In this document: piece by piece, positions 1-64,000 of the stretch | Layout: the number at the start of each line of letters is the position of its first letter | How positions within the stretch are numbered: position 1 is the first letter of the stretch | Virus record (IMG/VR): IMGVR_UViG_3300017991_000001 | Coordinates: 1 to 64,000 of that record | Length of the DNA: 64,000 nucleotides | Reading direction: 5' to 3' (one strand) | The notes under the pieces: model-generated | What the model was told of the DNA's origin: nothing | What the model saw: only the letters and a program-made list of their open reading frames with translations | Database searches by the model: none | Translations under genes and position numbers: made by a program

Positions 1-794
1 ACCACTCCAACTGCCAGGCCATCATCAACTACATCAAGTCGCTCAACCCGAACACCAAGCTCTTCGGCTACGTGAGCACGAACCAGACCTACGCGAACTT
101 CACCTCCAAGACCGACGACTGGGACGACATGGGGGTGCACGGCATCTTCATGGACGAGAGCGGGTACGACTACGGCAAGAACCGCGGCGAGTTCAACGAC
201 CGGGTCGACTACGTGCATGGCAAGGGGCTGATCGCCTTCGCCAACGCCTGGAACACGGACCACATCCTGGGCACCGCCAACGACGCCAGCTACCCGAACA
301 GCACCTACAACTCGGGCGCCGTGGAGTCGAAGCTGAACACCAGCGACTGGATTCTGATGGAGAGCTTCCCCGTCAACACCACGGCCTACACGGACAGCAC
401 GCCGGACGGCTACGAGGCCAAGGCGGAGTGGGCGGCACGCGGATCGAAGCTCCTGTCCCTGCGAGCCACGTACGGCGTGAACTTCGCCGGCAGTTGCGTG
501 ATCGCCGACGGCGTGTCGGGCGAGCAGGACTTCTTCGACTTCGGGTTCATCTCGGCGCTCATGTGGAGTCTGGAGGCCTTCGGCAGCTCCGACACCAGTT
601 ACGGTTCCAGCTCGGCGAAGACCGCGTACCTGACGCGGCCGAACACCGAGGGCCTCAGAAGCTTGTGGAGCCTCAACCCGGCGATCCGCAACGACGTCAA
701 CGACAACGACATCTATCGCCGGTTCGTGGAGCACGCGCAGATGTACGTGGACTTCTCCACCAGCGCGCAGGCCTCGGGGCTGACGAAAGAGTAG
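1..794 (+). CDS. Partial (5'-truncated) glycoside-hydrolase-like / spherulin-4-like TIM-barrel protein
   Basis: Frame is open from the window start (HSNCQAIINYIKSLNPNTKLFGYV...). The GYV and GIFMDE motifs resemble spherulin-4/GH-like barrels. Followed by a terminator. Confidence 0.45.
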   Translation, partial: HSNCQAIINYIKSLNPNTKLFGYVSTNQTYANFTSKTDDWDDMGVHGIFMDESGYDYGKNRGEFNDRVDYVHGKGLIAFANAWNTDHILGTANDASYPNSTYNSGAVESKLNTSDWILMESFPVNTTAYTDSTPDGYEAKAEWAARGSKLLSLRATYGVNFAGSCVIADGVSGEQDFFDFGFISALMWSLEAFGSSDTSYGSSSAKTAYLTRPNTEGLRSLWSLNPAIRNDVNDNDIYRRFVEHAQMYVDFSTSAQASGLTKE

Positions 795-817
795 ACGGAC
801 ACCCTGTCCAAACACCG

Positions 818-842
818 GGGCGGCCTTCGGGCCGCCCTTTTT
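818..842 (+). terminator. Rho-independent terminator
   Basis: GGGCGGCC-TTCG-GGCCGCCC followed by TTTTT. Confidence 0.9.
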
Positions 843-955
843 CATGCCCTCGAGCAATGAATTTCAGCGTCTAAATTACGCCTCAAAGCGCGTTACAATA
901 TACTACGCGTGACTGGCTTTCAGTCAGTTACTCTCCTGAACTACAACCTTCGGTA

Positions 956-1057
956 AATTCGCGTCAGGCCTGCGAGATACCCACCGCGCGCACAGGCGCG
1001 TTGGCAGGATAAGTGGCCGCGAAGGCATTGCCGTTACGCCGGAGCAATCTCCTGTAC
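956..1057 (+). ncRNA. tracrRNA-like scaffold copy 1 with anti-repeat for array 1
   Basis: Homologous to the copies at 4237, 5541 and 6167. Ends in TCTCCTGTAC (1048-1057), complementary to GTACAGGAGG of the array-1 repeat with one G.U pair. Confidence 0.85.
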
Positions 1058-1102
1058 CTACTGAACGTTGTGTTCATTTTCTCAGTTGTCGCAAGACATA
1101 GG

Positions 1103-1253
1103 GGCGGCCCCACGCGTACAGGAGGGTTTGGAAACGGAGGCAGGACAGACATTGTGCCGATTCGGCGGCCCCACGCGTACAGGAGGGTTTGGTTCACCAC
1201 GGCCTGCCAGCCCGCGAAATGCGCGGCGGCCACACGCGTACAGGAGGCTTGTG
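1103..1253 (+). CRISPR. CRISPR array 1 (mini-array): 3 repeats, 2 spacers of 32 nt
   Basis: GGCGGCCCCACGCGTACAGGAGGGTTTGG at 1103 and 1164; degenerate third copy at 1225; 61-nt period. Confidence 0.9.
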
Positions 1254-1270
1254 GACTCCCGGTAGCCGTC

Positions 1271-1351
1271 AACCACGCGCGCAAGGAAGCTCGGAAACAC
1301 GTGTTTCCGGGCCGGACACGTCGAGTCCGTGTGTGCGTGGTTTTTCGTTTT
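1271..1351 (+). promoter_or_regulatory. Palindrome/terminator-like structure between array 1 and the effector gene
   Basis: Perfect 18-bp palindrome CGGAAACACGTGTTTCCG (1292-1309), enclosed by AACCACGCGC / GTGCGTGGTT and followed by T-runs. Confidence 0.5.
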
Positions 1352-1373
1352 ACCATTCTTACAGGAGAGGAAC

Positions 1374-3362
1374 ATGGACGAGAAAAGCGCGATGGAAGAA
1401 GTGGCCAGGTTGGCCGAGGCAAACGCGGTGCGCATGGAAAAAACGGCGCGTTCTCCGCGCATCCAAGTGATGGAGTTCCGGTTTCCGACGCCGGAGGACT
1501 GGGTGAAGGGCATGCGTTATTTCAAAGCCTATGGGGCCAATATGAAGTGGTTGTTCGCCCAGGCGTCGATGTGTCTCAACCTTGCCGGCATACCCGGGTT
1601 CACGCCCAAGAAGAACCTCAACGCAACGGTCGACATGGCCCTGGCCGACGCGTTCATGAAGTTGCTGGGCGGTGAGGTGGTGAACGGAGACGGAAACGGG
1701 GACGGTAAGAAACGCGGTGCGGCTCTGTATGCCTTGCGCAAGGCCTGGATGGACCGGCAGGACGAGCTAGAGAAGGCCGAGAACGTCGGCTTCCGTTTCC
1801 CTTCCTGCATATGGGACGAGGCACGGATCTTCGTGTGGGGCCACTTGAAAAGGAAGGACCCCCGCATGAAACGACGCCACTGCGACCTGTCGGCGGCGGG
1901 CGAGCGCAAGGACGTCAACTACAACACGGAACTGTCACGCATCGTACTGCAGGCGTACGAGTGCCAAACGACCAAACGTGTGAAGTTCGCTGAGGAAACC
2001 GATCCCGTCTCGGGCGAGAAGATGCTGGTAGCCTACCTGGGCATCGTGAAGGGCGTGAGCACGCGGGTCATCCTCGACGGTTGGTTCGAGCGGCTGGTCA
2101 GGAAGGAGGTGATCGAGAACGGCAAACGCGTGATGAAGGTCGTGCGCGAGCGGGACCGCTTTGAGATGGAGCCGCGAGCCAAGGGCGTCGTGGAGAATAT
2201 CCTCTCCGGTGAATACACGCTGCGTCGGGGCGAGTTCTACTTCCGCAAGCGCCGCAGCAAGGGCGGGCCCCGCAAGCTACGTCCCTTCCTGGATCTTTGT
2301 TACGACCCTCATGCCAAACGCACTGCCCGCCAGCTTAAGAAGGAGGAAGAGGAGGGCGAGACCACCAAGCGTGGCATGCGCTACGCGGCGCTGTTCTTCC
2401 ACAAGACGGACGGCGTGGGTAAGGACGAAGGGCTTGTTTATTTCCCCCACCTGTCAACCGACATCACGACAAGCAAGGAGAAGTTGGACAAGTACCGGTT
2501 CTATTCCCCGCCCGTGAACAACATGATGGGTGTACTGCACGATATCCGGGCGCGGCGCAACGCCGTCGTCCACCGCAAGCGTTCGGCGCTCGGGGTTCGC
2601 GAGTTCCGCACCGCCATCAAGAAGAAGGAGAAGTTGTACACGTTGCGGCGGGAGAAGTTCATCACGAAGAACATGAACATCATGGCGAACGACTTCGTGC
2701 GCTGCCTGCGAAGCTGGAACGTGGGCAACGTGATCATGCCGTGCGTGCCCAAGAACATCGAGGTGATGGGCGAGTCGTTCCCGTGGGCCGCGTTCGTCGA
2801 TATCATGCACACCAAGTGTGACGACGCGGACATCATCTTCCTGACCGGCGACGCGCACCTGGAAGCGCTGCAGGCTGCGGCCAACGAGGAGACCGCCGCC
2901 ATCAGGGCACGTGATGATCTGGAGGACGAGGAGAAGGAACGGGCCATCAAGGTCATCAAGGAACGCACCAAGGCCCACAAGGAAATGCTCTCCGGCAACA
3001 TCTCGGAGCGCGCGGACACGCTCATCGAAACCATTGAGAAGAAACTCGAGGAGCGGGGTATGCGCAAGGAGGAGGACGAGGAGTCCCTTCTCGAAGAGGA
3101 AAGCAAGAGCAAGAAGAAGAGGAAACCCCGCAAGCGCGTGAAGCCGGTGCGGAAGGTCATGGTCAAGACGAAGGACGATGACGGCAGGACTGTGAAAAAA
3201 GACGCCAGCAAACTCCGCACGAAGACGCGCAAGCGTGCGGACCCCAAGGCGAAGCACGAGAAGTGCTGGGCTCGCCACAGGGGAGGACAGCAGGGCGAAG
3301 TCGAAATGAAGGTTTTCGAGCAGGAAGAGGCTAAGAGGAAAGACAGGAAATCAGGAGGATAA
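1374..3362 (+). CDS. Nuclease-dead TnpB/Cas12f-like type V effector with C-terminal charged extension (662 aa)
   Basis: RBS AGGAGAGG before ATG 1374. Cas12f-like wedge segment ILSGEYTLRRGEFYF...FLDLCYD. The RuvC-I position reads MRYAALFFH (no D). Arg/Lys-rich bridge helix, then KNMNIMANDFVRCLRSWNVGNVIMPCV (RuvC-II, no E) and FPWAAFVDIMHTKCDDADIIF. No Zn finger or RuvC-III. Flanked by CRISPR arrays. Confidence 0.8.
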   Translation: MDEKSAMEEVARLAEANAVRMEKTARSPRIQVMEFRFPTPEDWVKGMRYFKAYGANMKWLFAQASMCLNLAGIPGFTPKKNLNATVDMALADAFMKLLGGEVVNGDGNGDGKKRGAALYALRKAWMDRQDELEKAENVGFRFPSCIWDEARIFVWGHLKRKDPRMKRRHCDLSAAGERKDVNYNTELSRIVLQAYECQTTKRVKFAEETDPVSGEKMLVAYLGIVKGVSTRVILDGWFERLVRKEVIENGKRVMKVVRERDRFEMEPRAKGVVENILSGEYTLRRGEFYFRKRRSKGGPRKLRPFLDLCYDPHAKRTARQLKKEEEEGETTKRGMRYAALFFHKTDGVGKDEGLVYFPHLSTDITTSKEKLDKYRFYSPPVNNMMGVLHDIRARRNAVVHRKRSALGVREFRTAIKKKEKLYTLRREKFITKNMNIMANDFVRCLRSWNVGNVIMPCVPKNIEVMGESFPWAAFVDIMHTKCDDADIIFLTGDAHLEALQAAANEETAAIRARDDLEDEEKERAIKVIKERTKAHKEMLSGNISERADTLIETIEKKLEERGMRKEEDEESLLEEESKSKKKRKPRKRVKPVRKVMVKTKDDDGRTVKKDASKLRTKTRKRADPKAKHEKCWARHRGGQQGEVEMKVFEQEEAKRKDRKSGG

Positions 3363-3364
3363 CT

Positions 3365-4207
3365 GTGAACAAAATCAGACCCGCTGTCGTTCCACCCCCC
3401 GCGATCATGTACACCCCGACGGGGGCGGGATTGCCGGACACGCAGTTTAAGAGCGTACTAGCAGCCGTAAGCTCTGCGATCTGCGGAAGCTACAAGCGAC
3501 ACAAGAAGTTGGTGAGAGACACACTACACAAGCATGGACCGCTATTGAGCTGCATGGACCAGGAGCAGCGAGACACGCTGATGGAGTCCATCGAAGGGCA
3601 GGGCGTTACGTACAGGGAAGTGGATCGCGTACTTTCCTGCTACAGCGTGGTGCCTCGTTACATAGGCTTGGCGCCGGCACTGGTGGACAACAGCGCGGTA
3701 AGCGTGTTGTGGTGGAACAACCTTCCAAAGCGCGTCAAGCAGGACGCGTTGGCTGACAAGCTGGTACGCGTGAAGCGTGCCAACAGTTGGGTGCAGAAGA
3801 AGTTTTCGGACCTCACCCCGAAAGACGTGCGGCAGGTGTTCGATGTGGGTGACGGAAGCAAAGGGTACCTGCCCGTACGCACGCAGCATACTGCGCCGCG
3901 TGCCCGCAAAAGCGTGTACATGCAACCCGCGGGGCCGGTGTCGGTCAACGAGGACGACCCCAACAAGTTCCTCATCGAGGTCACCAGCAAAGGCAAGCGA
4001 GAAGTGGTGGCCATGTCCGAGCACGAGATGAAGTACACGCTCGGACAGGCGCGCGTGCTGACGGGAAGGAACGCGGTGGATTGGGACGCGGTCGAGAAGG
4101 AGCTGCGCGATTTAATCGCGACGTGGCGCGCGTCCAGGTCCAAGCATAAGGCCGTGTTGGCGACCTGCGCCGACGAAGTCGAGAAAATATTGGACGGCAA
4201 CGTGTAG
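3365..4207 (+). CDS. Hypothetical protein, operonic partner of the dead Cas12f-like effector (280 aa)
   Basis: GTG start 2 nt after the effector stop, with AGGAGG RBS; no recognisable motif. Confidence 0.8.
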   Translation: MNKIRPAVVPPPAIMYTPTGAGLPDTQFKSVLAAVSSAICGSYKRHKKLVRDTLHKHGPLLSCMDQEQRDTLMESIEGQGVTYREVDRVLSCYSVVPRYIGLAPALVDNSAVSVLWWNNLPKRVKQDALADKLVRVKRANSWVQKKFSDLTPKDVRQVFDVGDGSKGYLPVRTQHTAPRARKSVYMQPAGPVSVNEDDPNKFLIEVTSKGKREVVAMSEHEMKYTLGQARVLTGRNAVDWDAVEKELRDLIATWRASRSKHKAVLATCADEVEKILDGNV

Positions 4208-4236
4208 CTGAACGAAGCAGCGGTACGATGTGCGGA

Positions 4237-4338
4237 AATTCGCGTCAGGCCTGCGAGATGTCCGCCGCGCACACTGAGTGCGTTGGCAGGGTAAGTGGCC
4301 GTGAAGGCGCTTCGGCGCCGGATACGTCTTCCCTACAC
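4237..4338 (+). ncRNA. tracrRNA-like scaffold copy 2 with anti-repeat for array 2
   Basis: Stems CCTGC/GCAGG, GCGCAC/GTGCGT and GGCGC-TTCG-GCGCC. Anti-repeat TCTTCCCTACAC (4327-4338) pairs with GTATAGGGAAGA of the repeat. Confidence 0.88.
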
Positions 4339-4384
4339 ATCCGCATGTCGTACCGCTACTCTGTTTCTAACCCTACATGTTGGT

Positions 4385-5474
4385 GTCGCACCCACGCGTA
4401 TAGGGAAGATTGGACCCAATTTTAGATACTCGCTGCAGCGCCGTCGTCGCACCCACGCGTATAGGGAAGATTGGAGAAACGATTTGACTAGGCATGCGGA
4501 GTCGTCGTCGCACCCACGCGTATAGGGAAGATTGGGCGCCCAGCGCGTCCGCCACGTGTTCGCGCTCGTCGCACCCACGCGTATAGGGAAGATTGGAAAG
4601 CTCCCTCGAAGGCGTCGCCCAACAGGCCGTCGCACCCACGCGTATAGGGAAGATTGGGCTTACGCCGGCAAGCTCGGCATTGAGGGCCTGTCGCACCCAC
4701 GCGTATAGGGAAGATTGGCAGCGGCTGGACCGGCGACTCGGTCTGCCCCAGTCGCACCCACGCGTATAGGGAAGATTGGCGTATCATGAACAGGTCGCAC
4801 CCACGCGTATAGGGAAGATTGGCGGCTCGAGGTGTTCGCTACAGGAGCGTCGCACCCGCGCGTATAGGGAAGATTGGGCACCCTTCCCGCGAGTCGCGTG
4901 CTGCAGCACGTCGCACCCACACGTATAGGGAAGATTGGTCCTCCCTCAGCGTTTCCTCCGCTTTGCAGTCGTTGCACCCACGCAGATAGGGAAGATTGGA
5001 AGGGCCAACCAAAGGCACTGCCGGTCGCCAAGTCGCACCCACGCGTATAGGGAAGATTGGTTTTGGAGGCGAGCAACGCGGCGACGGGCAGCGTCGCGCC
5101 CACGCGTATAGGGAAGATTGGCTAAAGGATGTTGATCTCCTGTCGCACCCACGCGTATAGGGAAGATTGGATCGATAGGCGTAATTCCGGTTCAGGTGCC
5201 GTGTCGCACCCACGCGTATAGGGAAGATTGGGCCCCCGATCCCGAAATCGAAAAGACGGACCCGTCGCACCCACGCGTATAGGGAAGATTGGGCTTCGAT
5301 GTTCTGTGTCGTAGCCTTGAGCGGGTCGCACCCGCGCGTATAGGGAAGATTGGGTCCTTTTCCCGGACCGCCACGGGTTCGGGCGGTCGCACCCACGCGT
5401 ATAAGGAAGATTGGCCGTCAAGAATCGCCCCAACACCGCGTGTGCGTCGCACCCACGCACACGAGGAGGGTTGG
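4385..5474 (+). CRISPR. CRISPR array 2: 19 repeats, 18 spacers
   Basis: Repeat GTCGCACCCACGCGTATAGGGAAGATTGG (29 nt). Spacers mostly 32 nt, also 14, 26, 20 and 31. A degenerate last repeat at 5446 indicates + orientation. Confidence 0.98.
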
Positions 5475-5540
5475 GTCCTGGGTTCGTTGTCGCGCTTACG
5501 TGCTGGGAATGCATACAGACTACAGCGGTGGACACATGTA

Positions 5541-5638
5541 AATTCGCGTCAGGCCTGCGAGATGTCCGCCGCGCACACTGAGTGCGTTGGCAGGGTAAGT
5601 GGCCGTGAAGGTGCTTGCACCGGATACGTCTTCCCTAC
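5541..5638 (+). ncRNA. tracrRNA-like scaffold copy 3 with anti-repeat for array 3
   Basis: Near-identical to copy 2, with a compensatory hairpin GGTGC-TT-GCACC; anti-repeat TCTTCCCTAC at 5629-5638. Confidence 0.88.
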
Positions 5639-5680
5639 CATGTGTCATGCCGTTGTTCTCTTTATGGTCCATATGTTGGT

Positions 5681-6133
5681 GTCGCGCCCACGCGTATGGG
5701 GAAGGTTGGGCTTATGCACGCATCAGGGAGATCAGCGCACCGTCGCGCCCACGCGTATGGGGAAGGTTGGTCGTGGAGACGAGCAAAGCCGCGACGGGCG
5801 CCGTCGCGCCCACGCGTATGGGGAAGGTTGGTACGCCGAGTGCCTCGGACAACTGCGGGACAAGCCGCGCCTGCGCTTATAGGGAAGATTGGCCATCCCG
5901 CCTGGGGACAAATGGAGATTGCGTCGCGCCCACGCGTGTAGGGAAGGCTGGAAACTGTATGACCGTGTGGCGATCGGCCATGTATCGCGCCTACGCGTGT
6001 AGGGAAAGCTGGCTGCATCTGGCGTCAGATTTCATGCTGCGTAGGTAGGACCCACGCGTGTAGGGAAGGCTGGGCGCAGCTCGCCGTTATCGGAGCACGA
6101 AACCTGTTGAACCCACCCGCGTAAGAAGGCTGG
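5681..6133 (+). CRISPR. CRISPR array 3: 8 repeats, 7 spacers
   Basis: GTCGCGCCCACGCGTATGGGGAAGGTTGG at 5681, 5742 and 5803; progressively degenerate copies at 5864, 5923, 5984, 6045 and 6106. Confidence 0.95.
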
Positions 6134-6166
6134 ATCACCGAATAAATAGCAGTGCGGTATGTGGAG

Positions 6167-6272
6167 AATCGCGTCAGGCCTGCGAGATGTCCGCCGCGCG
6201 CACAGGCGCGTTGGCAGGATAAGTGGCCGTGAAGGCGCTTCGGCGCCGGATACGCTCTCCTCACACATACGT
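6167..6272 (+). ncRNA. tracrRNA-like scaffold copy 4 with anti-repeat for array 4
   Basis: Homologous scaffold. Anti-repeat GCTCTCCTCACACATACGT (6254-6272) pairs with ACGTA(C/T)G(C/T)GAGGAGGGC of the array-4 repeats. Confidence 0.88.
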
Positions 6273-6316
6273 CCGCATGTCGTGCTGCTGGTTAATCCAT
6301 ACCTCTGTATCTTGGC

Positions 6317-6772
6317 GTCAAACCTACGTACGCGAGGAGGACTGGCTAACGCGCCCAGAATGAGAGAATACCATGATGTCAAACCCATGTACGCGAGGAG
6401 GACTGGACGTTCACCGTCGCTATCTAAAGCGCCTTGCGGTCAAACTCACGTACGCGAGGAGGGTTGGGCTACCCTCAGCTACCGGCGGACGAGGACACGG
6501 TCAAACCCACATACGCGAGGAGAGCTGGGCCCACCTAGGACGGGCGGGCGGATTGCAACCGTCAAACCCACGTACGCGAGGAGGGCTGGTGATAAGCGAG
6601 GAGAACTAAGACCGAGGCAAGGTCAAACCCACGTATGCGAGGAGGGCTGGGCTGGCGTGGATGATGGTCGTTACCAGGATACGTCAAACCCACGTATGTG
6701 AGGAGGGCTGGCCTCGGCATGAACTGCTGCCTGCGTACTCGGCGTCGAACCCACGTACGCGAGGAGGGTTGG
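6317..6772 (+). CRISPR. CRISPR array 4: 8 repeats, 7 spacers of 32 nt
   Basis: Consensus GTCAAACCCACGTACGCGAGGAGGGCTGG at 6317, 6378, 6439, 6500, 6561, 6622, 6683 and 6744; exact 61-nt period. Confidence 0.95.
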
Positions 6773-6832
6773 CGTCGCTTGATTTCTTTCAGCGGGACCA
6801 TGCAATCGAATTAACAAGCGAACCCGCAAGGG

Positions 6833-6857
6833 GAGGTGCCAGCGGCGCCTTCTTTTA
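6833..6857 (+). terminator. Probable terminator ending the CRISPR locus
   Basis: GAGGTGCC-AGC-GGCGCCTT followed by CTTTT, convergent with the minus-strand operon. Confidence 0.55.
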
Positions 6858-6858
6858 G

Positions 6859-7551
6859 CTATTCGGTCATGTAACCCGCGTCCAGCATCATCTCCCGATA
6901 CATCTTCAGCGTGTGAGCGATCTGCTCTTCGTCCAGCACGTCCTCCCAGGCGCCGGGCTCGCCCTTCGTCTCGGAGATGTGCTTGCCCCTGAGCTGGGTC
7001 TTCATGTCAGCGGTGTCCTCATGCAGCGAGTCGGTGAAGGCCTTCACCGTGACGGGGTCGACCTCGTGGGCGATGCGCTTCACGTCTTCCGGCATGGGAG
7101 GCAGCCCGAGGTACTCGCGGATGCGGTCCACCGCGGCGGGGAGGTCGTTGTAGACGTCCTCGTACTTGAGCATCAGGATGGCGGGGTGCTTCTTCATATA
7201 GAAGTACTCGGTGCTCATCTTCTTCGGGTAGCGCAGGCGCTTCTTGTAGGGCGTGCGTCCGAACTTGGGCAGGCGCTGCAGCGAGGCCATCACGTCCAGC
7301 GGGTTGCGGTAGGTGTAGATGATGAAGGCCCGGCGGACGATGTCGAAGGGCGGCTCGTAGTGGTGGACCTTGACAACCCGCCAGCGCGTGCTGTTGAGCT
7401 GCTGGCGAAGCTCCTCGTCGACCTGGGCGGCCGAGGTGCCGGCGTAGTCGTAGGGGTGGCCCCGGGCTTCCAGGAGCTTCTGGACCGTCATGTAGGACAG
7501 GGTTGATCCGGTTCGATACATTCCGTTGCAGATAACGAACTGCTTGTGCAC
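6859..7551 (-). CDS. Sulfotransferase (Sulfotransfer_1/3-like)
   Basis: 5'-PSB loop GMYRTGST, VVKVH, 3'-PB YRNPLDVMAS, LKYED; GTG start inferred. Confidence 0.85.
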   Translation of the reverse strand: MHKQFVICNGMYRTGSTLSYMTVQKLLEARGHPYDYAGTSAAQVDEELRQQLNSTRWRVVKVHHYEPPFDIVRRAFIIYTYRNPLDVMASLQRLPKFGRTPYKKRLRYPKKMSTEYFYMKKHPAILMLKYEDVYNDLPAAVDRIREYLGLPPMPEDVKRIAHEVDPVTVKAFTDSLHEDTADMKTQLRGKHISETKGEPGAWEDVLDEEQIAHTLKMYREMMLDAGYMTE

Positions 7552-8270
7552 GGTTCCACCTCTGGGATCTCGTACCCGGCGTGCTTCATCATCCGACCAC
7601 ACTGCGCCACGCATGCCCTTATGGTAGCGGCTGATAGGTGTTTACGCCAGGTGTCAGGTTTGCCCAAATCGTCGGAAATGTGGTGGTCGCGCACGTTTGT
7701 GATGTTCTTGATGGTGTCGTTGGGCATCGTGTCGGCGTGGGCCTTGACCACCTCAGCCGAGTGCCGGCGGGCGATCTCCCTGGCTTCGGGCAGCGTCACG
7801 TGCAGGTCCAGGAAGTTGGAGACCATGCAGACGACGCGGGGCACGTCCAGGATCATCTCCTCGTACTTGATCATCAGGCAGGGCTTCCAGTGCAGCTGGT
7901 CGAAGTAGTCATCCTCGTAACGGTCCCAGCCGTCGGGGATGTACTCGCCCCACTCGCCGGTCTGGGCCGTGCAGCGCTTCTGGGCGGAGGCGGCTATGTC
8001 CAGGGGGTTGCGGTAGGTGAACAGGAACCTGGCCTCCCTCATGACGTCGACCTGCCGGCCGCGCAGCACGTAGAAGTGCACCTTGGCCAGCATGGGAGGA
8101 GGCGTCGGGTAGGTGATCACGAAGCGGCCATAGCTGTCGCGGAGGCAGTACGGGGTGGACTCAATCAGCTCCACGTCGCCGAAGTTCAGCTCCAAGAGCT
8201 CACGTGCGATGTTGTAGACCAGCGTGGACCCCGAGCGGTACATCCCGTTGCAGACCACGAATCGACTCAC
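7488..8270 (-). CDS. Sulfotransferase, tandem paralogue
   Basis: GMYRSGST, LAKVH, YRNPLDIAAS, IKYEE; GTG start inferred. Confidence 0.85.
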   Translation of the reverse strand: MSRFVVCNGMYRSGSTLVYNIARELLELNFGDVELIESTPYCLRDSYGRFVITYPTPPPMLAKVHFYVLRGRQVDVMREARFLFTYRNPLDIAASAQKRCTAQTGEWGEYIPDGWDRYEDDYFDQLHWKPCLMIKYEEMILDVPRVVCMVSNFLDLHVTLPEAREIARRHSAEVVKAHADTMPNDTIKNITNVRDHHISDDLGKPDTWRKHLSAATIRACVAQCGRMMKHAGYEIPEVEPCTSSSLSATECIEPDQPCPT

Positions 8271-9073
8271 AGCGCCCCCCTCTCTGTTTTGCTCATCAAC
8301 TCCTTGGCCCGATCCGGTTCCATCTCGCCCATGGCGACCATGAGCAGGCGCGCGTAGTTCTTCTGCCGTTCGCTGGCGTTCTCGTAGGCCCTCTTGCCAA
8401 TATAGACGGTCACGCCGTAGACCAGCAAGCCCATGATCAGGATGACCCCGATCACCGTGATCACCGCCGACATGGGCCACATGTTGACGTCGCGCCCGGC
8501 GCGCATCTCGGTCTGGAGCGTGGTTTGCATCTTCGTGAGCTTGTTCGACAAGCCCACTTGCCCCGAGGCTGTGGCGTCTGCCTGTCCCGACATGTGGCCG
8601 ACCTTGGTGTTGATATCGGACAGCGCCTTCATCGTGTTGTCCAGCTTCGCCTCCATCTTGTTGGTGACGTTGACGTTGGCCTCGAACTTGGCGTTGATCG
8701 TGTTCTCCAGGCTCGCCATGGCTGTCATGGTATTGGTCAGCTTCGTGTCGATGTCGGCTTGCATCTTATTGTCGATCTTGGCCTCCAAGTTAATCAGGCC
8801 CTTTAGCGCCACCTCCATCTTCTGGAGCTGCGCCACGATGTGGCCGGAGAGCTGGTTGCTGTTGGAGGACATGTCGGCCCGCACGCGGGCGGCGGTGTCC
8901 TCCACGATCTTGTCCGTGTCCACCTTCTCCACCGCTATTTCCGGTGCCGGCATCGAAATCTCAGGTTTGTGGTCGATGATCGTCGGGGCCATCTTGGTCT
9001 TGTTGTCGGCGATGCAGCCGGTCAGCCATATCAACAAAATCAACAACGGCATCAATGACTTGAGCTTGGGCAT
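8267..9073 (-). CDS. Lipoprotein with coiled coil and C-terminal TM helix (unimolecular spanin-like)
   Basis: Signal peptide with lipobox LTGC, long heptad-like helix, TM segment AVITVIGVILIMGLLVYGVTVYI. Confidence 0.55.
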   Translation of the reverse strand: MPKLKSLMPLLILLIWLTGCIADNKTKMAPTIIDHKPEISMPAPEIAVEKVDTDKIVEDTAARVRADMSSNSNQLSGHIVAQLQKMEVALKGLINLEAKIDNKMQADIDTKLTNTMTAMASLENTINAKFEANVNVTNKMEAKLDNTMKALSDINTKVGHMSGQADATASGQVGLSNKLTKMQTTLQTEMRAGRDVNMWPMSAVITVIGVILIMGLLVYGVTVYIGKRAYENASERQKNYARLLMVAMGEMEPDRAKELMSKTERGAL

Positions 9074-9540
9074 GGGTACTCTCCCTGGTGGGTTCCGGTG
9101 TGAATGGCATTCTACCTCGTAGTTCCTCTCCGCATATCGAAAATCTTGGTGCTTCCCGACAGCTAAAACAAACGCCCCGGCGCGTTAGTATTTCCTAATG
9201 CCGATTGGCCCGTGGCCAGCCGGTAAAAGCGTAGAGAACGTGGTTAACCGTGGTTTTCGTGGAGGTGAACGTGGAGAAGAGACAGCGTCCCCTACCGATG
9301 AAGCGCCGGATGCAAATGCGCCGGAAGCTGTTTCGTGACATCGCTGAGTTCCTCAAGAAGCTTCGCTGAAGCTTGAGGGGCTTGCGGTGAGGGCACGCGG
9401 AAAGGAGGGCACTCGTTGAATCGTAGTTGCTCGAACCGGAGTCAGCCCGTCCCGGTTCGGGGCCGCAGACAAGGGCAAACCTGCCCCGCCGGGGCAGGTT
9501 ATACACTTTCTCGCTAACGAACGAACGGAAGGAGAAGGAG

Positions 9541-9888
9541 ATGAAAAAGGTGAAGAAAAAGAAGGGCAAGGAGTTCGAGCTGATCGTGTTGGCGCTCCTC
9601 GGACACTTGGGCGAGTTCATGAAGGGGTTTCTGTCCTTCCAGAAGAAGGAGGACAAGCGCGCTCAGGAACGCCACCAACTCGAGATGCAGAACTGCGCTC
9701 GGGACATCAGGCTCAAGGACCTCGAGATCGAGCGCCTTGAGGCGGAGGTCAGCAAGACCCGCAAGTCCGCGTCCGTGAAGGGCAAGAAGGAAAAGAAGTC
9801 CAAGAAGGACAAGAAGGCCAAGAACAACGGCAAAACGCCTGAGGATATCACCGTCCCCGAGCGGGGCGGCGTTGCCACCACGGAATGA
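9541..9888 (+). CDS. Hypothetical Lys-rich coiled-coil protein
   Basis: AAGGAG RBS before ATG 9541; 115 aa. Confidence 0.6.
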   Translation: MKKVKKKKGKEFELIVLALLGHLGEFMKGFLSFQKKEDKRAQERHQLEMQNCARDIRLKDLEIERLEAEVSKTRKSASVKGKKEKKSKKDKKAKNNGKTPEDITVPERGGVATTE

Positions 9889-9902
9889 TCCTCGGAGGCG
9901 AT

Positions 9903-9951
9903 TGGCCCCCGGCGCGACGACTCGCGCCGGGGCCATCGCGCGTTTTCCTTT
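9903..9951. terminator. Hairpin between convergent genes
   Basis: TGGCCCCCGGCGCGA / TCGCGCCGGGGCCA stem followed by a T-rich tract. Confidence 0.55.
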
Positions 9952-9955
9952 TCTA

Positions 9956-11779
9956 TCAGTAGGGGTCGCGGAACGCGTTGGGGGGTTCGGCCAGGTTGAG
10001 CTGCTCCTCGGTCAGCTTGATGCCCTGGACCTCGGACAGGTCGGGGTACCGCCGCGTGTAGTGCCAGATGGCGCAGGAGCCGTAGTTGAGCGCGTGGGCG
10101 AAGTCGTCCGGCATCTTGGGTCGCCGTATGATGGTGTAGACATCCTGGCGCCGGGCGACCTCCTTGCGCTCCTCGATGAGGTTGAGCAGGTCGGAGGTGA
10201 TGTTCTTGCTGGACTCGTACTCCGGGAGCAGGATCTTGCAGGCCTTGACACACACGGCCTGCAGGACCAGCGAGCGGGGTTTGTCCAGCTGGTAATAGCC
10301 CCTGAGCTCCCCTTCCGCCGGTTTCTTGTACACGACCACGTCCCGTGTGGGCAGGTACATGTACATGAAGGGCACGATCCGGTCGAGGGGCAGCCCGGCC
10401 TGTATCATCAGGGTTTCGCGCACGCCGCCGGCCCCGCCGTAGTCATGCGCGAAGAACATGCAGCCCGCTTCCCGATAGAGGTCCAGCAGGCGCCGGGCCT
10501 CCCAGTCGTGGGCCGCCGCCAGGGGGAAGCGCTCGCAGAAGTGGCATTCCAGCCCGCCGCCGATGGGGTTGAGACCGACAAGTGCAACGGACGTAAAGGA
10601 GGTGCCCTCCTCCTGACCGCCGCCGCCCCAGTCCACGCCCATGGCACGGATGGGGCAGCGGCGGAACTTGTCGATCATCCTGTCGAACTCGTTGGGCCCC
10701 AGGCGCGAGGCGCGCTTGATGTCGGTGACGGTGGTCAGGTTGACGCCCACGTCGGCCGACTCGCCGAGGACCTCGTTGAGGAACCTCGACTCGTTGTACC
10801 CGAACTTGCCGTCCCGCTTGGCGATCAGCTCGCCCCACTTCTCCTCGTCGCGGTAGTGCGAGGGGACGATGGGCTGCGGGACGTGGAAGCCCCAGAAGTC
10901 GGCGTGCTCGTCGGCGTCGGTGTGGTACCAGTGGCCGTTGGCGGCGTCGATGAGGTTCTTGCATTTGGCGCAGCACAGGCCCTTGCGCTCGATCATCTTC
11001 ATGAGGTCGGCCTGGAAGCAGGCCATGTTCCAGTAGCCGCAGTGGGTGCATTTGGTGACCCATTCGGCCTTGGAGGAGTCCTGCCACAGCGCCTCGATGG
11101 TGTTGTCGAGCGTCTTGGGCGTGCCGGAGTAGGAGGAGGCGCGGATCTTGGAATACGACATGCACTCCCGGATGATCGGGATGAAGTCGTAGTCCATGTC
11201 CTGGATCTCGTCGTGGTCGATGATGTCGCAGGCGATGCCGCGGATGCGGTCGCAGTCCAACAGCGCGAAGGAGAAGAACAGCATGCTCCCGTTCGCGAAG
11301 GACCGCTGCAGCACCGCGTTGGTGGCCGAGGTGTCGACCAGGAACCTGGAGATCGGGCTGTTCTTGATGAACGGCCGGACGTAGTTGTTGGAGAGGCGCC
11401 GGATCTGTTCGTATCGGGGGGTCACGAGCAGGGTCCGCAGGTAGGGGTGGCCGGCCGAACGCATGACGCAATTCGCCGAGAGCGTCGCGCTTTTGCCCAC
11501 CTGCCGCGCGCACTTGAGCAGCATGCGCCTGGGGATGCCCACCTTGAAGACCGGCTCCATGAAGAAGTGGTTCTCAAGGGTGTAGGGGCGCCCGTCCAGG
11601 GAGAGCAGGCCCAGCACGGGTACCAGCGTGTCGGGGTTGCGGTTACGCAGGATGTGCATCACCTGCATCACGTCGGCGAGCGAGACCTGCTCGCCGCTTT
11701 GGAAGGTATCGATGACGTTTTGTACGGACTCGGGCAGCTGGGTCTCTACCGACTCGGCAAGTGAGGAGGCTGTATCCAT
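9956..11779 (-). CDS. terL: Terminase large subunit (GpA-like)
   Basis: Walker A KCARQVGKS, Walker B DHDEIQD, GTP coupling motif, CxxC pairs, nuclease motifs MGVDWGG and PDDFAHALNY. Confidence 0.92.
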   Translation of the reverse strand: MDTASSLAESVETQLPESVQNVIDTFQSGEQVSLADVMQVMHILRNRNPDTLVPVLGLLSLDGRPYTLENHFFMEPVFKVGIPRRMLLKCARQVGKSATLSANCVMRSAGHPYLRTLLVTPRYEQIRRLSNNYVRPFIKNSPISRFLVDTSATNAVLQRSFANGSMLFFSFALLDCDRIRGIACDIIDHDEIQDMDYDFIPIIRECMSYSKIRASSYSGTPKTLDNTIEALWQDSSKAEWVTKCTHCGYWNMACFQADLMKMIERKGLCCAKCKNLIDAANGHWYHTDADEHADFWGFHVPQPIVPSHYRDEEKWGELIAKRDGKFGYNESRFLNEVLGESADVGVNLTTVTDIKRASRLGPNEFDRMIDKFRRCPIRAMGVDWGGGGQEEGTSFTSVALVGLNPIGGGLECHFCERFPLAAAHDWEARRLLDLYREAGCMFFAHDYGGAGGVRETLMIQAGLPLDRIVPFMYMYLPTRDVVVYKKPAEGELRGYYQLDKPRSLVLQAVCVKACKILLPEYESSKNITSDLLNLIEERKEVARRQDVYTIIRRPKMPDDFAHALNYGSCAIWHYTRRYPDLSEVQGIKLTEEQLNLAEPPNAFRDPY

Positions 11780-11931
11780 GAAGAAGTTGATCCAAGCGCT
11801 GGAATGGCTCGTTGACTCCCTGGTGTCGACCTTTGTCGACCTGATCGAGCTGCTTGGAAAGTCCCTCTGCAAGAAACTGATCAAGGAGCTGGGTCTGACC
11901 CTGCTCGTCTGATACGATGGTACCGTGCCGG

Positions 11932-11960
11932 TTGACAATCCGGCGTCGCGAAGTTATTGA
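11932..11960 (+). promoter_or_regulatory. Candidate sigma70-type promoter
   Basis: TTGACA-17 nt-TATTGA at the head of a long + strand operon. Confidence 0.45.
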
Positions 11961-11978
11961 GGAGTATGGGAGAATTCG

Positions 11979-12203
11979 ATGGCCACGTCAAGAAGCGGGA
12001 CCTACTATCTAGAGAGGAAGCGCATTCTGATGCCGCGGCGTCACCGGGCCAAGCACTGGTACGGCGCGTCGAGAAGCCATCGCAGGCCCATCTTCCACCT
12101 GCCCGAGTTGAAGGGCGACGATGGGCCGCAGGACCGTGTGTACACCGTGGCGGAAGAGGAGCGCATACCCTACGAGCGGGACTGTGAGGCATGCGAGGAC
12201 TAG
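11979..12203 (+). CDS. Hypothetical protein
   Basis: GGAG RBS; first ORF of an overlapping operon. Confidence 0.6.
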   Translation: MATSRSGTYYLERKRILMPRRHRAKHWYGASRSHRRPIFHLPELKGDDGPQDRVYTVAEEERIPYERDCEACED

Positions 12204-12613
12204 ACCTGCTGCTGTACACCGCCGTGTCCGCTTTGGCCTGCTGGCAGATCCTTGAGGTCTGGCGGCACGGCTCGATCTTTGATCGTCCGCGGGCGTGGCT
12301 GGAGGCCCACGAGGGTTTCTTCGTGGACCTGCTGATGTGCGTGTTCTGCCTCTCGAACTGGGTCGGCCCGCTGTGCGTGGCCGGCGTGTTCGCGCTGGCC
12401 TTCGGGCCGGACAACTTCGAGTGGCATTACCTGGCCGCGCTGCCCTTCCTGGGTTTCGCGGCCGCCAAGCTTGCCAATCTGTTCAACGACCTTTGCAGCG
12501 GATTCAGTCGCACACCGAACCGCGGCGATGGAGGGGTCGACGAGCTTCAACACATAGCGGGAGGGGTCGATGTCACAGAACCCCAAGGAGACGAGCCCGC
12601 CGCCCAGTTGTGA
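12191..12613 (+). CDS. Membrane protein (DUF1360-like)
   Basis: Three hydrophobic segments, SIFDRPRAW and LLMCVFCLSNW motifs. Confidence 0.6.
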   Translation: MRGLDLLLYTAVSALACWQILEVWRHGSIFDRPRAWLEAHEGFFVDLLMCVFCLSNWVGPLCVAGVFALAFGPDNFEWHYLAALPFLGFAAAKLANLFNDLCSGFSRTPNRGDGGVDELQHIAGGVDVTEPQGDEPAAQL

Positions 12614-12965
12614 CGAGAAAGCCCAACAACTGACCAGGCAGTTCATCGAGTCGCTCAAGGAGAGCGTGCCCGAGCTGGATGGCGTGGCGGTGGTCTATGA
12701 CTGGAAGTTCAAGTCGAAGGACCTGCCCATGGGCGGGGCCTACGGCATACCAGGACCGCTGGACGCGGACGGGATGCTCCGTCTGGCGCAGCGGATTTCA
12801 CTATTCAACGTACAGATCGTGGAGATCGTGAGGAGGGCGCTGGATGAAGGCACAAGACGTAGCGAAAATGACCAGAGTGTGGGAGCAGTCGGAAAGGTTC
12901 ACACTCGAGGAGGCGAAGGCGATACTGCGCAGTCAGATCATGCCGTGCAGAAGCGTGGACAATGA
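12570..12965 (+). CDS. Hypothetical protein
   Basis: Overlapping operon ORF with phage-like codon usage. Confidence 0.55.
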   Translation: MSQNPKETSPPPSCDEKAQQLTRQFIESLKESVPELDGVAVVYDWKFKSKDLPMGGAYGIPGPLDADGMLRLAQRISLFNVQIVEIVRRALDEGTRRSENDQSVGAVGKVHTRGGEGDTAQSDHAVQKRGQ

Positions 12966-14100
12966 GTCACGCGACGCGTGCAAGTGTGTGCTGTTGGTGG
13001 GGGAACACTCCTCGGGCAAAACGAGGATCGTGGAGCAGTCGTGTGAAGAGTCCGGTGCCGAGATGATCAAGTTTCATTTTGGCGCCACGGAACAGGAAGA
13101 CCACGCGGGTCGCCAGTACACGGAGGACGAGACGAAGCTGACTCGTCGCGCCGTGCCTGAACACCTGCCGTGTTTCTATCGGAAGCCCAACTCCAAGACG
13201 GGCGTCGGCGTCATGTTCTTCGACGAGACCATGTCCGGGTACTCCGGGCACCAGGTCATCCTGAGAATGATGATCGACCGGAAGCTGGTGGACATCGACA
13301 TTCAACCGGGTTGGATCTTCGTGGGCTCGACCAATCCGCCCACCATCAACTATGCCTCCATCCAGGAGGCCGAGGAGTCGTTGTCCGGCCGGTTCATATA
13401 CGTCCCGGTCGAGGGCAAGCCGGAGGAGTACCTGTCGTACTGGGCGAAGTACATGCCGCCCAAGGTGTACGAGTTCCTGCTCCTGACCCACACCAACGGC
13501 CAGGGGTTCGTGATGGAGGCCGGCGCCCGCGAGTGGTTCAACTTCGCGGACACCGCCGAGCGCGTCCTGAACACGCGCAACGCCAGCGGCGAGCGGTTCG
13601 TCAGCGACGCGCTGCTGGCCAAGCTGTGCAGGGTGAACCACTCGAAGGAGATCGGGGTCGAGTTCTTCAACTTCCTGAAACACGGAGGGGATCTCGACCA
13701 CTACCCGATCCGCTTCGGGGTCTTCCTCAACTCGGACGACAAGACGTGGAAGGAAGCCGTCGGCCGCGTCAAGCGCTGGATCGACGGCAACGAGGTGCCG
13801 CTGCTGGGCGCCACGAAGTGGGATCTCGTCAACTTCCTGAGGGATTCCGAGCAGGCGAAGAACGTGGAGAAGGGCGGCGTGAAGCTGGCCAAGCGCGTGG
13901 CGGAGTTCGCCATGGTGCTGTCCGACGGCAAGAAGGCGGACATCGTCGGCAGTCTCATCCAGGGGTGCAGGGACACCCCGATCATGCAGAAGCTGATGCC
14001 CGAGATCCGGGGCACGCGACTGGCGAAGCGCTTTGTGGAAATCTACAAGGCCGACCAGACCGCCCGCAAGGCGGCCTCTACAGCGGGGAAGCCCATTTAA
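12844..14100 (+). CDS. MoxR-like AAA+ ATPase
   Basis: Walker A GEHSSGKT, Walker B MFFDE, GSTNPP sensor, LSGRF arginine finger. Confidence 0.88.
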   Translation: MKAQDVAKMTRVWEQSERFTLEEAKAILRSQIMPCRSVDNESRDACKCVLLVGEHSSGKTRIVEQSCEESGAEMIKFHFGATEQEDHAGRQYTEDETKLTRRAVPEHLPCFYRKPNSKTGVGVMFFDETMSGYSGHQVILRMMIDRKLVDIDIQPGWIFVGSTNPPTINYASIQEAEESLSGRFIYVPVEGKPEEYLSYWAKYMPPKVYEFLLLTHTNGQGFVMEAGAREWFNFADTAERVLNTRNASGERFVSDALLAKLCRVNHSKEIGVEFFNFLKHGGDLDHYPIRFGVFLNSDDKTWKEAVGRVKRWIDGNEVPLLGATKWDLVNFLRDSEQAKNVEKGGVKLAKRVAEFAMVLSDGKKADIVGSLIQGCRDTPIMQKLMPEIRGTRLAKRFVEIYKADQTARKAASTAGKPI

Positions 14101-14101
14101 C

Positions 14102-15493
14102 ATGGCTGGACACGGCTTGGAGTTCAAACGGTGGATGGAGCAAGTCGGGTATCGCCTGATGTACGGCGAGCCCGGCGACCTCCACTACGCGCTCTTCATG
14201 CAGAACATCTACATGCAGGAGAGCGGCCAGTTCCCCTTCCCGGCGGCGATTGCCTGCACGGACGAGGGGAAGATCGTCATGATGTTCAACAGTGCCTTCG
14301 TGGAACAGCTTCCGCTGGAAGCCGGGGTGGAGCTCCTCAAGCACGAGGTGCTCCACCTGATCCACGGGCACATCGCCTCGTTCAGGCGGGACGCGCTCAA
14401 CCGGTTCGGCGACATGATCGTGGCCCTCGCCTGCGACATCGCCGTCAACCAGCACATCGACGTGGATGTGATGGAGCGCTGTGGCATGCACCCGGTCACC
14501 CACGAGAAGTTCGGGCTGCCGGAGGACAAGACCGTCGAGTGGTACTGCGACGCCCTCTCCAAGATGGTGCGCGAGGGCAAGAGCGACGGCGAGCAGAAGA
14601 AGTACATCGACGGCTACGCCATGGGCCAGAGCGGCGGCGAAGGTGACGAGGAAGGCGAAGGCAAAGGCAAGGGCAGCGGCGTGGGCCACGGCCCGTGGGA
14701 GAAGATCGTCGACGACAAGGACGTGCCTGCGGACGTGATCGAGGGCAAGCTCGTCGAGGTCATCGAGCGCACCAAGTCGGAGGCGCAGTCACAGCGTGAA
14801 GGTTCCAAGGCCAGGGGCTGGGACAGCCACGACGCCAAGGAGCTGATCGCGGCGACCAAGCGCAAGCCGACCGTGCCGTGGCATGCGTACCTGCGCAGGC
14901 TGGAGTCGCGCAAGCGCAGCGAGGAGAAGATCCCGACCATCCACAAGGTCTCGCGACGGGGGCCGACGCCCCCGTACATGGGCCGCGTGCGGAAGTTCGG
15001 GCTCAGCATCTGGTTCGCGATCGATACTTCGGGTTCAATGGGTGCGAACGAGCTGTGCCTGGTGGACGCGGAGTTGAAGGGGATCGTGCAGCGGGGGGCC
15101 GACATCATGATCGTGCATTGCGATGCCGGCATCTCCAAGATCGAGCCCTACCATCCGCGGCGGGGCCTGAGTCAGTTCCACGGACGCGGCGGCACGGACT
15201 TCTCGCCGCCGCTGATCGAGCTGTTCAAGCAGCCGCAACACCTGAAGCCGGCCATGATCGTCTACTACACCGACGGTTACGGCTGCGCCTCCGGGTACCA
15301 GAAGTTCCTGAGTGACAACGGGTTCGACTGGGCCTGGAGCAAGGCGAAGGGAAGCACCAAGACCCCGTGCGGGGTCGAGGCGCTGTGGCTGCTGCCCGAG
15401 GGCTCAACGAGCCCCAAGAACTTTCACGGTTCGGTGCCCTTCGGCCACGTCGAGGTGGTGCCCAAACCCAGAGGGAGGCGTAAAGCCGGTTGA
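14102..15493 (+). CDS. VWA-domain/metallopeptidase-like protein (DUF2201-type), MoxR partner
   Basis: HEVLH zincin motif, ACDIAVNQ, MIDAS IDTSGSM, GRGGTDF, YYTDG. Confidence 0.9.
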   Translation: MAGHGLEFKRWMEQVGYRLMYGEPGDLHYALFMQNIYMQESGQFPFPAAIACTDEGKIVMMFNSAFVEQLPLEAGVELLKHEVLHLIHGHIASFRRDALNRFGDMIVALACDIAVNQHIDVDVMERCGMHPVTHEKFGLPEDKTVEWYCDALSKMVREGKSDGEQKKYIDGYAMGQSGGEGDEEGEGKGKGSGVGHGPWEKIVDDKDVPADVIEGKLVEVIERTKSEAQSQREGSKARGWDSHDAKELIAATKRKPTVPWHAYLRRLESRKRSEEKIPTIHKVSRRGPTPPYMGRVRKFGLSIWFAIDTSGSMGANELCLVDAELKGIVQRGADIMIVHCDAGISKIEPYHPRRGLSQFHGRGGTDFSPPLIELFKQPQHLKPAMIVYYTDGYGCASGYQKFLSDNGFDWAWSKAKGSTKTPCGVEALWLLPEGSTSPKNFHGSVPFGHVEVVPKPRGRRKAG

Positions 15494-17169
15494 GCAACTT
15501 CTGGACGACCCTTGAAGTGCTGCACGAGTACTCCGACCTGTACCTGCCGACAATGGGCAGGAAGGAGTACAACAAGGCCACGTTCCGCGCCGCGCACACC
15601 TACAAGCCCTGGCAGACCGGGGCGAATTCGTATGTCTTTGCGAACGAGTGGGACCACGGCTTCAAGTACCTGCAGATGCTGAAGACGTTGCCGCGCGTGT
15701 TCGTGGTGGCGTCCAGCATCGCGCAGGAGACGTTCGACCTTTTCGGCGAGCGGCTGGTCAACTGCGTGGCCATCCCCGGCAACAAGATCCACAAGGGATC
15801 GCCGAACCACGCCTACTTCTTCCCGCTGCATTTCCATGCGGCCGTGTCCGACTGGATGTCTACCAGTACGGACAAGAAGTGGGCGAAGCTGCCCCGCCAC
15901 GGACACATGGCCTGGGTCGAGGGCAAGAAGTGGGAGCAGGAGAAGGTTTGCCTGGCGTGCGAGCACAACCTGGACATGGCCGCGGACCTGTGCCGCCCCA
16001 TGACCGGGACGTGCATGGGCCTGAAGGAACTGCCTTTCACGGTCCTGCCCGGACACACGGGCGAGGGGTTGGAGGAGGCCAGGGCGTGGTACATAGACCA
16101 CCCCATGAAGCTGGAGTATCTGGACTGCGGCGAGATCAACAGGCAGTTCACGTACATGGAGACGAAGAATGTCTCCACGCACGACGCGTTCGAGAAGCCG
16201 CACATGCTGAGCATAACGAACAACGAGGCGATGCTCAGGGAGCAACGCGACAACCGCTCCGTGCGGTCCGAGGCCGCGGCCCGGACGAAGAAGGTGAGGA
16301 CCTACCTGTGCGACGGCTGCATGCGCGCGGGGGAATACTGTTCCCACGCCGGAGGCGAGCGTTGCGACGGACCCTGGTACGGGGTCGACTACATCCCCGT
16401 TGCCGAGCAGTGCGAACCGTGGATGGTGTGGGCGCTGGAAGCGTCGGCCCACAACCCCGTCGACCTGCGCCACCGCGTGAGCAGGTGGAGCAACAGGCAC
16501 GGCAAGGAGTACACGTTCGCCGGCCCGCGCGGTGAGCACAAGATCGCCGCGGTCAGGCAGACGTCCCGCGAGACGGACATCGAATGCATACCCCTGAACA
16601 CGGCCTGCTTCGCGTTGGGGGTGCCCTGCTGCAATACCTGGAGGAACATCGAGCGGCACTCCGTTTATCTGAAGGACTACTACGGGTGGCCGCTGCCAGA
16701 CTGGGTGAAGGCGCTGGCCGTCACGCTGGTAGAGGGGCGGGGGCTGCACACCTACCGGCAGGCCATGTACCACGGCAGCATATCATATGACCTGTCGGGT
16801 CTGGATTTCAGCCACGCCAGCATCTACATGGAGTACTCCAAGGGTCGCTCTTGCGGGCCCTCGCACCGCGTCACCGGACTGGAGGACCTGTATGAGCTGC
16901 AGGCGCGCAAGGTCCACACGCGCGAGCGGGAGGAGCAGAACAAGAACCTCCATCAGCTGATCCTCGACCTGGGCGTGCGCATCACGGCGCGCTGCCATCA
17001 GTACGTCATTGAGAAGCATCCGCGGGCCTGGAAGAAGATGACCGCGGGACAATGGAAGCGCAGGGCCAACAAGGCGCTGCGTGACATTGGAGGGGCGAAG
17101 ATGATCCGCAAGCGCGGGACCTGGAGAGAGGACCTGCTTCGGGCGATGAAGGAGAATCCAAAGGTATGA
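15490..17169 (+). CDS. Hypothetical Cys-rich protein (559 aa)
   Basis: Long ORF with several CxxC clusters, coupled to both neighbours. Confidence 0.75.
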   Translation: MSNFWTTLEVLHEYSDLYLPTMGRKEYNKATFRAAHTYKPWQTGANSYVFANEWDHGFKYLQMLKTLPRVFVVASSIAQETFDLFGERLVNCVAIPGNKIHKGSPNHAYFFPLHFHAAVSDWMSTSTDKKWAKLPRHGHMAWVEGKKWEQEKVCLACEHNLDMAADLCRPMTGTCMGLKELPFTVLPGHTGEGLEEARAWYIDHPMKLEYLDCGEINRQFTYMETKNVSTHDAFEKPHMLSITNNEAMLREQRDNRSVRSEAAARTKKVRTYLCDGCMRAGEYCSHAGGERCDGPWYGVDYIPVAEQCEPWMVWALEASAHNPVDLRHRVSRWSNRHGKEYTFAGPRGEHKIAAVRQTSRETDIECIPLNTACFALGVPCCNTWRNIERHSVYLKDYYGWPLPDWVKALAVTLVEGRGLHTYRQAMYHGSISYDLSGLDFSHASIYMEYSKGRSCGPSHRVTGLEDLYELQARKVHTREREEQNKNLHQLILDLGVRITARCHQYVIEKHPRAWKKMTAGQWKRRANKALRDIGGAKMIRKRGTWREDLLRAMKENPKV

Positions 17170-17678
17170 ACGAGGCGATCGTGCTCCATTCAATCAGGGC
17201 CGTCAAGGCGTGGAGGAAGTTGATGGGCGCCACGCCGGTCATCTGGACCAACGGCTGCTTTGACCTTTTCCACCTGGGGCACGTATCGTTCCTCAACGAC
17301 GCCAAACAGGCTGACGAACACGGGGCGGGCGCGCTCATTGTCGGGGTCAACTCCGACGAGAGCGTGACCCGCCTGAAGGGGCCCGGCCGTCCCGTGCTGC
17401 CGCTGATCCATCGCGTGCACCTGGTGGCTTCCCACCGGGCCGTGGACGCGGTGGTGCCGTTCAGCGGGGACAAGCCGCTCAGCTACATCGAGGCGGCCGA
17501 GCCGGACTGGATCGTGAAGGACGAGTCCTACCGCGACAAGGTCGTGGTGGGCGGAGAGCTGGCACGCAAGGGCGTGCGGTACGCCCGGTTTCACAAGATA
17601 GCCGACATCGGCTCGACCACGGACATCGTCGAGCGCATCAGGGAGCTTGAGGGATGGAAGACGAAGACGCACCCGTAG
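17166..17678 (+). CDS. Cytidylyl/adenylyltransferase, HldE (RfaE) domain II-like
   Basis: TNGCFDLFHLGH (HxGH), LIVGVNSDESVTRLKGPGRP, STTDIVERI. Confidence 0.9.
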   Translation: MNEAIVLHSIRAVKAWRKLMGATPVIWTNGCFDLFHLGHVSFLNDAKQADEHGAGALIVGVNSDESVTRLKGPGRPVLPLIHRVHLVASHRAVDAVVPFSGDKPLSYIEAAEPDWIVKDESYRDKVVVGGELARKGVRYARFHKIADIGSTTDIVERIRELEGWKTKTHP

Positions 17679-18818
17679 TCACCCCGCAGACCTCCGAGCA
17701 GCTGCTCAACGACATCAGGGCGTTGCTCGACATCCTGAACCTGAACGTGCCGGACGAGGCCGGGCCGCTGATCACCAGCATGAGCGAGCGGATCGACAAG
17801 CACCTGGCCGTGCTGAAGGCCCGGCGCGAGGAGCGTGCGATATCAGAAGAGAAGCAAAGCGAGGCGATGGAGAAGATGAGGGCGCTGCTGCAGCAGGATC
17901 TCGTTTCCAAACAGACGGTCGCGGAGAAGTGGGCTACGCAGGGAACGATCTCGCGGGCCGAGGCCGAAGCCTCCAATATGCAGCCGCCCTCCAACGAGGA
18001 TGATGCCCGGATCGAAGCGCTGGCCGAAGCGTTGAACGAGGCCGGCGTGGACCCGGAGGAGCTCACGGAAGACCCTCTTGAAGACAACACAGCCAAAAAG
18101 GGGATAAGAAGCTTGGGAGACATACGCAGGGCGTTGGGAAGACTGATCACGTGAGCAGTAAACGTTGTGAGCTGTGCGTTGGACAGAGCTGGGTCATGGC
18201 CCTGATCGATGACGGACAGATTCGCATCGACGCCTGCTGGGACTGCAACCCCAACGGGAAGATCGACAGGGTGAAAGCCATGGAGAAGGTCAACATGATG
18301 ATCGACTTGTGGCCCCAGGTTATTGACACGCTGACGACCGCCCAGACGGCCTTCGAGGTGGCCGACATGAACATGGTCGAACCTGAAGTGGGTGAACTTC
18401 GCATCTGCGCGGAGCAGGCCGGCGTGCTTCGGGATCTTTTGAAGAAGATGCGGACGCTCGTACCGTGAGCGAGGACGTGTGCAAGTACTGCCACGGACGC
18501 CAGTGGCTGATCCGAACCATAGCCAGGGGGCAGTTGGTCGTGGAGAACTGCCGCACCTGCAACCCGGGTAGCGCTCCCAGCCTGGCCAAAGCCGTCATAG
18601 ACATCCAGGAGATGAGCCAAATCTGGCCCGACCTGGTCGCCTTCATGAAGGACATCGTGCGGGTGATGGAGATGGCGGACTACTGCCTGAAGCCCGACGT
18701 GGAGTTCACCTTCGACCACCACATCGACAAGGCGCACGCGCTGCTCAAGCGCATACGGATTGCGGACTATCGGACAGATCCAACATCCCGTACATCTGGA
18801 GGTAGCGGGTCGCCTTGA
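17654..18818 (+). CDS. Three small hypothetical ORFs (17654-18154, 18151-18468, 18465-18818); the last two are paralogous Zn-ribbon proteins
   Basis: Overlapping starts/stops; shared CxxCxGxxW...CxxCNP...WP pattern in the last two. Confidence 0.65.
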
Positions 18819-19704
18819 TGAACTTGCGCACCCCGTCGACGTGCTCATCGTAGATCCACGCCGGGAACGGATAGAACCTGCGCAGGGCTTCGGCCACGGG
18901 CAGGCTCTCGTGGCGCTCGAGCACAATGGGGCCGCTGATGCGGTCCAGGCCCCTCATCTGCAGCCTGGGCGGCGTGTAGCAGGGCCCCTGGTGGAAGTAG
19001 GACGCCTGTAGGCGAAGCTCTTCCCCTGAGCGTACGGGTGTGGTTACCCGGATTCCCTTGGAAAACTCTCTCAGGCGGCTCCCTGGCGTGACTACGGCCC
19101 CATTCTCGCGGGGGACGTGCCGGATCGCCTTGTTGAGGCGTTGGACGAAGTCAGCTCGGTGTGGACGGCTGACGGCCGCATCCTCGGTGGTGCACATGTA
19201 GCGGGTGACGCACACCTTCTCACCCAGTCCAAGACCTTTGCGCACACCGCGCAGCTTCGAGCGTGGCTTGACCTCTTCCTCGGAGGAGAGCAGCTGCATG
19301 ATGTCGTCGAAGCGTCTCATCCAGCACCACACGCAAATAGGCTGGCCACAATGGTTTCCGGTCGGGTTGTCGGCGTAGTAGGTCTTGCTCGTCCACTTGC
19401 CACCGGACGGCCTGCAGTTCTGAATAAGCCAAGCCTTGTCGTAGCCTGCCTTTCGGAGAGCGACGGCAAGCTCTATCTGTTCGCGGCCGAGGGCGAACAA
19501 GCGTCTGGCCGTGTGTGCCTGCCAACGCGTACCGTGGTCGCGGTCGCGGCGTGAGAAGCGTTGGAGCTGTCCTTTGTAGTATCGCCAGCCACACTTGTAA
19601 GCTCGACGGAGGAAGGGGTGGTCGGCGAAGAGTTGGTCGAGGGTGGAGAGGAGGTCGGCGTAGCGGGGGTAGATGTCCTTGAGTTCCCAGGCGATGGCGT
19701 CCAA
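18745..19704 (-). CDS. Opposite-strand hypothetical protein with CxxxxCxWC Zn motif (Rep/initiator-like?)
   Basis: AGGAGG RBS before TTG 19704; HCGQPICVWCWMRR; Arg-rich. Confidence 0.55.
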   Translation of the reverse strand: MDAIAWELKDIYPRYADLLSTLDQLFADHPFLRRAYKCGWRYYKGQLQRFSRRDRDHGTRWQAHTARRLFALGREQIELAVALRKAGYDKAWLIQNCRPSGGKWTSKTYYADNPTGNHCGQPICVWCWMRRFDDIMQLLSSEEEVKPRSKLRGVRKGLGLGEKVCVTRYMCTTEDAAVSRPHRADFVQRLNKAIRHVPRENGAVVTPGSRLREFSKGIRVTTPVRSGEELRLQASYFHQGPCYTPPRLQMRGLDRISGPIVLERHESLPVAEALRRFYPFPAWIYDEHVDGVRKFIKATRYLQMYGMLDLSDSPQSVCA

Positions 19705-22492
19705 GGTTTTTCCTCCTGAGGAAAGGGGGCGACGTTGCGCCCTTCCGGTAGGTGTTACTAGCATTATTATAAGACTAGTAATAGCTACCGTACGGAACCC
19801 CGCAAGGGGGTTTCCGCAACTTTTAGAGAAAAAACCTACTGCACCATGGTATGGGACTGAAAAGGGATCGAATCGGTACTGAAACGGAACCTGCGTGCAC
19901 TCGTGATTAACACTGTGGGGTACGCGCCACATAGGAACCTGGACAAGGAGGGTTGATGGCAGGGATCATCGACAAGTTGGTTGTGAAGGCCGAAGAGAAG
20001 AAGTTGCAGGAGAGCATCCTGTCCAAGCGGCAGGAGCGGCGACTCATTTACGCCGCGGAGATGTTGCAGCCGATCGGCGCGGCCTGGTTTGAGCGGCTGC
20101 GGGAAAGGCTGTCACCGCTAAATCCTTACAAGTGCGAGACCATCGAGGGTTTTGCCAGGCGGACTACCCTGGTGCTCGGCAGCATCCGCATCCACGCCCA
20201 GGAAAAGGATGACCCGTTTCCCATATCGTGGGGCGTCCTCTACAACAACGACGAACACGTGCTCAGTATGCACTACTACCACGGCCAGTGGGGCGACACG
20301 CACGACAGGAAGACCTTTCCGATCGAGCTGGCCGTCGTGGACGACGAGCGGTTTCACGCCTTCCTGGACGAGACGTGGGCGTTCATCGAGGCCAACCTGG
20401 AGGAGGCCTGCAAGAGCAAGGGTAACTGGGAGGGCGTGACGACGAAGGTCGGGGCCTACGCCATCTCCTACTGGGACCACTTCAAGTTTGAGCCCAAGGT
20501 CAGCCTGACAGCGGGGCTGGACCTGTGATCGCGATGGCTGCAAGCACCGTGGACCCGGTGGTCGAGCATGAGGTGATCGAGCGTTTGTGGCGTATGGGGC
20601 AGCACGAGCAGTGGGATTACATGCGCTGGATATCCAACCCCAAGTGCGAGAGCGGGGAGGGGGAGTACTGTCTGGACTGCGTCGTTATCCAGTGTTACGT
20701 GAACCGCAACAAGGACCGGAGGCGCAAGCGCAGGCACCGGGAACGGATGACCCGCGTCTGTGGCTACAACGACTACATGGAGATGAACCATACGCCCTAC
20801 TGCGAACGATGCGGCGTGTTGCTCTACTTCTCCCCGACGTCCTGTTGGATCGAGGAGGAGATCCGTTACCTGAAGGAGATAGACACGAAGGACGGATTGG
20901 ACGTCAGGGAGGCCGCGGTCATCCATAACATGATGACCTGCGGCGGCGAATACGACTACAAAAAGGAAAAGTGGTGGCCTCTGCTGGGGCCCGAGCTTGT
21001 CCGTTTACTGGGGGTGTGACACGTGAGCGAAGAGGCCGTCAAGGCCATTTCCGTCGTCGTAGGCATCCTGGCCGGCATACCGCTCGGCTTCTACCTGGCG
21101 ATGCTGCTGGTGTTCAAGGACTGGAACCCCAAGCGGGGTATCGAGCGCTGGATACACGAGGTCGTCCGCGAGGCGATCGAAAAAGTGAACAGGGATCTCA
21201 AGTGAAGGACCCCAAGCACCCGCTGGGCAAGATCCAGCGAGGCGTGCGGCCGGCGCAGGGCGTCAGGCCCAAGCACATCAGCGAGCTGGTCGTACCGGAC
21301 ATGTGGCATGTCGCCATGTACCTCAAGCGAAAGCCAAAGCCCATCAACGAGACGTGGGGCGACCTGGTCCTGGAATGCTGGCACATGTGCCACGACCTGT
21401 ACAACCATGTCAAGGACCACATGATCGACGATGACGCCCAGCTCAACCACGGGCGGAGGAGAAGGGAGAAATGGCAAGAACGGACAAGCTCGGCACGACG
21501 GCGACGACGGTCTACACCGAGGACGACTGGACGGTCGTCCGGTACCACCAGACGGATGTCGTGCGCTTCAGGGAAGGCGGACCGATCATCCTGAACACGG
21601 GCGGTTACCGCACGGTGACCACCAAGCTGCGCATGAACCAGGCGTCCAGCCAGTTCGGGCTGGGCTATCGTGTGTCCCAGAACAACTTCACGTGGTACGT
21701 GGACTTCGAGGACAAGTGCCACGTGTTCGCGGAGGACACGCTGGTGCTGGGCGAGGAAAAGATGCCCACTCAATTCAGCAGGAGGGAAAGGGAGAAACGT
21801 GACCGTAGATGAGATCATGAAGGTCGTGGACAGCGGGTACCCGGACGGCGCCGTTGGGTTGCACTACAAGGCGTTGCGTAAGGGGCACCAGCACGGTTCG
21901 CGACAGGCGGGGGACACGCTGGCGCTGGCGGTGGCCACGGAGTTGAAGGAGACGCAGGACGAGCTGGACAAGGATGCCGACGGTGGCGAGGTGTCCAGCG
22001 GCGAGCGGCTGTACGACGCCATCCAGAAGATGGAGGTGTTCGTGCAGGACATCGAGGGCGTGCTCAGGGCGCTGAGGACGAAGCTGACGGGCACGGGCGA
22101 GGCGATCACCTGCAAGCTGTGCGGCAACGAGGCGCTGTCCAAGACGGCGCACGCCCACCAGGGCGGCCACGTGGGGGAGTGTTGTTGGGACGAGAGGCTT
22201 AAGAACACGGAATGACGAACGTAACGAAACTGCTCGAGGCCCTCCACGCGGAGTGGCCGACGTTAGCCGGCGCCCACCACGGGATCACCATCCGTGACGA
22301 GGCGCTGCAGGGGATGAAGCTCAGGGAGCCGCTGGTGCTGACACTGGCGGTGGGCCCGAACCGTTCGCCGCGGACGTTCTTCATGTCCGACGAGGACCTG
22401 ACCCGTCCGCCGGGCGAGATCATCGAGACCTTCTACATGCTGCTCAAGGACGAGCCGCGCAAGCCCAAGAAACGGGGCAGGAGCAAGAGGAA

Positions 22493-23089
22493 ATGATTGA
22501 TAATCCTGGTGTTCCCATGGAGGTGATACGGGAGCAGAGGGGTCGTTACAGTTCGCGTTGGATGAAGGTGCTGCATGCTGCAGGTTTGCCTCTTTCTATC
22601 ATGTTTGCAGCGGACAAGTTGGGCATACCCAAGCGCACGCTTGTGAGCCGCCTCCGTCGCGGAGACACGGGGGAAGCTTTGCGGCGTCCGCTACAAGACA
22701 GGCCTTGGCACGCTTCGGACGAGCTTGCTGCTATAAAAGACAAGCTTTCCAGTCGTGCCAGGACGAGCACCGCCTTCAAGCGTTCGCAGAGTTATGCTCA
22801 TGTTTTGGAGCAGTTGGGACTACCGCCCAACATTCCTCAAGCTGCCCTGCAGTTGGGGGTTTCCGAGAATACGTTCAAGAAGCGACTGAACAGGTGCCAG
22901 GAGGCGTATGACGCCTCTTGGGCGTTGGAGAGTCTGGAGTTCGTACGGAAGAGGCACGACAACGGCAAATGCGACAAGGACGAGCTGTCCGAGTCAGAGC
23001 GTAAGGCTGTCAGGGCAATGAGGCGGCTTCGCCCGTGCGTGCCCAGGTTGCTGCGGCCGGCGAGGGCGTACAACACGGCGCCTACGTGA
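22493..23089 (+). CDS. HTH DNA-binding protein with two HTH-like repeats
   Basis: AADKLGIPKRTLVSRL and AALQLGVSENTFKKRL; more AT-rich than its neighbours. Confidence 0.65.
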   Translation: MIDNPGVPMEVIREQRGRYSSRWMKVLHAAGLPLSIMFAADKLGIPKRTLVSRLRRGDTGEALRRPLQDRPWHASDELAAIKDKLSSRARTSTAFKRSQSYAHVLEQLGLPPNIPQAALQLGVSENTFKKRLNRCQEAYDASWALESLEFVRKRHDNGKCDKDELSESERKAVRAMRRLRPCVPRLLRPARAYNTAPT

Positions 23090-23116
23090 AGCAGGGCCAA
23101 AAAGAAAAAAGAGATT

Positions 23117-23152
23117 AAAGGCCGGCGAGTTACCGCCGGCCTTTCTTGTTTT
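23117..23152 (+). terminator. Rho-independent terminator
   Basis: AAAGGCCGGCG-AGTTAC-CGCCGGCCTTT followed by a T-rich tail. Confidence 0.8.
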
Positions 23153-23176
23153 CCACCCAAGGATCGCGAGGAAGCC

Positions 23177-23884
23177 ATGCTTGGCGAACTACTGAAGGTG
23201 CTGCAAATGCCCGAGGTCGTGAAGATCACGCTCCAACAGCGCGACGAGACGACGGGCGAGGCGAGTTACTACTCCCTCTCAAAGGACGACCTACCCGAGG
23301 TTGCGGTGGACACGACGATGGACAAGTTCGTGGAGCCGATAAAGCCCGAGGAACTCGGAGCGCCGGAGTGTTCCGCGCCCAACAGCAACGAGGGCAACGG
23401 GGACGGCAAGATCAACTGGGTCGTTCGGGCAGATGGTACGCGGGTTATCCCCCGCGAGGTTCGTAATGACATTATAGCGCGTCGTCTGCAGGGCGAGATG
23501 CCGAGCGAAATCGCGAAGCATTACGGCCTGAGCAGGCGCAAGGTCGGCGACGTGTTGTACAAGGAGGCGCGTCACAACCCTGAGTTGAAAGCCCTCCACG
23601 AAGAGAGCACAAGACGTTTGAAGTTGCGCGGGAAGGCGTCCTCCGACTCTTCCAGCAACCGTTGCGGTCCGCTGAACATCGAATGGATCGTGCTGTCCAA
23701 CGGGAAGAGGGTCTTACCCCCGGCGGCGAAGCTGGACATCGTCGAGCGCCGCATCCGCGGCGAAAAGCCCGGAAAGATCGCCGAACTCTACGGCGTTCAA
23801 GCTTCACGCATTTCACAGCTGCTCTACCACGAGAGCAAGGACAACAAACGGCTCAAGACCGTGTTGAAAGGGAGGGCAAAGTAA
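23177..23884 (+). CDS. Protein with an internally duplicated HTH domain
   Basis: INWVV..DGTRVIP..RRLQGEMPSEIAKHYGLS and IEWIV..NGKRVLP..RRIRGEKPGKIAELYGVQ. Confidence 0.7.
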   Translation: MLGELLKVLQMPEVVKITLQQRDETTGEASYYSLSKDDLPEVAVDTTMDKFVEPIKPEELGAPECSAPNSNEGNGDGKINWVVRADGTRVIPREVRNDIIARRLQGEMPSEIAKHYGLSRRKVGDVLYKEARHNPELKALHEESTRRLKLRGKASSDSSSNRCGPLNIEWIVLSNGKRVLPPAAKLDIVERRIRGEKPGKIAELYGVQASRISQLLYHESKDNKRLKTVLKGRAK

Positions 23885-24946
23885 TGGCTAAGCGCCCCAG
23901 AAAGCTCGTTAATCCGAAAGGGTTTCCGGCGCAGTCGATTTTGCAGTATGCCAAAGGTAGCGCGGTCAAGAAGAAACTGAAGGCTGCGTTGGTGGCACGC
24001 AGGCAGGACATCGTTGACTATTTCCATGCCCGCCGCGCGCGCAATCCCAACCTTAGGGAGATGCATTTCGTTGTTTACGAGGACGCGAAGGGGGTAGGTC
24101 ATTACATGGCGCCTGGTGGTACGGTCTCCAGGAACGCTATTTTGGCCGTTGTGCGTGTTTCCCTCGTGTCTATGCCTCAGGTGATCATACCGGCGCACAC
24201 GCGGACGGTTGTGGAGACAAGGTTTGACATTACGGCTGCAACAATCGCCAATCTGAGGAAGGTGAGGTTCAACGTCTTATGATCGAATACGAGGAGATCC
24301 CGCAGCCGACCATCAAGCGGTGGAAGGTCGACACGAAGAACAAGATGATCTGGGCCGTGGCCAGGAAGGACAAGGCCGTAAGAAAGGCCGAGAAGGACCG
24401 ACGGATAGCGATAGCCAAGCTGAAGGACGAGCTCAAGGAGATCGTGGGCCCGCTGGGCCCGGAGGAGTTCTGGAAGGAGATGGAGCTCTTTCAGAAGCAC
24501 ATCAAGATGTTCCGGGACGAGCTGAAACGGAGCGACTGGTCCGAGGATGCGACCAACGAGTACTTCCGCGACAAGTGCGTGTTGGTGGGCCCGAATTCCG
24601 GTTTCATCGAGGGCGACAACGACAACGCGAACCAGTTCGGTGTCTGCGTGCAGTGCTGCCGGTTCGTGTGGCGGTACGACGAGATGGTCGCGTTGATCTC
24701 GAGCAAGGCGCGCGGGGCGGAGTGGTCCGACGGCTGCGGCCCGGACAGCTTCGGTGACATCTGCGACAGCTTCCTGCTGCGCGGTGAGGAGGCATACAAC
24801 AAGGCCTTGCTGCAAGGCAAGTGGCCGAAGGATGTTTTTGACGGGGAGAACGAGAACTACATCTCCTCGAACCTGGGCAAAGCGATGGACTTCTGGCTGG
24901 CCGTCTGCTGCCGGGACCTTTTAATACACGAACTTGGAGACGATGA

Positions 24947-25393
24947 GTGATGTTCGGTTTACCGGTACCTGAGTATCTTTGCACCAAGATGGACAATCCG
25001 GGGGACGTGCTGCGCGAGCTGCTCGCGAACGCGGAGATTGCCAAGTCCACACCGAAGGCGCTTGTGGGCTACGCGTTCGCCGTTGCCAGGGAGTACCGGA
25101 AGCAACGCGCCGTGTGGGAGAAGGAGAAGGAAGACGAGAGGTTCTTGAAGGTTGCCGTTGAAAGTGGCGCGCTCATGAAGAAGAGGCGCGTGGAGCGGAA
25201 GATGTCGATCGCGGACATGGCGGCTGCCGTGGAGTCCACGTCGATGGCGATTGCCCGGTACGAGAAGGGTAAGGTGATCCCGGCCAGCAAGACGGCGCAG
25301 AGTATCAGGACAAAGCTGCAGTTCAACGGCCTGTGGAGCGAGCTCTACTATCGCGATGAAGATCTTGTCGTGGAAGGAGCGAAACGAAAGTGA
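24947..25393 (+). CDS. XRE-family HTH protein
   Basis: KRRVERKMSIADMAAAVESTSMAIARYEKGKVIP. Confidence 0.75.
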   Translation: MMFGLPVPEYLCTKMDNPGDVLRELLANAEIAKSTPKALVGYAFAVAREYRKQRAVWEKEKEDERFLKVAVESGALMKKRRVERKMSIADMAAAVESTSMAIARYEKGKVIPASKTAQSIRTKLQFNGLWSELYYRDEDLVVEGAKRK

Positions 25394-28300
25394 GCGTACC
25401 CAACCGGACCGACCTTGCGATCGACAAACACGCGGTCAGCGTAACCGCATTCGGCAGGAAGTTTACGGTAAGCACCGTTTGCCCGTCGCTGGACGGCAAG
25501 ACGACCGAAGTGCTCGTGGCCTGCGCGGAGAAGGACGGGAAAAGGGAAAGGTTGGCCACTTCCAACTTGACGGAGGTGTCCCACTTCCTGCAGGCGTACG
25601 GGATACCCAAGCACACGGTCGACGACCTCATCAACGAGGCTCGGGGCATCGAATTCCAGATGCTGGACTTCGCCAACTGCAGCGCGTCACAGATGGTGGC
25701 GCGTTGCACCGACATGCTGGACCACATGGTCAAGCTGGTGACCATCCTGGAGCAACAGCGTTCCCTTATCGATTCGATGGACCTGCCTGAGAGGTGTCGC
25801 AAGAAGGTTGATCAGGACCGGTTGCTGGTGCGCCATGTCAGGAAGGTCTGGAAGATATAGGCGTGCCGCGTACGAGCCCCAAGAGCGTGCCGTGGGAGCT
25901 ATACCAGTGCCCGACCGAGCCTCGCTTCAAGGGCGATGTGCTCGGTTGCGGCTACGACGAGATCGTTGCCAGGGACGACACCAAGCGTTGTGAGTGTCCC
26001 GCCTGCGGGTTGACGTTCGACCCCATCGAGACGCCCGTGTCGGTGCGCAAGATCAAGGAGCCGGAGCTATACGACGTCACCTTGTACCTTACGGTGCGGG
26101 TGAAGCTGAAGGACATCTCGGCGCTCTCGCACATCAAGGCCATCGAGCGCGCGAACAAGGTCTTCGACCCGTGGTCGGACCTGCACCTGGACGTGACCAA
26201 GCCTCACAACCACGCCTCCTACGCCGAGTTTTCGGAGGAGTGGACCGGCGCGCTGGTGGATGAGGCGAAGGAGCGCGACGAGTTCCACCACTCCGACTCG
26301 TTCAGGCCCTCGGACCCATACATGACCGGGGGCACGAACTGGGCGCGGGACTACTACGTCTGCGCCGGCGTCAACTTCGGCCGGAGGGCCAGGGAGAAGA
26401 GGGATCGCGATGGCTAAGTTCAAATTGTGGTGCACGTGGCACTGCGGCACCTGGGTGGAGATCGAGGCGGACTCCTTCGACGAGGCTGTGAACACGGCGG
26501 TGAACGTGAACGACGTGCCGAAGGGGGAGTACATTGACCACACGTTCAGCGTGGACAGGTACGCGTCCCACAGCGGGGGCGAGCAGAAGTCGGTGTGGGA
26601 CGAGGACGCCGAGTACCCGATGAAGGATTGGCGTTACGAGGTGTCCAACGGGGACACCGTGCTGGGTTACCAGGACTGGGTGAAGCATCAACGCGAGGCC
26701 AACAGGGAATGAGCATATATCTGATGTGGACCATCGTGCTCGTGCTGGTCGGATACTGGGGCGCGCATCTGATGGGTTGGGCGTTTGCCCGTGAGATGAT
26801 CAAGGACGAGCTGACGGGCAGGCCGCAGGAGGAAGTCGACAAGGCGATGAAATGCATCTTCGGGCTGTTCGTCAAGAAGATGACGTTCGGGGTGCTCGAG
26901 CTCCCGGACCCGTACGGAGGAGAGGCCGACACCCATGGCGATCTATCTGGATAAGGAAAAGGGTGTCAACCCGCGGCTAACGTCCTGCCGGCGCTGCGGC
27001 GAGGCCGTGGGCGTGGCCCTGATGGGCAACAAGGGCTACAAGGAAATCTGTCAGGCGTGCGGCATGGTCTACTACGGCGGCCGTGACGTGGGCGTGCGCA
27101 GCTGCGTCGCCAAGCGCCTGAACGAGCACGACAAGGAGGTGGCCTGCGGCGGGACCTTATTCAACCGCGAGCCGCTCGAGGACATGGAGAGCATCCCGTG
27201 CGAGCTGTGCGACACGTGTGCGAAGGAGATCGAGGAGCACCGCAAGGTGGTTGAGGAAGGGGGCATCTACTGGCAGTGCAGTGACTGCCGCGCGAGCGGG
27301 GTGATCAAGTCCAACTCGCCCATTTGTGCAGCCGTGCGCAAGCAAACCGGCATTGAACCGCCGGGCCCCGTCGGGGTCGAGTTCCAGAAGGAACCGGTGG
27401 GCGGTTTGTCTTGTCCGGCGTGCGGACCTGATGCGGACGAACTCAAGGAGAGCGATGAGCAAAGCTGACGACGTAGGGAAGAAACCGGCGTTTCCGAAAG
27501 CGGGTGTGTATGAGCGAGAAGGGCTGACGAAGCTGGAGTTCATGGCGCTCGTCCTGACGGCCGCCAAGGCCAGCAGTGAACCCGGGCTGTCCGTGACGTT
27601 CTGCACGAAGATCGGCGCGGAGAGCGCTCGGGACCTGCTGAAGGAGCTGTATCCCGATGAATGATTCCGATGCCGGCACCGAAAAGTTTACGGAGTGGGT
27701 GACGGAACCGGTCCAGGCCGCCGTGGCGTGCCGCTACAGGCCTGACTGCGGAGACCTGGCGTGGTCTTACGACCTGCCCGTGTTGAAGTATCTGAAGCCC
27801 GCCCTGATCGACATCGTCACGGCGGGCGAGCTGTACAAGCCGTTGACGTTCGTCTCGGGCAACCCGTGGCGGGCGCTCAAGCACATGCGGATTCGTTTCG
27901 AGCATCTGCGACATCAACATGAGGACCCGGAGACGGACAGGAAGGAAGACGCGTGGATGCCCTGCGGCATCTTTTCGGCGGAGGGCTTCACGCGGTATTT
28001 GCCGGATGAGCCCAGGTGGCACATGGCCAGGGACGCCGGGTTTGTGGAGTGGACCTGCGAGCAGGACCGCGAGGAACACAGGCACAGGCGCAAGGAGCGG
28101 TACGCCCGTACGCATCAGGTGCGGATTAAGGACGAGTGGGATTTCTACCTGAGCGAAACCGGGAAGTTGCTGATGGGTTCGGGGTATTCCAAGATGTGCT
28201 ACCCGCACGACGGCAGCCGCGGGTTGGTGCTTTGCCAAATGGACCTGGCCAACGGCGATGAGCTGTTGGTCGCGATCTGGGAGTGGTACAACAAATGAGA

Positions 28301-30081
28301 ATACTGAGAGTGGGCAAGCGGGCCACGGCCAACATACTGGCGGCCCTGCGGTTCTGGCAGGAGGAACTGGTGCAGGACTGCGGCGCCTACGCGGCGCGCA
28401 GCCGGTTCCCCGATCACTTCCACGACGTGGAGCCGTACGACAGCGACGAGATCGACCAGCTGTGCGAGGCCATCAACGCGGCCGAAGACAAGCTGACGGC
28501 CTTCGTGGAGATGATCGCCCGCCTGAAGCTGACGCGGGAGATCGAGAACCCGAACCTCGAGAACGACGAGGCCATGAACAGGCTCATCACCGAGGCGCGC
28601 CAGCTGCTCACGGAAGTGAACAGCACGTGAAGGAAAGTTTGTAGTTGTGTATCGGGAAATTCGATATACATTTCACCCGTTGATACCCCTCCAAAGTGGC
28701 GCGGCTTGAAGGGGGTCATTGGGACCCCCTCCGCGCCCGGAGTACCCATGCTCATCTACGGCAAGGCCAGCGGCAACACGACGACGCCGCTCGAGGACCC
28801 GCAGCTCAATCGCGACGCGGAGGGACGGCGGGTCGTGCCGCTTTACCTGATGCTGTTGACGAAGCAGGAGGCGGTACCCTGGTGCGTGCACATGCATCTG
28901 TACAAGTACACGCTCAAGGGAAAAACGGGGGCGTACGAGAAGCTGTTCACGGTGTCCACGCCGGAGAGCGTTGCGCTGGACTTGCACGCTGATCTTGAGA
29001 AGCTGGACGCGCTGACGCTGCCGGACGATATCATCGACAGGAGCAACCTGTTCGCGTGACCTTTGACGAGAAGTGGGAGCGATTGGGCGAGGAGAACCCC
29101 GACGCCAAGCTGGCCGACGGGTTCGAGGACGCGTTCATAGGTGTAGCCAGACGGTTCCACACGTCCCTGGCGCTGTACAGTCGGCGCCAGTGCATCCAGA
29201 TACTCATGGATCGAGACGGTATGACGGAGGAGGAGGCCGAGGAGTTCTTCTCCTTCAACACGCAAGGCGCATGGGTGGGTGAAGACACGCCCGTGTTCGC
29301 GGATTTCTTTGAGGACTTTTATGGGGAAGCGTCAACGCAGTTCGGCAGGCGAGCAAGAGATCACGTGGGACGAAGTACAAAAAGCCATCCGCAAGCTGAA
29401 GCCTGAAGTCATTCTGGCGGCGGCGCGCATCTGCGACGGCCACACCATCTTCAACCAGAAGTGTTTTCTGGATGCCGGCCTCCCGCCGGCGGTCGTGTCG
29501 TTTTACACGGAACGCCAGGAGTCCGACCCGAGCGGGCACCCCAAGGGGCAGATCTTCAGCAACGAGGGTTACCACCTGGCCAGCCTCCGTGGCATCTACG
29601 GTTTGCGACTGATTCAGGGGCTGTGTCGGGCGTTGGGCGTTGAGTACGAAAGCAAACTCGGCCGCGGGTTCCAGGCGCAAGCCTGCATGTACGCGTTGGA
29701 GCAGCATTTCAAGGAGAACAAGGTTGCCGAATGAGCGACACGCCAGGCTCGCTGAGCTTGCAGGTAGTGCCAGGGAGGAATGCTACCGAGGGCTGGACAG
29801 ACAGTGGGATGCCTATAACGAGTATGTACATGTTCTGGCGGAGAAGGTGTTCCTGGAGGTTGTGAAGCCTTTCCTGCGTAGACGGGACTGGACGCTCGTA
29901 ACCGGCATGGGCGAGTGGACCATGCGCAACACCAGCGGCGACATCGTGATGGATCACCCCATCCAGGATGAGGAAGTCCGCCGTGTGATGGAACTGATGG
30001 AGCAAGGCGTGCCGGGGCTGCCTGCCAACGACTTGGGCTCGCTGATGCCAGACTATCCCCCATCGAGAAAGGAAGAGGGAA

Positions 30082-31158
30082 TTGCCAAAGAAAATCCTGT
30101 TCGCGAGTGACACGCATCTGCACCCCACCATCTGGGACGACCTGCCCCAGGTGTGGGGCGATGCGTACAGAGCGTTCGACCAGCTGTGCCTGCGGGCGGT
30201 GGAGGACGAGGACATCACTTCCGTCTTCCTGGGCGGCGACGTCTTCGACCGCCAGCCGGAGTCCTGCGCGATGGAGTGTTTCCTGCGCAACATGGACCGG
30301 CTGCAGGACGTGAACAAGCCCGTCTTCGCGATCCAGGGCCAGCACGGCAAGGTGCGCACCCGGGGACGCGACGACGTGGTGCCGTGGCCGTCGGTGCACG
30401 GCTGGGTGAAGCAGATGAGCCACAAGCCCTTCGGGTTGCTGCCCAAGGTCAAGGCGGTGGGCATCGATCACTGCGGGCCGGACGACCTGCAGAAGAAGCT
30501 CTCCCGCATCTCGAAGCAGGCCGCGGTGGTCTTCATGCACCAGATGATCAAGGGCGGCGTGCCCCTGATCAAGGACGTGCAGAACTGGGACTTCGATCCC
30601 GAGTGGCTGCCGGAAAGCGTGAAGCTGGTGCTGGCCGGCGACCTGCACGTGCCGGCCGAGTTCAACATCCCCGGCGGCAAGCTGGTCTACAACGGGGCCA
30701 CGGTGCTGCGGAGCATCGACGAGCCCGAGGAGAAGTACTTCACCGTGGTGAGCGAGGAGCTGACCTTCGAGCGGGTGCGCATCAACAGCCGCGTCTTCAA
30801 GCGCGCCTCGGTGTTCGCGGAGAAGGCGCTGCAGCAGGCCATGGAGGCCACGAGCAAGATGCCGCCCGAGTCCGTGTTGGAGGTGAAGTACGACCCGCGC
30901 ATCGACGGGGTGGAGCAGAAGCTGAGGGACGCCAATGAGGCCATCCACTTCCGGTTCGTGCCGGTGCCCACGGTGGGCGTGGTGGTGGGCGAGGGCGAGC
31001 TGGAGCTGCCCGACAACGTGAGTCCCGAAGGGTTCCTGGACGAGTTCGTGGACCGGGAACAGCGTCCCGTGCTGCATTCGTTCCTGTTTCAGATGATCAC
31101 GGCGCAGAACGAACGGGACGAGCTGGAACGTCAACGCATGGAGATCCTCGGGGAATGA
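30082..31158 (+). CDS. SbcD/Mre11-like metallophosphoesterase nuclease
   Basis: SDTHL, GGDVFD, GQHG, FMHQ and GDLH motifs. Confidence 0.9.
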   Translation: MPKKILFASDTHLHPTIWDDLPQVWGDAYRAFDQLCLRAVEDEDITSVFLGGDVFDRQPESCAMECFLRNMDRLQDVNKPVFAIQGQHGKVRTRGRDDVVPWPSVHGWVKQMSHKPFGLLPKVKAVGIDHCGPDDLQKKLSRISKQAAVVFMHQMIKGGVPLIKDVQNWDFDPEWLPESVKLVLAGDLHVPAEFNIPGGKLVYNGATVLRSIDEPEEKYFTVVSEELTFERVRINSRVFKRASVFAEKALQQAMEATSKMPPESVLEVKYDPRIDGVEQKLRDANEAIHFRFVPVPTVGVVVGEGELELPDNVSPEGFLDEFVDREQRPVLHSFLFQMITAQNERDELERQRMEILGE

Positions 31159-33263
31159 TCATTAACCGCGTAACAATGCAAAACTTCTGTCAGCACAAGG
31201 ACAGGAAGGAGGACCTCGGTCCCGGCATGATCGGGATCGTGGGCAAGAACGGCAACGGCAAGAGCAACCTGGTGAGGTCCATGCTGTTCGGCCTCAGCGG
31301 TGATTCGGGCGGGGCCGGCACGAAGGCGGACGACATCACCAACGGCGAGAAGGGCGGCCACGTGCGTGTCGACTTCACGGTGGGGGACGAGAGCGGCTTC
31401 ATCAAGCGCGACCTGAAGACGTCCCGCACGCAGCTGAAGTTCGGGGAGGAGGACCATCGCTCCGCCCGCGAGGCGGACAAGGTCATCTACAACCTGATGC
31501 AGATCAGCCCCAAGCTGTTGCGCGAGGTGGTCTTCGTGGGGCAGGGGCGGATCGAGAGCATGCTGTTCGAGAAGCCTGCCGAGCGGGGCAAGGCCTTCGC
31601 GGCGCTCTTTGGCACCGACCGCATGGAGCGCATCCGGGACCTGCTTCAGCAGGACCTGACGAAGGTGCAGGCCGTCTCCAACGCCGAGGCGATCGAGCTG
31701 GCCCGCAACGAGAAGCAGAGCCTGGAGAAGCAGCTGGCGGATCATCAGAGCACGCTGACGCTGCTGGGACACAAGACGCTCACCCTGGAGGAGGTCAGGC
31801 GGGCGGAGGGCCTGATCGACGTCTACAAGGAGCGCAACCGGGCACAGGCCACGCTGAACGAAGCCGAGCAGCAACTGGCCGGCCTGAAGCGTACGCGCGA
31901 GGAGTTGCAGAAGACTTCCGCGGCCAAGGCGGAGAAGCGCCGCAAGGGCGGCGAGGTGCTGCAGGAACTGCAGGGCGAGTACGACGCGGCCAAGGCGCGC
32001 ATCCAGAACGCGGACAAACTGCAATCGGTGCAAGAGCGGAGGGTCTTCCTGCAGCACGAGATCGACCGCTGCGTGAAGCGTCTCGAGGCGCCGCTGCCCA
32101 AGAAGTGGTCGGAGGAGGACGAAGAGAAGCTCAAGCAGCACAAGGCGGACATCGACAGACTGAACGAGCCGGTGGCCAACGCGCGCAAGGTGGTCGCTTC
32201 ACTGGACCAGGGCGCGGCCACGTGTCCGACCTGCACGCAGCCCGTGCCGCCGGACTTCGTCGAGCAGCAGATGGCCGTCCTGCAGCACGACGGCAACCTT
32301 CTGCAAAACGCCGAGCAGCTCCACGCCGCGCTGAACGACCGGAGGATCGAGCAGGACCAGGCGGTGATGGCCGACACCAGCGAGCGCACGGAGGCGAAGA
32401 TCAAGCTCGACGCCGCGCGCGGTGAGCTGGCGCAGCTGGGCGAGGCGTCGGAGCCGGCATCGTCGGAGACGGACAAGGCGGTGGTGGCCGAGTACGAGGC
32501 GCTGCGGAAGGAGACTTCCGGTCACGAGCTGGAACTGGCCACGACGATGGGACAGCTCAAGCAGCTCGACGACAACATCCGCAACGCCGGGCAGAACGTG
32601 GAAGCCATGCGCAAGGCCCTGTGGCAGATGGACGAGGTTTCCCAGCAGGCCGCCATGGACGCCGACACCAGGTTGAAGGACCACTACGACGCGCAGTTGA
32701 GCGTCTCCGACGTGCAAGGCCAGACCAAGACGTTGGAGGAGCGGCTGCAGTCCACCAGCGAACGGCTGGAGCGCATGGAAGGGGACGAGGCGAAGATCGC
32801 CAAGCGGCTGGAGTGGCGCAAGCTGTGCGAAGAGGCGCGGATGGTGCTGCACCGCAACCACCTGCCCAACCGCGTGGCCCAGGCCTACTTGGGTTCGATC
32901 AACGCCAAGATGAACGAGTATCTGGAGGTGTTCCAGGCCCGGTACACCTGCGCGATCAGGCCGGACTTGAGCGTCAAGTGCCATTTCGGCGAGTACGAGC
33001 TGCCGGCTGAGCGGTTGTCGGGCGGCCAGCGCGTCGAGCTGGGCCTGTCGTTCCGCTTCGCGCTGTACGATCTGTTCGTGGGCCATTTGGGCCTGCTCGT
33101 CATTGACGAGCCCACGGCCTGGCTGGATGATGACCACATCGAGGCGGTGGCGCGGGTGCTGGAGCGCGTGAAGGCGCACTCCAAGTCAAAGGGGATGCAG
33201 GTGATCGTGGTCACCCACGAGCCCAGGCTGATCCCCATCTTCGACAACTTCATACAGGTGTAG
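31155..33263 (+). CDS. SbcC/Rad50-like ABC ATPase
   Basis: GKNGNGKS, zinc hook CPTC, coiled coils, LSGGQ signature, IDEPT. Confidence 0.95.
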   Translation: MIINRVTMQNFCQHKDRKEDLGPGMIGIVGKNGNGKSNLVRSMLFGLSGDSGGAGTKADDITNGEKGGHVRVDFTVGDESGFIKRDLKTSRTQLKFGEEDHRSAREADKVIYNLMQISPKLLREVVFVGQGRIESMLFEKPAERGKAFAALFGTDRMERIRDLLQQDLTKVQAVSNAEAIELARNEKQSLEKQLADHQSTLTLLGHKTLTLEEVRRAEGLIDVYKERNRAQATLNEAEQQLAGLKRTREELQKTSAAKAEKRRKGGEVLQELQGEYDAAKARIQNADKLQSVQERRVFLQHEIDRCVKRLEAPLPKKWSEEDEEKLKQHKADIDRLNEPVANARKVVASLDQGAATCPTCTQPVPPDFVEQQMAVLQHDGNLLQNAEQLHAALNDRRIEQDQAVMADTSERTEAKIKLDAARGELAQLGEASEPASSETDKAVVAEYEALRKETSGHELELATTMGQLKQLDDNIRNAGQNVEAMRKALWQMDEVSQQAAMDADTRLKDHYDAQLSVSDVQGQTKTLEERLQSTSERLERMEGDEAKIAKRLEWRKLCEEARMVLHRNHLPNRVAQAYLGSINAKMNEYLEVFQARYTCAIRPDLSVKCHFGEYELPAERLSGGQRVELGLSFRFALYDLFVGHLGLLVIDEPTAWLDDDHIEAVARVLERVKAHSKSKGMQVIVVTHEPRLIPIFDNFIQV

Positions 33264-33264
33264 C

Positions 33265-34182
33265 ATGAACTACGTCTACGCGGTTGACGAGCACAAGTAC
33301 TTCCTGAGCGACGGGCCGGGCGACACGTGCAGGCTGATGGCCCACCCGTCGCAGTCGCCGTATATCGAGGCGCTGCGCAAGCAGACGCCGACCGAGGTCG
33401 TCTCCGTCAGCGCGGTTCATCCCGAGGACAAGGACGACCCGCAAGCCGTATTGCAGGCCATGCGCGAGGCGGAGGAGGTGCCGCCCGAGCGCGGTGGTTG
33501 GCGTCCCATCAAGGATGCCGAGCTGGCGGCGCTCACCTTCTCCCGGCTGGCCGTGGACTGTACGCCTCCGATGATCAGTATGGAGCTGCAGCAGGCGATG
33601 GACACCCACCCCGTGGTGCGGGGCGGATGGATGTACGCGACGGGCGGTTTGTTGACGATGCCGGCCATGGGCCTCCTGTCCGAGATCTACGACATCCGCC
33701 GGTTCGCCCGCAAGCGGGACCCGTGGAGGGTCGACAAGCTGCCGCCCAAGAGGCTGCTCAAGTTTCTGCGGCTGCACACGCCCGTCTACATTTCGATGTA
33801 CCTGTCCGGGCAGAAGCTGGAGGACAAGGACATGCGGGCGCGCGTATCGCACCAGGCCTGGCATATGGTGTGCAGCAGGTCGGACCGTCCCTGCGATTTC
33901 CTGATGCGCGAATGCGTCATGTTCGCGGGCAAGAAGGCCACCAAGGCCGTCTTCGGCAGTCCGAGCCCGGAGGAGTACCAGGAGGCCGCCGACGTGGCCT
34001 TCGCGGCGCACTGGATGGTCACCAAGCGGTATGTCGAGTTCATGCGCCGGCTGTGGATTGCCGGCGTCTCCGAGGAGACGGAATTCACGCCGGAGACCTT
34101 CTTCTATCAGGAAGAGGAGATCGAAGGTTATAGCAGGTACATTAAGGAACTCGATAAGAGTCTTGACAACTTACATCCCTGA
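33265..34182 (+). CDS. Hypothetical protein
   Basis: 305-aa ORF immediately after sbcC. Confidence 0.7.
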   Translation: MNYVYAVDEHKYFLSDGPGDTCRLMAHPSQSPYIEALRKQTPTEVVSVSAVHPEDKDDPQAVLQAMREAEEVPPERGGWRPIKDAELAALTFSRLAVDCTPPMISMELQQAMDTHPVVRGGWMYATGGLLTMPAMGLLSEIYDIRRFARKRDPWRVDKLPPKRLLKFLRLHTPVYISMYLSGQKLEDKDMRARVSHQAWHMVCSRSDRPCDFLMRECVMFAGKKATKAVFGSPSPEEYQEAADVAFAAHWMVTKRYVEFMRRLWIAGVSEETEFTPETFFYQEEEIEGYSRYIKELDKSLDNLHP

Positions 34183-34191
34183 AGCTAACTT
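34163..34191 (+). promoter_or_regulatory. Candidate sigma70-type promoter
   Basis: TTGACA-17 nt-TAACTT upstream of the lipoprotein/glycosylase/tRNA unit. Confidence 0.55.
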
Positions 34192-34217
34192 CCCCGTCAC
34201 AAACCAGGAGAGAACCG

Positions 34218-34535
34218 ATGAGGAAACTGAGCTGGTTGGTCCCGGTCGCACTGGTCCTGGTGTTCTCGGGGTGTGCGAAGGACGCGCGGATCAAGCGGGC
34301 CGCCTCGCTGTCGAACACCAAGATGAAGGTGGAGGCGGCGGAGTACTGGGCGGCGACCACGCCGGAGAAGAAGCTGGAGATCGCCGACCACCACTTCCGT
34401 ACGATGCCGAAGTTCACCCAGGTGGTGGACGACTACATGCACGGGCGGGAGCCCAGCGGGCCGACCCCCGACGAGGTGAAGGCGGAAGTGAAGAGGCGGA
34501 AGACCAAAGCCGAGCTGATACGGGTCAACGAATGA
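34218..34535 (+). CDS. Small lipoprotein
   Basis: Signal peptide with lipobox FSGC. Confidence 0.7.
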   Translation: MRKLSWLVPVALVLVFSGCAKDARIKRAASLSNTKMKVEAAEYWAATTPEKKLEIADHHFRTMPKFTQVVDDYMHGREPSGPTPDEVKAEVKRRKTKAELIRVNE

Positions 34536-35116
34536 TCAACTTCGAGCGGTGCTACGACCGTTCGGACGAGGACCTCCAGCGGTTCCTGATCTTCTGCATC
34601 TGCGTTGCCGGCAAGAACGCCAAGACCGTCGACGCGAAGGTGTGCGAGTTTCTGGAGCCGTGCGAACACCGCAGGGAGACACCCTTCGAGTTCCTGCGGT
34701 ACCTGGTCAACATCGAGCGCTTGGACTTCGCGCTCGCGAAGGTCAAGATGGGGAAGTACAGGCTGCTCGAGCGGTCGTTTACGTACCTGGTCGAGAAAGA
34801 GTTGGACCTCCGGTCTTGTACGGTCGATCAGCTGGAAATGGTGCCCGGCATCGGTCCCAAGACCGCGAGGTTCTTTCTGCTGTACACGCGGGAGTACTTC
34901 CGGGGGGCGGTACTCGACACGCACGTGCTCCAGCACCTGGTGGCTTGCGGATGCAAGAAGGTGCCGAAGCAGACACCGCAGGACCCGAAGGTGTACCGGA
35001 AGTGGGAGGCGGTCGTGCTGGAGCTGGCCGCGGCCAACGGAATGGACCCGGCCGAGTACGACAACGAGATCTGGAAGAGCCGGAGCCCCTCAGCGGAGTT
35101 GGGGGTGTCTCCGTAG
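34532..35116 (+). CDS. HhH-GPD DNA glycosylase-like protein (OGG-like)
   Basis: LEMVPGIGPKTARFFL HhH motif with catalytic Lys; AVLDTHVL. Confidence 0.85.
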   Translation: MINFERCYDRSDEDLQRFLIFCICVAGKNAKTVDAKVCEFLEPCEHRRETPFEFLRYLVNIERLDFALAKVKMGKYRLLERSFTYLVEKELDLRSCTVDQLEMVPGIGPKTARFFLLYTREYFRGAVLDTHVLQHLVACGCKKVPKQTPQDPKVYRKWEAVVLELAAANGMDPAEYDNEIWKSRSPSAELGVSP

Positions 35117-35179
35117 CTCAACAGGCAGAGCGACGCTCTCTAAAAGCGGTGGTTCCGGGTTCGAGTCCCGGCGGAGGCA
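35107..35179 (+). tRNA. Amber suppressor tRNA (anticodon CUA), CCA not encoded
   Basis: Acceptor GTCTCCG/CGGAGGC plus A73; D-arm GCTC/GAGC; anticodon loop CTCTAAA; T-arm CCGGG-TTCGAGT-CCCGG. Confidence 0.9.
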
Positions 35180-35308
35180 TTTATCGTCGATTATTGGTGT
35201 AGTCAGTGCGGAAAGCCGATTTACAGCGGCAGTCGATTAGTCTGTGATGATTGCAAAGATGCCAGGTACTTCGGGGATAAAACTCCGCAGGGGGAAGATC
35301 TCCAAACC

Positions 35309-35971
35309 ATGAAAGGAAGGGGCGACGTGAGCGATCCATTACCCTACGTTCGCATTGGCGACGAGAAGACGAGGAACGGGGTGGAAGTGACCGTGTTGGA
35401 GGCGAACGTGGGGGGCCTGTTCGCGCTCAAGCAGATCATCGACGAACACATTCGCCGCCGTAGCAAACTCAAGCAGGACGGGCACGACCCCGCGAAAATG
35501 CCCGTTCGGTACGCCACACCGATCGTCTCCAGGGGCGCTCGCGGCGCGCGGACGTTCGAGCTGGTGCTGGACAACGACGGCGATTTCCCGAAAGAGGAGG
35601 AAGCACGCGTGGTGGATCAGGAGAAGTTGACAGCCGAAGACGGCGTCGTGAAAGCGAACGCGGTGACGACGGGCAGGACGGATTGCAGCAGCGAGAACGA
35701 GGCCAACAAGCCCAAGACGCTGGTTCCTTTTGCCAGTCTGCCGATAGGCGGACAGCGCGAGGAGATGCACCGGAAAGTGGACAACTGGTTCATGCATCAC
35801 CCGCCCAAGAATGACCAGGAAGCACGCTACCAGAAGCTGCGCTGCAAGTTCCGGGCGCTGGCGCACGATATCGTCGATATGACGCCGCCGTGTGCCGACC
35901 AGACCGTCGCGCTCAGGAAGCTGCAGGCGGCCAACATGGCGGTCAACGTAACGATCGCCTGCAACGAATAA
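35309..35971 (+). CDS. Protein with a C-terminal Acb2/Tad1-like helical hairpin (nucleotide-signal sponge candidate)
   Basis: C-terminal NWFMHHPP..Q..RY..LR..F..LA..I..TP..DQTVALRKLQAANMAVNVTIACNE pattern. Confidence 0.6.
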   Translation: MKGRGDVSDPLPYVRIGDEKTRNGVEVTVLEANVGGLFALKQIIDEHIRRRSKLKQDGHDPAKMPVRYATPIVSRGARGARTFELVLDNDGDFPKEEEARVVDQEKLTAEDGVVKANAVTTGRTDCSSENEANKPKTLVPFASLPIGGQREEMHRKVDNWFMHHPPKNDQEARYQKLRCKFRALAHDIVDMTPPCADQTVALRKLQAANMAVNVTIACNE

Positions 35972-35974
35972 CGT

Positions 35975-36049
35975 CCGGGGGGTGGGGTTACGTGCCCCCA
36001 CCTTTTGCGCGCACGTAAGGGTGACAGGTCGTGCTGACCCCCCGGTCCA
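35975..36049 (+). ncRNA. Degenerate tRNA-like 75-nt RNA ending in CCA
   Basis: CCGGGG/CCCCGG closing stem plus T-CCA; three internal hairpins; no canonical TTCRA loop. Confidence 0.45.
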
Positions 36050-36064
36050 CTTTAGGAGGCAGAG

Positions 36065-36568
36065 ATGCCCGAAGAGACCAAACAGGACCAGGCTCCCGAG
36101 GTGGGAGCGGACAGCGATCCCGGCGATCCGCTGGCGCAGCTGAGACAGCACATGAACGCCGGCAAGGGCAAGGAGGCTTCGCCGCCGGCGCCCCTCTCGG
36201 CCGCCGCGGCATACGACCGGCTGGTGAGCGAGGGTGACCGTTCGGCGCCTCCGCCTGTCGAAGAGGCGCCGCCCGAACCGCCCGTGGCACAGCTATACGA
36301 CGCGGCCGTGGCGGCAGCGCCCAAGGGCAGTCCCCCGAGTTTCAAGGACTGGGCCGGCAACCTGGACGAGGCCGAGCTGTCGTCCATGGAGGGCAACGTC
36401 CAGGACTTCCTCCGCGTGGTGCGAGCGGACAACAAGTTCCCGGGGCAGCCCACCAAGCCCGGACCCATCGTCATGTACCTGCAGCAGGCGCGCGTGCAAC
36501 AGCGCGTGATCGACGTGGCGCTGGAGGCGTTCCAGGTTTACAAGCGCGACATGGATTTGAGGCAGTAA
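36065..36568 (+). CDS. Hypothetical protein
   Basis: AGGAGG RBS; 167 aa. Confidence 0.7.
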   Translation: MPEETKQDQAPEVGADSDPGDPLAQLRQHMNAGKGKEASPPAPLSAAAAYDRLVSEGDRSAPPPVEEAPPEPPVAQLYDAAVAAAPKGSPPSFKDWAGNLDEAELSSMEGNVQDFLRVVRADNKFPGQPTKPGPIVMYLQQARVQQRVIDVALEAFQVYKRDMDLRQ

Positions 36569-36570
36569 GC

Positions 36571-36826
36571 AGCCGGGGTGCCGCCGCGGGGGATCGTGGC
36601 CGCGGGAGGGGGAAGCGCCTACATGGGGCCTCCTCGGGCGTAAGGCCAGGACTTGTCAGACTGCAGACCGGATCGGCCGTACGGTCTGCACGAGATGGAG
36701 TCACCGCCGAAAGGGTTTCGCTCCAATGCGCAGGCGCTTAGGACCAACAGGCCCGAACGAGTCACTTAGCGTAAGTGCGGAGGTTTGGGTCGCCCACGAG
36801 TCGGGTCGGAAACCGACCCCCCGGTT
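36571..36826 (+). ncRNA. ~255-nt multibranch structured RNA
   Basis: Terminal AGCCGGGG/CCCCGGTT; AAGCGCCT/AGGCGCTT; TGCAGACCG/CGGTCTGCA; CACTTA/TAAGTG; GGGTCGG-AAA-CCGACCC. Confidence 0.6.
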
Positions 36827-36839
36827 TTAGGAGAGACCC

Positions 36840-37462
36840 ATGGCGAACATCGACTGGAAGCAGATCTGGGACTGGGCCGATGACACGGGCAAGGATGTCT
36901 TGAAGATCATCAAGCCCTACCTGCCGGCACTGGCCAAGCAGGGGCCCGAGATCTGGGAAGGCTTTATCAAGCACCTCAACGATAAGGACTTCACCAAGAT
37001 CGACCAGATGATGTACCAGAAGATGTCGCCTGACGAACGCGCCGAGCTCGAAGCACAGGTTTACGAGGGTGGCTACCAGGCGGCCATGGCGCGCTTCAAG
37101 CGCAAGGAACTGTACAAGGAGGTGGCGCAGAAGATTCTGCTGCGCATCCTGCTGAAACTCGCGACGGGAGGTTTGGGATGAAAACGGTCAAGCTTACGGA
37201 CGCCACGCACGGCACGCCGGTCCTTATCAACCAGGAACTCTTCGGCCACGCCGTGGTGGACCCATCTCCCAACCGGGACCCGGCCGCGCCTCCGCCGACC
37301 CTGATCCGCACCAAGACGGGCGGAACGTTCAAGGTCAGGGAAAACATCGATGACGTGGAACTTCGGTTCAACGCGCCTCCGGGCGTGGTTACGCTGAACG
37401 TGCCTGCCAACGCGGAGGCTCCTCCGGGCGGCAGCGAGGGTGTTGTCGGTCCGGGTGCGTAA
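36840..37462 (+). CDS. Two hypothetical ORFs (36840-37181, 37178-37462)
   Basis: RBS-led, overlapping ORFs. Confidence 0.7.
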
Positions 37463-37464
37463 CG

Positions 37465-37983
37465 ATGGAAGTGGTCGCAACGATACGGTTCACGACGCCC
37501 TGCCTCGGAAACATCCGCGGTGACGGGCCGAACCGGATGCTCCGAAACGCCGAGGGCAAGGTCATTCTTCTGCAGACCTGGTGGCGCTCGGGCTTGGGGT
37601 TTGCCGCCCAGGCACTGTGCCGATACCAGAAAGAGGTATCCGAGGTCCAGACCGACCCTGTCGTCGATGGCGAGCTGAGCGTTTACCGGCGGTATTGGGC
37701 ACCTGACAAGTACACGGAGCACGAGGCGTTCGACGCCGGCAGCGAGCTCCGGGTGCGTTTCATGCTGCCCCGCAAGATGGACGTGAAAGGATTCCAGGAG
37801 CTGCTCGAGATGTCGGGACGATACGTGGGAATATCGCCGCATGGTTATCGACAGGACTTCGGGCGTTTTTCCGTGGTGAGCGTGGATGTAACCAAAGCGA
37901 GGAGAGCGAGAGCGCGTGGCAGAAGAAAGGAACAACAAGGCCCTGATACGGAGGTGCGGATTCCACATCCAGGTCATCCCTGA
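37465..37983 (+). CDS. Solo minimal RAMP (Cas7-like fold) protein
   Basis: beta1 IRFTTPCLG, GKVILLQTWWRSGL helix, HEAFDAGSELRVRF, Gly-rich loop LLEMSGRYVGISPHGYRQDFGRFSV. Confidence 0.65.
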   Translation: MEVVATIRFTTPCLGNIRGDGPNRMLRNAEGKVILLQTWWRSGLGFAAQALCRYQKEVSEVQTDPVVDGELSVYRRYWAPDKYTEHEAFDAGSELRVRFMLPRKMDVKGFQELLEMSGRYVGISPHGYRQDFGRFSVVSVDVTKARRARARGRRKEQQGPDTEVRIPHPGHP

Positions 37984-39376
37984 CTATGCGATGTACCTGG
38001 CGGGGCCTTTGACATACAAGCGCAGGATCGTGAAGGGTGCTTCGTCAAAGAACGCGGAGTACCGCACGATCGAGTGCTTCAAGCTGCACACGGGGAGCAT
38101 GCTGGTGCCCGCGGGTCTGACCCAGCGGGTGGTCAAGGTGCTCCGCTCCAGCGGCCTTGAAGTTTCGTTCCAGGACCTGAGGTCACAGGTGCTCCCGGAG
38201 CCGGTCCTGGACACCCTGCCCCCGCTCAGGCCGGGGCAGGACGAGCTGCTGGCCAGCATCGTCGCTTCGGACCACGGCGTCATCGAGGGCCCCACCGGTA
38301 GCGGCAAAAGCTGGATCATCCGCCAGATATGCAGGATGTGGCCGACGGCCAACGTCATCATCTGCATTCCCGCCGCCGTGGGCGGGTCGCTGTTGGAGCA
38401 AACGTACAAGGACCTGTTGGAGGACCTTCCCGAAGACAAGGTCGGGATGGTTGGTCTGGCGCGTTGCGACAACAAGCAGGTCACGTGCGTGATGGACCGC
38501 TCGCTGCACAGAGCCAACCTGGAGCAGTGTCAGATATTCATATTTGACGAGGTCCATCACGCCGCGGCCCCGAAGACCGCCGAAGCGCTGGGCAAGGTTT
38601 GGGAGGCCAGGAGGTTTGGCTTCTCCGCTTCTCCCGTGGGGCGCAGCGACCTGGCCGACCTCGAGACCGAGGCCATGTTCGGCCCGGTGATCCACCGCAG
38701 CACCTACCAGGACATCCAGAAGACGGGCGCGATCGTGCCCATAGAGGTGCTGGTCTTCTCCATGTGCATGGCGCGCAAGACGGTGGCCAGCACCGACACG
38801 GCCAGGGAGCGCCACGGCATTTGGCGCAACCAGGACCGCAACGGCCTGATCGCGGCGGCCATCCAGTGGGTGCGCAGGACGTACGGGGTGGACATGCAGA
38901 TCCTGATCTCCGTGAAGACCGTGGAGCACGCCGTCTACCTCAACGCCCACCTGCCCGACTTCACCCTCGTCTACGGCGACATGCAGCCCAAGAAGCGCGA
39001 GCGCTGGGAGCGTGCGGGCTTGCTCATACCGGGCGAACACCCCATCACATCGGGGGAGCGGGCGACCCTGCAGGATGACTTTCGCGACGGCAAACTGAAG
39101 CGCGCCATCGCCACCCAGATATGGGGCACGGGCGTGGATTTCCCGGGCCTGGAAGTGCTTGTGCGCGCGGACGCGCAGTCCTCTTCCATACGCAATACGC
39201 AGCTTCCCGGAAGGGTGACAAGAAAGGCCGAGGGCAAGGATTTCGGGCTGGTCATCGACTTCGATGACTGCCATAATGAAGCGCTTCAGCGCCGTGCGCG
39301 GAAGCGTCTTTCCATCTACAGGAAGAAGGGATGGAAAATCACCCACGTAGATCTGATGAACCAGACAGCGCCTTGA
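37916..39376 (+). CDS. SF2 DEAD/DEAH helicase (UvsW-like)
   Basis: LRPGQ, GPTGSGKS, DEVHH, SAS, TGVDFP, QLPGRVTR. Confidence 0.92.
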   Translation: MAEERNNKALIRRCGFHIQVIPDYAMYLAGPLTYKRRIVKGASSKNAEYRTIECFKLHTGSMLVPAGLTQRVVKVLRSSGLEVSFQDLRSQVLPEPVLDTLPPLRPGQDELLASIVASDHGVIEGPTGSGKSWIIRQICRMWPTANVIICIPAAVGGSLLEQTYKDLLEDLPEDKVGMVGLARCDNKQVTCVMDRSLHRANLEQCQIFIFDEVHHAAAPKTAEALGKVWEARRFGFSASPVGRSDLADLETEAMFGPVIHRSTYQDIQKTGAIVPIEVLVFSMCMARKTVASTDTARERHGIWRNQDRNGLIAAAIQWVRRTYGVDMQILISVKTVEHAVYLNAHLPDFTLVYGDMQPKKRERWERAGLLIPGEHPITSGERATLQDDFRDGKLKRAIATQIWGTGVDFPGLEVLVRADAQSSSIRNTQLPGRVTRKAEGKDFGLVIDFDDCHNEALQRRARKRLSIYRKKGWKITHVDLMNQTAP

Positions 39377-39960
39377 TCGAGCAGCAGCTCGAGCATGTGC
39401 AGCGGGCCTACTTATGGCTGCGGCAGAAGATCAAGCCCAACATCAGGCGTGTCTCCGGCAACGAGACCGACTGGTACCGGCTGGCCGAGGCCCTGGCCCG
39501 GCAGCGATTAGACCCCTATGGCTACGTGCAGTTCTGCTACGACATGTTCGTCACCAAGTTCGACGACCTGTACCCCCACCTGGTCACGGACTTGAAGAAC
39601 GTGTATCGGTTCGCGTCGTCGTCCAACCGGACGGGCAGCGCGGACAGGCTGCGGGTGATCCTGCGGCTGCAGTTCCTCGAGCTGGAGCATCAGCTCGGGC
39701 GTGGCAGGGAACTGCCTGACGTGCTCATGGATGAGGACGTGTCCATGAGCGCCCTGTTCAGGTACGCGGTGTGCAAGCTCTTCGGACTGCGGCGCCTGGC
39801 CGTCGTGTTCGAGGAGGAGGCGCAGCGCATGCTTACATTCAAACCAGCTTACCGCGCCCTGTTGCGCGGGCTCTTGGAGGGGCACCATGGCTCAGGAGGG
39901 CAACCCGCACCGGATCACAAGGCATCAGTTGGACTTGCTTCTGGCACACCTCATACGTGA
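39331..39960 (+). CDS. Hypothetical protein in the replication module
   Basis: ORF between the two helicases; start uncertain. Confidence 0.6.
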   Translation: MENHPRRSDEPDSALIEQQLEHVQRAYLWLRQKIKPNIRRVSGNETDWYRLAEALARQRLDPYGYVQFCYDMFVTKFDDLYPHLVTDLKNVYRFASSSNRTGSADRLRVILRLQFLELEHQLGRGRELPDVLMDEDVSMSALFRYAVCKLFGLRRLAVVFEEEAQRMLTFKPAYRALLRGLLEGHHGSGGQPAPDHKASVGLASGTPHT

Positions 39961-41392
39961 ACCGCGTGTGCTGCTGCAGGGAAAGCAGCGCCTGCGTGAC
40001 GAGGACTTCGACGACGACTACGAACGGAGTCACCGGATCATCTGGCAGGTGACGCGCGCCTACCACGAGCGCCACAAGGAAATGATCCAGTGCGGACAGC
40101 TGTACGCCGAACTCGAGAAGCGCATGCTCGGCATGCCCGAGTTCGAGGACGTGCAGGTGCAGCAGGCGGTGTACAACCTGGCGCACGCGTGTTTCAAGAC
40201 CAAGGGTCTGATGCCGGAGCACGCGATCGAGATCCTGCAGGACTTCCTCAAGCAGCGGCGCGTGCGCACGCACCTGATGGAGGCCGCGGAGCGCGAGCGC
40301 CGTGACATGGACAAGGTGGTGGACGAGCTGGTGGACCGCCGGCGCGAGGCCACCATCACCATTGCCGAGCCGATCCAGCCGTTCAAGAAGGGCAACGCCT
40401 TCTTTGGCGTGCCCGAGCGCAAGCCGATCGGGGTGATGTTCGTCGACGCGCTGTTGGGGGGAGGGCCTCGCGCGGGTGAGGCCTACGGCTTTCTGGCGCC
40501 CACCGGGGGCGGCAAGACGACGCTCGTCAACCAGATGGGCACCGAGGCAGCACGCCGCAAGAACGTCTTCGTCATCTTCCACTACGAGCAGCGCCTGCAG
40601 GGCACGAAGGACGATCCGCACAATGAGTTCTGGATGGGCCCGTACGCCTACGCGCTGGGCATGACCAAGGAGCGGGTGGAGCAGATCCGCGACCCGAGGG
40701 ACTTCACGCCGGAGGAGATGGCGAAATACGAGAAGGTGACCGAGGAGATCGGCGACTACCTCTACTTCTACGACTTCTCGGGGGCCCGTGACACGGCCGG
40801 CGAGGGCGGCGTGGCGGAGGTGGATTCCTATCTGCTGGACCTGAAGAGCAGGGGCATCAAGGTGGCGGGCTTCGCCATCGACTGGTTCTGGCTGATGATG
40901 ATGCGCTCCATGCATCTGCACGAGTCGCAGCGGGATAACGCCGAGCGGCGTTACGCCCAGCAGCTGCTGGACCAGATCAAGAAGGTGGGCGAACGCCACG
41001 GCTGCTGGTGCTGGATCAACCACCAGTTGCAGGCGGCCAAGGGCGCCCAGTCACGCCAGCCCGTGAAGTGGAACGAGGCGGCCGAACTGAAGAGCTTCGC
41101 CTGGACGCTGGACTGTTGTTTCGGCCTCAACGGTTTCGACCACAAGGGCCGCGCGCGGCTGGAGATCTCCAAGGGCCGCAACCAGAAGTTGATGGGCGCG
41201 ACCGTGCAGTTGGACGGCGCCCGTGCCACGTTCAAGGGCCTTGAGGGCGATTGGGGGTGGGACGGAAGGAAGAAGGAATATACGCTCAAGGGCCAGGAAA
41301 ACGCGGTGCCTGTGGAACAACTGGGCGGCCCTGTCGCGAGGCAAGTTGAAAACTACTCGGGCGAAGGTGACATGCCCGTGGTTGACACCTAA
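39887..41392 (+). CDS. DnaB-like replicative helicase
   Basis: APTGGGKT Walker A, HYEQ, AIDW, NHQL, SKGRN; upstream of primase. Confidence 0.85.
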   Translation: MAQEGNPHRITRHQLDLLLAHLIREPRVLLQGKQRLRDEDFDDDYERSHRIIWQVTRAYHERHKEMIQCGQLYAELEKRMLGMPEFEDVQVQQAVYNLAHACFKTKGLMPEHAIEILQDFLKQRRVRTHLMEAAERERRDMDKVVDELVDRRREATITIAEPIQPFKKGNAFFGVPERKPIGVMFVDALLGGGPRAGEAYGFLAPTGGGKTTLVNQMGTEAARRKNVFVIFHYEQRLQGTKDDPHNEFWMGPYAYALGMTKERVEQIRDPRDFTPEEMAKYEKVTEEIGDYLYFYDFSGARDTAGEGGVAEVDSYLLDLKSRGIKVAGFAIDWFWLMMMRSMHLHESQRDNAERRYAQQLLDQIKKVGERHGCWCWINHQLQAAKGAQSRQPVKWNEAAELKSFAWTLDCCFGLNGFDHKGRARLEISKGRNQKLMGATVQLDGARATFKGLEGDWGWDGRKKEYTLKGQENAVPVEQLGGPVARQVENYSGEGDMPVVDT

Positions 41393-42451
41393 ATGCTGAA
41401 TCCACGACTTTTCAAGTCGTTGGCCGATCGCTTCGGGAAGGTGAGGATCGCCAACGAAGGGGAGCGCATGCTCGTCAAGGAGGTGCCCGACGCCAAGCGT
41501 GAGGGCAGGACGCGCGAGATCCCCGAGACGTCCGGTGAGTACTACCGGGTCAACTGCCCCTACTGTCAGGACACCAAGGGTCGGCTGTGGATCAACCACC
41601 GCTGGAACACAAAGACGGCCGACGGCCGTCCGTGGGGCTGGTGGCTGGCGGTGTGCTACAACGAGAACTGCAACCTGAGCAGGCTGCGGGACGAGCTGGA
41701 GCTGTACCTGGTGGACAAGCCCACGATCAAGCGGGCCCACAAGGAGGCGTTCCAGAAGACGGTGCGGTTCAAGGAGGTGGCGTTGCCGGGGCGGTGCGTG
41801 CCGGTCTCGGGGCTGGAACCGGGACATCCGGCGAGGGCCTACCTCGCCAGGCGCAACTTCGACCCCTACGAGCTGGTGAAGCTTTTTGCCGTCCATTATT
41901 GCGTGGACGTGCCGGAGGACCCCGACGGGTTCGTGCCCGACACCAAGTGGCACGCGCGCATGGTGCGGGGGCGGCTGGTCATACCCATCTACCGGCTGGG
42001 CAAGCTGGTGGGCTGGCAGACCCGGGCCATCGACGACGAGTCGCATCCGAAGTACTACACGATGCCGGGCCTGAAGAAGCAGCACCTCATCTACAACGGC
42101 GACATGTGCCGCACCTACGACTTCGGCGTGGTGGTCGAGGGCGCCACCGACGTGTGGCGCGTGGGACCGCGCGGCGGCGGGGTGCTGGGCAAGGAGATCA
42201 GCTACTACCAGCGCCAGCTCATCTCGGCGTACTGGGGGGACGGGGCCATGTGCCTGCTGTTGGACCCCGAGGCGCTCGAGGACATCGACAAGGTCAACAA
42301 GATGATCAACCTCCGCGACGGCTTCAAGTGGGGCGCGTTCGCGTTGAGGCTCGCGCCGGGCCAGGACCCCGGCGGTATGGATCGATCCGATTTGTGGAGA
42401 CTCATATCAAGCTATGCTCGCACCAGGGGCATCCAACTCCTCTCTGTGTGA
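41393..42451 (+). CDS. DNA primase
   Basis: CPYC...CYNENC Zn finger, GRLVIPI, GWQTR, TOPRIM VVEGATD, DPG. Confidence 0.88.
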   Translation: MLNPRLFKSLADRFGKVRIANEGERMLVKEVPDAKREGRTREIPETSGEYYRVNCPYCQDTKGRLWINHRWNTKTADGRPWGWWLAVCYNENCNLSRLRDELELYLVDKPTIKRAHKEAFQKTVRFKEVALPGRCVPVSGLEPGHPARAYLARRNFDPYELVKLFAVHYCVDVPEDPDGFVPDTKWHARMVRGRLVIPIYRLGKLVGWQTRAIDDESHPKYYTMPGLKKQHLIYNGDMCRTYDFGVVVEGATDVWRVGPRGGGVLGKEISYYQRQLISAYWGDGAMCLLLDPEALEDIDKVNKMINLRDGFKWGAFALRLAPGQDPGGMDRSDLWRLISSYARTRGIQLLSV

Positions 42452-45400
42452 TCTGGACCACGTGGCGCTTGACCGGTTTCCGCTGACGGAGACCTACGAG
42501 CGCGCGAAGACGGAGTGGGGCTGTTTGAAAGAGGAGGAGGTGGCACGCACGCTCTTGTGGGGCGGCGGGATGGCGTCGTGGCTCTCCGTGGCCGACGGCA
42601 AGGACCGCGTCTCGCCGGTGCGCTGGGTGACGGGCACCCACATCGGCAACGGCACGCCGGGGCCCTATCCCCATTACGACGTGATGGTGGTGGGCAAGAT
42701 GCCCGGCGCCGAGGAGATCATGAAGGGCCGGGTGCTGTGCGGCAAGTCGGGGCAGCTGTTGTTGAAGGCCGCCATGGCGCGGGGCTGCCACTACCTGATC
42801 AGCAACGCCTACGGCACCAACGTGTGCCGCTTCGCGCCGCCCGACGGGAGCAGCAACCTCAAGCCCGCCCATGTCAAGGACTGCATGCCCATGCTCGCCC
42901 AGGAGCTGGCGATCAACAATCCCAAGTACGTGTTGCTATTGGGTACCGACGCGGTGAAGGCCTTCTTCGGCAACAAGTTCAACCTGTCGAAGGTGCGCAG
43001 CCACTGTTTCGTGCTGCCCACCCCGTACGCGCTGGGCGAGGAGCCGACCGACGCCGACATCCTGACCAACGAGGCCTACGACGCCGGCGTCAAGATCTAC
43101 GCCACCATCCACCCCGCGGCCGTGCTGCGCGAGATCGGGTTGCAGGCGGGCCTGGAGCGGGACCTGGAGCGGTTCGCCGGCCTGGTGTCCGGCGCGTTCC
43201 GCGGCAACAGCACCATCCAGCAGGACACGTACTACCACTACGTCCACCAGCACGCGCCCCTGAAGCACATCATCGACCAGATCCTCGCCGCCGGCATACG
43301 CGAGATCGCGGTCGACTGCGAGTGGGGCGGCACCTTCCCCACGGGTTCCCTGCGCACCATCCAGTTCTGCTGGGCGCCGAGGGAGGTGTGCGTCGTGATC
43401 CTGCGGCGCCAGCACATGCACGACGCCCAGCAACCGGGCGAGCGGGCGAAGATGATGATGGAGCTCAAGCGGCTCTTCCACCATCCCGGTATGAAGATCG
43501 TGGGCCACAACATCCGCGCTGACGCCAAGTGGCTGGCGCTGGAGGACCTGCCGATCATGGATCGGGTCAGCTTCGATACGATGCTGGCCGACCACATCCT
43601 GAACGAGAACGCCGAGCACGGGTTGGAGGAGTGCGCGGTCCGCATGACGGACATGGGCCGGTACGACCTGCCGCTGAAGAAGTGGCTCTCGGCCAACCCG
43701 CAGCCCAAGCACGCCGGCTTCGCCGAGGTGCCGGACGACATCCTGCACCCCTACTGCGCCTGCGACCCCGACGCGACCTTCCGGCTGATCGAGCCGCTGC
43801 GCAAGCGCCTGGCCCAGCCCGACCTGTCGAGGGTGCGCCACTGCTACGAGAAGATCGTGCTGCCTTGCATGCAGCCCGTGCACGAGATCGAGATGAACGG
43901 GTTGGCCGTGGACCAGGACCGCATGGAGGGCCTGGTATGGACCTACGACACCAAGAAGCGCGAGCTGATCGATCACCTGCGCGACCTCATCGGCGACCCG
44001 TACTTCAACTTCCGCTCCTACCCCCAAGTCTCCCGCCTGCTGTTCGGTAAGATCCACGAGGGTGGGCTGGAGCTGGTCCCGTTGAAGACCACGGAGAAGC
44101 CGGCCCGCATGTGGGACGACGTGCGCCACGTGCCGGAGCACGAGCTGGAGCGCCTCAACCCGTCCACGGACTCCGAGACGCTGAAGCATCTTGCCGCCGA
44201 GTACCCGGACGTGCCCATCGTCACGGCGCTGGCGGACCTGCGGCTGGTGGACCAGGTGTCCAAGAGTTTCATGCGGACGCCCGAGGTCGATCCCTACACG
44301 GGCGACGAGATCTACGAGTCGGGCCTGGTCGGCCACGTCGACCCGGACGGGCGCGTGCGGACATCCATCAATCAGATGTCCGAGACGGGCAGGTGGAAGA
44401 GTTCAGACCCCAACCTACAGAATCTTCCGAACCGGCAGGACGCCGAGCTGAAGCGGGTGATGGGGGAGGGTGTCCACAAGATACGCAGTTGCTTCATCGC
44501 CGACGAGACGGTGGAGGCCGTCGAGCGGTTGGAGCAGGGCTGGGTGCTGGTGGAGGCCGACTTCTCGTCCGCCGAAATCTTCACGCTCGGTTACCTGTCC
44601 GACTGCCCGAAGCTGTTGATGGACGCGAAGAGCGACCTGCACGGTCGCGGCGCGGTGAACTACTTCGGGGCGCCCAGGTGGGACGGGTTCGAGCAGGGCA
44701 TCAAGCCCCCGGAGGAGTGGTTGAAGGAGCACAAGCACCTTAGGGTGGGCGCCAAGTCGGTGAACTTCGGCATCCCCTATCAGCGTGGCGCCAAGGCCGT
44801 GGCGCGCGAGGTCACCAAGGCCACCAACGGCAAGGTGTCCTGCGACACGATGCAGGCGCAGGGGTACATCAACGGGTTCTACGAGACGTACCCCGAAGTC
44901 GACAACTTCGTGGAGATGGCGAAGGCTTCCGTGATCTTCCCGGGCTATCTGGACCAGCCCTTCGGCAGACGCAGGCGCTTCTCCTCCTTCGCGGACGATT
45001 CCGCCATCGCGGCACAGCAGCGCGAGGCGGTGAACTTCCCCATTCAGAGCACGGTGGCGGACCTGCTCAACACCGCCGTCTACAACCTCTGGATGTGGCG
45101 CAACGCCTACCCGGGCGAGGCCGAGTACCGGATCGTGCTGTGCATCCATGACTCGGTCTTCCTGGAAGTGCGCGGGCCGCACGTGCCCGTGGTCGTCGAC
45201 ACCATACTCCCGGCCTGCATGCGGCACGGGGCCGTGGCTCCCATGTGGAAGCCCGAGTGTTACAAGCTGTCGAACCGTGGAAAACCGAAACGTGGAGAAC
45301 CGTTTTACACGAAACCGACGCGACCATTCTCGTTGGACATCGACGTGGAGTTGATGACGAGATGGGGATCGGAACCGGACCCGGACGAGCTGGTGCGCAG

Positions 45401-45452
45401 GGGCGTGCCGGTGAACTGGGTCGAGGCAAACGTGAAGAAAGGTGCACAGTAA
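42414..45452 (+). CDS. Family A DNA polymerase with N-terminal UDG-like and 3'-5' exonuclease domains
   Basis: UDG4-like MVVGKMPG..G.SG / TIHPAAVLR; exonuclease VDCE, GHNIRAD, YCACD; polymerase TGRWKSSDPNLQN, ADFSSAE, KSVNFGIPY, NFPIQS, IHDS. Start uncertain. Confidence 0.95.
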   Translation: MLAPGASNSSLCDLDHVALDRFPLTETYERAKTEWGCLKEEEVARTLLWGGGMASWLSVADGKDRVSPVRWVTGTHIGNGTPGPYPHYDVMVVGKMPGAEEIMKGRVLCGKSGQLLLKAAMARGCHYLISNAYGTNVCRFAPPDGSSNLKPAHVKDCMPMLAQELAINNPKYVLLLGTDAVKAFFGNKFNLSKVRSHCFVLPTPYALGEEPTDADILTNEAYDAGVKIYATIHPAAVLREIGLQAGLERDLERFAGLVSGAFRGNSTIQQDTYYHYVHQHAPLKHIIDQILAAGIREIAVDCEWGGTFPTGSLRTIQFCWAPREVCVVILRRQHMHDAQQPGERAKMMMELKRLFHHPGMKIVGHNIRADAKWLALEDLPIMDRVSFDTMLADHILNENAEHGLEECAVRMTDMGRYDLPLKKWLSANPQPKHAGFAEVPDDILHPYCACDPDATFRLIEPLRKRLAQPDLSRVRHCYEKIVLPCMQPVHEIEMNGLAVDQDRMEGLVWTYDTKKRELIDHLRDLIGDPYFNFRSYPQVSRLLFGKIHEGGLELVPLKTTEKPARMWDDVRHVPEHELERLNPSTDSETLKHLAAEYPDVPIVTALADLRLVDQVSKSFMRTPEVDPYTGDEIYESGLVGHVDPDGRVRTSINQMSETGRWKSSDPNLQNLPNRQDAELKRVMGEGVHKIRSCFIADETVEAVERLEQGWVLVEADFSSAEIFTLGYLSDCPKLLMDAKSDLHGRGAVNYFGAPRWDGFEQGIKPPEEWLKEHKHLRVGAKSVNFGIPYQRGAKAVAREVTKATNGKVSCDTMQAQGYINGFYETYPEVDNFVEMAKASVIFPGYLDQPFGRRRRFSSFADDSAIAAQQREAVNFPIQSTVADLLNTAVYNLWMWRNAYPGEAEYRIVLCIHDSVFLEVRGPHVPVVVDTILPACMRHGAVAPMWKPECYKLSNRGKPKRGEPFYTKPTRPFSLDIDVELMTRWGSEPDPDELVRRGVPVNWVEANVKKGAQ

Positions 45453-47081
45453 ATGGGTTACAACGACGAAGTGCCGTCCGGCCAGGGGCTGGATGGTCTG
45501 CCCGGCTTTTTCATCAAGAAGTCAGGCGCCCCGCACACGACGCAGTTCCTGAACTTCGGCAATCCGACCGTCTTCAGGATACTGCCGGAGATCAACGTCA
45601 ACGGGCATGAGGTGCCCTGGCGGCTGGGTCCGGGGCAGGGCGAGTTCTCGAACTGGATCAAGGGTTTGAGGGTCGCCACCAAGATGGGGGTGAACGGCAA
45701 GTTCACCTGCATCGCCAACGTGAAGGGCAAGCCCCCTCGGGAGCTTGGCCCCATCGACGTCTTTGCCAATGCCGTACACAAGGCCGTCGAGCGCAACAAG
45801 CGCGCCTTCCCGGAGGAGTGGGAGGACTGGGTGACGTATCTCCCCAAAACCGGCATCAAGCTGGGCATCCCGGACTATCACGCCGGCGTGCAGGGCCTCC
45901 TGTTCGAGCACGGAGGCAAGCAGTTCATGGACGAGAAGGGTAATCCGCAGCCCAGGCACCCGGTCATCCTGTTGATGAAGACCAGTGCCCGGTTCAAGCT
46001 GCAGGACATGTGCAACGTGGAGGTGCCGGGCTACTCGGGCGCCCCCGAGGATTACAACCGGCGCTATCCGATCGGGGACGCCTTCTCCCTCGGGGGTGGC
46101 CACCTGCTCAAGATCTTCCCGGTGCCGGACGACGGCTCCACGCGGGCCCACTACGACATCGAGGTGTTGCAGGAGGTGGTGCCCATTCCGAAGTCGGTGT
46201 CCATGGAATGGCGTCCTTGGGACGAGATCCTGGACTACCTGGACGAGGCCCAGCAGGTTAACCTCGTCGTCAACCACTTCCCGCCGGAGGTGGTGGACTT
46301 CGCGCTCAGCCAGGGACAGTACGGACATCTCGTGCCGCCCCACGTGAAGGGCGCGTTCGAGCAGATGCGTTTGCGGATGCAGGGTGGCGGCGGCGTGGCC
46401 GTGCAGCCGTACGGCACGCAGGGGTATCAGCAACCTCAGCAGCCCCAGCAGCCCCAGCAGCCCCAGCAGCCGCAGGGGCAGATCCAGGCGGCTCCGGTAC
46501 CCGCCGAGGTACCCGCCGTGGACTCCCCCGAGTTGAGGCAGAGCGTGGGCACGCAGGCAACTCAGCCGGCTGCCACGCCTCCCGCCACCGGACCCATCGT
46601 CAACTTCGGGGAGCAGAACTATACGCAGCCCTCGCCCACGGCGAGTCCTGCGCAGCCCGCCCAGCCCGCCCAGCCGGCGCAGCCCGCACAACCCGTGCAG
46701 CCTGCCCAACCGGCGCAACCGGCGCAGCCCGCTCAGCCCACCCAACCGGTCAGGGCTGTAAACTTCGGTGGTGCGGAGGCACAGACTCCGATGCCGGCAC
46801 CGGAATCTCAGGCCACTACGGCTGCACCACCGCCTCCGCAGCCGCCCAACGACCCGGACGTGCCGCCGCCTCCACAGGTGGCGCCCGCGCCCAACGCCGC
46901 ACCCGCGGCGGCAGCAGCCACGCCTGAGCAGTTCAACCAGCCTGTGGCCGGGGGTCAGGCTCCGCAGCAACCCATCGGCGATCCCGCGCAGACGCAGAAC
47001 GCGCAGGCCGATACGCTCGCCCGTCTCCGGGCGGCGCGTGAGCAGGTCGACGGACAGGCTCCGCAGCAACCGCAGCAGTAG
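45453..47081 (+). CDS. Probable ssDNA-binding/replication protein with a long Gln/Pro-rich tail
   Basis: Lies between polymerase and RecA; FRILP motif typical of phage SSBs; ~230-aa low-complexity tail. Confidence 0.5.
   Translation: MGYNDEVPSGQGLDGLPGFFIKKSGAPHTTQFLNFGNPTVFRILPEINVNGHEVPWRLGPGQGEFSNWIKGLRVATKMGVNGKFTCIANVKGKPPRELGPIDVFANAVHKAVERNKRAFPEEWEDWVTYLPKTGIKLGIPDYHAGVQGLLFEHGGKQFMDEKGNPQPRHPVILLMKTSARFKLQDMCNVEVPGYSGAPEDYNRRYPIGDAFSLGGGHLLKIFPVPDDGSTRAHYDIEVLQEVVPIPKSVSMEWRPWDEILDYLDEAQQVNLVVNHFPPEVVDFALSQGQYGHLVPPHVKGAFEQMRLRMQGGGGVAVQPYGTQGYQQPQQPQQPQQPQQPQGQIQAAPVPAEVPAVDSPELRQSVGTQATQPAATPPATGPIVNFGEQNYTQPSPTASPAQPAQPAQPAQPAQPVQPAQPAQPAQPAQPTQPVRAVNFGGAEAQTPMPAPESQATTAAPPPPQPPNDPDVPPPPQVAPAPNAAPAAAAATPEQFNQPVAGGQAPQQPIGDPAQTQNAQADTLARLRAAREQVDGQAPQQPQQ
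46428..46748 (+). repeat. Coding 9-bp tandem repeats (QQP and AQP units)
   Basis: CAGCAGCCC-type units at ~46428-46475 and GCNCARCCN-type units at ~46650-46748. Confidence 0.85.
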
Positions 47082-47091
47082 GAGGTGACCT

Positions 47092-48426
47092 TTGGCGAAA
47101 GCTAAGAAAAAGGCCGCCAAGAAGGGGGGAAAGGTGACCCAGCGTCACCTTTCCCCCACGATGCAGTCCCTGCTTGGTGAGGCCAAGACAAAGTTTCCCG
47201 ACGGCAGCTACATGGGCAAGAAGGCCGACGAGCAGTACTTCGGCGTGCCCATCCCGTGCCTGGCGCTGCAGTGGGTGATCAAGAACACCTGCCTGCCGCT
47301 GGGCAGCATGATCGGGTTGGCGGGGCCGTCGCAGTCCCATAAGAGCACCCTCGGGTTCGAGTTTGCCCGATGGGTGATGACCCACAACGGGTACACCCAC
47401 CTGATCGAGAACGAGGGCGGCAAGTACGACACCGTGCTCATCCGTTCCCTGCTGGGGGACGAGAACTTCGAGAACAGGTTCCTGATCTCGGAGGTGGAGA
47501 ACGCCACCGAGGCCCAGAAGAAGCTCACGGCCACGGCGAAGGCGATCAGGGAGAACAAGCAGCGCGACGAGATGTGGCTGATCGACCTGGACTCCATGGC
47601 CGGCTCCGAGACCGAGGACCAGACCAAGGAGATCGACAAGGACGGGTTCGCCGGCCGGGCGCACGCGGTCACGGCGCTGTCGTGGACGCGCTACCTCAAG
47701 CGCCTGGTGGCGCTGCTCAACACCTTCCCGGCGATCTTCCTGTCCGTGAACCACCTCAAGGAGAAGCCCAGCACCATGCCGGGCCGGCCGGCCAAGAAGA
47801 CCACGCCGGGCGGCGCGGCCCAGCGTTTCCACAGCGCGATCTACTTCTGGGTGACACGTGTCAGCGCCTCCGACCGAAAGGAGTGGGAGGTGGACGGAGA
47901 GACCATCGTGCGGCCGACCCTCGTGCGCACCATCCAGCTGGAGTGCGAGAAGTCCTCGATCGGGCCGGACAAGCGCCGCATCTACGTGGACCTGTGCTTC
48001 TACGACGGGCTGGACGGCAAGCCCCACGCCTACGTGGACTGGGACGCGGCCACGGCCGTCTTCCTGGCGGAGCAGCAGAAGGAGTACGGGGTCCTGCGGG
48101 AGGGCGACAAGGCCAGTTACGTGCGCCTGCGGGAGGTGCTGCACGTCGACGTGAACAGCAACCGCTACACCTGCCCGGCGCTGGACCTGGAGGGGGTGGA
48201 GGCCCAGACGCTGGGCCATGCGGTCCACACCGACCCCGCCCTGATGGACCGGCTGGTCCACTTCTTCGGCATCAAGCGCAACCTGGTCTGGGCGGGCGCG
48301 CTGCCCGTGCCGGAGTTCGAGCCGCCCGAACCCGACGAGAACGGGGACACGGAGAAGCCCGAGGGCAGCATCGACGAGGCGGAGCGCGGGGGCCTGATCA
48401 ACGAGGATGTGGCTTTAGAAGGTTGA
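47092..48426 (+). CDS. RecA/UvsX-like recombinase
   Basis: GPSQSHKST Walker A, IENE, DLDS, VNHLKE, TPGGAAQRFHS. Confidence 0.88.
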   Translation: MAKAKKKAAKKGGKVTQRHLSPTMQSLLGEAKTKFPDGSYMGKKADEQYFGVPIPCLALQWVIKNTCLPLGSMIGLAGPSQSHKSTLGFEFARWVMTHNGYTHLIENEGGKYDTVLIRSLLGDENFENRFLISEVENATEAQKKLTATAKAIRENKQRDEMWLIDLDSMAGSETEDQTKEIDKDGFAGRAHAVTALSWTRYLKRLVALLNTFPAIFLSVNHLKEKPSTMPGRPAKKTTPGGAAQRFHSAIYFWVTRVSASDRKEWEVDGETIVRPTLVRTIQLECEKSSIGPDKRRIYVDLCFYDGLDGKPHAYVDWDAATAVFLAEQQKEYGVLREGDKASYVRLREVLHVDVNSNRYTCPALDLEGVEAQTLGHAVHTDPALMDRLVHFFGIKRNLVWAGALPVPEFEPPEPDENGDTEKPEGSIDEAERGGLINEDVALEG

Positions 48427-48450
48427 CGTAGTTTGTTGGCGGGGTATGCT
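48423..48450 (+). promoter_or_regulatory. Candidate sigma70-type promoter
   Basis: TTGACG-16 nt-TATGCT. Confidence 0.45.
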
Positions 48451-48479
48451 CCGGTTTGATTGACCCGGAGAACTTTGCC

Positions 48480-49058
48480 ATGGCAAGAGTACTTGCGACA
48501 ACCGAGATACGCACCCGCAGGGGGATGCTCATCGCCCAGGTGGGCGAGGAGGGCAAGGCCGAACGCAACGTCCGGCCGGCTGACCACGACAACTACGGCA
48601 AGGTCTTCGTGCGGTGGAGGGGCCTGCGCCACGGCTACTGGGTGAGGCCCGACGACATCCGTTTCGCCGGGGCCGCCAGGCCCGAATCCTTCATCGCCGT
48701 GCGGGTCGCACACGCCAGGGCGGAGGACAACGGAGGGGAGCTCCCGGCGCTGCCGCGGGGCTCCTTCTCGTTTGATTACGACTTTGGCAGCAACCTCAAG
48801 CTGATACGCCGTGCCCGCTCCCTGTCACAAGGCGAGCTGGGTGCCCAGATGGGCAAGCACGGCCTGCCGCTGGCGCAGTCCACCATCTCCTATCGGGAGT
48901 CGTCTCCCGAGGCCCCGGGCCGCGAGTTCCTGCGAGCCGCCGCCCGCGCCCTGGAGGTACCGCCCTTCGTCTTCCTGTTTCCCCTCGCCAAGCTCGGGGA
49001 GTACGCGGCGGCGAAGCGCTTTCTGCTCAACATGTCGAGTGCCATGGCCGAGGCCTGA
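48480..49058 (+). CDS. XRE HTH protein with an N-terminal SH3/KOW-like segment
   Basis: NLKLIRRARSLSQGELG...QSTISYRE. Confidence 0.75.
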   Translation: MARVLATTEIRTRRGMLIAQVGEEGKAERNVRPADHDNYGKVFVRWRGLRHGYWVRPDDIRFAGAARPESFIAVRVAHARAEDNGGELPALPRGSFSFDYDFGSNLKLIRRARSLSQGELGAQMGKHGLPLAQSTISYRESSPEAPGREFLRAAARALEVPPFVFLFPLAKLGEYAAAKRFLLNMSSAMAEA

Positions 49059-49965
49059 TGGATTCAGCACTGGAACGCATGAAGGACAATCTGCGTGACG
49101 CGGAGGGCGAGAGCCGCAAGGCTTTCGAGGTCCGGGTCGCGAAGGTCCTTTGCAGGTACTACGAGATACGCGCCGCGCCCAAGCACCCGCTCTTCGGGCT
49201 GCAGTGGTTCAGGGATCATTGCGATTCGTTTCCCATGAACCTGGACGCCCAGCGCATCAACGTGAACATAGACAGCATGTTCCGCGCGATCACCAGGACC
49301 CCCGCGTGGAAGGCCTACATGCACATGCTGATCGAGTACGACTTCGAGCCCTGCGCCCTGGTGGTCACCTACAAGGGGCAGGGCCTTTACGTCTTGCACA
49401 ACAACTGGTCGCTGACGCCCATCGCCGGGCACACGCGGCTGGTCAGGCGGGCGAAGTCCTCCAACTACAAGGGGGCGATCTTCGAGCCGCTGGAAGCCTT
49501 TCTGACCGCCCTGACGGGAAGGAACCCCATATGAGCCAAATCCCGGACAGGGAGTTCGCTCGCTCATGGCCCACGCCGACGGAGGTGCAGGAGCTGCTGG
49601 ACGCCCTGCGCGCGCTGGGGGTGCGGGACGAGACGGTGCAGTTGTACAAGCGGCTGGGCGAGTATCCGCCCTCCGCGCGTCTCGCGGTCAACGTACGCAA
49701 CTTCCTGGGGCGCACCATCACCCGGGAGGTGAGCGACGTGCTGGCTCAGGGGCTGAAGCCCAATGAGATGACCGCGCTGGTCGACATACAACGGGTGGGA
49801 CTGAGCACCCACCTCCGCGAGATCGCACATGGGCTCCTGAACATCCACGAGCGGTGGATCGTGAAGCGGGCCCTCGCCAAGTCCTTCCGGCAGGCGAAGG
49901 AGTGCGAGCGCGGCTGGTACCAACCCAAGAAACCGCTCGACGACATACTCACAACAGAGGAATGA
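49058..49965 (+). CDS. Two hypothetical ORFs (49058-49534, 49531-49965)
   Basis: Overlapping start/stop codons. Confidence 0.65.
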
Positions 49966-49966
49966 A

Positions 49967-51256
49967 ATGGCCATCGAAGAACACGTGTTCGCCGGCATTG
50001 TCTTTCCGGGCCGGCATGAAGTGAAGAAGGTCGCGCAGGAGCTGCAGCGCCAGAAGCTGGCGCGCAAGGACGTCATCGTGCGTTCCGACCGCATGGAAGT
50101 GCGGGTGCTGGACAATCAGATGTTGCTGGAGGTCCCCTACAAGGGCGAGCAGCTGCTCGTCCCCATGACCAACAACAGCTGGAATCAGCTGCTGGGCTGG
50201 ATGGGACTCGAGAAGCGTTCCGGGTATTACAAGTGGCTGATGCACGGCCGCCGTTCGATCCCGAAGCGCGTGAGCGACCGCCGCAAGATCGACGTGCGCA
50301 AACACTGGGAAAACGCCAGGCTGGTCTTCAACGACTTCCTGAAGACGGAGAAGGCGCACCGGCTGGTGCGCATGATGGACACCAAGGAGGGGGATACTTA
50401 TGTCAGAGCTTTCCTCTCCGACAAGTTCCGCATCGTGCCCAATGATTCGTTCTTCGAGGCGATCGTGGACAGGTTGCTGGACGCGAAGGCCGAGATCTGG
50501 CACGCGCGCCTGAGCGAGGACCGCTTCATGGTCTACGCCGTGGCCCCGGGCCTGGCCGCGCAGATCAACACCGACCGCACCTTCGATCCCGGCGACGGGT
50601 TCAAGGCCAGGTGGTACGGCGAGAAGGGCGACAGCTACAACGCGGCCCTGACGGCATGGAACTCGGAGACGGGCTGCGGGGGCTACGGCATCTCGCAGGC
50701 CGTGGTGCGCAGGGCCGACGCCAGCTATCACATCTGGCGCGACATCGTGGCCAAGTCCCACGTGGGCAAGCGCCGCAAGGACGAGGAGCTGCTCTCCGAC
50801 GACACGATCAAGAAGGAGAACGAGGTGTTCTTCCTCAAGATCCGTGACTACGTGGAGAACACGTTCGATCCCGACGAGTTCCAGAAGATCATCGACGCGG
50901 TCAACGGGGCGACCCGTGACCCCGTGCCTCCCGAGAAGGCCGAGGAGGTGGCCAACGCCATGCAGGTGACCTACGAGTTGCCCGAGGACCGGGCGGCGCG
51001 CATCAAGCAGCTGTTCTACAGCAACGGCGACTACTCCCGTCACGGGCTGGCCGACGCGGTGGCACGCGCCGCCGTGGACGACAAGGTCAACCCCGACACG
51101 GGTTCGGACATGGAGCGCACGGCGGCTGAGATCATGCAGACGCCGGTGCTGTCGATCCTCGCCAAAGGCGAGAAGCTGAAGAAGGCCAGGGAGGCCAAGA
51201 AGGAGGCTGAGGCCTTCGCTGCTGCCACGGACCAGAGCGGGTTCTTCGAGGGATGA
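49967..51256 (+). CDS. DUF932-like phage protein
   Basis: VRAFLSDKFRIVPN and NSETGCG motifs. Confidence 0.65.
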   Translation: MAIEEHVFAGIVFPGRHEVKKVAQELQRQKLARKDVIVRSDRMEVRVLDNQMLLEVPYKGEQLLVPMTNNSWNQLLGWMGLEKRSGYYKWLMHGRRSIPKRVSDRRKIDVRKHWENARLVFNDFLKTEKAHRLVRMMDTKEGDTYVRAFLSDKFRIVPNDSFFEAIVDRLLDAKAEIWHARLSEDRFMVYAVAPGLAAQINTDRTFDPGDGFKARWYGEKGDSYNAALTAWNSETGCGGYGISQAVVRRADASYHIWRDIVAKSHVGKRRKDEELLSDDTIKKENEVFFLKIRDYVENTFDPDEFQKIIDAVNGATRDPVPPEKAEEVANAMQVTYELPEDRAARIKQLFYSNGDYSRHGLADAVARAAVDDKVNPDTGSDMERTAAEIMQTPVLSILAKGEKLKKAREAKKEAEAFAAATDQSGFFEG

Positions 51257-52796
51257 TCGGCAACGAACTGAGGGAGGACGAGCTTTTCCACCTCAACCTG
51301 GGCGACGCCTGGGTTGAGGTGAAGCTCCCTTGCAGGAAGTGCAGGGGCAAGGGGCACGTATCGGACACGCGGAAGGGGCTGGTGACTATGCGCCTGTCCA
51401 TTCCTGTCCACGGGGGCAAGAACATGGACGTGGTGGGCTGCGACGAGTGCGGCGGCAACGACACGAAGTTTGGCAAGGGTTACGTGATACGCCCGATTCG
51501 CTTGAGCCAGCTGAAGAGGGTTCTGACTTGAACGATCGAACGGTGGAGGAGCAGGTGAGTGACAATGAGAACAAGGCCGTGCAGCGCTTTCTGGCCCTGC
51601 AGACGTCGTTCAAGCGTTTCGGCATGACGATCGAGTTCTTGGCCGGCCGGAGTGGCAACTACATCATCAGGAGCAAGGAAGGCCGGGAGGTGCTGAAGTT
51701 CGACAGCATCGGCGAGCTGGAGCACGCGTTCAACGTGATGCTGGCGTTCGGCGCGGCGACCTCCGTGAAGATCGAAACGATGATGAGCATCGCCGAGGGG
51801 CTGGTCAACGCGGCGCTGGCAAGAGACAAGACGAAGACGGCCAGGGTGTCGTACGTGCAGGGCGTCTGCGAGCTGATGGCGGAGTGTTCGAGTTACCACA
51901 AGGCTACGGACGTGCCTTTGAAAGAGCGGGCCACCAACGTGGCCAAGCACATGGGGTTGGAGAACATTTACTAGGGAGGGCACATGGCCAAGAAGAAAAA
52001 GAAGAAGTCGGGTGGCAAGCGGGCCACCTTTGCGGGGGTCAAGCGGACCTCCAAGCCGGTGGTGGCACCGTCAGCGAACATGCTGCCGTCGCCCAAGGGC
52101 GCCATCACCAAGGCGGAGGACAAGCCCGAGGAGCTGACGCCGGAGGATCGCAAGGTGGCCAACAAGCTCTTCAAGGCGAAGGCCAAGGAGCTGATCGCGC
52201 GGGCAACGGAAAACAACAAGCACGACCTGCTGCTGAAGTACGACGTCGGCGAGTTCGCCGCAAAGGTGTTCACCACCAAGACCTACGGTGACCACTCGGC
52301 GGAGGAGATCGCCAAGGAGCTGGACGTGCATCAGGACACCGTGCGCATGTATCATCGCTTCTACTGTCGGTACAGCCGCGAGAAGGTGGAGAAGTTCGCG
52401 GAGCTGAAGATGTCCTGGTCGTTGATCTATCCCATGATCTCCGTCGAGGACGACGCCAAGCGCGCCGAGCTGGAAGATAAAGCCAGCAAGGGTATGACAC
52501 GCGACGAGATGCGCGAGGAGGCCAAAGCAGCCAACAAGGAAGCCAACGAGGCTGCCGACGCTGACGGCAAGAAGCGCGACAAGCGCGGCGGGCTGCAGGA
52601 TGCCCAGGCGTTCCGCAACTGCAAGAAGGCGGCGGATGACATGTGCAGCAAGATCGATCAGTATCTCGATGCCTGCACGAATTTGAAGAACATCACCAGC
52701 CCTGACAAGCTGGAGAACCTGGCCAACAAGCGCGAGGAGGTGCGCGAGGGGCTGGTCGAGCTGCGCAACCGTATCGATAAGGCCTTGGAGGCCTAG
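51253..52796 (+). CDS. Three hypothetical ORFs (51253-51531 Zn-ribbon, ~51528-51974, 51984-52796 basic HTH/coiled-coil)
   Basis: Contiguous ORFs; EEIAKELDVHQDTVR HTH-like segment in the last. Confidence 0.65.
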
Positions 52797-52856
52797 GGAT
52801 TGCATGCAGGCCGCGGGGGACACCCGGCGGCTTAACAAGCAGCGCCCCGATCATGT

Positions 52857-53065
52857 CGGGGAGGCGGTGGAGGTGGGGTCTTCACCACGCCTGTGCGGCA
52901 CTCGCCCGTCTTGGTAACCATTCCAGCGGGATCGGTCCAATGCCGGCACGAATGGCGTTGCTGCGGATGAGTCCCATGCGTGCATAGGGGGCGGGCCGGA
53001 GCAGGATGACGATTGGACCGGCCCTCGCGGGAGGGAGGCAATCACACCCCCTCCCGACCCCGCCA
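52857..53065 (+). ncRNA. ~210-nt structured intergenic RNA ending in CCA
   Basis: CGGGG/CCCCG-CCA ends, CGGTCCAAT/ATTGGACCG, CGGGAGGG/CCCTCCCG. Confidence 0.45.
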
Positions 53066-53085
53066 ACCTTTGACTGGAGTGCACG

Positions 53086-53385
53086 ATGGCAACAAACAGG
53101 AAGCGGGTACCGGATGAACCGAAGGACCGCCCGGCAGGCAGTGTGGGCACCAGGTTGGGTTCCATGAGCATGGCGATGGACAACCTGGAGAGGGCAGGCA
53201 GGGAGCTGCAAGGCCGCCTGGAGGTGGTGCTCAAGGGTAGCAGACCCAAGGCGGAGGAGGAGCCAGCCATCGACAAAGAGGATGATCACATCTGTGGTCT
53301 GAGCTCCGAGCTGGGTGTGATGGACAGGCGCTTGCGCAACGTGACGGAGCTGCTCGACGACATCGTCGATCGCATCGATTTGTGA
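53086..53385 (+). CDS. Hypothetical coiled-coil protein
   Basis: GGAG RBS; 99 aa. Confidence 0.65.
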   Translation: MATNRKRVPDEPKDRPAGSVGTRLGSMSMAMDNLERAGRELQGRLEVVLKGSRPKAEEEPAIDKEDDHICGLSSELGVMDRRLRNVTELLDDIVDRIDL

Positions 53386-53398
53386 GTAGTGATTGTGT

Positions 53399-53557
53399 GT
53401 CCCTGACCGTCCACGGGGGTCCTGGATAACCGTGGGGACGGGTTGATCACCCGTAGTTGCGGAAGGACGGCAGGTCTCTGGCTCTGTCTGCAGCCGTAGC
53501 GAGAGAGCGACAGTCTCCGATATCCGAGCGTGGTTCAAATCCATGACTGGGACACCA
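53399..53557 (+). ncRNA. 159-nt tRNA-like RNA with canonical T-arm and CCA end
   Basis: GTCCC/GGGAC-A-CCA acceptor; T-arm CGTGG-TTCAAAT-CCATG; expanded interior. Confidence 0.6.
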
Positions 53558-53569
53558 ACACAATGTTCA

Positions 53570-53796
53570 CTGCACACACGTGCAAACGCCGTAGGAGAAG
53601 CTGAAGGGGCATGTCGACGTATCGGGCCGACAGACAGGAGAACGGCTCACAGGCGGCAGGTACGCCTGCATGGCGGTCTCGTGAGAGGCAACGCCGAGGT
53701 TTCGTGAAGAACGACTGAACGTGGAGAAGGTGCACGTAGTAGATCGACCTGAAATCCATGACGAAAATGCCCTTTGAGGGGGTGTTGTGTGTGCAG
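53570..53796 (+). ncRNA. ~227-nt structured intergenic RNA
   Basis: 10-bp closing stem CTGCACACAC/GTGTGTGCAG, AAGGGGCAT/ATGCCCTTT, internal hairpins. Confidence 0.5.
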
Positions 53797-53993
53797 GGCG
53801 TGGTAAGTGCGTGGTCGATCTCTTGTGCACAGCGCGAACGAGGAGCACCAGATGTGGAGAACGTGGAGGCCGTGGATGACGGCTAATCTTGTAAACCTAG
53901 TAAACACGGAGGCGGATGGCGGGGGAGGACGCGTAAACAGGGCGTTCTGCCGGAAGCTTTAGAGACGAGTAAGCACGCAATCCGTTAAACGAC

Positions 53994-54914
53994 ATGAAAC
54001 TAGAAGACGTGAAGCTGATCAAGAAGGGCACACCTATTGTTGTGACTCAGTGGCGGCCACCCATCATTGGCTACTTCGTGGGCCGCGAGCGAGTCAGCAA
54101 GCAGAAGAAAGACGGCGACCTGGTGGTCTTCTCGAGGAAGCGCCTGATAGGTGCGATCCCGGGGGACGCCGAGCTGTGCACGACGCCGCGCCGAAGTGTG
54201 CGCTTGTGGGATGGAATCACAGGGAGTCATTCCGCGTGGCCGGGCAAGGTCTACAAGGACGACACTCGCAACCTGTCCCTCATACCCGGGCTGTGGCACG
54301 ACTTGCTGTATCGCCTGCAGCTCAACGGGGTCTACACGCTGAAGGACCTCAAAGCCAAGACGATCTACCAGGTGCAGCAGTTCGGCATGCCCTGGGTCGA
54401 TGCCCACTTCATCCGCATTTGGATCGAGGACACGGGCAACCGTCTGCGCATCGGCTCCAAGCAGGCACCGCCTCTGACCGGCAAGGATAAGGAAAAGCTT
54501 GCCAAGCGACTCGCCCACAGGAACAGGGACAGTTGCACGCGTTACGAGAAGCTCAATGGTGCGCCTGTCAGCGCTGGGCCCAAGGGCAGGACGCAGTCCG
54601 AGCGGGTCAGCGAGAAGCTGTCCAAGGACATGCAGGCGCTGGACGACTACGAAGCCAGGCGCCAGGCCGAGATCTCCAGTCGCATCGCCAAAGGGGACCT
54701 GCCCGTGTGGGACACACCCAGCGGGTTCAAGGACGACTCGTGCGACGACACTCTTCTGCTGATGGTCATGAAGAGCAACCGTACCGTGCTGCGGTATGAG
54801 CCAGGTAAACCTATCTCTTGTGACTTCAATGAGTTGACGAACGACCCGAAGTTCACGGAGAAGGTGCGCGCTCTTGTCGAGGACGCCTTGTCGAAGGTGC
54901 CTCAGTCTCTTTGA
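53994..54914 (+). CDS. Hypothetical protein with an RNAP alpha-CTD-like HhH segment
   Basis: IPGL...RLQLNGVYTLKDL. Confidence 0.55.
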   Translation: MKLEDVKLIKKGTPIVVTQWRPPIIGYFVGRERVSKQKKDGDLVVFSRKRLIGAIPGDAELCTTPRRSVRLWDGITGSHSAWPGKVYKDDTRNLSLIPGLWHDLLYRLQLNGVYTLKDLKAKTIYQVQQFGMPWVDAHFIRIWIEDTGNRLRIGSKQAPPLTGKDKEKLAKRLAHRNRDSCTRYEKLNGAPVSAGPKGRTQSERVSEKLSKDMQALDDYEARRQAEISSRIAKGDLPVWDTPSGFKDDSCDDTLLLMVMKSNRTVLRYEPGKPISCDFNELTNDPKFTEKVRALVEDALSKVPQSL

Positions 54915-54956
54915 TTCAGATGCCGGCATCGAAAACCGCCAAGCGAGGATCATCTA

Positions 54957-56051
54957 ATGGATTGCATCGAAGTAAGGACCCTCAAAGAGTTTGACACCGT
55001 GCTTGTGGATGGTCGGCTGCGATACTTCAGGGGAGTGAAGGAGGAGAAGGTGTCCGATCAAAATAAGATCACAGGTGTTTGTGTGTCCACTGGAGCCAAG
55101 AATAGCAACAAGGTCGTCGAACTCAGCGACGTGCATTGCCAGGCAGCTTATGCTTCGTTTCCCGGCAAGAAGGACAAGAACAAGAAGAGGAAGATGCGCA
55201 CCTGGCCAACGAGCACGCACAAGCACACTACTTCTCTGCGTGAAGTACCAGGCATCGAGCTTCAGTTGCTAAACAATCTCAAAGCGTTGGGTATAGAGAC
55301 TTTGGGCAAGCTGAGGAGCACCAACTTCGATGACCTGTGCAAACTGGATCGTACGAGTCTGTTGCTGTTGGTCACGTTGACGCTGGACGCCGGCATATCC
55401 CTGGGATTCAAGGGAGCCGAGACGTTCCTAGAGAAGGTGAAAGGGTATTGGCCTTTCGATAAGTCCGGTCATAAAGAGTGGTTTGTCAAAAACTTGCGTG
55501 CTCCGGCGTTCGAGGCGAAGAAGGCGCGGTTTGAGGGTAAGAATCTACAGGACCCTGACGTGCAGCTGATGAAGGCGCTGAAGAGGAGCCTTAACCATCC
55601 TCCCTACGAAGCGGATGTGGAACCAATCGTGGCAAACGGGGTGAAGGACGACAGCAAGCCCACCAAAGAAGAGCCCGAAGCACACGCTGACGACAAGCGA
55701 CACAAGGAAACCAAAACCACCAAAACCACTGAGGAGACAAGGCGTAAGAGCTCCGACGAGGTGGAGGTGATCTCGGAGGACGGCTCCACCGAAATAAAGG
55801 ACCCGTCCAGCTGTACTCGAGTGAACGGTTTTAAGCTGATTATGGTGGAGCGCCATCTGCGACTGGTGGCTTTGATCCACTCGCGGGGGTGTGAGTTGCC
55901 CGCGGCGATCAGGGAGAACTGGGGTGACGGCAGCATTCGCACATGGCCCAAGAACTTGGGCATTGTCAGGAGGTTGGGCTACGACAACGACAAGATACGG
56001 TGTTGGCTGCTCGCTGCTGCCGAAGCTGCTGCTCCGGAGGAGGAGTGGTGA
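54957..56051 (+). CDS. Hypothetical protein with an RNAP alpha-CTD-like HhH segment
   Basis: VPGI...NNLKALGIETLGKL..TNFDDLCKL. Confidence 0.55.
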   Translation: MDCIEVRTLKEFDTVLVDGRLRYFRGVKEEKVSDQNKITGVCVSTGAKNSNKVVELSDVHCQAAYASFPGKKDKNKKRKMRTWPTSTHKHTTSLREVPGIELQLLNNLKALGIETLGKLRSTNFDDLCKLDRTSLLLLVTLTLDAGISLGFKGAETFLEKVKGYWPFDKSGHKEWFVKNLRAPAFEAKKARFEGKNLQDPDVQLMKALKRSLNHPPYEADVEPIVANGVKDDSKPTKEEPEAHADDKRHKETKTTKTTEETRRKSSDEVEVISEDGSTEIKDPSSCTRVNGFKLIMVERHLRLVALIHSRGCELPAAIRENWGDGSIRTWPKNLGIVRRLGYDNDKIRCWLLAAAEAAAPEEEW

Positions 56052-56728
56052 AGAAGGTCATCTGCGAAGTCCACAGGAAGCTGCCTCCCTGCCCGCTGCA
56101 TGGTGCGGAGTTGCAACGCAGGGATGGAAGGTACGGCGAGTTCTGGGGTTGCGCGGAGTACCCGAAATGCGACGTTACGGCCTCGTACTCCAAGTTCGAT
56201 GAGCGCTACCACGTGTCCAACCAGATCGTGCGGGACTCGCGCAAGCTGGCGCATGCCCTGTTCGATCGGCTGTGGCAGGAGGGGCACGCGCCCAGAGGGG
56301 CAACCTATCGCTGGCTGGCCGAGAAGCTGAAGATCAGGGACTGGCAGCGCAACTGCCACATCCAGCACTTCGGCTTCGACACGTGCTGCGAGGTGGTGGG
56401 GCTGTGCGCCGACATGCTGATGCGCAGCCGCTGCAGGGCGGAGGAGTGGAAGCTGTCCATGGACCAGGCGCTGTACCTGAACCTGTGCCGGCGCCGGTAC
56501 CGGGAGTATGCCAAGAAGGGCAAGGTGAGCCTGGCGGTGGAGAAGGTGATCGAGGAGGTGTGGAGCCGCATGTCCGCGGGCGAGCACCAGGGACTGACCC
56601 ACATGTCCCATGAGGCTTACCAGGAGCCGATCAAGGAACTCATGCGTTTGCGGAGGAACGGTGATGGGAGACCAGCAGCAAAGCAACATGATGAAGCTCG
56701 TAAGGGAGAAGCACGCCAAGGCGGCTGA
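56048..56728 (+). CDS. Topoisomerase-type C4 zinc-ribbon protein (DUF3268-like)
   Basis: CPLHG..L.RR.GRYGEFWGCAEYPKC; RKLAHALFDRLW; Y.WLA; CHI..F. Confidence 0.7.
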   Translation: MKKVICEVHRKLPPCPLHGAELQRRDGRYGEFWGCAEYPKCDVTASYSKFDERYHVSNQIVRDSRKLAHALFDRLWQEGHAPRGATYRWLAEKLKIRDWQRNCHIQHFGFDTCCEVVGLCADMLMRSRCRAEEWKLSMDQALYLNLCRRRYREYAKKGKVSLAVEKVIEEVWSRMSAGEHQGLTHMSHEAYQEPIKELMRLRRNGDGRPAAKQHDEARKGEARQGG

Positions 56729-59700
56729 GCAGTCAAAGGCTGAGACGGCCATGATCGAGGGCCACAAGGAGGCCCTGATCAGTATCATGCGGTTGCTGGG
56801 CTACGGGCTCAAGGGTTGCCCAACCGACGGCGAGTACCACAAGCGGACGTACGCGGAGGCCTACGAGATCGCCAAGCAGGCGCTGGGTGCCGAAGATTCC
56901 GATGCCTGCATCGCTTTTCCGATGTGTACGGGCTATGAGGAGCTGCGCGAGCAGCTGAAGACGTTGCCGGACACCTGGTACCCGGATCTTCTGGCCGCTA
57001 TGGCCGAGGCGATCTGGAAGCGGCCGATCTTCAAGGAGCCGGATGGTTTGTTCGAGTTCCTGCAGGCGAAGAGAAAGGGGCTCGAGGTCACGGAGGACTT
57101 CCTGAAAGCGATGGAGAAGCGTGATGCCCCACAAACCGACTGACCCGATATCGTACAGGCTGGGCAGCAGGGCGCTGCGGGCGATCGTGAAGGTGATCGG
57201 AAGTGACAGGTTGAGGATGGCCAAGAAGCGCACCTTCGAGGAAGTGTGGCGGGTTGGTCTGGACAGGCTGACGCTGACCGACCTGGCGCTGCAGCGGGGC
57301 GTGGGCGGCAGGACCCTGTTCGACATCGACCGTGAGTTCTACATGCGCGACTACGTGATCCCGGTGGGCGACCACAAGGAACACAAGGACCACTTCAACC
57401 TGATTGAGCGCGTGGTGGAATCACGCCTGAACATGGACGCGGTGCCCGGCGACAAGGACCGCCAGATGACAGCGCATGTGATGGAGGAGATGAAGCGGCT
57501 GTGCCGCAGCGCGCACAGCCACCTCCACGACCTGGAGTCCATGAAGCGGGTGGTGGCCTCGATGATGAACGCCTGTGAGTCGGGCAACCTGGTCCACTTC
57601 AAGCGGGAACGCGCGCTGGGCGACGCGCTGCTGGACCTGTTCGAGGGGGTGCCGGCAAGCGTGATGTTGCGGGCCACGAACGTCTCCACGGAGCGCTTCG
57701 ACGAGATTTGCGACATGGTGATGGGCCTGCGGGAGGAGAGGGAGGCCGATGGCAAAGAAGGGGTTTGACGACGCCTGGGCCGAGTGCGAGGCCGACATCG
57801 TCCTCGAGTATACGGCGGGCAAGCCGGGCAATAAGCCCAATTACAACCACCATGTGGCCCTGAGCGTGCTGGTGGGGGCGGTGGTCGGGGGCGTGGAACT
57901 CCTGTCCGACCGCCTGCACCGCCTGTGCGGGTGGAGGTTTCGCCTGCGCGGGGAGGTGCTGTCCGACGACATCATGAACATCCTGCGCCTCCTGGTGGTG
58001 GACGAGGACAACCGCATCATCGACGAGGTGGCCAAGATCCACGTGGAGCCGGAGGGGCGCATCAGGCTGTTCAAGGTCGGCGATCCCGACGGGTATCACG
58101 TGGGGGAGGACGAGTTCAGGGACCGGCTCGCGCAGGCCACGATCGGCCCGAGCGGCGCGATCAAGGAGCTGGTCCTGTGGCGTCTCAACAGGATCAAGGA
58201 GATGCAGCAGGCACAGGAGGTCGCCGCGAAGGGGCATGGGCTGGCGGTGACCATGGACAGGACGCCCTGGCAAGACAATATCCAGATCATACCGAAGACA
58301 TGGTGAGGACAATGTCCAATAAAAAGAAAAAGAAGGCGAAACCCTACCGGGCGCTGGTCGCCCTGGAGACTGATACGGGCTGGACGGCCGCCATTTGCGA
58401 GTACGCGTCCCAGGAGGCGTTCGAGGCCAACCTGGGCGACTGCGAGCCGCTCAGGACGGTTGTCACGTGCGGGCACAACCACGAGGTCAACTCGGACCGC
58501 ATCAATCGCTGCCTGAAGCGGCTGGGGAACGACTCCAGGTTGCTGCGCGACTTCCAGGAGCACGCGCGGGCGTGTGCGTACAGGGAGCCGTGCGACTGTG
58601 GCATGGGCCACCTCTGCGAGCACGAGAAGGGCTGCGAAGTGTGCGACAAGAACGAGTGTCCCCTGTGGAAGGAGGTCGTGTAGTGCCCGACTTCGACGAG
58701 TGGAAGAGGCAGGTTGATGAGTGGTACCGGAAGATCTACGGCATCACGCTGGCCGACGCCGGCGACAGTGACGAGGACTTGCGGCGCCACTTCCCGGACA
58801 TGGAGCCCAAGGAGTATGTCCAGTGGATCGGCGACAAGCGCGATCTTGATCCGGTTGGCAAGTGGTCGGGCGGCTACTAAGCAAGGAGAGACTATGGGAT
58901 CTGAAGACACGATGAACCCGGCGTTGGAGGAGACGCTGGACAACTTCACGGACGCGCAGCTCAACAACGAGCTGGCGCGCAGACGCAAGGCGAGGCTGGA
59001 CGAGGAGAGGCAAGAGCGCCTCGAGTTGACTGCGCTGTGGGAGCGGAACCTGGACGCTTTGCTCCCGCTCACGCTTCACAAGGACGGGTGCAAGGGTACG
59101 GGCACACATCATCCCGGAGCAGACGATGATCCTCCGTGCGCGCGCTGTTTCCTGCTGCACTCGAAGGAAATGACGTGGTGGGACCCGGAATACCGCCTGA
59201 AGATCGGCGTGGAGCACGCGCCCATACCGGAGGAGTGATGGCTAGAGAACATAGTGACAGGCCACCGGCCGTCCCGATGTGTGAGAAGTTGGCCGCCCGC
59301 GACAGGGAGGTGGGCACGGTCATGGAGTTCCTGAACTTCCTGGAGGTGGGCGACCTTCACGTCTGTACAAGGCGGGAGGTGGATTCTATCGGTGGCGGGT
59401 GGGAGCAGTTCAAGCCCACGCTGAGGAAGCACCTCGAACTGGCCTACGCCTTCGTAGGCATCGACGCCAAGCAGCTGGAAGAGGAGCGCAGGGCGCTTCT
59501 CGAGTGGGAGCGCAGGAGGTTGAGCTCTGATGGACGGTTGTAAGCGCAGATGCCGCGGCTGCGGACGGGCGGACAACCTGGAACGCCAGCTGTGCGGGTT
59601 CTGGTTCTGCTTCTGGTGCCTGCCGCGTGCCCTCGAGAAGGGCGCAAGTTACTGGCGCCGTCTATACCACGCGCTGTACCCGTGGAGGTGACGATTGAAA

Positions 59701-62011
59701 ACGCTCGAAGAGCTTGACCGCCTGCGCAAGCGCATGGAGGCCTGGGAGAACGAGGTCCTGTGGCCTGCGATCAAGCGTACACTGGGCATGAAGGAGAAGG
59801 AGGAGGAAGAGCCCGGGGTCGAGAGCAAGCGACCCCTGTGCATCACGTGTCGCTTCTACGTGGCCGACAGCGCGCCCACGTTCAGCAAGTGCGGGCGCAC
59901 CATCGACCCTGTGGCCGGAGGTCCGAAGGAGTTCTGCGACAGGGAGCGGAGCGGTTCTGATCTGTATGACAGGTGCGGTCCAACGGGCAAGTACTGGGAA
60001 CCGAAGGAGAGCGATGGACGCTGAATTCAAGATGAAGATCACGGGCCGCTCCTACGCCGGCCATGCGGGTGGCAAGAACTCCGTGACGCTGGAAGGCACG
60101 GCGGATGAGATAAGCCTCTTGGAAGCAATGATGCGGGGGCTTTACTGGATCACGACCAAGGGCGGCAAGCTCGTGAAGTGGCGCCATTACCTGTCGGACA
60201 ACAAGCCGCCCTCGATGCCCGATCCGATCCTGGAGCGGTACTGGCCCGACGAGCGGATGGAGTACGCTCATCTGAAGGAAGGGGAGGGGCCCGACGGGCA
60301 TAGCGACCCGGCGATCTACGTGCACCACATCTACGGCTACGCCGGTCATGAGGAATACGAATACCGGGCCGAGCTACTGGAGCAGGTGGGCTTCGTCTGT
60401 CTGCGCTCACAGCGGATGGAGGACGGGCAGTACTGGGAGATCTGGTACCTGCCCGGGTGTTGGGTTGCCAAGCGGGAGCTGAAGAACAAGACGACGCAGG
60501 AGATCGTGGAGTGGCTGCGCAAGAACATCCGCCCAGGCAACATCGAGGTGGTGGGCGAGAAGTGGGACCTGTGTCACCCGGACTAGTTGAAAGCGGAGGA
60601 GGGCGCGTCATGCGACGCTTGTTCGTGCTGGCCGTGCTGGTTGTGGTGATGGTGTTCATGGGGGGCTGCTGCCAGTCCCCGAGGGAGCGCTTCGGCAACC
60701 TGCACAATTTCTAGGAGATATCATGCCTTTTGTGGAAGAGGAAGTGATCAGGTCGTATAGCCTGTGCAAGCCGGGCGCTCCGCTGTTCGTGGCGGAGGTC
60801 AACCACGTCACCGGAGGACCGCACGGCGAGGAGATCGTCGCTGAGTTTCTTCCAGTGGTAGCCATCAAATCTGTGATCAAGGACATCTACCAGCGCGCGT
60901 GCGGGGATGTGGAGGTCGTGCGCAGGCAAGTTCCCGCTTGTCCTTCCGCCGAGGTGCTGGAGAAGTTGGGTTTTTCACGAGTAAGGCGGCTCGACGATAT
61001 TTTTCCCGTGGTTGCCGATGAACATCTCCGCGACATAGGCGAAGGGTGCGACGGCGCGGAATACACGCTTTTCACGTCCTGGTGGGGGGATTCCCCGAAG
61101 GATCACATGAATCATATTGGGGAGCTGGTTTTCGGGATGGCGGACAGGGTGGCTGCCCAAACGATTAAAGGGGCTGACAAGTACCGTTTCAGGGCGGCAC
61201 TCGTGAACATGCTGTGTTCCAAGGACGATCTGATCGTAGAGCGGAGTATCGGGAAGGAGCAGACTGCCTCATGAGCCTGTGGCATCTCGTCTGGGCGATC
61301 CCGGTGGGCATCGGGCTTACGGTGTTCCTCGTCGGGCTCGCCATCGTTGGGCTGTGCCTGCTGAGCGGTACGTCGCTGTTGAAGTTCATTGACTACGGCG
61401 ACAAGAAGTTCATGGAGCCGCGTCGCAACGTCACGCTCAAGTGTAGCCGCTGCGGCGGACCGGCGATCACCGGCTTCGACGTGAAGGCGCCTTACATCTG
61501 TGCCAAGTGTTTGGCGGAATGGGAGAAGCAGAAGACATGAGCGAACCCATAAAGACGCAGGACCCGGTGGCGTCGCTGCTGTACGACCTGATGCGCGACC
61601 ACCTGCCGGTGGGTACGGTCTACGAGCTGGTGAGGGAGAACAAGGCCAGCAGGCTGGAGAACGGTGCGGTGTTCTGTAACACGCACCTGGGCGAGATGGC
61701 CATGAAGTTCGCGGACATCTTGCGGGACAAGACGCCCACGCTCGAGGAAGAGCGCGAGAACTGGGCCAAGTCGCACGGACCGAGTCCGGGGTGGTGAGAT
61801 GAAGATACTGTGTATGGTTGGTCTGCATCGTTGGAAAGAGCCCGTCGTGAAACTTCTAAGGCCAGTGGAGAAGTTCCAGTTGGGCTCGGTCTACGATGTT
61901 GAGAAGGTCAAGGAGTGCAGGCGTTGCGGCAAGAAGAGAGTCAGGTACGGGCGCGCCTTCATCGGTGTTGGCGAGGACGGCTCCGGCCACTACTCGCACT
62001 TCAACGTCTAG
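56610..62011 (+). other. Cluster of small co-oriented hypothetical ORFs
   Basis: e.g. ~56664-57143, 57121-57768, 57749-58306, ~58312-58683, ~58894-59238, 59695-60024, ~60014-60586, 60723-61274, 61799-62011. Confidence 0.7.
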
Positions 62012-62019
62012 GAGAAACA

Positions 62020-62598
62020 ATGATCGACAACTGGCTGATGATCTGCGTGCCCAGGACGGCGAGCACCTCGCTGTCCAAGATGCTGGGCCTGCGCGTGGAC
62101 GGAGGGGCCGGCGAGTATGCCGAGAACCGCTACTTCGGGCACATGCCCGCGTCCATGCTGCGGCCCCGCTTCGGTGAGAAGTGGGACGAGATGTTCACGT
62201 TCGGGTTTGTGCGCAACCCGTGGGACCGGCTGGTCAGCATCGCCGCGCGGGTCAACCCGCAGGCGCTGGCGAACAAGGACACGTTCTACGCGTGGATGAC
62301 CACGGGCTGCCAGGGGCAGGGCGGCGATACGCCGTTCGCCACCGGCGGCACGCCGATCACGCGGCCGTGCAGCGAGTTCCTGCTGCCGTGCAAGTACGTG
62401 GGGAAGTACGAGACGCTGGCCTATGACACGACGGTCATCTGCCGCGCGCTGGGGCTGGAGAAGGTGCCGCAGTGGCGCCACGACGAGCAGTGTGAGCATA
62501 AGCCCTATGTGGATTACTACCACCAGGACGCCCGTGAATGGGTGAGGTGGTACTACCACGCGGACATCGTGAACTTCGGGTACCGGTACGGAGGCTGA
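62020..62598 (+). CDS. Sulfotransferase family 2
   Basis: ICVPRTASTS, FGFVRNPWDRLVS, VGKYETL, DIVNFGY. Confidence 0.88.
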   Translation: MIDNWLMICVPRTASTSLSKMLGLRVDGGAGEYAENRYFGHMPASMLRPRFGEKWDEMFTFGFVRNPWDRLVSIAARVNPQALANKDTFYAWMTTGCQGQGGDTPFATGGTPITRPCSEFLLPCKYVGKYETLAYDTTVICRALGLEKVPQWRHDEQCEHKPYVDYYHQDAREWVRWYYHADIVNFGYRYGG

Positions 62599-62599
62599 A

Positions 62600-63504
62600 A
62601 TGGGGAAGAAGATCGAGCAAGCGACCTGTTGCGGGAGAACCGTTGAGTTCCGGTTTTGTCCCGTGTGCGGCAAGCTGCACAAGGATCAAGACCCTTTGGT
62701 GACACTGCACGCGCATTGCCTGAAGTCTTTGCGCGCTCTCGAGACCAGCAAAGAGACCAACCTTGAGACAATCGCGCGAATAGAGGCGCGCGAGAAGGAA
62801 GGAAAAGCGTACCCCCAAGATGGTGAAGAGTTGAAGTGGAGGCGAGAACACACGAAGGGCAGTGACCCCATGATAGCCAAGTGGAAGGGATGGGTTGACG
62901 CCCTTTCCGAGGTCATCGCGGTCCGTGAGAAGGAGAACGACTAATGGCGGGAGTCAAATACACGGTCACTGAGGAGTACGACATGCTCACCATCGAGGGT
63001 GAGCCATATTGCGGTAGGCGCAGGATCGTGGCCAACATCCACGAGCCGAACTCCGACAACCCCGTCGTCGAGCTGAAGCACGCGCTCGGGCTCGACGGGG
63101 TCAAGGAGATCCTCAAGCTCGCCCAGCAGCACAAGCACGGCGGCAAGTTCGAGACCCACATCCTGTGGGGCGACAAGATCAAGGGCGGCCCGAACAAGTA
63201 CGAGTTCAACACGCCCGAGGAGCGCGAGGCGTTCCTGGCGGCGATCTCCGAGGGGGACGGCTGGTTGTCCGGGGAGGAGGTCAACCCCGGCGACTACATC
63301 AACTGCGAGTGCGGCGAGGACAGCGAGCCCTTTCACCGTGAAGAGGGCCAGTGCGACCATTGCGGCCAGTTCTACTGCACGGAATGCGGCGCGAAGACGG
63401 AGATGGCCGGCGACGGCTGGGACGGACTGTGCGGCAACTGTGCGGACAGGGCCGATGACGAGGTGGCGGAGACGGACATATTGGAAGGGAGGGACGTGTC
63501 TTGA
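62600..63504 (+). CDS. Two hypothetical Zn-binding ORFs (62600-62944, 62944-63504)
   Basis: Multiple CxxC motifs. Confidence 0.65.
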
Positions 63505-64000
63505 GCGAACCCAGAGCCGACCTGGACGAGTCCCAGCGCCAGATCACGCTGCTGGCGCTGGCCCGGCTGAAGCGTGAGCGCCCGGGCTGGGCTTACGCCA
63601 TCGGCGAGATCGAAGAGAAGCTGGGCGGCCAGCTGAAGTGGCCGCCCTACGAGCCTCACGGGCTCGACACGCAGTCGCAGGTGTTCTTCTACGAGCAGGA
63701 GTTCTACCCCCTGTCGAACTTCTCGGCCTTCTCGGTCAAGTGGCGGGGTGTCCGGTTCGACACTTCCGAGGCCGCGTATCACTACGAGAAGTTCTGCGGA
63801 CCCGGGATGGGGAAGGCGGAGGTTGCCTTGCAGATCGAGGCGGCGTGTTCGGCGCATGAGGCGCTCAAGATCGCGCAGCACTACAAAGCGCGACGCCGTT
63901 CTGACTGGGACGAGGTCAAGGTCGACAAGATGCGCGCGATCCTGCGGGCCAAGTTAGAGCAGCACGAATATGTCCGTCGCAAGCTGCTTGAGACGGGCGA
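63501..64000 (+). CDS. NADAR (YbiA-like) family protein, 3'-truncated by the window
   Basis: Not in the ORF track; read by hand from TTG 63501: FYPLSNF, FDTSEAAYHYEKF, RRSDWDEVKVDKMRAILRAKLEQH..RRKLLETG. Confidence 0.88.
   Translation, partial: MSEPRADLDESQRQITLLALARLKRERPGWAYAIGEIEEKLGGQLKWPPYEPHGLDTQSQVFFYEQEFYPLSNFSAFSVKWRGVRFDTSEAAYHYEKFCGPGMGKAEVALQIEAACSAHEALKIAQHYKARRRSDWDEVKVDKMRAILRAKLEQHEYVRRKLLETG

Follow-up and report, generated by a model that had tools for sequence, protein, structure and literature searches.

Introduction

Nuclease-dead homologues of Cas12f encoded beside CRISPR arrays are already on record from bioinformatic work on bacteria (section 5 and Extended Data Fig. 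1a,b of PMC13472631), and a repression role has been proposed for them (PMC13472631). These small proteins of the Cas12f/TnpB fold are truncated at the C terminus, with loss of part of the RuvC site, and a structured guide element lies upstream of their arrays. In dCas12f-sigma-E systems, a dead Cas12f-fold protein shares an operon with a dedicated partner, the hallmark being an ECF sigma factor with a C-terminal extension; these systems are directed by chimeric single guides, for the most part no longer have arrays, and reside on Bacteroidota chromosomes (PMC13472631; 10.1101/2025.06.10.658880). The TnpB-derived TldR proteins, with an inactivated and truncated RuvC domain, are RNA-guided DNA binders and repressors, and some are prophage-encoded (10.1101/2023.11.30.569447; PMC13418256). 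Each works with one omega-RNA-like guide on a fixed target (the fliC or oppA promoters), without a CRISPR array, separate tracrRNA or spacer bank. The compact, array-associated type V effector Cas12m (type V-M) gives protection through tight DNA binding and transcriptional silencing, not dsDNA cleavage (PMC11013384; PMC10442227). It is found in cells or on plasmids, is guided by crRNA with no tracrRNA, and retains a RuvC site, though a non-canonical one.

Canonical Cas12f (type V-F) carries the RuvC D-E-D triad in active form and, between RuvC-II and RuvC-III, a zinc-finger target-nucleic-acid-binding (TNB) domain. It is served by one tracrRNA and usually accompanied by cas1, cas2 and cas4. 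Its repeats are ∼36 nt long, and the protein forms an asymmetric homodimer on one guide RNA. CasPhi (Cas12j) and Cas-lambda are compact type V effectors encoded with arrays on huge phages, without adaptation genes; both are active nucleases that use crRNA alone, and neither has tracrRNA cassettes or a partner gene. For Cas12j, PMC9917002 served as the reference for comparison.

Here we analyzed a 64-kb stretch of DNA (the window) from a 211-kb IMG/VR contig of a jumbo phage. Terminase, PolA and SbcCD genes on the contig bear out the phage origin proposed in an earlier note on this DNA. The locus of interest (936–6857) consists of four guide-RNA cassettes around a two-gene operon encoding proteins of 662 and 280 aa. 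We read it as a phage-borne, type V-like CRISPR system with one highly diverged effector of the TnpB/Cas12f fold that has lost its RuvC active site and acts by binding DNA (probability about 0.58). The in silico support comes from the anatomy of the locus, RNA pairing and covariation, the fold class of the effector, its retention in a second phage and the lack of cas1 and cas2.

The locus shares with bacterial CRISPR-associated dCas12f the truncated fold, the adjacent arrays and the structured element upstream of each. It differs in that sequence comparison does not link the effector to Cas12f families, the carriers are jumbo phages and not bacterial chromosomes, four cassettes (two in the second phage) each have their own co-evolving anti-repeat and closing stem, a partner gene is conserved, the arrays have a 29/32 geometry, and no self or host target was found. 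The operonic partner recalls dCas12f-sigma-E, but it has no sigma-70 domain match, and the hallmark ECF sigma factor was not found with Pfam or NCBIfam. The phage location and the truncated, apparently inactivated RuvC recall TldR. Cas12m is matched in the compact type V-like effector with arrays and in the proposed binding-only action, and CasPhi and Cas-lambda in the setting on large phages without adaptation genes. Likenesses to canonical Cas12f are the best structural matches, a size within 400–700 aa, the dual tracrRNA:crRNA and a spacer 3′ of the repeat. The earlier note did not recognize the architecture as described; with bacterial dead Cas12f beside arrays (PMC13472631) and phage TldR both known, we state that novelty more softly.

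Locus organization

All four arrays lie on the plus strand, as do the genes, with a repeat 5′ of each spacer in the predicted direction of transcription. Array 1 (1103–1253) has three repeats and two spacers, array 2 (4385–5474) has 19 and 18, and arrays 3 (5681–6133) and 4 (6317–6772) have eight and seven each; on re-measurement, the positions and the counts of arrays, repeats and spacers given earlier all hold. ORF1 (1374–3362, plus strand) encodes the 662-aa effector, has a ribosome-binding site and is identical to the called JGI protein. The partner gene, ORF2 (3365–4207, plus strand; 280 aa), starts 2 nt past the ORF1 stop codon.

An AT-richer stretch (861–935, plus strand; 60% A+T at 861–900), preceded by the terminator of the upstream gene (817–838), may weakly be proposed as the promoter of cassette 1; a sigma-70 promoter scan of this region returned none. 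A terminator-like hairpin with a U run (1327–1350, plus strand) separates array 1 from ORF1. At the far end, a strong hairpin in the MFE fold followed by UUCUUUU (6826–6857, plus strand) adjoins a convergent sulfotransferase gene and is likely the terminator of the entire locus.

The effector family is very rare. Its sole homologue (P0002) is encoded by a second, distantly related jumbo phage of ∼190 kb, in which cassette, effector, partner and cassette follow one another in the same order as here.

Predicted tracrRNA:crRNA pairs

In each cassette, an RNA element that is conserved and structured is followed by an anti-repeat of 10 nt and then by the CRISPR array. The four tracrRNA-like elements, all on the plus strand, span 936–1077 (scaffold 956–1040, anti-repeat 1048–1057), 4210–4365 (scaffold 4236–4319, anti-repeat 4326–4335), 5512–5665 (scaffold 5540–5621, anti-repeat 5628–5637) and 6140–6298 (scaffold 6166–6247, anti-repeat 6254–6263). 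A 20-nt word from the scaffold core occurs exactly four times, on the plus strand at 959, 4240, 5544 and 6169, compared with a mean of 0.02 under shuffling (0/100 shuffles reached four). The scaffold cores are 89%–99% identical over 64–77 nt, and compensatory changes occur in six of the 48 pairs of the scaffold consensus fold.

In the repeat, pairing with the anti-repeat involves positions 17–26 of 29, in the 3′ part. This 10-bp helix keeps 8–10 of its 10 pairs in all 37 repeats scored; in cassette 1, all 10 pairs form with each of the three repeats of array 1. Between cassettes 2 and 4, both bases have changed in four helix pairs (three from U-A to C-G, one from C-G to U-A), and G.U or G-C pairs maintain the helix in the variant repeats of array 3. 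Outside the helix, the unpaired 5′ half of the repeat varies without constraint. Because repeat changes within the helix are compensated or wobble-compatible, they are strong evidence that the four cassettes are four predicted tracrRNA:crRNA pairs, which strengthens the earlier proposal of four modules of tracrRNA plus array. Across both phages, the best duplex was with the cassette's own repeat in four of six cassettes.

A long-range closing stem of 13–24 bp encloses each scaffold. Its arms lie at 936–956 and 1058–1077 in cassette 1 (17 bp; 1/500 shuffles as good), 4210–4237 and 4339–4365 in cassette 2 (24 bp), 5512–5539 and 5638–5665 in cassette 3 (22 bp), and 6140–6166 and 6271–6298 in cassette 4 (24 bp), all on the plus strand, with 0/500 shuffles as good for each of the last three. 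The stem sequence differs from cassette to cassette, and a stem was found in all six cassettes of the two phages, with 0–9 of 500 shuffles equally stable. The earlier note had not described this feature. What it called a 42–46-nt leader is more than a leader, as the 3′ arm of the closing stem occupies the first ∼20 nt.

The second phage has two cassettes. Cassette a has the same geometry of 10 bp plus 3 nt in unrelated sequence, with CCAUCCCCAC pairing with GUGGGGAUGG; the anti-repeat of cassette b forms only 6–7 pairs.

Effector protein

At the level of fold, the effector resembles TnpB and Cas12, whose hallmark is WED/REC with an RNase H-like RuvC domain. In a language-model structure search of the ESM Atlas, its neighbors all belong to TnpB/Cas12f clusters (TM 0.56–0.65, 300–380 residues aligned), and for P0002 structure and features alike pointed to TnpB/Cas12f (score 0.94). 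When an AF2 model of the P0002 core was compared with the PDB using Foldseek, each of the 20 best matches was Cas12f, dCas12f, TnpB, Cas12g or Cas12p; the best E-value was 1.5e-4, with low TM-scores (0.2–0.3) over ∼170 columns, and the dCas12f structures 9n9c and 9n9m were among the matches. The two AlphaFold models are of low quality (pLDDT 42 and 38), and a structure search with the full-length model gave no match. ESM Atlas and Foldseek thus agree with the earlier note on a TnpB/Cas12f-like fold, at fold level and from low-confidence models throughout.

Membership of Cas12f failed every sequence-level test, and the effector fell into no sequence family. There was no match to TnpB or Cas12 in Pfam, NCBIfam, PADLOC, PHROGs or the PDB; none at E ≤ 10 to Pfam OrfB_IS605, Cas12f1-like_TNB or solved Cas12f/TnpB chains, with whole proteins or sub-regions; and hhalign against an alignment of InsQ-type TnpB gave a probability below 1%.

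The predicted order of secondary structure is beta1–3, long helices, beta4, helix, beta5. In the two homologues, predicted beta1 reads RSAYVYIK or MRYAALFF and beta4 reads NLSLFAL or NVIMPCV, with no acidic residue in any of them. Neither homologue has a CxxC pair or a CxxC...CxxC zinc finger, and neither has a RuvC-III segment; all that follows beta5 is a charged Lys/Glu-rich helix or tail, which in the effector begins at about residue 500. These predicted features match the RuvC losses read earlier from the sequence. The Asp-Glu-Asp triad was thus not found by secondary structure and motif reading of low-confidence models, and the protein appears to be nuclease-dead. The poor models, low TM-scores and ∼170 aligned columns mean that catalytic residues were mapped without a confident superposition, and an alternative register would retain an invariant Asp (FLDLCY or FLDVSY).

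Proposed mechanism

An effector that lacks the DNA-cutting residues probably binds chosen DNA targets without cutting them. We propose that the locus is transcribed on the plus strand and that each cassette would give one tracrRNA with an ∼85-nt conserved, protein-binding scaffold, probably freed from a longer precursor by cutting in the 13–24-bp closing stem by a host RNase III-type enzyme. The 10-nt anti-repeat at the 3′ end of the scaffold would pair with repeat positions 17–26 of its own array, so that a further 3 nt would lead into the 32-nt spacer, a guide on the 3′ side as in TnpB and Cas12. Loaded with tracrRNA:crRNA, the effector would bind complementary dsDNA without cutting it and interfere either as a roadblock to transcription or replication, in the manner of Cas12m and TldR, or by recruiting the co-translated 280-aa partner. 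Competing mobile elements or host genes would be the most likely targets.

The route of adaptation would probably be through host Cas1–Cas2, since the phage encodes none nearby. As the earlier note had said, no cas1, cas2, cas4 or cas6 Pfam family was found among the 68 other window ORFs (E ≤ 1e-5), and precomputed matches showed no cas1, cas2 or cas4 near the locus in the flanks of either phage. The tnsB, tnsC and tniQ Pfam families, found beside the dead effector in Cas12k CRISPR-associated transposons, were likewise absent from the 68 window ORFs and from the flanks of both phages (precomputed matches).

A more ambitious version of the proposal, which we offer tentatively and think doubtful as a whole, is a new CRISPR subtype found in jumbo phages alone. 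Its effector, of the TnpB fold but without RuvC, would read type I-E-sized arrays filled by host Cas1–Cas2 through self-contained, duplicating cassettes, each cut out at its own closing stem, and would deliver the partner, a protein of a new kind, to the targeted DNA of rival phages or the host. If true, this would be a phage-owned adaptive "CRISPRi plus effector" weapon.

Partner gene and search for spacer targets

The partner is kept alongside the effector in the second phage (280 and 223 aa), and no known domain was detected in it with Pfam, PHROGs, NCBIfam, PADLOC or the PDB. The same RNA-guided complex could be destructive, the dead effector finding the target and the partner or a recruited host factor doing the damage as a nuclease, much as type I systems recruit Cas3 or Cas12k recruits a transposase. 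Translational coupling to the effector, retention in both phages and invariant acidic residues in the partners (e.g., an E-D-D cluster) are all in keeping with this idea, and the 34 varied spacers resemble an immune memory more than a regulatory set. The partner, however, matched no nuclease or other family in the five databases above, and we consider this destructive variant unlikely.

No target was found in the spacer search that the earlier note had proposed. The spacers had no match in the 64-kb window plus 10 kb upstream (74 kb), nor in 21.7 kb of the other phage or 50,697 phage genomes. An exact-pattern scan of viral contigs with the starts of three spacers and a degenerate pattern for a related spacer pair found nothing, as did a scan of genome contigs with the degenerate pattern. 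By eye, a number of the spacers nearest the leaders have a lower G+C and look like promoters or start sites.

The binding-only system that we favor could also serve gene regulation instead of defense. During infection, it would repress or activate specific promoters of the host or the phage, and the partner would be a transcription adaptor in the way that sigma-E is for dCas12f. Dead TnpB/Cas12f relatives act in this way, in phages too (PMC13472631; 10.1101/2023.11.30.569447), and the promoter-like look of those leader-proximal spacers would fit. Against this, no spacer matched the window or the 10 kb upstream, the partners have no Sigma70 or HTH Pfam match (a divergent sigma fold is possible), and described regulatory systems have one or a few guides, compared with 34 here in polarized arrays. 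We give a purely regulatory role little credence.

Repeat geometry and array decay

All four arrays have 29-nt repeats with a period of 61 and 32-nt spacers (exactly 32 nt in 29 of the 34 internal spacers), the geometry of type I-E arrays. The repeats had no Rfam CRISPR-DR match, and the window ORFs yielded none of the cas genes that go with type I-E arrays (cas3, cascade, cas1–2). Those of the window fold weakly (−3.6 to −6.7 kcal/mol), and those of the second phage form a stable hairpin (−11 to −14 kcal/mol). That these are orphan I-E-style arrays served by host Cascade and Cas1–Cas2, with the upstream element a leader or promoter and the 662-aa protein unrelated, would account for the geometry, the second phage's hairpins and the missing adaptation genes, but it is very improbable: a leader has no need of 10 nt that change in step with the repeat of the same array, nor of a closing stem and compensatory pairs in a scaffold; four different repeat types in one phage suit a single Cas6e poorly, and the window repeats fold weakly; array, effector and partner are syntenic in both phages, and the protein is predicted to have the fold of an RNA-guided enzyme.

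Repeats near the leader are identical and distal repeats are decayed, the pattern of polarized array growth. Four other assemblies, from four different samples, carry the arrays without a single base change, so that there is no sign of active spacer uptake. Array 3 decays toward its 3′ end, where its last repeat is decayed, and the last repeat of array 2 is still of the array-1/4 type in its 3′ half.

Four CRISPR cassettes surround a two-gene operon in phage DNA

The source contig (IMGVR_UViG_3300017991_000001, also named Ga0180434_10000025; 211,084 bp), whose first 64 kb make up the window, is phage DNA; the window has a G+C content of 62% and encodes a large terminase, a family-A polymerase, SbcCD, helicases, and one tRNA. 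At 936-6857, a two-gene operon is surrounded by four + strand cassettes, each with its own CRISPR array. Array 1 (1103-1253) has three repeats, array 2 (4385-5474) has 19, and arrays 3 (5681-6133) and 4 (6317-6772) have eight each, exactly reproducing the repeat positions and counts in the earlier note. Repeats are 29 nt long with a period of 61, and 29 of the 34 internal spacers are exactly 32 nt. A 20-nt word of the element upstream of the arrays occurs four times in the 64 kb (mean of 0.02 in shuffles), and no further array or scaffold copy was found elsewhere in the window. The effector gene (ORF1; 1374-3362, +) has a good ribosome-binding site and encodes a 662-aa product, P0001, identical to a called JGI protein. 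The partner gene (ORF2; 3365-4207, +; 280 aa) starts 2 nt past the ORF1 stop codon. Arrays 1 and 4 are each followed by a terminator-like hairpin (1327-1350 and 6826-6857, both +).

Covariation links each scaffold to its own array

Four lines of evidence support the reading of the upstream elements as tracrRNA genes, and the RNA evidence is unusually clean. The ∼85-nt scaffold core is 89%-99% identical among the four cassettes and has a consensus fold of 48 pairs, six of which show changes on both sides (e.g., the central hairpin has a G-C to A-U switch, and the UUCG hairpin one from C-G to U-A). Directly 3' of the last scaffold hairpin lies a 10-nt anti-repeat (1048-1057, 4326-4335, 5628-5637, and 6254-6263, all +), complementary to positions 17-26 of the repeats of its own array, or 14-23 in cassette 1. 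Scored against their own anti-repeats, all 37 repeats paired at eight or more positions (10/10 in 25, 9/10 in nine, and 8/10 in three).

Between cassettes 2 and 4, the anti-repeat:repeat helix carries four double changes, three from U-A to C-G and one from C-G to U-A. The scaffold of cassette 3 is a copy of the cassette 2 scaffold (99%), and its repeats have two A to G changes, each yielding a G.U pair with the anti-repeat; the more diverged repeat variants of array 3 are paired as well. The 5' half of the repeat is variable and free of pairing constraint. By duplex energy, no repeat suited the anti-repeat better than the own one in cassettes 1, 2, and 4, and in cassette a of a second phage described below. 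Only 3 nt separate the helix from the spacer, placing the guide 3' of the scaffold:repeat duplex, like the guides of TnpB and Cas12. A plain leader was also considered for the upstream element and was rejected on account of the covariation within the scaffold and in the anti-repeat:repeat helix. Neither phage's locus had an Rfam match at E ≤ 1.

Each scaffold is shut in by a long-range stem, a feature absent from the earlier note, in which ∼20 nt 5' of the scaffold pair with ∼20 nt 3' of the anti-repeat. These closing stems span 17, 24, 22, and 24 bp in cassettes 1-4; those of the second phage have 16 and 13. Their arms differ in sequence from cassette to cassette, and equal stability was reached in just 0-9 of 500 shuffles. 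The 42-46-nt leader proposed earlier starts as the 3' arm of the closing stem, with about 20-37 nt behind it; from this arm to the first repeat we counted 25, 19, 15, and 18 nt in cassettes 1-4, respectively. The closing stems are putative excision sites for an RNase III-type enzyme. Because A+T-richer DNA precedes cassette 1 alone, we infer that transcription continues from the operon through cassettes 2-4.

A second phage has the same locus plan

An exhaustive phmmer search of 1.84 billion representatives with P0001 returned a single relative, P0002 (575 aa, 27% identity, E 9e-20). It is encoded by a phage contig of ∼186-198 kb with a G+C content of 59%, recovered from several samples (contigs L002-L008), which has a few other genes in common with ours (37%-66% identity). 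Both loci follow the same plan of scaffold and array, effector, partner, and again scaffold and array. On contig L002, a scaffold and array a (nine clear repeats, 9305-9889) are followed by the effector (10001-11728), the partner (11715-12386), and a scaffold with array b (10 repeats, 12498-13066). These arrays also have a period of 61 (28 + 33). Their scaffold, shorter than ours and of unrelated sequence, keeps the long closing stem and the terminal anti-repeat (10 bp in cassette a, just 6-7 bp in cassette b). Array a also holds, at L002 9609-9861, two double-length "spacers" of 69 and 67 nt containing decayed repeat remnants. Array b of contig L008 includes one more, partial unit (8618-8667), a duplicate of part of the preceding spacer.

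The effector resembles TnpB and Cas12f in predicted fold

Searches of P0001 and P0002, sub-regions included, against Pfam, NCBIfam, PADLOC, PHROGs, and PDB sequences gave no match at E ≤ 10, and tblastn of the effector core found none in 50,697 phage genomes. A word-index search with the P0001-P0002 alignment was uninformative, as Lys/Glu-rich words drowned out the signal. A homology search with Escherichia coli InsQ returned near-identical sequences only; hhalign of the effector against an InsQ-type TnpB alignment built from viral InsQ relatives gave no signal, which shows only that this subfamily is too distant. No third lineage appeared among the matches listed when viral, metagenome, and genome contigs were scanned with effector and partner. 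By these searches the effector lineage is new and rare; with two known members among ∼1.8 billion representatives, it is of a kind of RNA-guided protein that profile-based CRISPR surveys would miss.

Structure was more informative. In the ESM Atlas, the ten family sets of the structures nearest to P0001 were all TnpB/Cas12f (TM by hit of 0.56-0.65), as was the structural assignment of P0002, whose feature score to TnpB-type clusters was 0.94. For the P0002 core, AlphaFold2 with the two-sequence alignment gave a poor model (pLDDT 38.1); in a Foldseek search of the PDB the top 20 hits of this model were all Cas12f, dCas12f, TnpB, Cas12g, or Cas12p (E 1.5e-4 to about 1e-2), with ∼170 columns at 4.5-5.6 Å for the Cas12f/TnpB rows. 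The corresponding full-length P0001 model (pLDDT 41.7) gave a meaningless Foldseek result. Three partly independent sources thus agree, at the level of models, in pointing to a TnpB/Cas12f-like fold.

The predicted order of beta1-beta2-beta3, long helices, beta4, a helix, and beta5 is the RNase H/RuvC topology. Neither protein has an acidic residue on predicted beta1 (MRYAALFF in P0001, RSAYVYIK in P0002) or beta4 (NVIMPCV and NLSLFAL). Past beta5 there is a Lys/Glu-rich helix alone; CxxC pairs are missing, and the two proteins share no RD.NAA-type motif. An alternative register retains an invariant Asp (FLDLCY/FLDVSY) as RuvC-I; under it, the Glu position is His or Lys, and RuvC-III is still missing. 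We consider the effector likely to be RuvC-inactive.

A predicted nuclease-free, dual-RNA-guided DNA binder

We favor, with a probability of about 0.58, a type V-like, dual-RNA-guided DNA-binding complex predicted to lack nuclease activity, which would either form a roadblock or deliver the partner. The earlier note had proposed a nuclease-dead Cas12f-like effector served by four modules of tracrRNA and CRISPR array; its observation was confirmed, and for the most part its structural interpretation stands.

The partner is conserved between the phages (25% identity, E 1e-16) and could be an effector or adaptor module of a new kind. That it mediates destruction of the target is the best-surviving alternative, and we consider it unlikely; searches of Pfam, PHROGs, NCBIfam, PADLOC, and PDB sequences revealed no recognizable domain. 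Less probable still is a regulatory role at promoters, like that of dCas12f-sigma-E or TldR. The locus is alike in concept to TldR, a phage-borne dead TnpB (10.1101/2023.11.30.569447); to dCas12f (PMC13472631); and to Cas12m, which confers binding-only immunity (PMC11013384, PMC10442227). The dCas12f paper also mentions a bacterial dCas12f cluster that sits beside CRISPR arrays and has a covarying upstream guide element. Our locus is not demonstrably a member of any of the three, because the sequence tests fail and no sigma factor, Tn7 genes, or zinc finger was found. All three are also without multiple tracrRNA-array cassettes with putative excision stems, and without the partner gene. The locus may be filed with a known kind, the nuclease-dead RNA-guided DNA binders derived from TnpB/Cas12. 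Type I-E arrays have the same 29/32 geometry and uniform 32-nt spacers. A reading of the cassettes as orphan I-E arrays beside an unrelated gene is disfavored by the covariation and very improbable.

Phages carry CRISPR enzymes that cut (Cas12j, Cas-lambda) and repressors with a single guide (TldR). If our reading of a nuclease-free DNA binder is true, they also own a multi-guide targeting system with a 34-spacer memory. The cassette design gives every array its own tracrRNA, along with an anti-repeat that co-evolves and a putative excision stem at the flank, and would be a natural case of orthogonal guide scaffolds sharing one protein. As a tool, the system would offer a natural putative DNA binder of ∼500 residues with dual-RNA guides and a repeat:anti-repeat helix apparently tolerant of sequence change.

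Spacers and array growth

The 68 other ORFs of the window include no Pfam family of Cas1, Cas2, Cas4, or Cas6, and none was found in the 10 kb that precede the window start in other assemblies or within 10 kb on each side of the second phage's locus. This, together with the I-E-like geometry, suggests the use of host Cas1-Cas2, and we speculate that these enzymes may fill the arrays. Leader-proximal repeats are identical and distal ones decayed, and array 2 ends in a repeat with a 3' half of the array 1/4 type; this distribution shows that the arrays grew from the scaffold side.

The locus was identical base for base in four further assemblies, one sample each, and seven DNA runs, dating from 2018 and 2021, contained sampled words of it. 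Contigs from four DNA runs matched at ≥99%, bar two, and held no new spacers; with the locus and run contigs essentially invariant, ongoing spacer uptake was not observed. The sole array polymorphism seen was in run X4, where a contig joins 4750 to 4794, a variant without unit 4751-4793 (14-nt spacer). The two exceptions, one each in runs X6 and X7, are ∼150-nt contigs with unrelated flanks that resemble 5779-5813 (24 nt of spacer and 11 nt of the next repeat; 90%-95%, with two 1-nt gaps). This similarity is probably chance in G+C-rich DNA, and the contigs could be a relative of a target.

No spacer target was found in the window, its flanks, the second phage, or the phage database (50,697 genomes), or by exact contig scans for three spacer starts and a degenerate pattern. 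Spacers 5061-5092 (array 2) and 5771-5802 (array 3) are identical at 25 of 32 positions and look like variant forms of a single target; viral and genome contigs had no match to a degenerate pattern spanning both. On the + strand, 18 of the 34 spacers end in C, above the base-composition expectation; this base may derive from a PAM, the repeat boundary may be shifted, or the excess may be chance.

Other features of the phage

The window start is an assembly break, since other assemblies run on past it. Contig L079, which reaches upstream of window position 1, has 11 genes at 1-10000, mostly large and mostly on the + strand (products include 812/841, 419, 404, and 348 aa), with no Pfam matches on record. 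Two sulfotransferase-domain genes, an unusual phage cargo, adjoin the locus and are convergent with it (6862-7614 and 7491-8480, both −). One window ORF, of the 68 in alignment A5, matches the hairpin domain of the anti-CBASS/anti-Thoeris sponge family Acb2/Tad1 (E 3.7e-6); another matches PADLOC mad3 (E 2e-35), and two match mad8. The family-A DNA polymerase (42414-45449, +) has an N-terminal uracil-DNA-glycosylase-superfamily domain preceding its 3'-5' exonuclease domain. Within a 542-aa ORF (45453-47081), the 9-nt tandem repeats CAGCCCGCC and CAGCAGCCC at 46428-46749 encode a Pro/Ala/Gln-rich repeat region.

What the first reader, a model, noticed from the sequence alone, without database searches (positions are those of the whole stretch)
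956..6345. Each array has its own anti-repeat that co-varies with its repeat (orthogonal tracr:crRNA pairs)
Directly visible pairings. Module 1: TCTCCTGTAC with repeat GTACAGGAGG. Module 2: TCTTCCCTA with TAGGGAAGA. Module 3: TCTTCCCTA(C) with TGGGGAAGG/GTAGGGAAGG. Module 4: GCTCTCCTCACACATACGT with ACGTA(C/T)G(C/T)GAGGAGGGC. Core mismatches are G.U wobbles, which work only on the + strand RNA. The scaffold also shows compensatory changes: GCGCAC/GTGCGT versus GCGCGC/GCGCGT, and GGCGC-TTCG-GCGCC versus GGTGC-TT-GCACC. Scaffold and array are co-linear, so scaffold + first repeat + first spacer could fold as a natural single guide, resembling an omegaRNA-to-tracr/crRNA intermediate. Different duplexes could insulate or separately regulate the guide sets.
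Basis: seen in the sequence. Interest (0 to 1): 0.9.

Follow-up and report, generated by a model that had tools for sequence, protein, structure and literature searches.

The report
Per-array tracr-like scaffolds, jumbo phage
A 211-kb phage carries four CRISPR arrays, each preceded by its own copy of a structured guide-scaffold RNA whose variable tail matches that array's repeat, next to a very divergent and probably nuclease-dead TnpB/Cas12-like gene; this per-array arrangement did not turn up in the literature searches run here.

Summary
Four + strand modules (940-6800) each hold a ~110-nt conserved core, a variable pyrimidine tail and a 29-nt-repeat array. The tails complement the 3' part of the cognate repeat, 3-6 nt before the spacer. 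Only 2 of 720 tail-to-repeat assignments pair as well as the real one. A 28%-identical relative in a second phage lineage has the same layout with two modules and unrelated sequences.

Every scaffold is enclosed by a 10-18 bp closing stem between its 5' flank and the sequence just 3' of the tail. The stem sequence differs in all six modules, has many G.U pairs, and the cognate assignment is the unique best of 720. It gives the best evidence for a + strand RNA.

"Four orthogonal pairs" is overstated. Modules 2 and 3 share one tail, energy gaps are small, and RNA-only cofolding shows the duplex in only 2 of 6 modules. A cis single guide would need a pseudoknot.

The 662-aa protein matches no sequence profile. 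Predicted-structure look-ups place it and its relative in the TnpB/Cas12f fold. It lacks the zinc ribbon and the RuvC-III region. A conserved 223-280-aa partner is unexplained, and no spacer targets were found.

Verdict: a new variant of tracrRNA-dependent type V/TnpB-derived systems.

The parts
871..898 (+). Promoter-like motif ending in TACAAT, upstream of module 1
   Evidence: Seen in sequence only. A similar motif (CTAAwTT...GCGTTAmAAT) lies upstream of the first module in L003 at 9117-9144. The sigma-70 scan found nothing.
940..1074 (+). Scaffold 1: closing stem 940-955 / 1059-1074, conserved core 958-1047, anti-repeat tail 1048-1057
   Evidence: flank duplex -19.1 vs shuffles -6.8, p 0.001; MFE contains the closing stem, z -2.2; CM 115 bits.
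1103..1253 (+). Array 1: three 29-nt repeats (the third is degenerate) and two 32-nt spacers
1271..1345 (+). Strong + strand terminator-like structure with a U-tract, between array 1 and the effector gene
   Evidence: -43 kcal/mol, z -5.7.
1374..3362 (+). Effector, 662 aa: divergent TnpB/Cas12-like protein with no zinc ribbon or RuvC-III region and a K/E-rich C-terminal tail
   Evidence: No Pfam, PADLOC, NCBIfam, PHROG or PDB sequence hit. ESM Atlas structure hits are TnpB/Cas12f/OrfB_IS605, with TM by hit 0.56-0.65. Only one relative among 1.84 billion representatives.
3365..4207 (+). Conserved partner gene, 280 aa, with its own AGGAGG ribosome-binding site; function unknown
   Evidence: Homologous to the 223-aa gene that follows the relative's effector (25% identity, E 1e-16). 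No family hits.
4219..4357 (+). Scaffold 2: closing stem 4219-4236 / 4340-4357 (18 bp, 2 G.U), core 4239-4326, anti-repeat 4327-4336
   Evidence: -37.3 vs -14.0; z -3.7.
4385..5474 (+). Array 2: 19 repeats; spacers mostly 32 nt, three shortened (14, 20, 26 nt); the last repeat has an array-1/4-like 3' half
5522..5656 (+). Scaffold 3: closing stem 5522-5538 / 5639-5656, core, anti-repeat 5629-5638 (identical to scaffold 2)
   Evidence: (-27.3 on + vs -20.9 on -).
5681..6133 (+). Array 3: 8 repeats of mixed types, degenerating towards the 3' end
6148..6289 (+). Scaffold 4: closing stem 6148-6165 / 6272-6289 (18 bp, 5 G.U), core, anti-repeat 6254-6272
   Evidence: (-28.6 on + vs -15.0 on -).
6317..6804 (+). 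Array 4: 8 repeats and 32-nt spacers
6826..6857 (+). Hairpin plus U-tract after array 4, possibly a bidirectional terminator shared with the convergent sulfotransferase gene
   Evidence: z -1.9.

Best explanation
This is a phage-encoded, type-V-like (TnpB-derived) RNA-guided system that uses dual guides, with one tracr-like scaffold paralog per CRISPR array.

Shown here:
- Each module is read on the + strand.
- The scaffold folds into a conserved core closed by a long-range stem between its flanks.
- The tail just inside the 3' strand of that stem is complementary to the 3' part of the repeats of the array that follows.

Inferred:
- The closing stem lets each scaffold fold on its own within long transcripts (effector, partner, scaffold 2, array 2, and so on). 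It probably also serves as a double-strand RNase (RNase III-type) processing site.
- The freed scaffold pairs in trans with repeats of its array to rebuild an omegaRNA-like handle, with the spacer at the 3' end.
- The single effector binds all four scaffold variants through the near-identical core.
- The effector appears to lack the zinc ribbon and the third RuvC segment. The complex therefore most likely binds DNA and blocks it, in the manner of TldR or Cas12m, or it hands the target to the conserved partner protein. It is unlikely to cut by itself.
- Tail and repeat diverged together after module duplication because pairing is under selection. Orthogonality is a by-product and is only partial.
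For: Architecture.

Anti-repeat covariation:
- 2 of 720 permutations score as well as the cognate assignment, and 5 of 6 modules beat shuffled tails.
- Tails and stem strands are 46-55% identical between copies, while the core is 86% identical.

Closing stem:
- Cognate duplexes are -16 to -37 kcal/mol against -7 to -14 for shuffles, and the cognate assignment is the unique best of 720.
- The + strand beats the - strand in all six modules.
- The stem is present in the MFE of 6 of 6 modules, with z -2.0 to -3.7 for the four window modules and about -0.9 for the two L003 modules.
- Register-by-register pairs show CG to UG to UA series.
- On the formal count, 93% of cells are paired against 24-46% when the partner is slid, with 8 double-sided changes.

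Second lineage: L003, L004 and L009 have scaffold + array, effector, partner, scaffold + array, with unrelated scaffold and repeat sequences. The window covariance model does not detect these scaffolds.

Other RNA evidence:
- Window repeats are unstructured on their own.
- + strand terminators follow the arrays.
- Degenerate repeats lie at the + strand 3' ends.

Effector:
- TnpB/Cas12f structure hits for both homologs, and TnpB-type feature hits at 0.91-0.94 for P0002.
- Both homologs end in a charged tail at the same point, with no CxxC pairs.

Precedent for RuvC/ZnF-truncated RNA-guided binders: TldR (10.1101/2023.11.30.569447), dCas12f (PMC13472631), and V-C and V-M (PMC12669027).
Against: - There are no RNA data of any kind.
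- The tail:repeat duplexes are short (6-12 bp), and L003 module B is not significant (p 0.16).
- With full-length partners the duplex is in the cofold MFE only for W1 and LA.
- duplexfold finds other scaffold sites of similar nominal energy.
- The tail can also pair with a purine-rich core segment that resembles the repeat.
- Fold assignment rests on predicted models with pTM 0.43-0.48. My own AlphaFold2 models failed (pLDDT 39 and 42), and Foldseek on them was meaningless.
- I read the loss of the RuvC-I and RuvC-II acidic residues by eye, without an aligned TnpB reference.
- No protospacer was found, so DNA targeting and the biological role are untested.
- The arrays are 100% identical in the seven other contigs compared, from different samples, and no Cas1/Cas2 Pfam hit is on record within +-10 kb.
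Confidence: 0.6

Rival explanations
1. Natural single guide in cis. Scaffold, leader, first repeat and first spacer act as one omegaRNA-like molecule, and the remaining repeats are secondary or vestigial.
For: Scaffold and array are co-linear, 18-60 nt apart, with no strong terminator between them. In L003 module B the first repeat starts only 18 nt after the stem. dCas12f systems use chimeric single guides that resemble repeats (PMC13472631).
Against: Cis pairing crosses the closing stem and so forms a pseudoknot. Arrays of up to 19 well-conserved repeats argue that all units are used. The tail matches the repeats throughout each array, not only the first one.
Confidence: 0.15
2. The scaffold is a structured RNA with another role, such as a processing or insulator element, a riboregulator, or a decoy. 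Its tail pairs with its own core, and the crRNAs work without any tracrRNA.
For: A purine-rich core segment mimics the repeat, and it is paired with the tail in the L003 MFEs. RNA-only cofolding rarely forms the trans duplex. L003 repeats can form their own hairpins.
Against: Tail and repeat change together across six modules. Window repeats have no intrinsic structure. One scaffold per array is conserved in two lineages whose effectors are only 28% identical.
Confidence: 0.12
3. The upstream elements are DNA-level CRISPR leaders or promoters copied along with the arrays, and the complementarities arise by chance.
For: Leaders are often conserved between arrays of one genome. No RNA data exist.
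Against: The part next to the first repeat is the least conserved and the distal core the most, which is the reverse of what leaders show. Double-sided and G.U-compatible changes keep an 18-bp stem that works better on the + strand. Permutation tests give 1/720 and 2/720. No adaptation genes lie nearby.
Confidence: 0.03
4. The RNA architecture is as in the best explanation, but the complex is an active nuclease. Either the catalytic triad sits at alternate positions, or the partner protein supplies a nuclease or the missing RuvC part.
For: An invariant Asp (D307) and Glu (E467) exist in the RuvC-like region. TnpB-like proteins can place a catalytic residue at an alternate position (10.1101/2023.11.30.569447). 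The partner is conserved and translationally coupled: it overlaps by 14 nt in L003, and in the window the gap is 2 nt with a ribosome-binding site.
Against: No zinc ribbon and no RuvC-III-like motif in the effector or the partner. The partner matches no nuclease family. The relative frame of the two genes differs between lineages, so there is no conserved frameshift fusion.
Confidence: 0.2

Closest known systems
tracrRNA-dependent miniature type V systems (Cas12f/V-F and the TranC 'transposon-CRISPR intermediate' clades)
   Same: A small TnpB-like effector. A CRISPR array with the spacer 3' of the repeat. A separate scaffold RNA whose anti-repeat pairs with the repeat next to the guide. This fits the idea that an omegaRNA/reRNA split into tracrRNA plus crRNA (10.64898/2026.03.27.714800, discussion citing its ref. 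12).
   Different: Here there is one scaffold paralog per array (4 in one lineage, 2 in the other), upstream of and co-linear with the array. Each is enclosed by a covarying closing stem. The effector has no detectable sequence similarity to any profile and lacks the ZnF/RuvC-III region. A conserved partner gene is present.
TldR (TnpB-like nuclease-dead repressors)
   Same: TnpB-derived, with deteriorated RuvC and C-terminal truncation removing ZnF/RuvC. Often phage-borne. Associated with a non-transposase gene. Acts by RNA-guided DNA binding (10.1101/2023.11.30.569447).
   Different: TldRs use one adjacently encoded single guide with a fixed 9-16-nt guide and no CRISPR array. Here there are 38 repeats in four arrays and a split guide. 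TldRs are recognisable as TnpB by sequence, and this protein is not.
Nuclease-inactive type V effectors (Cas12c/V-C, Cas12m/V-M, predicted V-O and V-P; CRISPR-associated dCas12f)
   Same: Array-guided binding without target cleavage as the interference mode (PMC12669027). dCas12f has C-terminal truncations and putative structured guides upstream of arrays (PMC13472631).
   Different: No profile of those subtypes matches. They are not described with several tracr paralogs or with closing stems. Cas12m needs no tracrRNA (my knowledge, not tested here).
Phage-encoded compact type V systems (Cas12j/CasPhi, Caslambda, Cas12r)
   Same: Large-phage genomes carrying an effector plus arrays without an adaptation module. 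These are thought to act in conflicts between mobile elements (10.64898/2026.04.20.719267).
   Different: Those effectors are active RuvC nucleases. CasPhi needs no tracrRNA (my knowledge, not tested here). Here the RuvC looks incomplete, and a scaffold RNA accompanies each array.

Membership tests
Type V CRISPR-Cas (Cas12) | Single effector of TnpB ancestry with a RuvC-like domain | tested here: inconclusive
   Predicted-structure and language-model look-ups put both homologs with TnpB/Cas12f/OrfB_IS605. No sequence profile or PDB sequence matches, and the AlphaFold2 models were unusable.
Type V CRISPR-Cas (Cas12) | Complete RuvC I-II-III catalytic motifs with a zinc-ribbon (TNB) insert | tested here: not met
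   Both homologs run into a charged helical tail right after the RuvC-II-like segment. They have no CxxC pairs and no RuvC-III-like motif. This was read by eye, without a reference alignment. Inactivated subtypes are nonetheless accepted in type V (PMC12669027).
Type V CRISPR-Cas (Cas12) | Adjacent CRISPR array, with the guide 3' of the repeat | tested here: met
   Four arrays on the effector strand, with terminators and repeat decay at the 3' ends. The tail pairs 3-6 nt upstream of the spacer.
tracrRNA-dependent class 2 systems | A non-coding RNA with an anti-repeat complementary to the repeat | tested here: met
   Complementarity and covariation in six modules. Expression, duplex formation and processing are not testable with these tools.
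tracrRNA-dependent class 2 systems | tracrRNA:crRNA duplex formed and bound by the effector | not testable with these tools
   RNA-only cofolding is equivocal, with the duplex in the MFE of 2 of 6 modules.
TldR | Nuclease-dead TnpB homolog recognisable within the TnpB tree | tested here: inconclusive
   The fold-level lead points to TnpB, but HMMER against 1.84 billion representatives finds no TnpB.
TldR | Single omegaRNA-like guide with a fixed guide and no CRISPR array | tested here: not met
   Four arrays with 38 repeats.
TranC | TnpB-like active nuclease using crRNA plus a tracrRNA derived from the transposon RNA | tested here: inconclusive
   The split-guide logic is met. Nuclease competence looks lost. 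There is no transposon context or TnpA within +-10 kb. Clade membership could not be tested because no TranC sequences were available.
Adaptive CRISPR locus | Cas1-Cas2 adaptation module and spacer turnover | tested here: not met
   No Cas1/Cas2 Pfam hit on record within +-10 kb in either lineage. The arrays are identical in the seven other contigs compared, from different samples. The rest of the 211-kb genome was not scanned.
Known Rfam RNA families | Match to a curated covariance model | tested here: not met
   Only a tRNA reaches gathering score in the window.

The most novel reading that the evidence does not exclude
A previously undescribed CRISPR-associated lineage in which a RuvC-truncated TnpB descendant and an obligate partner protein form the effector. 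Each array is served by its own tracr paralog that is excised from polycistronic RNA through a covarying closing stem. The tail toggles between a repeat-mimicking core segment (closed state) and the crRNA repeat (open state). This would be a guide-loading mechanism, and possibly a partner-dependent output, not known for any type V subtype.
Probability: 0.3. Interest if true: 0.85.

Novelty: new variant of a known kind. Interest (0 to 1): 0.72.

Why it matters
If confirmed, it would matter in four ways.

1. It is a natural case of several tracr paralogs, each co-evolving with its own array and feeding one effector. That is a ready-made test bed for how tracr:crRNA specificity evolves, and a source of partly orthogonal guide scaffolds.

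2. The closing-stem design shows how structured guide scaffolds can be embedded in long transcripts and still fold or be processed one by one.

3. The effector family is invisible to every sequence profile tried. It was found in only two phage lineages among 1.84 billion cluster representatives. This extends the known range of TnpB-derived, probably non-cutting, RNA-guided proteins in jumbo phages.

4. The conserved partner may reveal a new output for RNA-guided DNA binding.

Tried and rejected
Searches that found nothing:
- Sequence-family searches of effector and partner in Pfam, PADLOC, NCBIfam, PHROGs and PDB sequences.
- Word-indexed searches of 5.8 billion proteins with single sequences and with alignments found only the two lineages.
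- tblastn against GenBank phages found nothing useful.

Structure prediction:
- AlphaFold2 on two-sequence alignments gave pLDDT 39 and 42.
- Foldseek on those models returned only noise and was disregarded.

Scaffold searches:
- Rfam found only a tRNA.
- The covariance model built from the four window scaffolds does not detect the L003 scaffolds even with filters off. Homology of the scaffolds between lineages is therefore unproven, and only the architecture is shared.
- The scaffold core 20-mer was scanned in IMG/VR only, where it hit only the source contig. The JGI metagenome and GTDB scans used spacer patterns, not the scaffold.

Spacer targets:
- Nothing in the window or the fetched loci.
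- GenBank phages and PLSDB plasmids gave only marginal hits that span the repeat-spacer boundary, taken as chance.
- Exact seeds of six guides (five single spacers, plus one degenerate pattern shared by the two similar spacers a2_s12 and a3_s2), scanned across IMG/VR, GTDB genomes and JGI metagenomes, hit only the arrays themselves.

Ideas rejected:
- A read-through or frameshift fusion of effector and partner. The relative frames differ between the two lineages, and each partner has its own ribosome-binding site.
- Genome-wide TAG recoding despite the CUA tRNA. TAG ends many high-GC3 ORFs.
- Stability of the scaffold core alone as evidence of structure. Its z-scores are about 0 without the flanks.

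Full report
WHAT IS THERE. The window is the first 64 kb of a 211,084-bp viral contig, IMGVR_UViG_3300017991_000001. Phage hallmark genes are present: large terminase, DNA polymerase, DnaB-like helicase and an SbcC-like protein.

Between 940 and 6860, everything lies on the + strand:
- module 1 (scaffold plus a 3-repeat array);
- a strong terminator-like structure at 1271-1345 (z -5.7);
- a 662-aa ORF (1374-3362);
- a 280-aa ORF with its own ribosome-binding site (3365-4207);
- modules 2, 3 and 4 back to back (19, 8 and 8 repeats; 29-nt repeats, mostly 32-nt spacers);
- a hairpin with a U-tract at 6826-6857.

The conserved 20-mer of the scaffold core occurs exactly four times, against 0.02 expected.

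CHECK OF THE OBSERVATION. The tail that follows the last core hairpin is complementary to the 3' part of the cognate repeat and ends 3-6 nt before the spacer.
- The duplexes are 9-12 bp in the window, 10 (+5) bp in L003 module A, and only 6 bp in L003 module B.
- Against shuffled tails, five of six modules are significant (p 0.0025-0.04).
- Of 720 ways to assign six tails to six repeats, only 2 pair as well as the real assignment.
- Between copies the core is 86% identical, while tails are 46% identical. The variable repeat positions are the ones that face the tail.
- The two compensatory changes inside the core are confirmed.

Limits of the observation:
- Modules 2 and 3 have the same tail.
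- The younger repeats of array 3 merely tolerate it through two G.U pairs. Its older repeats pair much better (-26 kcal/mol).
- For the anti-repeat alone, a minus-strand RNA would pair about equally well.

In each module the 16-18 nt just upstream of the core pair with the 16-18 nt just downstream of the tail:
- 940-955 with 1059-1074;
- 4219-4236 with 4340-4357;
- 5522-5538 with 5639-5656;
- 6148-6165 with 6272-6289.

Evidence for this closing stem:
- Cognate duplex energies are -19 to -37 kcal/mol against -7 to -14 for shuffles.
- The cognate assignment is the single best of 720.
- The + strand is better than the - strand in all six modules, for example -28.6 against -15.0 for module 4, whose stem has five G.U pairs.
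- In register, modules 2, 4 and 3 show classic series such as C-G, U-G, U-A at one pair, and G-C to A-U at others.
- Over the whole structure, 93% of cells are paired against 24-46% when the 3' partners are slid. Eight pairs change on both sides, which 5 of 500 shuffles reach.
- The stem is part of the MFE in 6 of 6 modules. It lowers z to between -2.0 and -3.7 in the four window modules; in the two L003 modules z stays at about -0.9. The core alone is no more stable than shuffles.

This is the best evidence that the elements act as + strand RNAs.

INDEPENDENT REPLICATE. An exhaustive HMMER search of 1.84 billion cluster representatives found one relative of the 662-aa protein, P0002 (575 aa, 28% identity, E 4e-20).

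It sits in 163-198-kb contigs from other samples of apparently the same study series. The layout is the same: scaffold + array, effector, overlapping 223-aa gene, scaffold + array, terminator.

The partner proteins are homologous (25% identity, E 1e-16). The two L003 scaffolds are 92% identical to each other but differ in the tail (CCATCCCCAC against CCACCCAAAC) and in the flanks. Their arrays have different repeats (…GTGGGGATGGGCC against …GCGGGTGGGCC).

Neither scaffold nor repeat sequences can be aligned with those of the window. A covariance model of the window scaffolds does not find them. The architecture is therefore what is conserved, and not the sequence. That argues for function.

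THE PROTEINS. Neither protein matches Pfam, PADLOC, NCBIfam, PHROGs or PDB sequences.

The ESM Atlas holds predicted models of both effectors (pTM 0.43 and 0.48). Their nearest structural neighbours are overwhelmingly TnpB / Cas12f-like_TNB / OrfB_IS605 clusters, with 300-380 aligned residues and TM by hit of 0.5-0.65. For P0002 the language-model neighbours are also TnpB-type, at 0.91-0.94. I take this as a good lead (about 0.8) and not as proof. My AlphaFold2 runs failed.

Reading the two-sequence alignment against the usual TnpB order gives this picture:
- The strand where RuvC-I Asp is expected reads GMRYAALFF / KRSAYVYIK.
- The RuvC-II position reads NVIMPC / LFALPGP.
- After the W..F…H.KC segment both proteins continue into a charged helical tail, with no CxxC pairs and no RuvC-III motif.

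Truncations of this kind are what define TldR and dCas12f (10.1101/2023.11.30.569447; PMC13472631). The residue assignments were made by eye. An alternate catalytic arrangement, or a contribution from the partner, is not excluded.

MECHANISM. The steps shown and the steps inferred are set out under Best explanation. In short, the scaffolds are structured + strand RNAs closed by a stem, with a tail matched to the adjacent array. I infer stem-dependent folding or processing, trans pairing with repeats, loading into one effector through the shared core, and DNA binding without cutting (or partner-dependent action).

The cis 'single guide' idea would need a pseudoknot across the closing stem. 'Orthogonality' is partial, with three classes and small energy gaps, and RNA-only cofolding is equivocal. 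An alternative pairing of the tail with a repeat-like purine segment of the core exists in both lineages and remains unexplained.

BIOLOGY. No protospacers were found. The arrays are identical in the seven other contigs compared, from different samples. No adaptation genes are on record within 10 kb. The target and role are therefore open: the host, a rival element, or the phage's own regulation.

COMPARISON AND NOVELTY. It works most like tracrRNA-dependent miniature type V/TranC systems, combined with a TldR/Cas12m-like dead effector. It fails or leaves open the sequence-level membership tests for all of them.

Full-text searches found no description of natural per-array tracr paralogs or of closing-stem scaffolds. 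The held library is incomplete, so this is not proof of absence.

I rate it a new variant of a known kind, with interest 0.72.

Noticed in passing
window 35106-35180 (+): A tRNA with a CUA (amber-reading) anticodon, called tRNA-Pyl by ARAGORN and scoring 61 bits in Rfam. TAG still ends 30 of 92 high-GC3 ORFs, and coding signal is lost after it, so there is no genome-wide recoding. Only 51318-51974|TAG|51975-52796 keeps GC3 0.87 across the TAG.
   Followed up: partly
window 4780-4793, 4823-4848, 5122-5141; 5061-5092 vs 5771-5802: Array 2 has three shortened spacers (14, 26 and 20 nt). One spacer of array 2 and one of array 3 are 26-nt near-copies with 3 mismatches, as if aimed at variants of a single target. 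No target was found.
   Followed up: partly
window 5446-5474 and 5864-5892: The last repeat of array 2 has an array-1/4-like 3' half. The fourth repeat of array 3 has an array-2-like 3' half. This suggests recombination between arrays, and the scaffold copies are likewise mosaic.
   Followed up: no
window A6 column 77 (e.g. 4292); L003 9182-9188: A purine-rich core segment (GGCAGG[G/A]TAAG in the window, GGGGTGA in L003) resembles the repeat segment bound by the tail and can pair with the tail. This may be a closed/open switch, or it may be coincidence.
   Followed up: partly
window 871-898; L003 9117-9144: A similar promoter-like motif (CTAAwTT … GCGTTAmAAT) lies upstream of the first module in both lineages. 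The sigma-70 scan did not call it.
   Followed up: no
window 6859-9073 (-): Three convergent genes. Two have sulfotransferase domains (Pfam E 2.5e-13 and 7e-8), an unusual auxiliary function next to the CRISPR locus.
   Followed up: no
window 46428-46749 and 9777-9824: 9-nt tandem repeats. The first set lies inside ORF 45453-47081, which has no PHROG hit, and would encode a Q/P/A-rich low-complexity stretch.
   Followed up: no
L009 8593-8692 vs L003 12771-12866: The IMG/VR copy of the second lineage has one repeat-spacer unit partly duplicated relative to L003. This is array rearrangement without new spacers.
   Followed up: no
window 9956-11779 (-): The large terminase has only relatives of 28% identity or less among GenBank phages (the best is Salmonella phage Arash). 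The phage lineage itself is therefore poorly sampled, and the host is unknown.
   Followed up: partly

Follow-up and report, generated by a model that had tools for sequence, protein, structure and literature searches.

The four CRISPR arrays described here appear to belong to a type V-like variant system whose arrays are of type I-E origin. They occupy positions 1103-6772, on the + strand, of the first 64,000 nucleotides of IMG/VR virus record IMGVR_UViG_3300017991_000001 (the window). The best explanation, with about an even chance of being right, is that these phage-borne arrays use tracrRNAs of their own to guide a Cas12f/TnpB-fold protein that probably does not cut. The original prediction, which saw arrays captured from a host I-E system in use with a type V effector, is partly supported as a whole. 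What is new beyond it is a conserved and, judging by sequence comparison, structured element with a co-varying anti-repeat ahead of each array (Table 1).

Table 1. Features of the phage module, in window coordinates
Feature	Position	Strand	Description
tracr-like element of A1	955-1058	+	scaffold 955-1046; anti-repeat 1047-1058, ATCTCCTGTACC
Array A1	1103-1253	+	3 repeats of 29 nt, 2 spacers of 32 nt; final repeat degenerate
Effector candidate gene, 662 aa (P0001)	1374-3362	+	predicted Cas12f/TnpB-like RuvC fold at residues ~331-495
Partner gene, 280 aa	3365-4207	+	AGGAGG ribosome-binding site; starts 2 nt past the effector stop codon
tracr-like element of A2	4236-4338	+	scaffold 4236-4325; anti-repeat 4326-4338, GTCTTCCCTACAC
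Array A2	4385-5474	+	19 repeats, 18 spacers; repeats 1-8 identical, final one degenerate
tracr-like element of A3	5540-5639	+	scaffold, then anti-repeat 5628-5639
Array A3	5681-6073	+	7 repeats, 6 spacers; mutations rise along the repeats
tracr-like element of A4	6166-6266	+	scaffold, then anti-repeat 6254-6266, GCTCTCCTCACAC
Array A4	6317-6772	+	8 repeats, 7 spacers; most divergent repeat family, GTCAAACCCACGTACGCGAGGAGGGCTGG

Arrays of type I-E geometry with altered repeats

The arrays hold 37 repeats and 33 spacers. Every repeat copy (37/37) is 29 nt long and 28 of the 33 spacers measure 32 nt, the remaining five being 14, 20, 26, 30 and 31 nt; the array period is 61 nt, so the I-E geometry claimed at the outset is borne out. 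No extra array copies were found elsewhere in the 211-kb phage genome. The reference for the repeats was an I-E array in a Bacillota MAG (L030) with 31 repeats, a 61-nt period and the consensus GTCGTCCCCACGCGTGTGGGGGTGAACCG, from a genome that also encodes Cas6e. In register, the A2 and A3 repeats each agree with it at 20/29 positions, A1 at 18/29 and A4 at 15/29, in keeping with the predicted I-E resemblance; the search turned up no host I-E array whose repeat comes closer. Nothing found ties this MAG to the phage as its host: neither its spacers nor its genome match the phage or array A1 significantly.

Repeat and spacer length, period and orientation are all shared with type I-E arrays (L030; Thermus- and E. 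coli-type repeats), whereas the hairpin and the 3’ handle are not. The window repeats fold with minimum free energies (MFE) of -3.6 to -6.7 kcal/mol, against -14.4 kcal/mol for the real I-E repeat of L030, and they end in TTTGG, ATTGG, GTTGG or GCTGG where I-E has AACCG. Both the weakened Cas6e hairpin and the handle altered to TTGG/CTGG had been predicted, and the stable Cas6e-type hairpin and ...ACCG 3’ handle of I-E arrays are indeed missing from the window repeats. Also unlike I-E arrays, those of the phage come without I-E cas genes and accompany a class 2-like protein and a tracr-like RNA.

Could the arrays nevertheless serve the host’s own I-E machinery? Like virus-borne mini-arrays, they would then let the phage turn the host’s Cas6e, Cascade and Cas3 on its competitors, and the two neighbouring proteins would be unrelated or accessory. 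The I-E-like geometry and repeat sequence would fit, as would the lack of cas genes recognizable by sequence in the phage. The module recurs in one other lineage only, that of a sister phage, and the repeats there keep an I-E-type CCCCA...TGGGG hairpin and an ATGGGCC tail, with stable MFE values of -15.6 and -13.1 kcal/mol; this hairpin also speaks for the I-E ancestry of the arrays. In the window, however, the hairpin is nearly gone, and TTGG or CTGG stands in place of the 3’ handle read by Cascade. Each of the four repeat families has a co-varying upstream anti-repeat for which Cascade has no need, and in both lineages synteny ties the arrays to a protein with the Cas12f fold. Service to the host Cascade therefore appears quite unlikely.

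A tracr-like element upstream of each array

Ahead of every array lies a conserved structured scaffold of about 90 nt followed by an anti-repeat of 10-13 nt. The genome contains four scaffold copies, one per array and none elsewhere. Anti-repeat and repeat pair at 9-13 positions per array, the pairing stopping 0-3 nt short of the spacer. The A1 anti-repeat is complementary to GTACAGGAGGG in the A1 repeat, which is its best partner, and four of six anti-repeats pair best with their cognate repeat. None of the 7 pairs of the anti-repeat:repeat helix is invariant; in 4 of them both partners have changed, and 92.9% of cells are paired. The whole-structure covariation score was matched by only 4 of 500 shuffles, and slid controls collapsed. 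Since each anti-repeat co-varies with the repeat of its own array, these elements point to one tracr-like RNA per array.

The scaffold of the sister phage is unrelated in sequence yet built alike, and anti-repeats match the repeats at two arrays there. The hallmark of tracrRNA systems, an anti-repeat near the array and complementary to its repeat, is present in both phages. The idea that the 3’ half of the repeat was re-used for tracr pairing is upheld by these upstream anti-repeats, which co-vary with their own repeats here and in the sister phage. RNA duplex energies were uninformative over the whole upstream regions, which are GC-rich, and informative within the anti-repeat window; folding energies favoured the + strand for A2-A4 only. 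Sigma-70 promoter scans upstream of the scaffolds found nothing, and exact-pattern scans of viral contigs for the scaffold matched only unrelated coding DNA.

The element occupies the position of a leader and, like leaders, is conserved from array to array within one genome. It could be no more than that, a promoter plus a Cas1-Cas2/IHF integration signal, with the anti-repeat a by-product of leader-repeat duplication. But the element is GC-rich, the stems of its consensus fold show compensatory changes, and the complementary stretch tracks its repeat in all four window arrays and in two of the sister phage despite the unrelated scaffold there. A leader does not need complementarity to its own repeat, and this explanation is judged very unlikely.

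A predicted Cas12f/TnpB-like fold in the 662-aa protein

Sequence searches with the 662-aa protein (P0001) returned no match in Pfam, NCBIfam, PADLOC, PHROGs or the PDB sequences, even at E 10, and no match to any curated Cas12 subtype profile. An exhaustive HMMER search recovered a single other homologue cluster, that of the sister phage, and word-index homology searches with the 662-aa and 280-aa proteins found only themselves and the sister-phage copies. The ESM atlas gave weak leads from the 662-aa protein to TnpB. When the pair formed with the sister protein (P0002) was compared by hhalign with 13 TnpB proteins, residues 305-498 aligned with TnpB 147-325 at a score of 25.7; 100 shuffles gave a mean of 14.5 and a maximum of 22.5.

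AF2 gave no usable model of the full-length protein (pLDDT 41), so a sub-domain model alone was used, covering residues 296-512 (pLDDT 65, pTM 0.63) and built from a two-sequence alignment. The top Foldseek matches of this core model were Cas12f and dCas12f. Comparison by VIA gave Z scores of 11.3 for CnCas12f1, 10.6 for AsCas12f, 10.1 for dCas12f and 8.5 for ISDra2 TnpB; the match to dCas12f (rmsd 3.0 A over 134 residues) reaches the end of the dCas12f chain. In an unbiased fold search of 48,161 chains the best 15 were all Cas12, TnpB or Fanzor, and the first unrelated fold appeared at Z 6.5. The core is accordingly modelled, at moderate AF2 confidence, as a Cas12f/TnpB RuvC fold, flanked by ~330 aa on its N-terminal side and by a helical tail rich in Lys and Glu. 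A large effector with a TnpB-derived RuvC-like domain beside an array, as type V has, is present as a predicted fold.

The intact D-E-D triad of a type V RuvC is not present in the hhalign register, whose residue-level reliability is moderate. The RuvC-I Asp position holds Asp351 in the window protein and Tyr in its sister, the RuvC-II Glu position is an invariant Asn452, and RuvC-III has no corresponding segment. For the zinc ribbon (TNB), a six-frame search of the whole genome gave no match to PF07282, and no paired CxxC motifs occur beyond residue 480. The predicted combination of a Cas12f/TnpB fold and a RuvC site that is truncated or mutated is the one known from dCas12f and TldR, and the protein is probably nuclease-dead like them. 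The ‘type V effector’ of the original prediction stands as far as the fold of the core goes, but no Cas12 sequence family was matched, and with the zinc ribbon and RuvC-III segment absent and Asn in place of the RuvC-II Glu the protein looks like a dead binder. Genome-wide TAG recoding, an idea raised by the suppressor tRNA, was also considered and is unsupported.

The partner gene is known from two clusters only, strictly co-conserved with the effector. Its homologue (25% identity, E 1e-16) lies directly 3’ of the effector gene in the sister phage, and the two huge-phage lineages share the synteny of both genes with the arrays. The 280-aa protein had no match in Pfam, NCBIfam, PADLOC, PHROGs or the PDB sequences at strict or lax thresholds, and nothing in the ESM atlas. 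Its strict co-conservation and lack of an assigned function leave room for a second reading, in which either the 662-aa protein, through a non-canonical site, or the partner cuts, and the module is an active type V nuclease performing ordinary interference against rival elements. The Cas12f/TnpB-like fold is compatible with this. Acidic residues also lie near the active site (Asp346, Asp351, Glu352 and Asp492), with Asp351/Glu352 and Asp492 close to expected positions and Glu352 and Glu467 invariant. Yet the sister protein lacks the acidic residues of RuvC-I and RuvC-III, an invariant Asn fills the RuvC-II position, the zinc ribbon is absent, and the partner has no nuclease signature. An active nuclease is thus considered unlikely.

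Adaptation genes and spacer origin

The complete phage genome (211 kb) gave no match to cas1, cas2, cas6e or cas7e at E <= 1, nor did the sister-phage record (78% complete) give one to cas1. A cas1/cas2 pair of the phage’s own, which would have spoken against acquisition by the host, is absent from its genome, although host-driven acquisition is not thereby proven. One spacer pair is identical at 25/32 positions in register, while the neighbouring spacers are unrelated; in sequence terms this points to genuine acquisition from variants of one target. Protospacer searches were negative or at chance level in the phage’s own genome, in the sister-phage loci and whole record, in INPHARED phages and PLSDB plasmids and, for two spacers, in viral contigs; one degenerate spacer pattern run against JGI metagenomes returned only the phage itself.

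Mimicry of host-type repeats within a phage genome might also suggest decoy or anti-CRISPR RNAs that titrate host Cas6e, Cascade or Cas1-Cas2. The 33 spacers are distinct and mostly 32 nt, however, the 25/32 pair points to real acquisition, and the hairpin required for Cas6e binding is degraded. A decoy function seems extremely improbable.

Relation to known systems

dCas12f proteins are documented RNA-guided DNA binders in which C-terminal truncations remove part of the RuvC site; some lie beside CRISPR arrays, and no tracrRNA was found (PMC13472631). With these dCas12f proteins, among them the array-associated cluster and the sigma-E-coupled systems (PMC13472631; PDB 9n9c/9n9m), the phage protein shares the predicted RuvC fold (Z 10.1), a location next to arrays and tight linkage to a second small protein gene. 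It differs in having no detectable sequence similarity, in its larger size, with the N-terminal region and tail, and in being phage-encoded. The phage module, moreover, has I-E-geometry arrays and separate tracr-like RNAs, and nothing marks its 280-aa partner as an HTH protein or a sigma factor.

Type V-F (Cas12f plus tracrRNA) provides the best structural matches, CnCas12f1 and AsCas12f, and the guide architecture predicted here, a scaffold RNA with a 3’ anti-repeat and a repeat-spacer crRNA. In contrast to V-F, the RuvC catalytic residues are not conserved, the zinc ribbon/TNB domain is absent, and the phage has 29-nt repeats, mostly 32-nt spacers and four tracr/array pairs with diverged repeats, with no cas1, cas2 or cas4. 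TldR, the often prophage-encoded, nuclease-dead TnpB-like repressors, share the TnpB-superfamily fold, an inactivated, truncated RuvC and phage carriage, and RNA-guided DNA binding is presumed for the phage protein; but TldR uses one fixed omega-RNA-like guide against one host promoter, whereas the phage carries 33 spacers in arrays. Virus-borne mini-arrays, CasPhi and CasLambda likewise combine huge-phage arrays with the lack of an adaptation module, and a role in inter-element conflict is presumed for all. CasPhi and CasLambda, however, are active nucleases, need no tracrRNA to process their crRNA themselves and match only distantly in structure (Z 7.0-7.5), and mini-arrays depend on host effectors.

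Proposed mechanism and implications

In the favoured model of tracr-guided, non-cutting binding, the module would operate without adaptation genes of its own. Its four I-E-derived arrays would be transcribed from the + strand, each behind its own tracr-like RNA, whose 3’ anti-repeat would pair with the spacer-proximal half of the repeat and more weakly with the repeat centre. This pairing, as complementarity and covariation suggest, may have taken over from the lost Cas6e hairpin as the guide-RNA handle, and the guides would load the 662-aa protein. With zinc ribbon, RuvC-III segment and RuvC-II Glu all gone, that protein most likely binds DNA without cutting. Once bound, it would block transcription or replication in a rival mobile element or the host, as dCas12f or TldR do, and may deliver the co-conserved partner. 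Geometry, repeat ancestry and the absence of phage cas1/cas2 make a type I-E Cas1-Cas2 of the host the most likely agent of spacer insertion.

A bolder version, tentative and on balance doubtful, is a class 1/class 2 hybrid. The host I-E Cas1-Cas2 would write the spacers, and the tracrRNAs would divert the transcripts from Cas6e and Cascade into the dead Cas12f-like protein and its partner, making an undescribed subtype for programmable silencing or recruiting. If true, adaptation and interference modules of different CRISPR classes can recombine in nature, and arrays shaped by an I-E integrase are read by a TnpB/Cas12f-derived protein via newly evolved tracrRNAs. The exapted TnpB/Cas12f set (TldR, dCas12f-sigma-E) would gain a phage-borne, multi-guide and probably non-cutting Cas12-like binder, and one effector with four repeat/tracr pairs would offer a natural case for guide-scaffold co-evolution and orthogonal guide design. 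Sequence searches are blind to the effector family, for which 1.84 billion representative proteins yielded just two clusters, so other systems of this kind may routinely go unnoticed.

Array variation

A degenerate repeat pattern run against viral contigs found no further contig. Every sequencing run that contains the region is a DNA run. One short contig, present in two runs and resembling positions 5779-5813, was judged a chance match; it crosses a spacer/repeat border with two gaps. The arrays are the same in contigs from four sequencing runs, with no new spacers and, as the sole change, one 43-nt loss.

Arrays of type I-E ancestry

The four plus-strand CRISPR arrays in the window (A1-A4, see the table) have the geometry and ancestry of type I-E. 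All 37 repeats are 29 nt long and 28 of the 33 spacers are exactly 32 nt, much as the original prediction had read them: four arrays of 29-nt repeats and mostly 32-nt spacers. The virus genome, complete at 211,084 bp, has 62.7% G+C, direct terminal repeats of 123 bp and replication genes of phage type (DNA polymerase, primase, helicases and an SbcC-like protein); the window is its first 64 kb. No further array copies were found outside A1-A4 in the whole genome. Because the last repeat is degenerate in both A1 and A2, the leader end of the arrays is placed on the left. The repeat sequences suggest more recent growth of A2, whose eight leader-end repeats are identical, and old, decaying arrays in A3 and A4, where mutated repeats are many. 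The same arrays recur in contigs of four runs (sediment 2018, seawater 2021), and the sole variant among them is a loss of 43 nt from A2 in one seawater run (4751-4793, one repeat plus a truncated 14-nt spacer). A stretch of 31 nt (5875-5905) that runs from a degenerate A3 repeat into the spacer after it has 93.5% identity to a tRNA-Pro gene found in two Mycobacterium prophages (E 0.02), probably a chance match.

Table. Positions of the module's elements and of other features in the window
Feature	Position	Strand	Remarks
Array A1	1103-1253	+	3 repeats
Array A2	4385-5474	+	19 repeats
Array A3	5681-6073	+	7 repeats
Array A4	6317-6772	+	8 repeats
Conserved element upstream of A1	955 (start)		
Conserved element upstream of A2	4236 (start)		
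Conserved element upstream of A3	5540 (start)		
Conserved element upstream of A4	6166 (start)		
Anti-repeat of A1			CTCCTGTAC, predicted to pair with repeat part GTACAGGAG
Anti-repeat of A2, A3			TCTTCCCTAC, predicted to pair with repeat part GTAGGGAAGA
Anti-repeat of A4			CTCTCCTC, predicted to pair with repeat part GAGGAGGG
662-aa protein gene	1374-3362		between A1 and A2
280-aa protein gene	3365-4207		2 nt after the 662-aa ORF
Two overlapping sulfotransferase-domain ORFs	6859-7614, 7488-8480	-	PF00685, PF13469; directly after A4
tRNA, anticodon CTA (amber suppressor)	35106-35180	+	ARAGORN label tRNA-Pyl; 61 bits vs Rfam tRNA

An I-E reference came from a pattern scan in which each prokaryote species was represented by one genome: a Bacillota MAG holds a real array of 31 repeats with a 61-nt period (consensus GTCGTCCCCACGCGTGTGGGGGTGAACCG) and encodes Cas6e (E 5e-60). 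In register, identity to this repeat is 20/29 for A2 and A3, 18/29 for A1 and 15/29 for A4. The window repeats fold at -3.6 to -6.7 kcal/mol, versus -14.4 for the real I-E repeat, and their 3' ends read TTGG or CTGG, versus ACCG; the weakened Cas6e hairpin and changed handle noticed at the outset were correct on both points. Cas1, Cas2, Cas6e and Cas7e gave no match at E <= 1 in the complete phage genome. A cas1/cas2 pair of the phage's own would have spoken against arrays extended by host Cas1-Cas2, and none was found. Hairpin, handle and cas genes are the points on which the window arrays fail as functional I-E arrays.

Putative array-specific tracr-like RNAs

Alignment of the four regions upstream of the arrays with each other yields a conserved element of ~90 nt, of which each array has one copy and the rest of the genome none. 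Its fold contains GC-rich stems with compensatory changes, and directly 3' of it lies an anti-repeat of 10-13 nt that complements the spacer-proximal half of the same array's repeat. None of the 7 pairs in the anti-repeat:repeat helix is invariant; in 4 of them both partners have changed, and the paired share of cells is 92.9%. Only 4 of 500 shuffles come up to the covariation score of the structure as a whole, and every slid control collapses. By duplex energies computed within the anti-repeat window only, the anti-repeats of A1, A2 and A4 pair best with their cognate repeat, as does that of array 1 in a sister phage, another huge-phage lineage with the same module. The region 3' of the anti-repeat forms a second, weaker predicted helix with the repeat centre.

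Array-specific anti-repeats are present as sequence elements; the runs holding the locus are DNA runs only, and the tracr-like RNA is predicted from sequence. The suggestion that the 3' half of the repeat serves tracr pairing gains from these array-matched anti-repeats, both complementary and covarying. The anti-repeat spans the 3' arm of what was once the hairpin and the start of the handle, a position compatible with the further idea that tracr pairing might exclude the transcripts from Cascade. The plus orientation is adopted because terminal repeats are degenerate, the I-E repeat orientation and the genes agree with it, and terminator-like hairpins are found (3' of A1 and 3' of the sister phage's second array). 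Folding energies favour the plus strand for A2-A4 only.

A Cas12f-like core in the large protein

Both the 662-aa protein and the 280-aa protein encoded after it have good ribosome-binding sites, and neither has a family match in Pfam, NCBIfam, PADLOC, PHROGs or PDB sequences. When 1.84 billion representative proteins were searched exhaustively with HMMER, one other cluster came up for the 662-aa protein: P0002 of the sister phage, with 575 aa (27% identity, E 9e-20). Three lines of evidence, independent of each other, point to the TnpB/Cas12f superfamily. From language-model features, IS605 OrfB/TnpB emerges as a weak lead (score 0.83-0.84), to be read as a lead only. Profile-profile alignment by hhalign, in which the homologue pair was set against 13 TnpB proteins from Bacillota genomes, places residues 305-498 on TnpB 147-325 with a score of 25.7 (P 0.022; mean of 100 column shuffles 14.5, sd 2.3, maximum 22.5; reversed query 15.7). 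The third line is an AF2 model of residues 296-512 (pLDDT 65, pTM 0.63), with secondary structure in the order beta-beta-alpha-alpha-beta-alpha-beta-alpha, whose best Foldseek matches in the PDB are almost all Cas12f, dCas12f, Cas12g, Cas12k and Cas12m. VIA-align gives Z values of 11.3 for CnCas12f1, 10.6 for AsCas12f, 10.1-10.2 for dCas12f and 8.5 for ISDra2 TnpB; these alignments span 123-146 residues with an rmsd of about 3 A. A search of 48,161 representative chains, independent of Foldseek, puts Cas12, TnpB or Fanzor in all of the top 15 places, with the first unrelated RNase-H-like folds at Z 6.5. Because these structure searches match Cas12/TnpB, the core is, as modelled, a Cas12f/TnpB-type RuvC domain. 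A model of the whole chain was too poor to use (pLDDT 41), which leaves the first 330 residues without a fold assignment.

The type V effector of the original prediction is upheld in its Cas12f/TnpB fold and not as a canonical Cas12 nuclease, since the window protein fails on the catalytic triad, the zinc ribbon and every subtype profile. By the hhalign register, Asn452, invariant in both proteins, stands in place of the RuvC-II glutamate, and the RuvC-I aspartate aligns with Asp351 in the window protein and Tyr in its sister. Structural matches end at about residue 495, the point that corresponds to where the truncated dCas12f chain stops; all that follows is a Lys/Glu-rich helical tail, in which no CxxC pairs or RuvC-III motif were found, and the Cas12f TNB Pfam model has no match in the genome. 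In dCas12f proteins, C-terminal truncations cut away part of the RuvC site and keep the fold, and some of these proteins, proposed to be repressors, adjoin CRISPR arrays (PMC13472631). The 662-aa protein is probably nuclease-dead, a grade kept below firm confidence because the residue-level register is only moderately reliable and acidic residues, Glu352 and Glu467, are conserved near the site.

The module in a sister phage

The phage contigs that encode P0002 are 163-198 kb long and belong to the same sediment metagenome series. Next after P0002 comes a homologue of the 280-aa protein (25% identity, E 1e-16), and arrays with a 61-nt period lie to either side of P0002. One of these keeps the canonical I-E hairpin, CCCCA-TACGCG-TGGGG followed by ATGGGCC (-15.6 kcal/mol). 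Each sister array has its own upstream scaffold, unrelated in sequence to that of the window and laid out like it: a short hairpin precedes an anti-repeat that matches the array concerned (CCATCCCCAC against GTGGGGATGG; CCACCC against GGGTGG). The two phages have many genes in common at 36-66% identity, and the module proteins are far more diverged than these. Because the layout is common to both phages while its genomic context differs, the conserved unit comprises tracr-like element, array, large protein and small protein. The Cas12f-fold protein and its partner are co-conserved. Adaptation and Cascade genes are absent from the phage of the window. The sister module occupies 9100-13150 of record L004 and 5100-8930 of L010, with flanking genes that match G000 at about 91-107 kb; a duplicated partial spacer in the second array distinguishes two assemblies, and IMG/VR labels a sister record as provirus.

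Spacers and a probable mode of action

At 61.3%, the G+C of the spacers is close to the phage's own. No spacer match above chance was found in the phage's own genome or in the sister phage, nor among INPHARED phages or PLSDB plasmids, and those spacers that were tried against IMG/VR and JGI metagenomes had no match either. Spacers 5061-5092 (A2) and 5771-5802 (A3) are 25/32 identical in register amid unrelated neighbours, the next best pair reaching about 19/32. Such a pair would arise if variants of a single target had been sampled twice, independently and possibly by priming, and it argues that real adaptation machinery built the arrays. The spacers were probably inserted by a host I-E Cas1-Cas2.

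In the likeliest model, the tracr-like RNAs would pair with the repeats, and the duplex, trimmed by a host RNase or by the effector, would replace the Cas6e hairpin as guide handle. The guide-directed 662-aa protein would then bind competitor or host DNA without cutting it, possibly bringing in the 280-aa protein. In its working this is likest a tracrRNA-dependent type V-F system and also the dCas12f/TldR class of dead binders. The module combines a very divergent dCas12f-like protein with I-E-derived arrays, a co-evolving tracr per array and an orphan partner; in the literature searched, no description of this phage-borne combination was found.

Other features of the window

The sulfotransferase ORFs next to A4 are unusual cargo for a phage. 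Besides the suppressor tRNA, genome-wide TAG recoding is not evident, TAG being the stop of 42 of 158 long high-GC3 ORFs. ORF 72-794 (+), within 1-794, makes up the 3' portion of a 488-aa gene, which is whole on contig L011 and begins before the window, by coordinates inside the far-end copy of the 123-bp terminal repeat; it has a weak Spherulin4-like match only and is followed by a strong terminator (817-838). Tandem 9-nt repeats, CAGCCCGCC and CAGCAGCCC, at 46428-46749 encode a Pro/Ala/Gln-rich low-complexity stretch in ORF 45453-47081, which adjoins the DNA polymerase gene on its downstream side.

Follow-up and report, generated by a model that had tools for sequence, protein, structure and literature searches.

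A phage CRISPR locus with a truncated Cas12f/TnpB-like effector and a coupled partner protein suggests a new two-protein RNA-guided DNA-binding system

A 211-kb phage with a complete genome (IMGVR_UViG_3300017991_000001) hosts a CRISPR locus whose two protein genes, for a predicted Cas12f/TnpB-like effector and an adjoining partner, suggest a new two-protein RNA-guided DNA-binding system. With a probability that we put at roughly one in two, this locus constitutes a type V-like system of a phage that is nuclease-dead, i.e., binds its DNA targets instead of cutting them, and that has an obligate, co-evolving partner. The window that was analysed is a stretch of 64,000 nucleotides, corresponding to positions 1 to 64,000 of the record, and all features described below lie on its + strand.

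Between nt 794 and 6859, the JGI gene calls contain only two protein genes, i.e., those of the effector (nt 1374–3362, 662 aa) and of the partner (nt 3365–4207, 280 aa). The left boundary of the CRISPR locus is formed by a terminator-like hairpin 3′ of the upstream gene (nt 817–838; a 9-bp stem, 8 pairs of which are G-C, with a T run behind it), and a terminator search revealed no such site at the effector/partner junction or beyond it. The effector gene starts with an ATG that has GGAGAGG upstream and stops with a TAA at nt 3360–3362, and the partner gene starts with a GTG at nt 3365, 2 nt past this stop, with an AGGAGG ribosome-binding site at nt 3353–3358. The initial annotation had claimed both this 2-nt spacing and the partner's position as the sole other gene inside the CRISPR locus, and the gene calls and coordinates agree with it on either point. 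Since third-position GC is strongly biased (0.84 in the effector core, 0.79 in its C-terminal tail, and 0.78 in the partner), tail and partner are real coding sequence. Moreover, an assembly artefact is excluded because the same effector and partner proteins recur in several independent assemblies. The runs holding the locus, which come from sediment and seawater studies, are DNA runs only, and the locus is known here from DNA alone.

Fold, truncation and charged tail of the effector

Structural models indicate that the effector is a very divergent Cas12f/TnpB-fold protein, with the chain leaving the fold just before the zinc ribbon (TNB) and RuvC-III. Its core, predicted to be of Cas12f/TnpB-like fold with no conserved RuvC acids, comprises residues 1–492 (nt 1374–2849) and ends in DADIIFLTG (residues 484–492, up to nt 2849). 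The ESM Atlas structural neighbours of residues 13–500 were either TnpB/Cas12f families or unnamed (TM 0.44–0.60), the first matches of the effector family profile were five AsCas12f chains (E 0.008–0.03), and the effector of lineage C, one of two further lineages introduced below, matched NCBIfam guided_TnpB at positions 218–338 of 389 (E 0.022). When the effector model was compared with the PDB via Foldseek, most top matches were Cas12 proteins. Using VIA-align, residues 374–492 of the model superposed on the RuvC part in each of the 16 best-scoring Cas12f/TnpB chains (Z 6.9–9.1), with an rmsd of 2.5–3.1 Å for the alignments with Z 8–9.1 (Cas12f, dCas12f and TnpB) and with counterparts such as residues 227–363 of AsCas12f and 193–321 of ISDra2 TnpB. 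The aligned effector range ended at residue 492 in all Cas12f/TnpB rows but one (where it ended at 491), and residue 492 (nt 2849) is the point where the zinc ribbon and RuvC-III would begin in solved Cas12f/TnpB structures.

As modelled, the protein displays the WED/REC/RuvC architecture and the RNase H-like RuvC core of the Cas12f/TnpB superfamily. The AF2 model of the effector (from a three-row alignment) is poor overall (pLDDT 43), and since its N-terminal two thirds are poor, the WED/REC assignment rests mainly on the Atlas model. The profile of the effector's C-terminal core alone returned only noise against PDB sequences, and the effector had no match to TnpB models at the curated thresholds of Pfam and NCBIfam.

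The catalytic triad of Cas12f and TnpB proteins is the RuvC D-E-D, which appears to be missing from the effector, as judged by a mapping of RuvC-I and RuvC-II on weak alignments. With the chain leaving the fold at residue 492, there is no RuvC-III segment. In the three-lineage alignment, no invariant acidic residue was found in the expected RuvC-I or RuvC-II strands (weak mapping), and lineages B and C showed a deletion at the RuvC-I position (weak alignments as well); since both AF2 models, i.e., of effector and partner, are poor (pLDDT 43–44), the placement of RuvC-I and RuvC-II at the level of single residues is weak. The C-terminal zinc ribbon is also lacking, with CxxC and CxxH motifs absent from all three effector lineages and no match to the TNB domain (PF07282) in the effector or anywhere in the 211-kb genome (Pfam).

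According to the initial annotation, the RuvC-III/Zn-finger region is replaced by a tail of ~170 aa that continues after DADIIFLTG as an acidic helical part and then becomes Lys/Arg-rich. Both statements were borne out, as the structural match stops at residue 492 with no zinc-ribbon motif, the charge counts agree, and helices are predicted. The whole tail measures 170 aa (nt 2850–3359). Its first part (residues 493–577, nt 2850–3104) is acidic (27 D+E vs. 15 K+R, net charge −12) and predicted to be helical, the AF2 helices at 492–541 and 545–577 being of low confidence (pLDDT 50–69). The second part (residues 578–627, nt 3105–3254) is Lys/Arg-rich (25 K+R vs. 5 D+E, net charge +20) and mostly without predicted regular structure, apart from two short strands that AF2 predicted at 596–610. 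The third part (residues 628–662 plus the stop codon, nt 3255–3362) is of mixed charge and holds the AGGAGG of the partner. The charged tail begins at the same point in all three effector lineages; the tails of lineages A (the present phage) and B have no alignable sequence likeness (E 1.4) and are alike in composition only. Since the longest basic stretch of the lineage B and C effectors is located at the N-terminus and not in the tail, the tail may be no specific module but a basic extension of a generic kind.

The partner protein and its linkage to the effector

An exhaustive search among 1.84 billion representatives yielded only three effector clusters, i.e., that of the phage studied here (lineage A) and two others at 28–29% identity (lineages B and C). 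Such an extremely rare family would escape profile-based Cas mining. The partner gene is located immediately 3′ of the effector gene in three out of three lineages, at +2, −14, and −28 nt, so that its start overlaps the effector end in both other lineages, and the partners are recognisably homologous (E 6e-16 for A–B and 1e-6 for A–C). In each known lineage, the effector thus has a conserved companion that is translationally coupled to it, although effector and partner have diverged to 19–29% identity across the three. The initial annotation had looked to gene-neighbourhood co-occurrence in homologous loci as a check on the pairing, and a partner homologue indeed lies beside the effector in each of the three; since both other lineages carry this homologue downstream, the 1.84 billion proteins searched contained no homologous dead effector without the partner gene.

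Because lineages A and B are related phages (with terminases that are 58% identical), the three-out-of-three co-occurrence represents fewer than three independent events. When 16 kb of A and 21.7 kb of B were compared, effector and partner were the only matches. Both other lineages also carry flanking arrays with 29-nt repeats, the layout of B being the same as that of A and the array of C being situated upstream. Word-based searches for further relatives returned the query clusters only, tblastn against 50,697 phage records found no relatives, and pattern scans of IMG/VR, JGI metagenomes, and GTDB genomes recovered lineages A and B only. Moreover, no partner relatives were recognisable outside the three lineages in 15 billion proteins.

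The partner itself is a basic protein (pI 9.5) of no known family, and its start at nt 3365 is supported by its N-terminal similarity to the two homologues, which occupy the same position in the other lineages. Like the initial annotation, which had recognised no sigma-factor or transposase motif in it, scans with Pfam, NCBIfam, PADLOC, and PHROGs gave no such signature. Specifically, the partners of all three lineages matched no sigma-factor family (including Sigma70) in Pfam and NCBIfam at E up to 1, and the six proteins (three effectors and three partners) yielded nothing usable in the four collections. Partner matches to a holin (E 0.034) and to RbsR (E 0.16) were noise-level, and PADLOC retron-RT matches of the lineage C effector (residues 389–511, E about 1e-3), which span the core end and the charged tail, were taken as compositional.

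The single-sequence AF2 model of the partner is poor (pLDDT 44), and its comparison via Foldseek against the PDB, VIA-align in wide mode, and the ESM Atlas gave nothing above the tools' stated noise. Q68, D131, S148, Y185, and E221 are the only invariant polar residues of the partner in the three-lineage alignment. A comparison of both profiles led us to reject an origin of the partner from the effector by duplication or splitting (hhalign probability 0.15%). Complex prediction with full-length effector and partner (three-row alignments) scored 0.00 in both runs, a value that has no bearing on binding either way.

Arrays, tracr-like elements and spacers

The two genes are flanked by four CRISPR arrays, with a total of 37 repeats of 29 nt and 33 spacers of mostly 32 nt (61-nt period). 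These are array 1 (nt 1103–1253; 3 repeats, each of 29 nt, separated by 2 spacers, each of 32 nt), array 2 (nt 4385–5474; 19 repeats, with three spacers shortened to 14, 20, and 26 nt), array 3 (nt 5681–6073; 7 repeats, the distal ones of which are degenerate), and array 4 (nt 6317–6772; 8 repeats of a variant type). Upstream of each array lies one conserved, structured, tracrRNA-like element (located at nt 957–1072, 4234–4346, 5538–5640, and 6167–6280, respectively), the 3′ end of which pairs best with that array's own repeat. The first of these four copies (with 2 compensated pairs) carries its anti-repeat at the 3′ end and pairs over 10 bp with the repeat of array 1. The anti-repeats co-vary with the repeats. 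Element-repeat pairing was scored by contiguous-helix count, RNAduplex on whole elements being not discriminating in GC-rich sequence, and none of the structured elements matched Rfam.

With an effector beside arrays and tracrRNA-like elements, the locus is organised as a type V locus, the guide RNAs of which are predicted from sequence. Many but not all type V loci contain the adaptation genes cas1 and cas2, which seem to be missing here, as neither Cas1 nor Cas2 found a match in the complete 211-kb phage genome. Spacer targets were found neither in the phage's own genome nor in INPHARED, and the two leader-proximal spacers had no target in IMG/VR. Similarly, the spacers of A had no targets in the lineage B phage, nor those of B in phage A. 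Since three samples contain identical arrays and several spacers are shortened, the system could be decaying.

Possible roles and relation to known systems

We propose that the two-gene operon makes a divergent, truncated effector of the Cas12f/TnpB fold together with a small basic partner, and that the four arrays with their tracr-like elements would supply the predicted tracr-like and crRNA guides. The resulting complex would bind DNA targets without cleavage and act by occupancy, which may silence a target in the host or a rival phage at the level of transcription or replication. The basic tail could add non-specific nucleic-acid affinity, replacing the lost target-nucleic-acid-binding domain, and the acidic helices might provide a protein-protein or dimerisation surface. 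The partner would be made in step with the effector, as either an obligate subunit or the delivered output.

More tentatively, the partner (220–280 aa) may be a new output subunit of unseen fold, which is brought to the sites specified by the spacers by the dead, truncated Cas12f-like protein (with the acidic tail helices as its potential docking site), and which has a non-cleavage activity there (e.g., control of transcription, replication or DNA packaging of host or rival phage). If so, the locus would define a two-protein type V subtype confined to large phages, and would reveal a new route from RNA-guided binding to a biological effect, which might also be of use as a compact tool. If the partner is only a stabilising subunit, the locus would still show the use of a non-cutting CRISPR effector by a phage.

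Helix-turn-helix proteins adjoin other CRISPR or anti-CRISPR genes, and the partner might in this sense be a DNA-binding regulator of the operon or the arrays that stands outside the RNA-guided complex. Its basic nature (pI 9.5) would fit this role, as would the resemblance of residues about 38–106 of its poor model to three-helix homeodomain-like bundles (Z 5.0–5.4, in the noise range of the tool), a conserved G-x-G-[VI]-[ST]-Y turn-helix motif at residues 78–83 in lineages A and B (with G78 invariant), and a weak match of the lineage B partner near the N-terminus of a LacI-type repressor (E 0.16, also in the noise range). We nevertheless consider such a regulator unlikely, since the supporting scores all fall within the tools' stated noise range, no partner of any lineage matches a Pfam helix-turn-helix model at E up to 1, and a stop/start overlap that is kept down to about 20–25% identity better fits a stoichiometric subunit. 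Because the locus is without a Cas6-type enzyme, the partner could also be a guide-RNA biogenesis or chaperone factor that anneals or processes the tracr-like RNA and pre-crRNA of the four arrays. The RNA load of the locus, which is unusually high with its 37 repeats and four tracr-like elements, would suit this role, and partner residues about 145–235 weakly resemble Sm/Hfq barrels (Z 4.8–5.2) as well as Tudor/SH3-like barrels (for which Foldseek gave probabilities of at most 0.8 at an E of 0.17). However, these fold matches are at noise level and stem from a model with a pLDDT of 44, the partner is without a nuclease-like set of invariant residues, and in other type V systems with a tracrRNA this task is generally ascribed to host RNase III or to the effector, making this role quite unlikely.

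The strict pairing of both proteins and the loss of the effector's own active-site elements would moreover be compatible with a system that is active instead of dead, in which the partner, as an orphan family that could be an unrecognised enzyme, supplies a nuclease or DNA-modifying activity in trans. Such a split effector is, in our estimate, very improbable, given that the partner shows no catalytic motif, family or fold match, has very few invariant polar residues, and has a profile unlike that of the effector family or the RuvC segment (hhalign probability 0.15%). The least probable explanation is that the pairing merely reflects inherited synteny, with the partner being an unrelated phage gene and the tail a rapidly evolving extension of low complexity that serves no specific role. 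Lineages A and B are indeed related phages (58% terminase identity), their tails cannot be aligned, and the arrays show signs of decay, but A and B share only effector and partner in the stretches compared, an overlap or 2-nt gap is kept in all three lineages despite 19–29% identity, and the third-position GC bias marks both tail and partner as real coding sequence.

The reading preferred here, i.e., a nuclease-dead, DNA-binding type V system with an obligate partner, can be set beside several known systems. Cas12k (type V-K CAST), a type V effector that is inactive by nature, works with a tracrRNA and relays its signal to partner proteins, and Cas12k structures were among the structural matches of the effector (Z 5.9–6.2). 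However, the two-gene locus has no Tn7-like genes (tnsB, tnsC, tniQ), neither of its genes matches transposition families, and the partner is without a transposase or TniQ signature. Cas12m (type V-M) keeps its C-terminal domain and, to our knowledge, needs no tracrRNA and no partner; its structural similarity to the effector is weaker (Z 5.7–5.9). Cas12m is described as a compact effector that keeps a non-canonical RuvC triad and protects by binding and transcriptional silencing, not by dsDNA cleavage (PMC10442227).

TldR and dCas12f-sigmaE have recently been shown to be natural RNA-guided transcription factors (doi 10.1101/2023.11.30.569447; PMC13472631), beside which the present locus would represent a third design, i.e., phage-encoded, programmed by 33 array spacers, and equipped with four tracr-like/array modules and an orphan partner. 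TldRs, which act by RNA-guided binding and repression, are a documented example of DNA binders of this type that are truncated C-terminally in the RuvC/zinc-finger region (doi 10.1101/2023.11.30.569447). The effector described here is likewise truncated C-terminally before the zinc ribbon (its fold ending at residue 492, with no CxxC/CxxH), and some TldRs are also phage-encoded. In contrast, TldRs use a single adjacent omega-RNA-like guide without a CRISPR array instead of four spacer arrays, an obligate partner of such kind and a charged tail have not been described for them, and the present effector is larger (662 aa) and has no TnpB-model match at curated thresholds.

In Bacteroidetes, dCas12f with its operonic sigmaE partner is truncated at the C-terminus and has thereby lost part of the RuvC site (PMC13472631). 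The phage locus differs from it in several respects: its partner is no sigma factor and does not show the ECF-sigma features of the dCas12f-associated protein (which has a C-terminal extension), its host is a 211-kb phage rather than a Bacteroidetes chromosome, it has four long arrays that each have their own tracr-like element, its effector bears a 170-aa charged tail, and a relationship at the sequence level is undetectable beyond the fold. Nevertheless, both systems have in common the Cas12f fold, the C-terminal truncation, and a tight operon with one partner gene, which provides the output in dCas12f-sigmaE, and the solved dCas12f structure (9n9c) aligns to effector residues 376–492 with a Z of 8.3.

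The effector core and its charged tail

The large phage studied here encodes a truncated, very probably nuclease-dead protein of the Cas12f/TnpB fold with a charged tail, an exclusive, tightly coupled partner, and CRISPR arrays with tracr-like RNAs. The first 64 kb of its IMG/VR genome record (211,084 bp, direct terminal repeats, rated complete) constitute the window; the GC content is ~0.61. The CRISPR locus extends from a terminator-like hairpin (817–838), its left limit, to sulfotransferase-like genes starting at 6859, and contains only two protein genes, i.e., the effector gene (1374–3362; 662 aa, ATG with GGAGAGG upstream) and the partner gene (3365–4207; 280 aa, GTG start). The independent JGI gene calls concur, so that the partner gene is indeed the sole other ORF in the locus, as the initial annotation had stated.

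The effector had no match among curated families (Pfam, NCBIfam, PADLOC, PHROGs), and a word-based search recovered its own cluster only. When 1.84 billion cluster representatives were searched exhaustively with residues 1–500 via HMMER, three proteins emerged, i.e., the query (lineage A), P0008 (lineage B; 575 aa, 29% identity, E 3e-18) on phage contigs of ~163–198 kb, and P0009 (lineage C; 542 aa, 28% identity, E 9e-9) on two short contigs.

The effector was assigned to the Cas12f/TnpB fold on four grounds that are only partly independent of one another. In the ESM Atlas, the model of this very protein had only TnpB/Cas12f-type or unnamed clusters as structural neighbours over residues 13–500 (TM 0.44–0.60). 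A profile of the three effectors first matched five AsCas12f chains among PDB sequences (E 0.008–0.03), in an alignment covering the WED strands into RuvC-I, and the lineage C effector matched NCBIfam guided_TnpB (E 0.022, profile positions 218–338 of 389). When the AF2 model of the effector, which is poor (pLDDT 43), was compared with 350,542 PDB chains via Foldseek, the top matches were mostly Cas12 proteins (including Cas12o, AsCas12f, Cas12h, Cas12X, Cas12k, Cas12m, and dCas12f). Via VIA-align, residues 374–492 superposed on the RuvC part of CnCas12f1 (Z 9.1, rmsd 2.5 Å, 115 residues; chain 294–429), SpCas12f1 (Z 9.1; 231–367), AsCas12f (Z 8.5; 228–363), the sigmaE-associated dCas12f (Z 8.3; 231–365), and ISDra2 TnpB (Z 7.3; 193–321), with the first unrelated structure following at Z 6.2. 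All Cas12f/TnpB alignments listed ended at model residue 492, save one at 491. Taking the catalytic residues to be D225, E324, and D401 in AsCas12f and D191, E278, and D361 in ISDra2 TnpB, the matched segment therefore begins just past RuvC-I and stops short of the zinc ribbon and RuvC-III.

None of the three effectors contains a CxxC or CxxH motif, and PF07282 has no match in the effector or anywhere else in the phage genome. Moreover, the three-lineage alignment revealed no invariant acidic residue in the expected RuvC-I and RuvC-II strands, as mapped via weak alignments in which the RuvC-I position is deleted in lineages B and C and forms an acidic loop in the window effector. These absences confirm that the C-terminal zinc-finger/RuvC-III module is gone and indicate that the effector is very probably nuclease-dead. 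The earlier proposal that a charged tail replaces this module thus holds, with the fold match ending where the tail starts.

The core closes with DADIIFLTG (residues 484–492, ending at nt 2849), and the tail (2850–3359) comprises 170 residues, 52% of which are charged. Residues 493–577 include 27 acidic versus 15 basic residues and are predicted to form two long helices (492–541 and 545–577), which are among the better parts of the poor AF2 model, while residues 578–627 include 25 basic versus 5 acidic residues and are mostly predicted, in that same model, to have no regular structure. This agrees with the annotated succession of an acidic helical and a Lys/Arg-rich segment; residues 628–662 are of mixed charge. 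The effector stop codon (TAA, 3360–3362) is followed after 2 nt, as had been noted, by the partner GTG at 3365, six nt past an AGGAGG (3353–3358). Third-position GC is 0.84 in the core, 0.79 in the tail, and 0.78 in the partner, indicating that each of them is translated in its stated frame. Since the same two proteins recur in three JGI samples as well as in assemblies from ENA and Logan, the tail and the gene junction are not an assembly artefact.

In P0008 and P0009, the conserved core breaks off at this alignment column too and gives way to charged tails (80 and 83 residues). Tail similarity between lineages A and B was not significant (E 1.4), and, judging from these sequences, it is the kind of appendage that is conserved, not its sequence. 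P0008 and P0009 also carry Lys/Arg-rich N-terminal extensions (residues 1–40, L005:10001–10120, and residues 1–25, L011:1529–1603, respectively) that are absent from the window effector, which has the longest basic C-terminal stretch of the family. The basic appendage seems to shift between protein ends within the family.

Guide RNA elements and CRISPR arrays

The four arrays, all on the + strand, contain 3, 19, 7, and 8 repeats of 29 nt with spacers of mostly 32 nt, and no further repeats were found elsewhere in the whole genome. Each array is preceded by a conserved, tracrRNA-like element of ~110 nt (957–1072, 4234–4346, 5538–5640, and 6167–6280 for arrays 1–4, respectively). The four aligned stretches, which also take in the upstream flank and the first repeat, have a mean column identity of 78%, and their consensus folds into a long irregular stem and a hairpin with two compensated pairs across the four copies; a single copy of this GC-rich sequence folded no better than its shuffles (z –0.5). 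Within its 3′ part, each element carries a stretch that can pair with the 3′ half of the repeat and that co-varies with the repeat of its own array. The longest helices with the own array (wobble allowed) measure 10, 10, 10, and 9 bp, versus 8 bp or less with any other array, except that elements 2 and 3 share one anti-repeat and score 10 with each other's array. The two lineage B copies pair over 10 bp and only 6 bp, respectively. Such a layout would be anticipated if, as in Cas12f-type systems, a tracrRNA paired with a crRNA whose guide lies 3′ of the repeat, and it looks like one tracrRNA per array. The elements had no match in Rfam, and no RNA sequencing runs containing the locus were found.

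Neither cas1 nor cas2 was found in the complete phage genome, and 32 of the 32 spacers counted were identical across three JGI samples. Because array 2 moreover contains shortened spacers of 14 nt (4780–4793), 26 nt (4823–4848), and 20 nt (5122–5141), and array 3 has degenerate distal repeats, the arrays of the window phage are static or slowly decaying. The downstream array of lineage B does change between samples, since a single duplicated repeat–spacer unit distinguishes the array of IMGVR_UViG_3300028840_008153 (L012:8593–8692; a 163-kb record classed as provirus by IMG/VR, 78% complete) from its L005 copy. The phage arrays combine 29-nt repeats with 32-nt spacers, and the lineage B repeat (upstream array, L005:9302–9891) has the core CCCC...GGGGATGG, which is typical of type I-E arrays and is also present in Vicinamibacterales MAG arrays and in those of several actinomycetes (loci L030–L046). 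A type I-E adaptation module of a host may have given rise to the phage arrays or may still be required by them. The spacers of the window phage had no match in its own genome, the lineage B phage, or INPHARED, and the two spacers searched in IMG/VR had none there.

The partner protein and its possible role

The partner gene adjoins the effector gene in 3 of 3 lineages, and no homologous dead effector lacking it was found. The genes of P0010 (lineage B, 223 aa) and P0012 (lineage C, 239 aa) overlap the effector end by 14 and 28 nt, respectively, and both proteins are homologous to the window partner (E 6e-16 with 25% identity across 223 residues, and E 1e-6). A partner profile search of 5.8 billion clusters recovered exactly these three, so that co-occurrence is exclusive both ways, and IMG/VR, JGI metagenomes, and 185,579 species genomes yielded no new lineage of either protein. 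This family is tiny, and its three cases are not independent, as the terminases of phages A and B are 58% identical.

The partner is basic in all three lineages (pI 9.5–9.7), with a Pro-rich N-terminus and a conserved G-[LM]-P-x-x-x-F motif. In its low-confidence AF2 model, the N-terminal half is helical, four strands lie at 169–218, and a C-terminal helical extension is confined to the window partner. Similarities of residues 38–106 to a three-helix homeodomain-like bundle (Z 5.0–5.4) and of residues ~145–235 to a small Sm/Tudor/SH3-like barrel (Z 4.8–5.2, Foldseek E 0.17) are at noise level in this poor model. Pfam, NCBIfam, PADLOC, PHROGs, and PDB sequences gave no match, in line with the initial annotation's reading that no sigma-factor or transposase motif is present. 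A partner-versus-effector profile comparison rejected the partner as a diverged piece of the effector.

Given the loss of active-site elements, and because the similarly truncated relatives TldR (doi 10.1101/2023.11.30.569447) and dCas12f (PMC13472631) are documented RNA-guided binders, we infer that the effector would bind DNA in an RNA-guided manner without cleaving it. More tentatively, the basic tail might stand in for the lost TNB domain by binding nucleic acids non-specifically, the acidic helices might mediate protein interactions or dimerisation, and the partner might act as a stoichiometric subunit or be the output that is delivered.

The partner could instead be a regulator of the locus or an RNA biogenesis or chaperone factor. 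A further alternative is a trans-acting enzyme, but the few invariant polar residues of the partner (Q68, D131, S148, Y185, and E221) do not resemble an active site. Were it a hitchhiker gene, its position would reflect mere synteny, against which argues that, when the 21.7-kb lineage B locus is compared with the opening 16 kb of the window, nothing but the effector and partner matches, and that their coupling was kept despite divergence of both proteins to ~19–29% identity.

As proposed for the window effector, TldR and dCas12f-sigmaE are truncated, dead, RNA-guided binders. The latter likewise has a single operonic partner, but this is a sigma factor, which the window partner is not, whereas TldR is devoid of arrays such as those of the window locus. 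Cas12k has linked Tn7 genes, of which the two-gene CRISPR locus has none, and Cas12m keeps a non-canonical RuvC triad (PMC10442227), in contrast to the window effector. No description of the effector/partner family was found in the literature searched; the partner family is an orphan, and its role could be new if the partner is the output.

Surroundings of the locus

Directly beyond the CRISPR locus lie two adjacent sulfotransferase-like genes (6859–8270, – strand; Pfam Sulfotransfer_1/3 in precomputed calls), followed by a 268-aa gene without a Pfam match and a GpA-type terminase (9956–11779). The sole tRNA of the window (35106–35180), labelled tRNA-Pyl by ARAGORN, has a CTA anticodon and would be an amber-suppressor-type tRNA.
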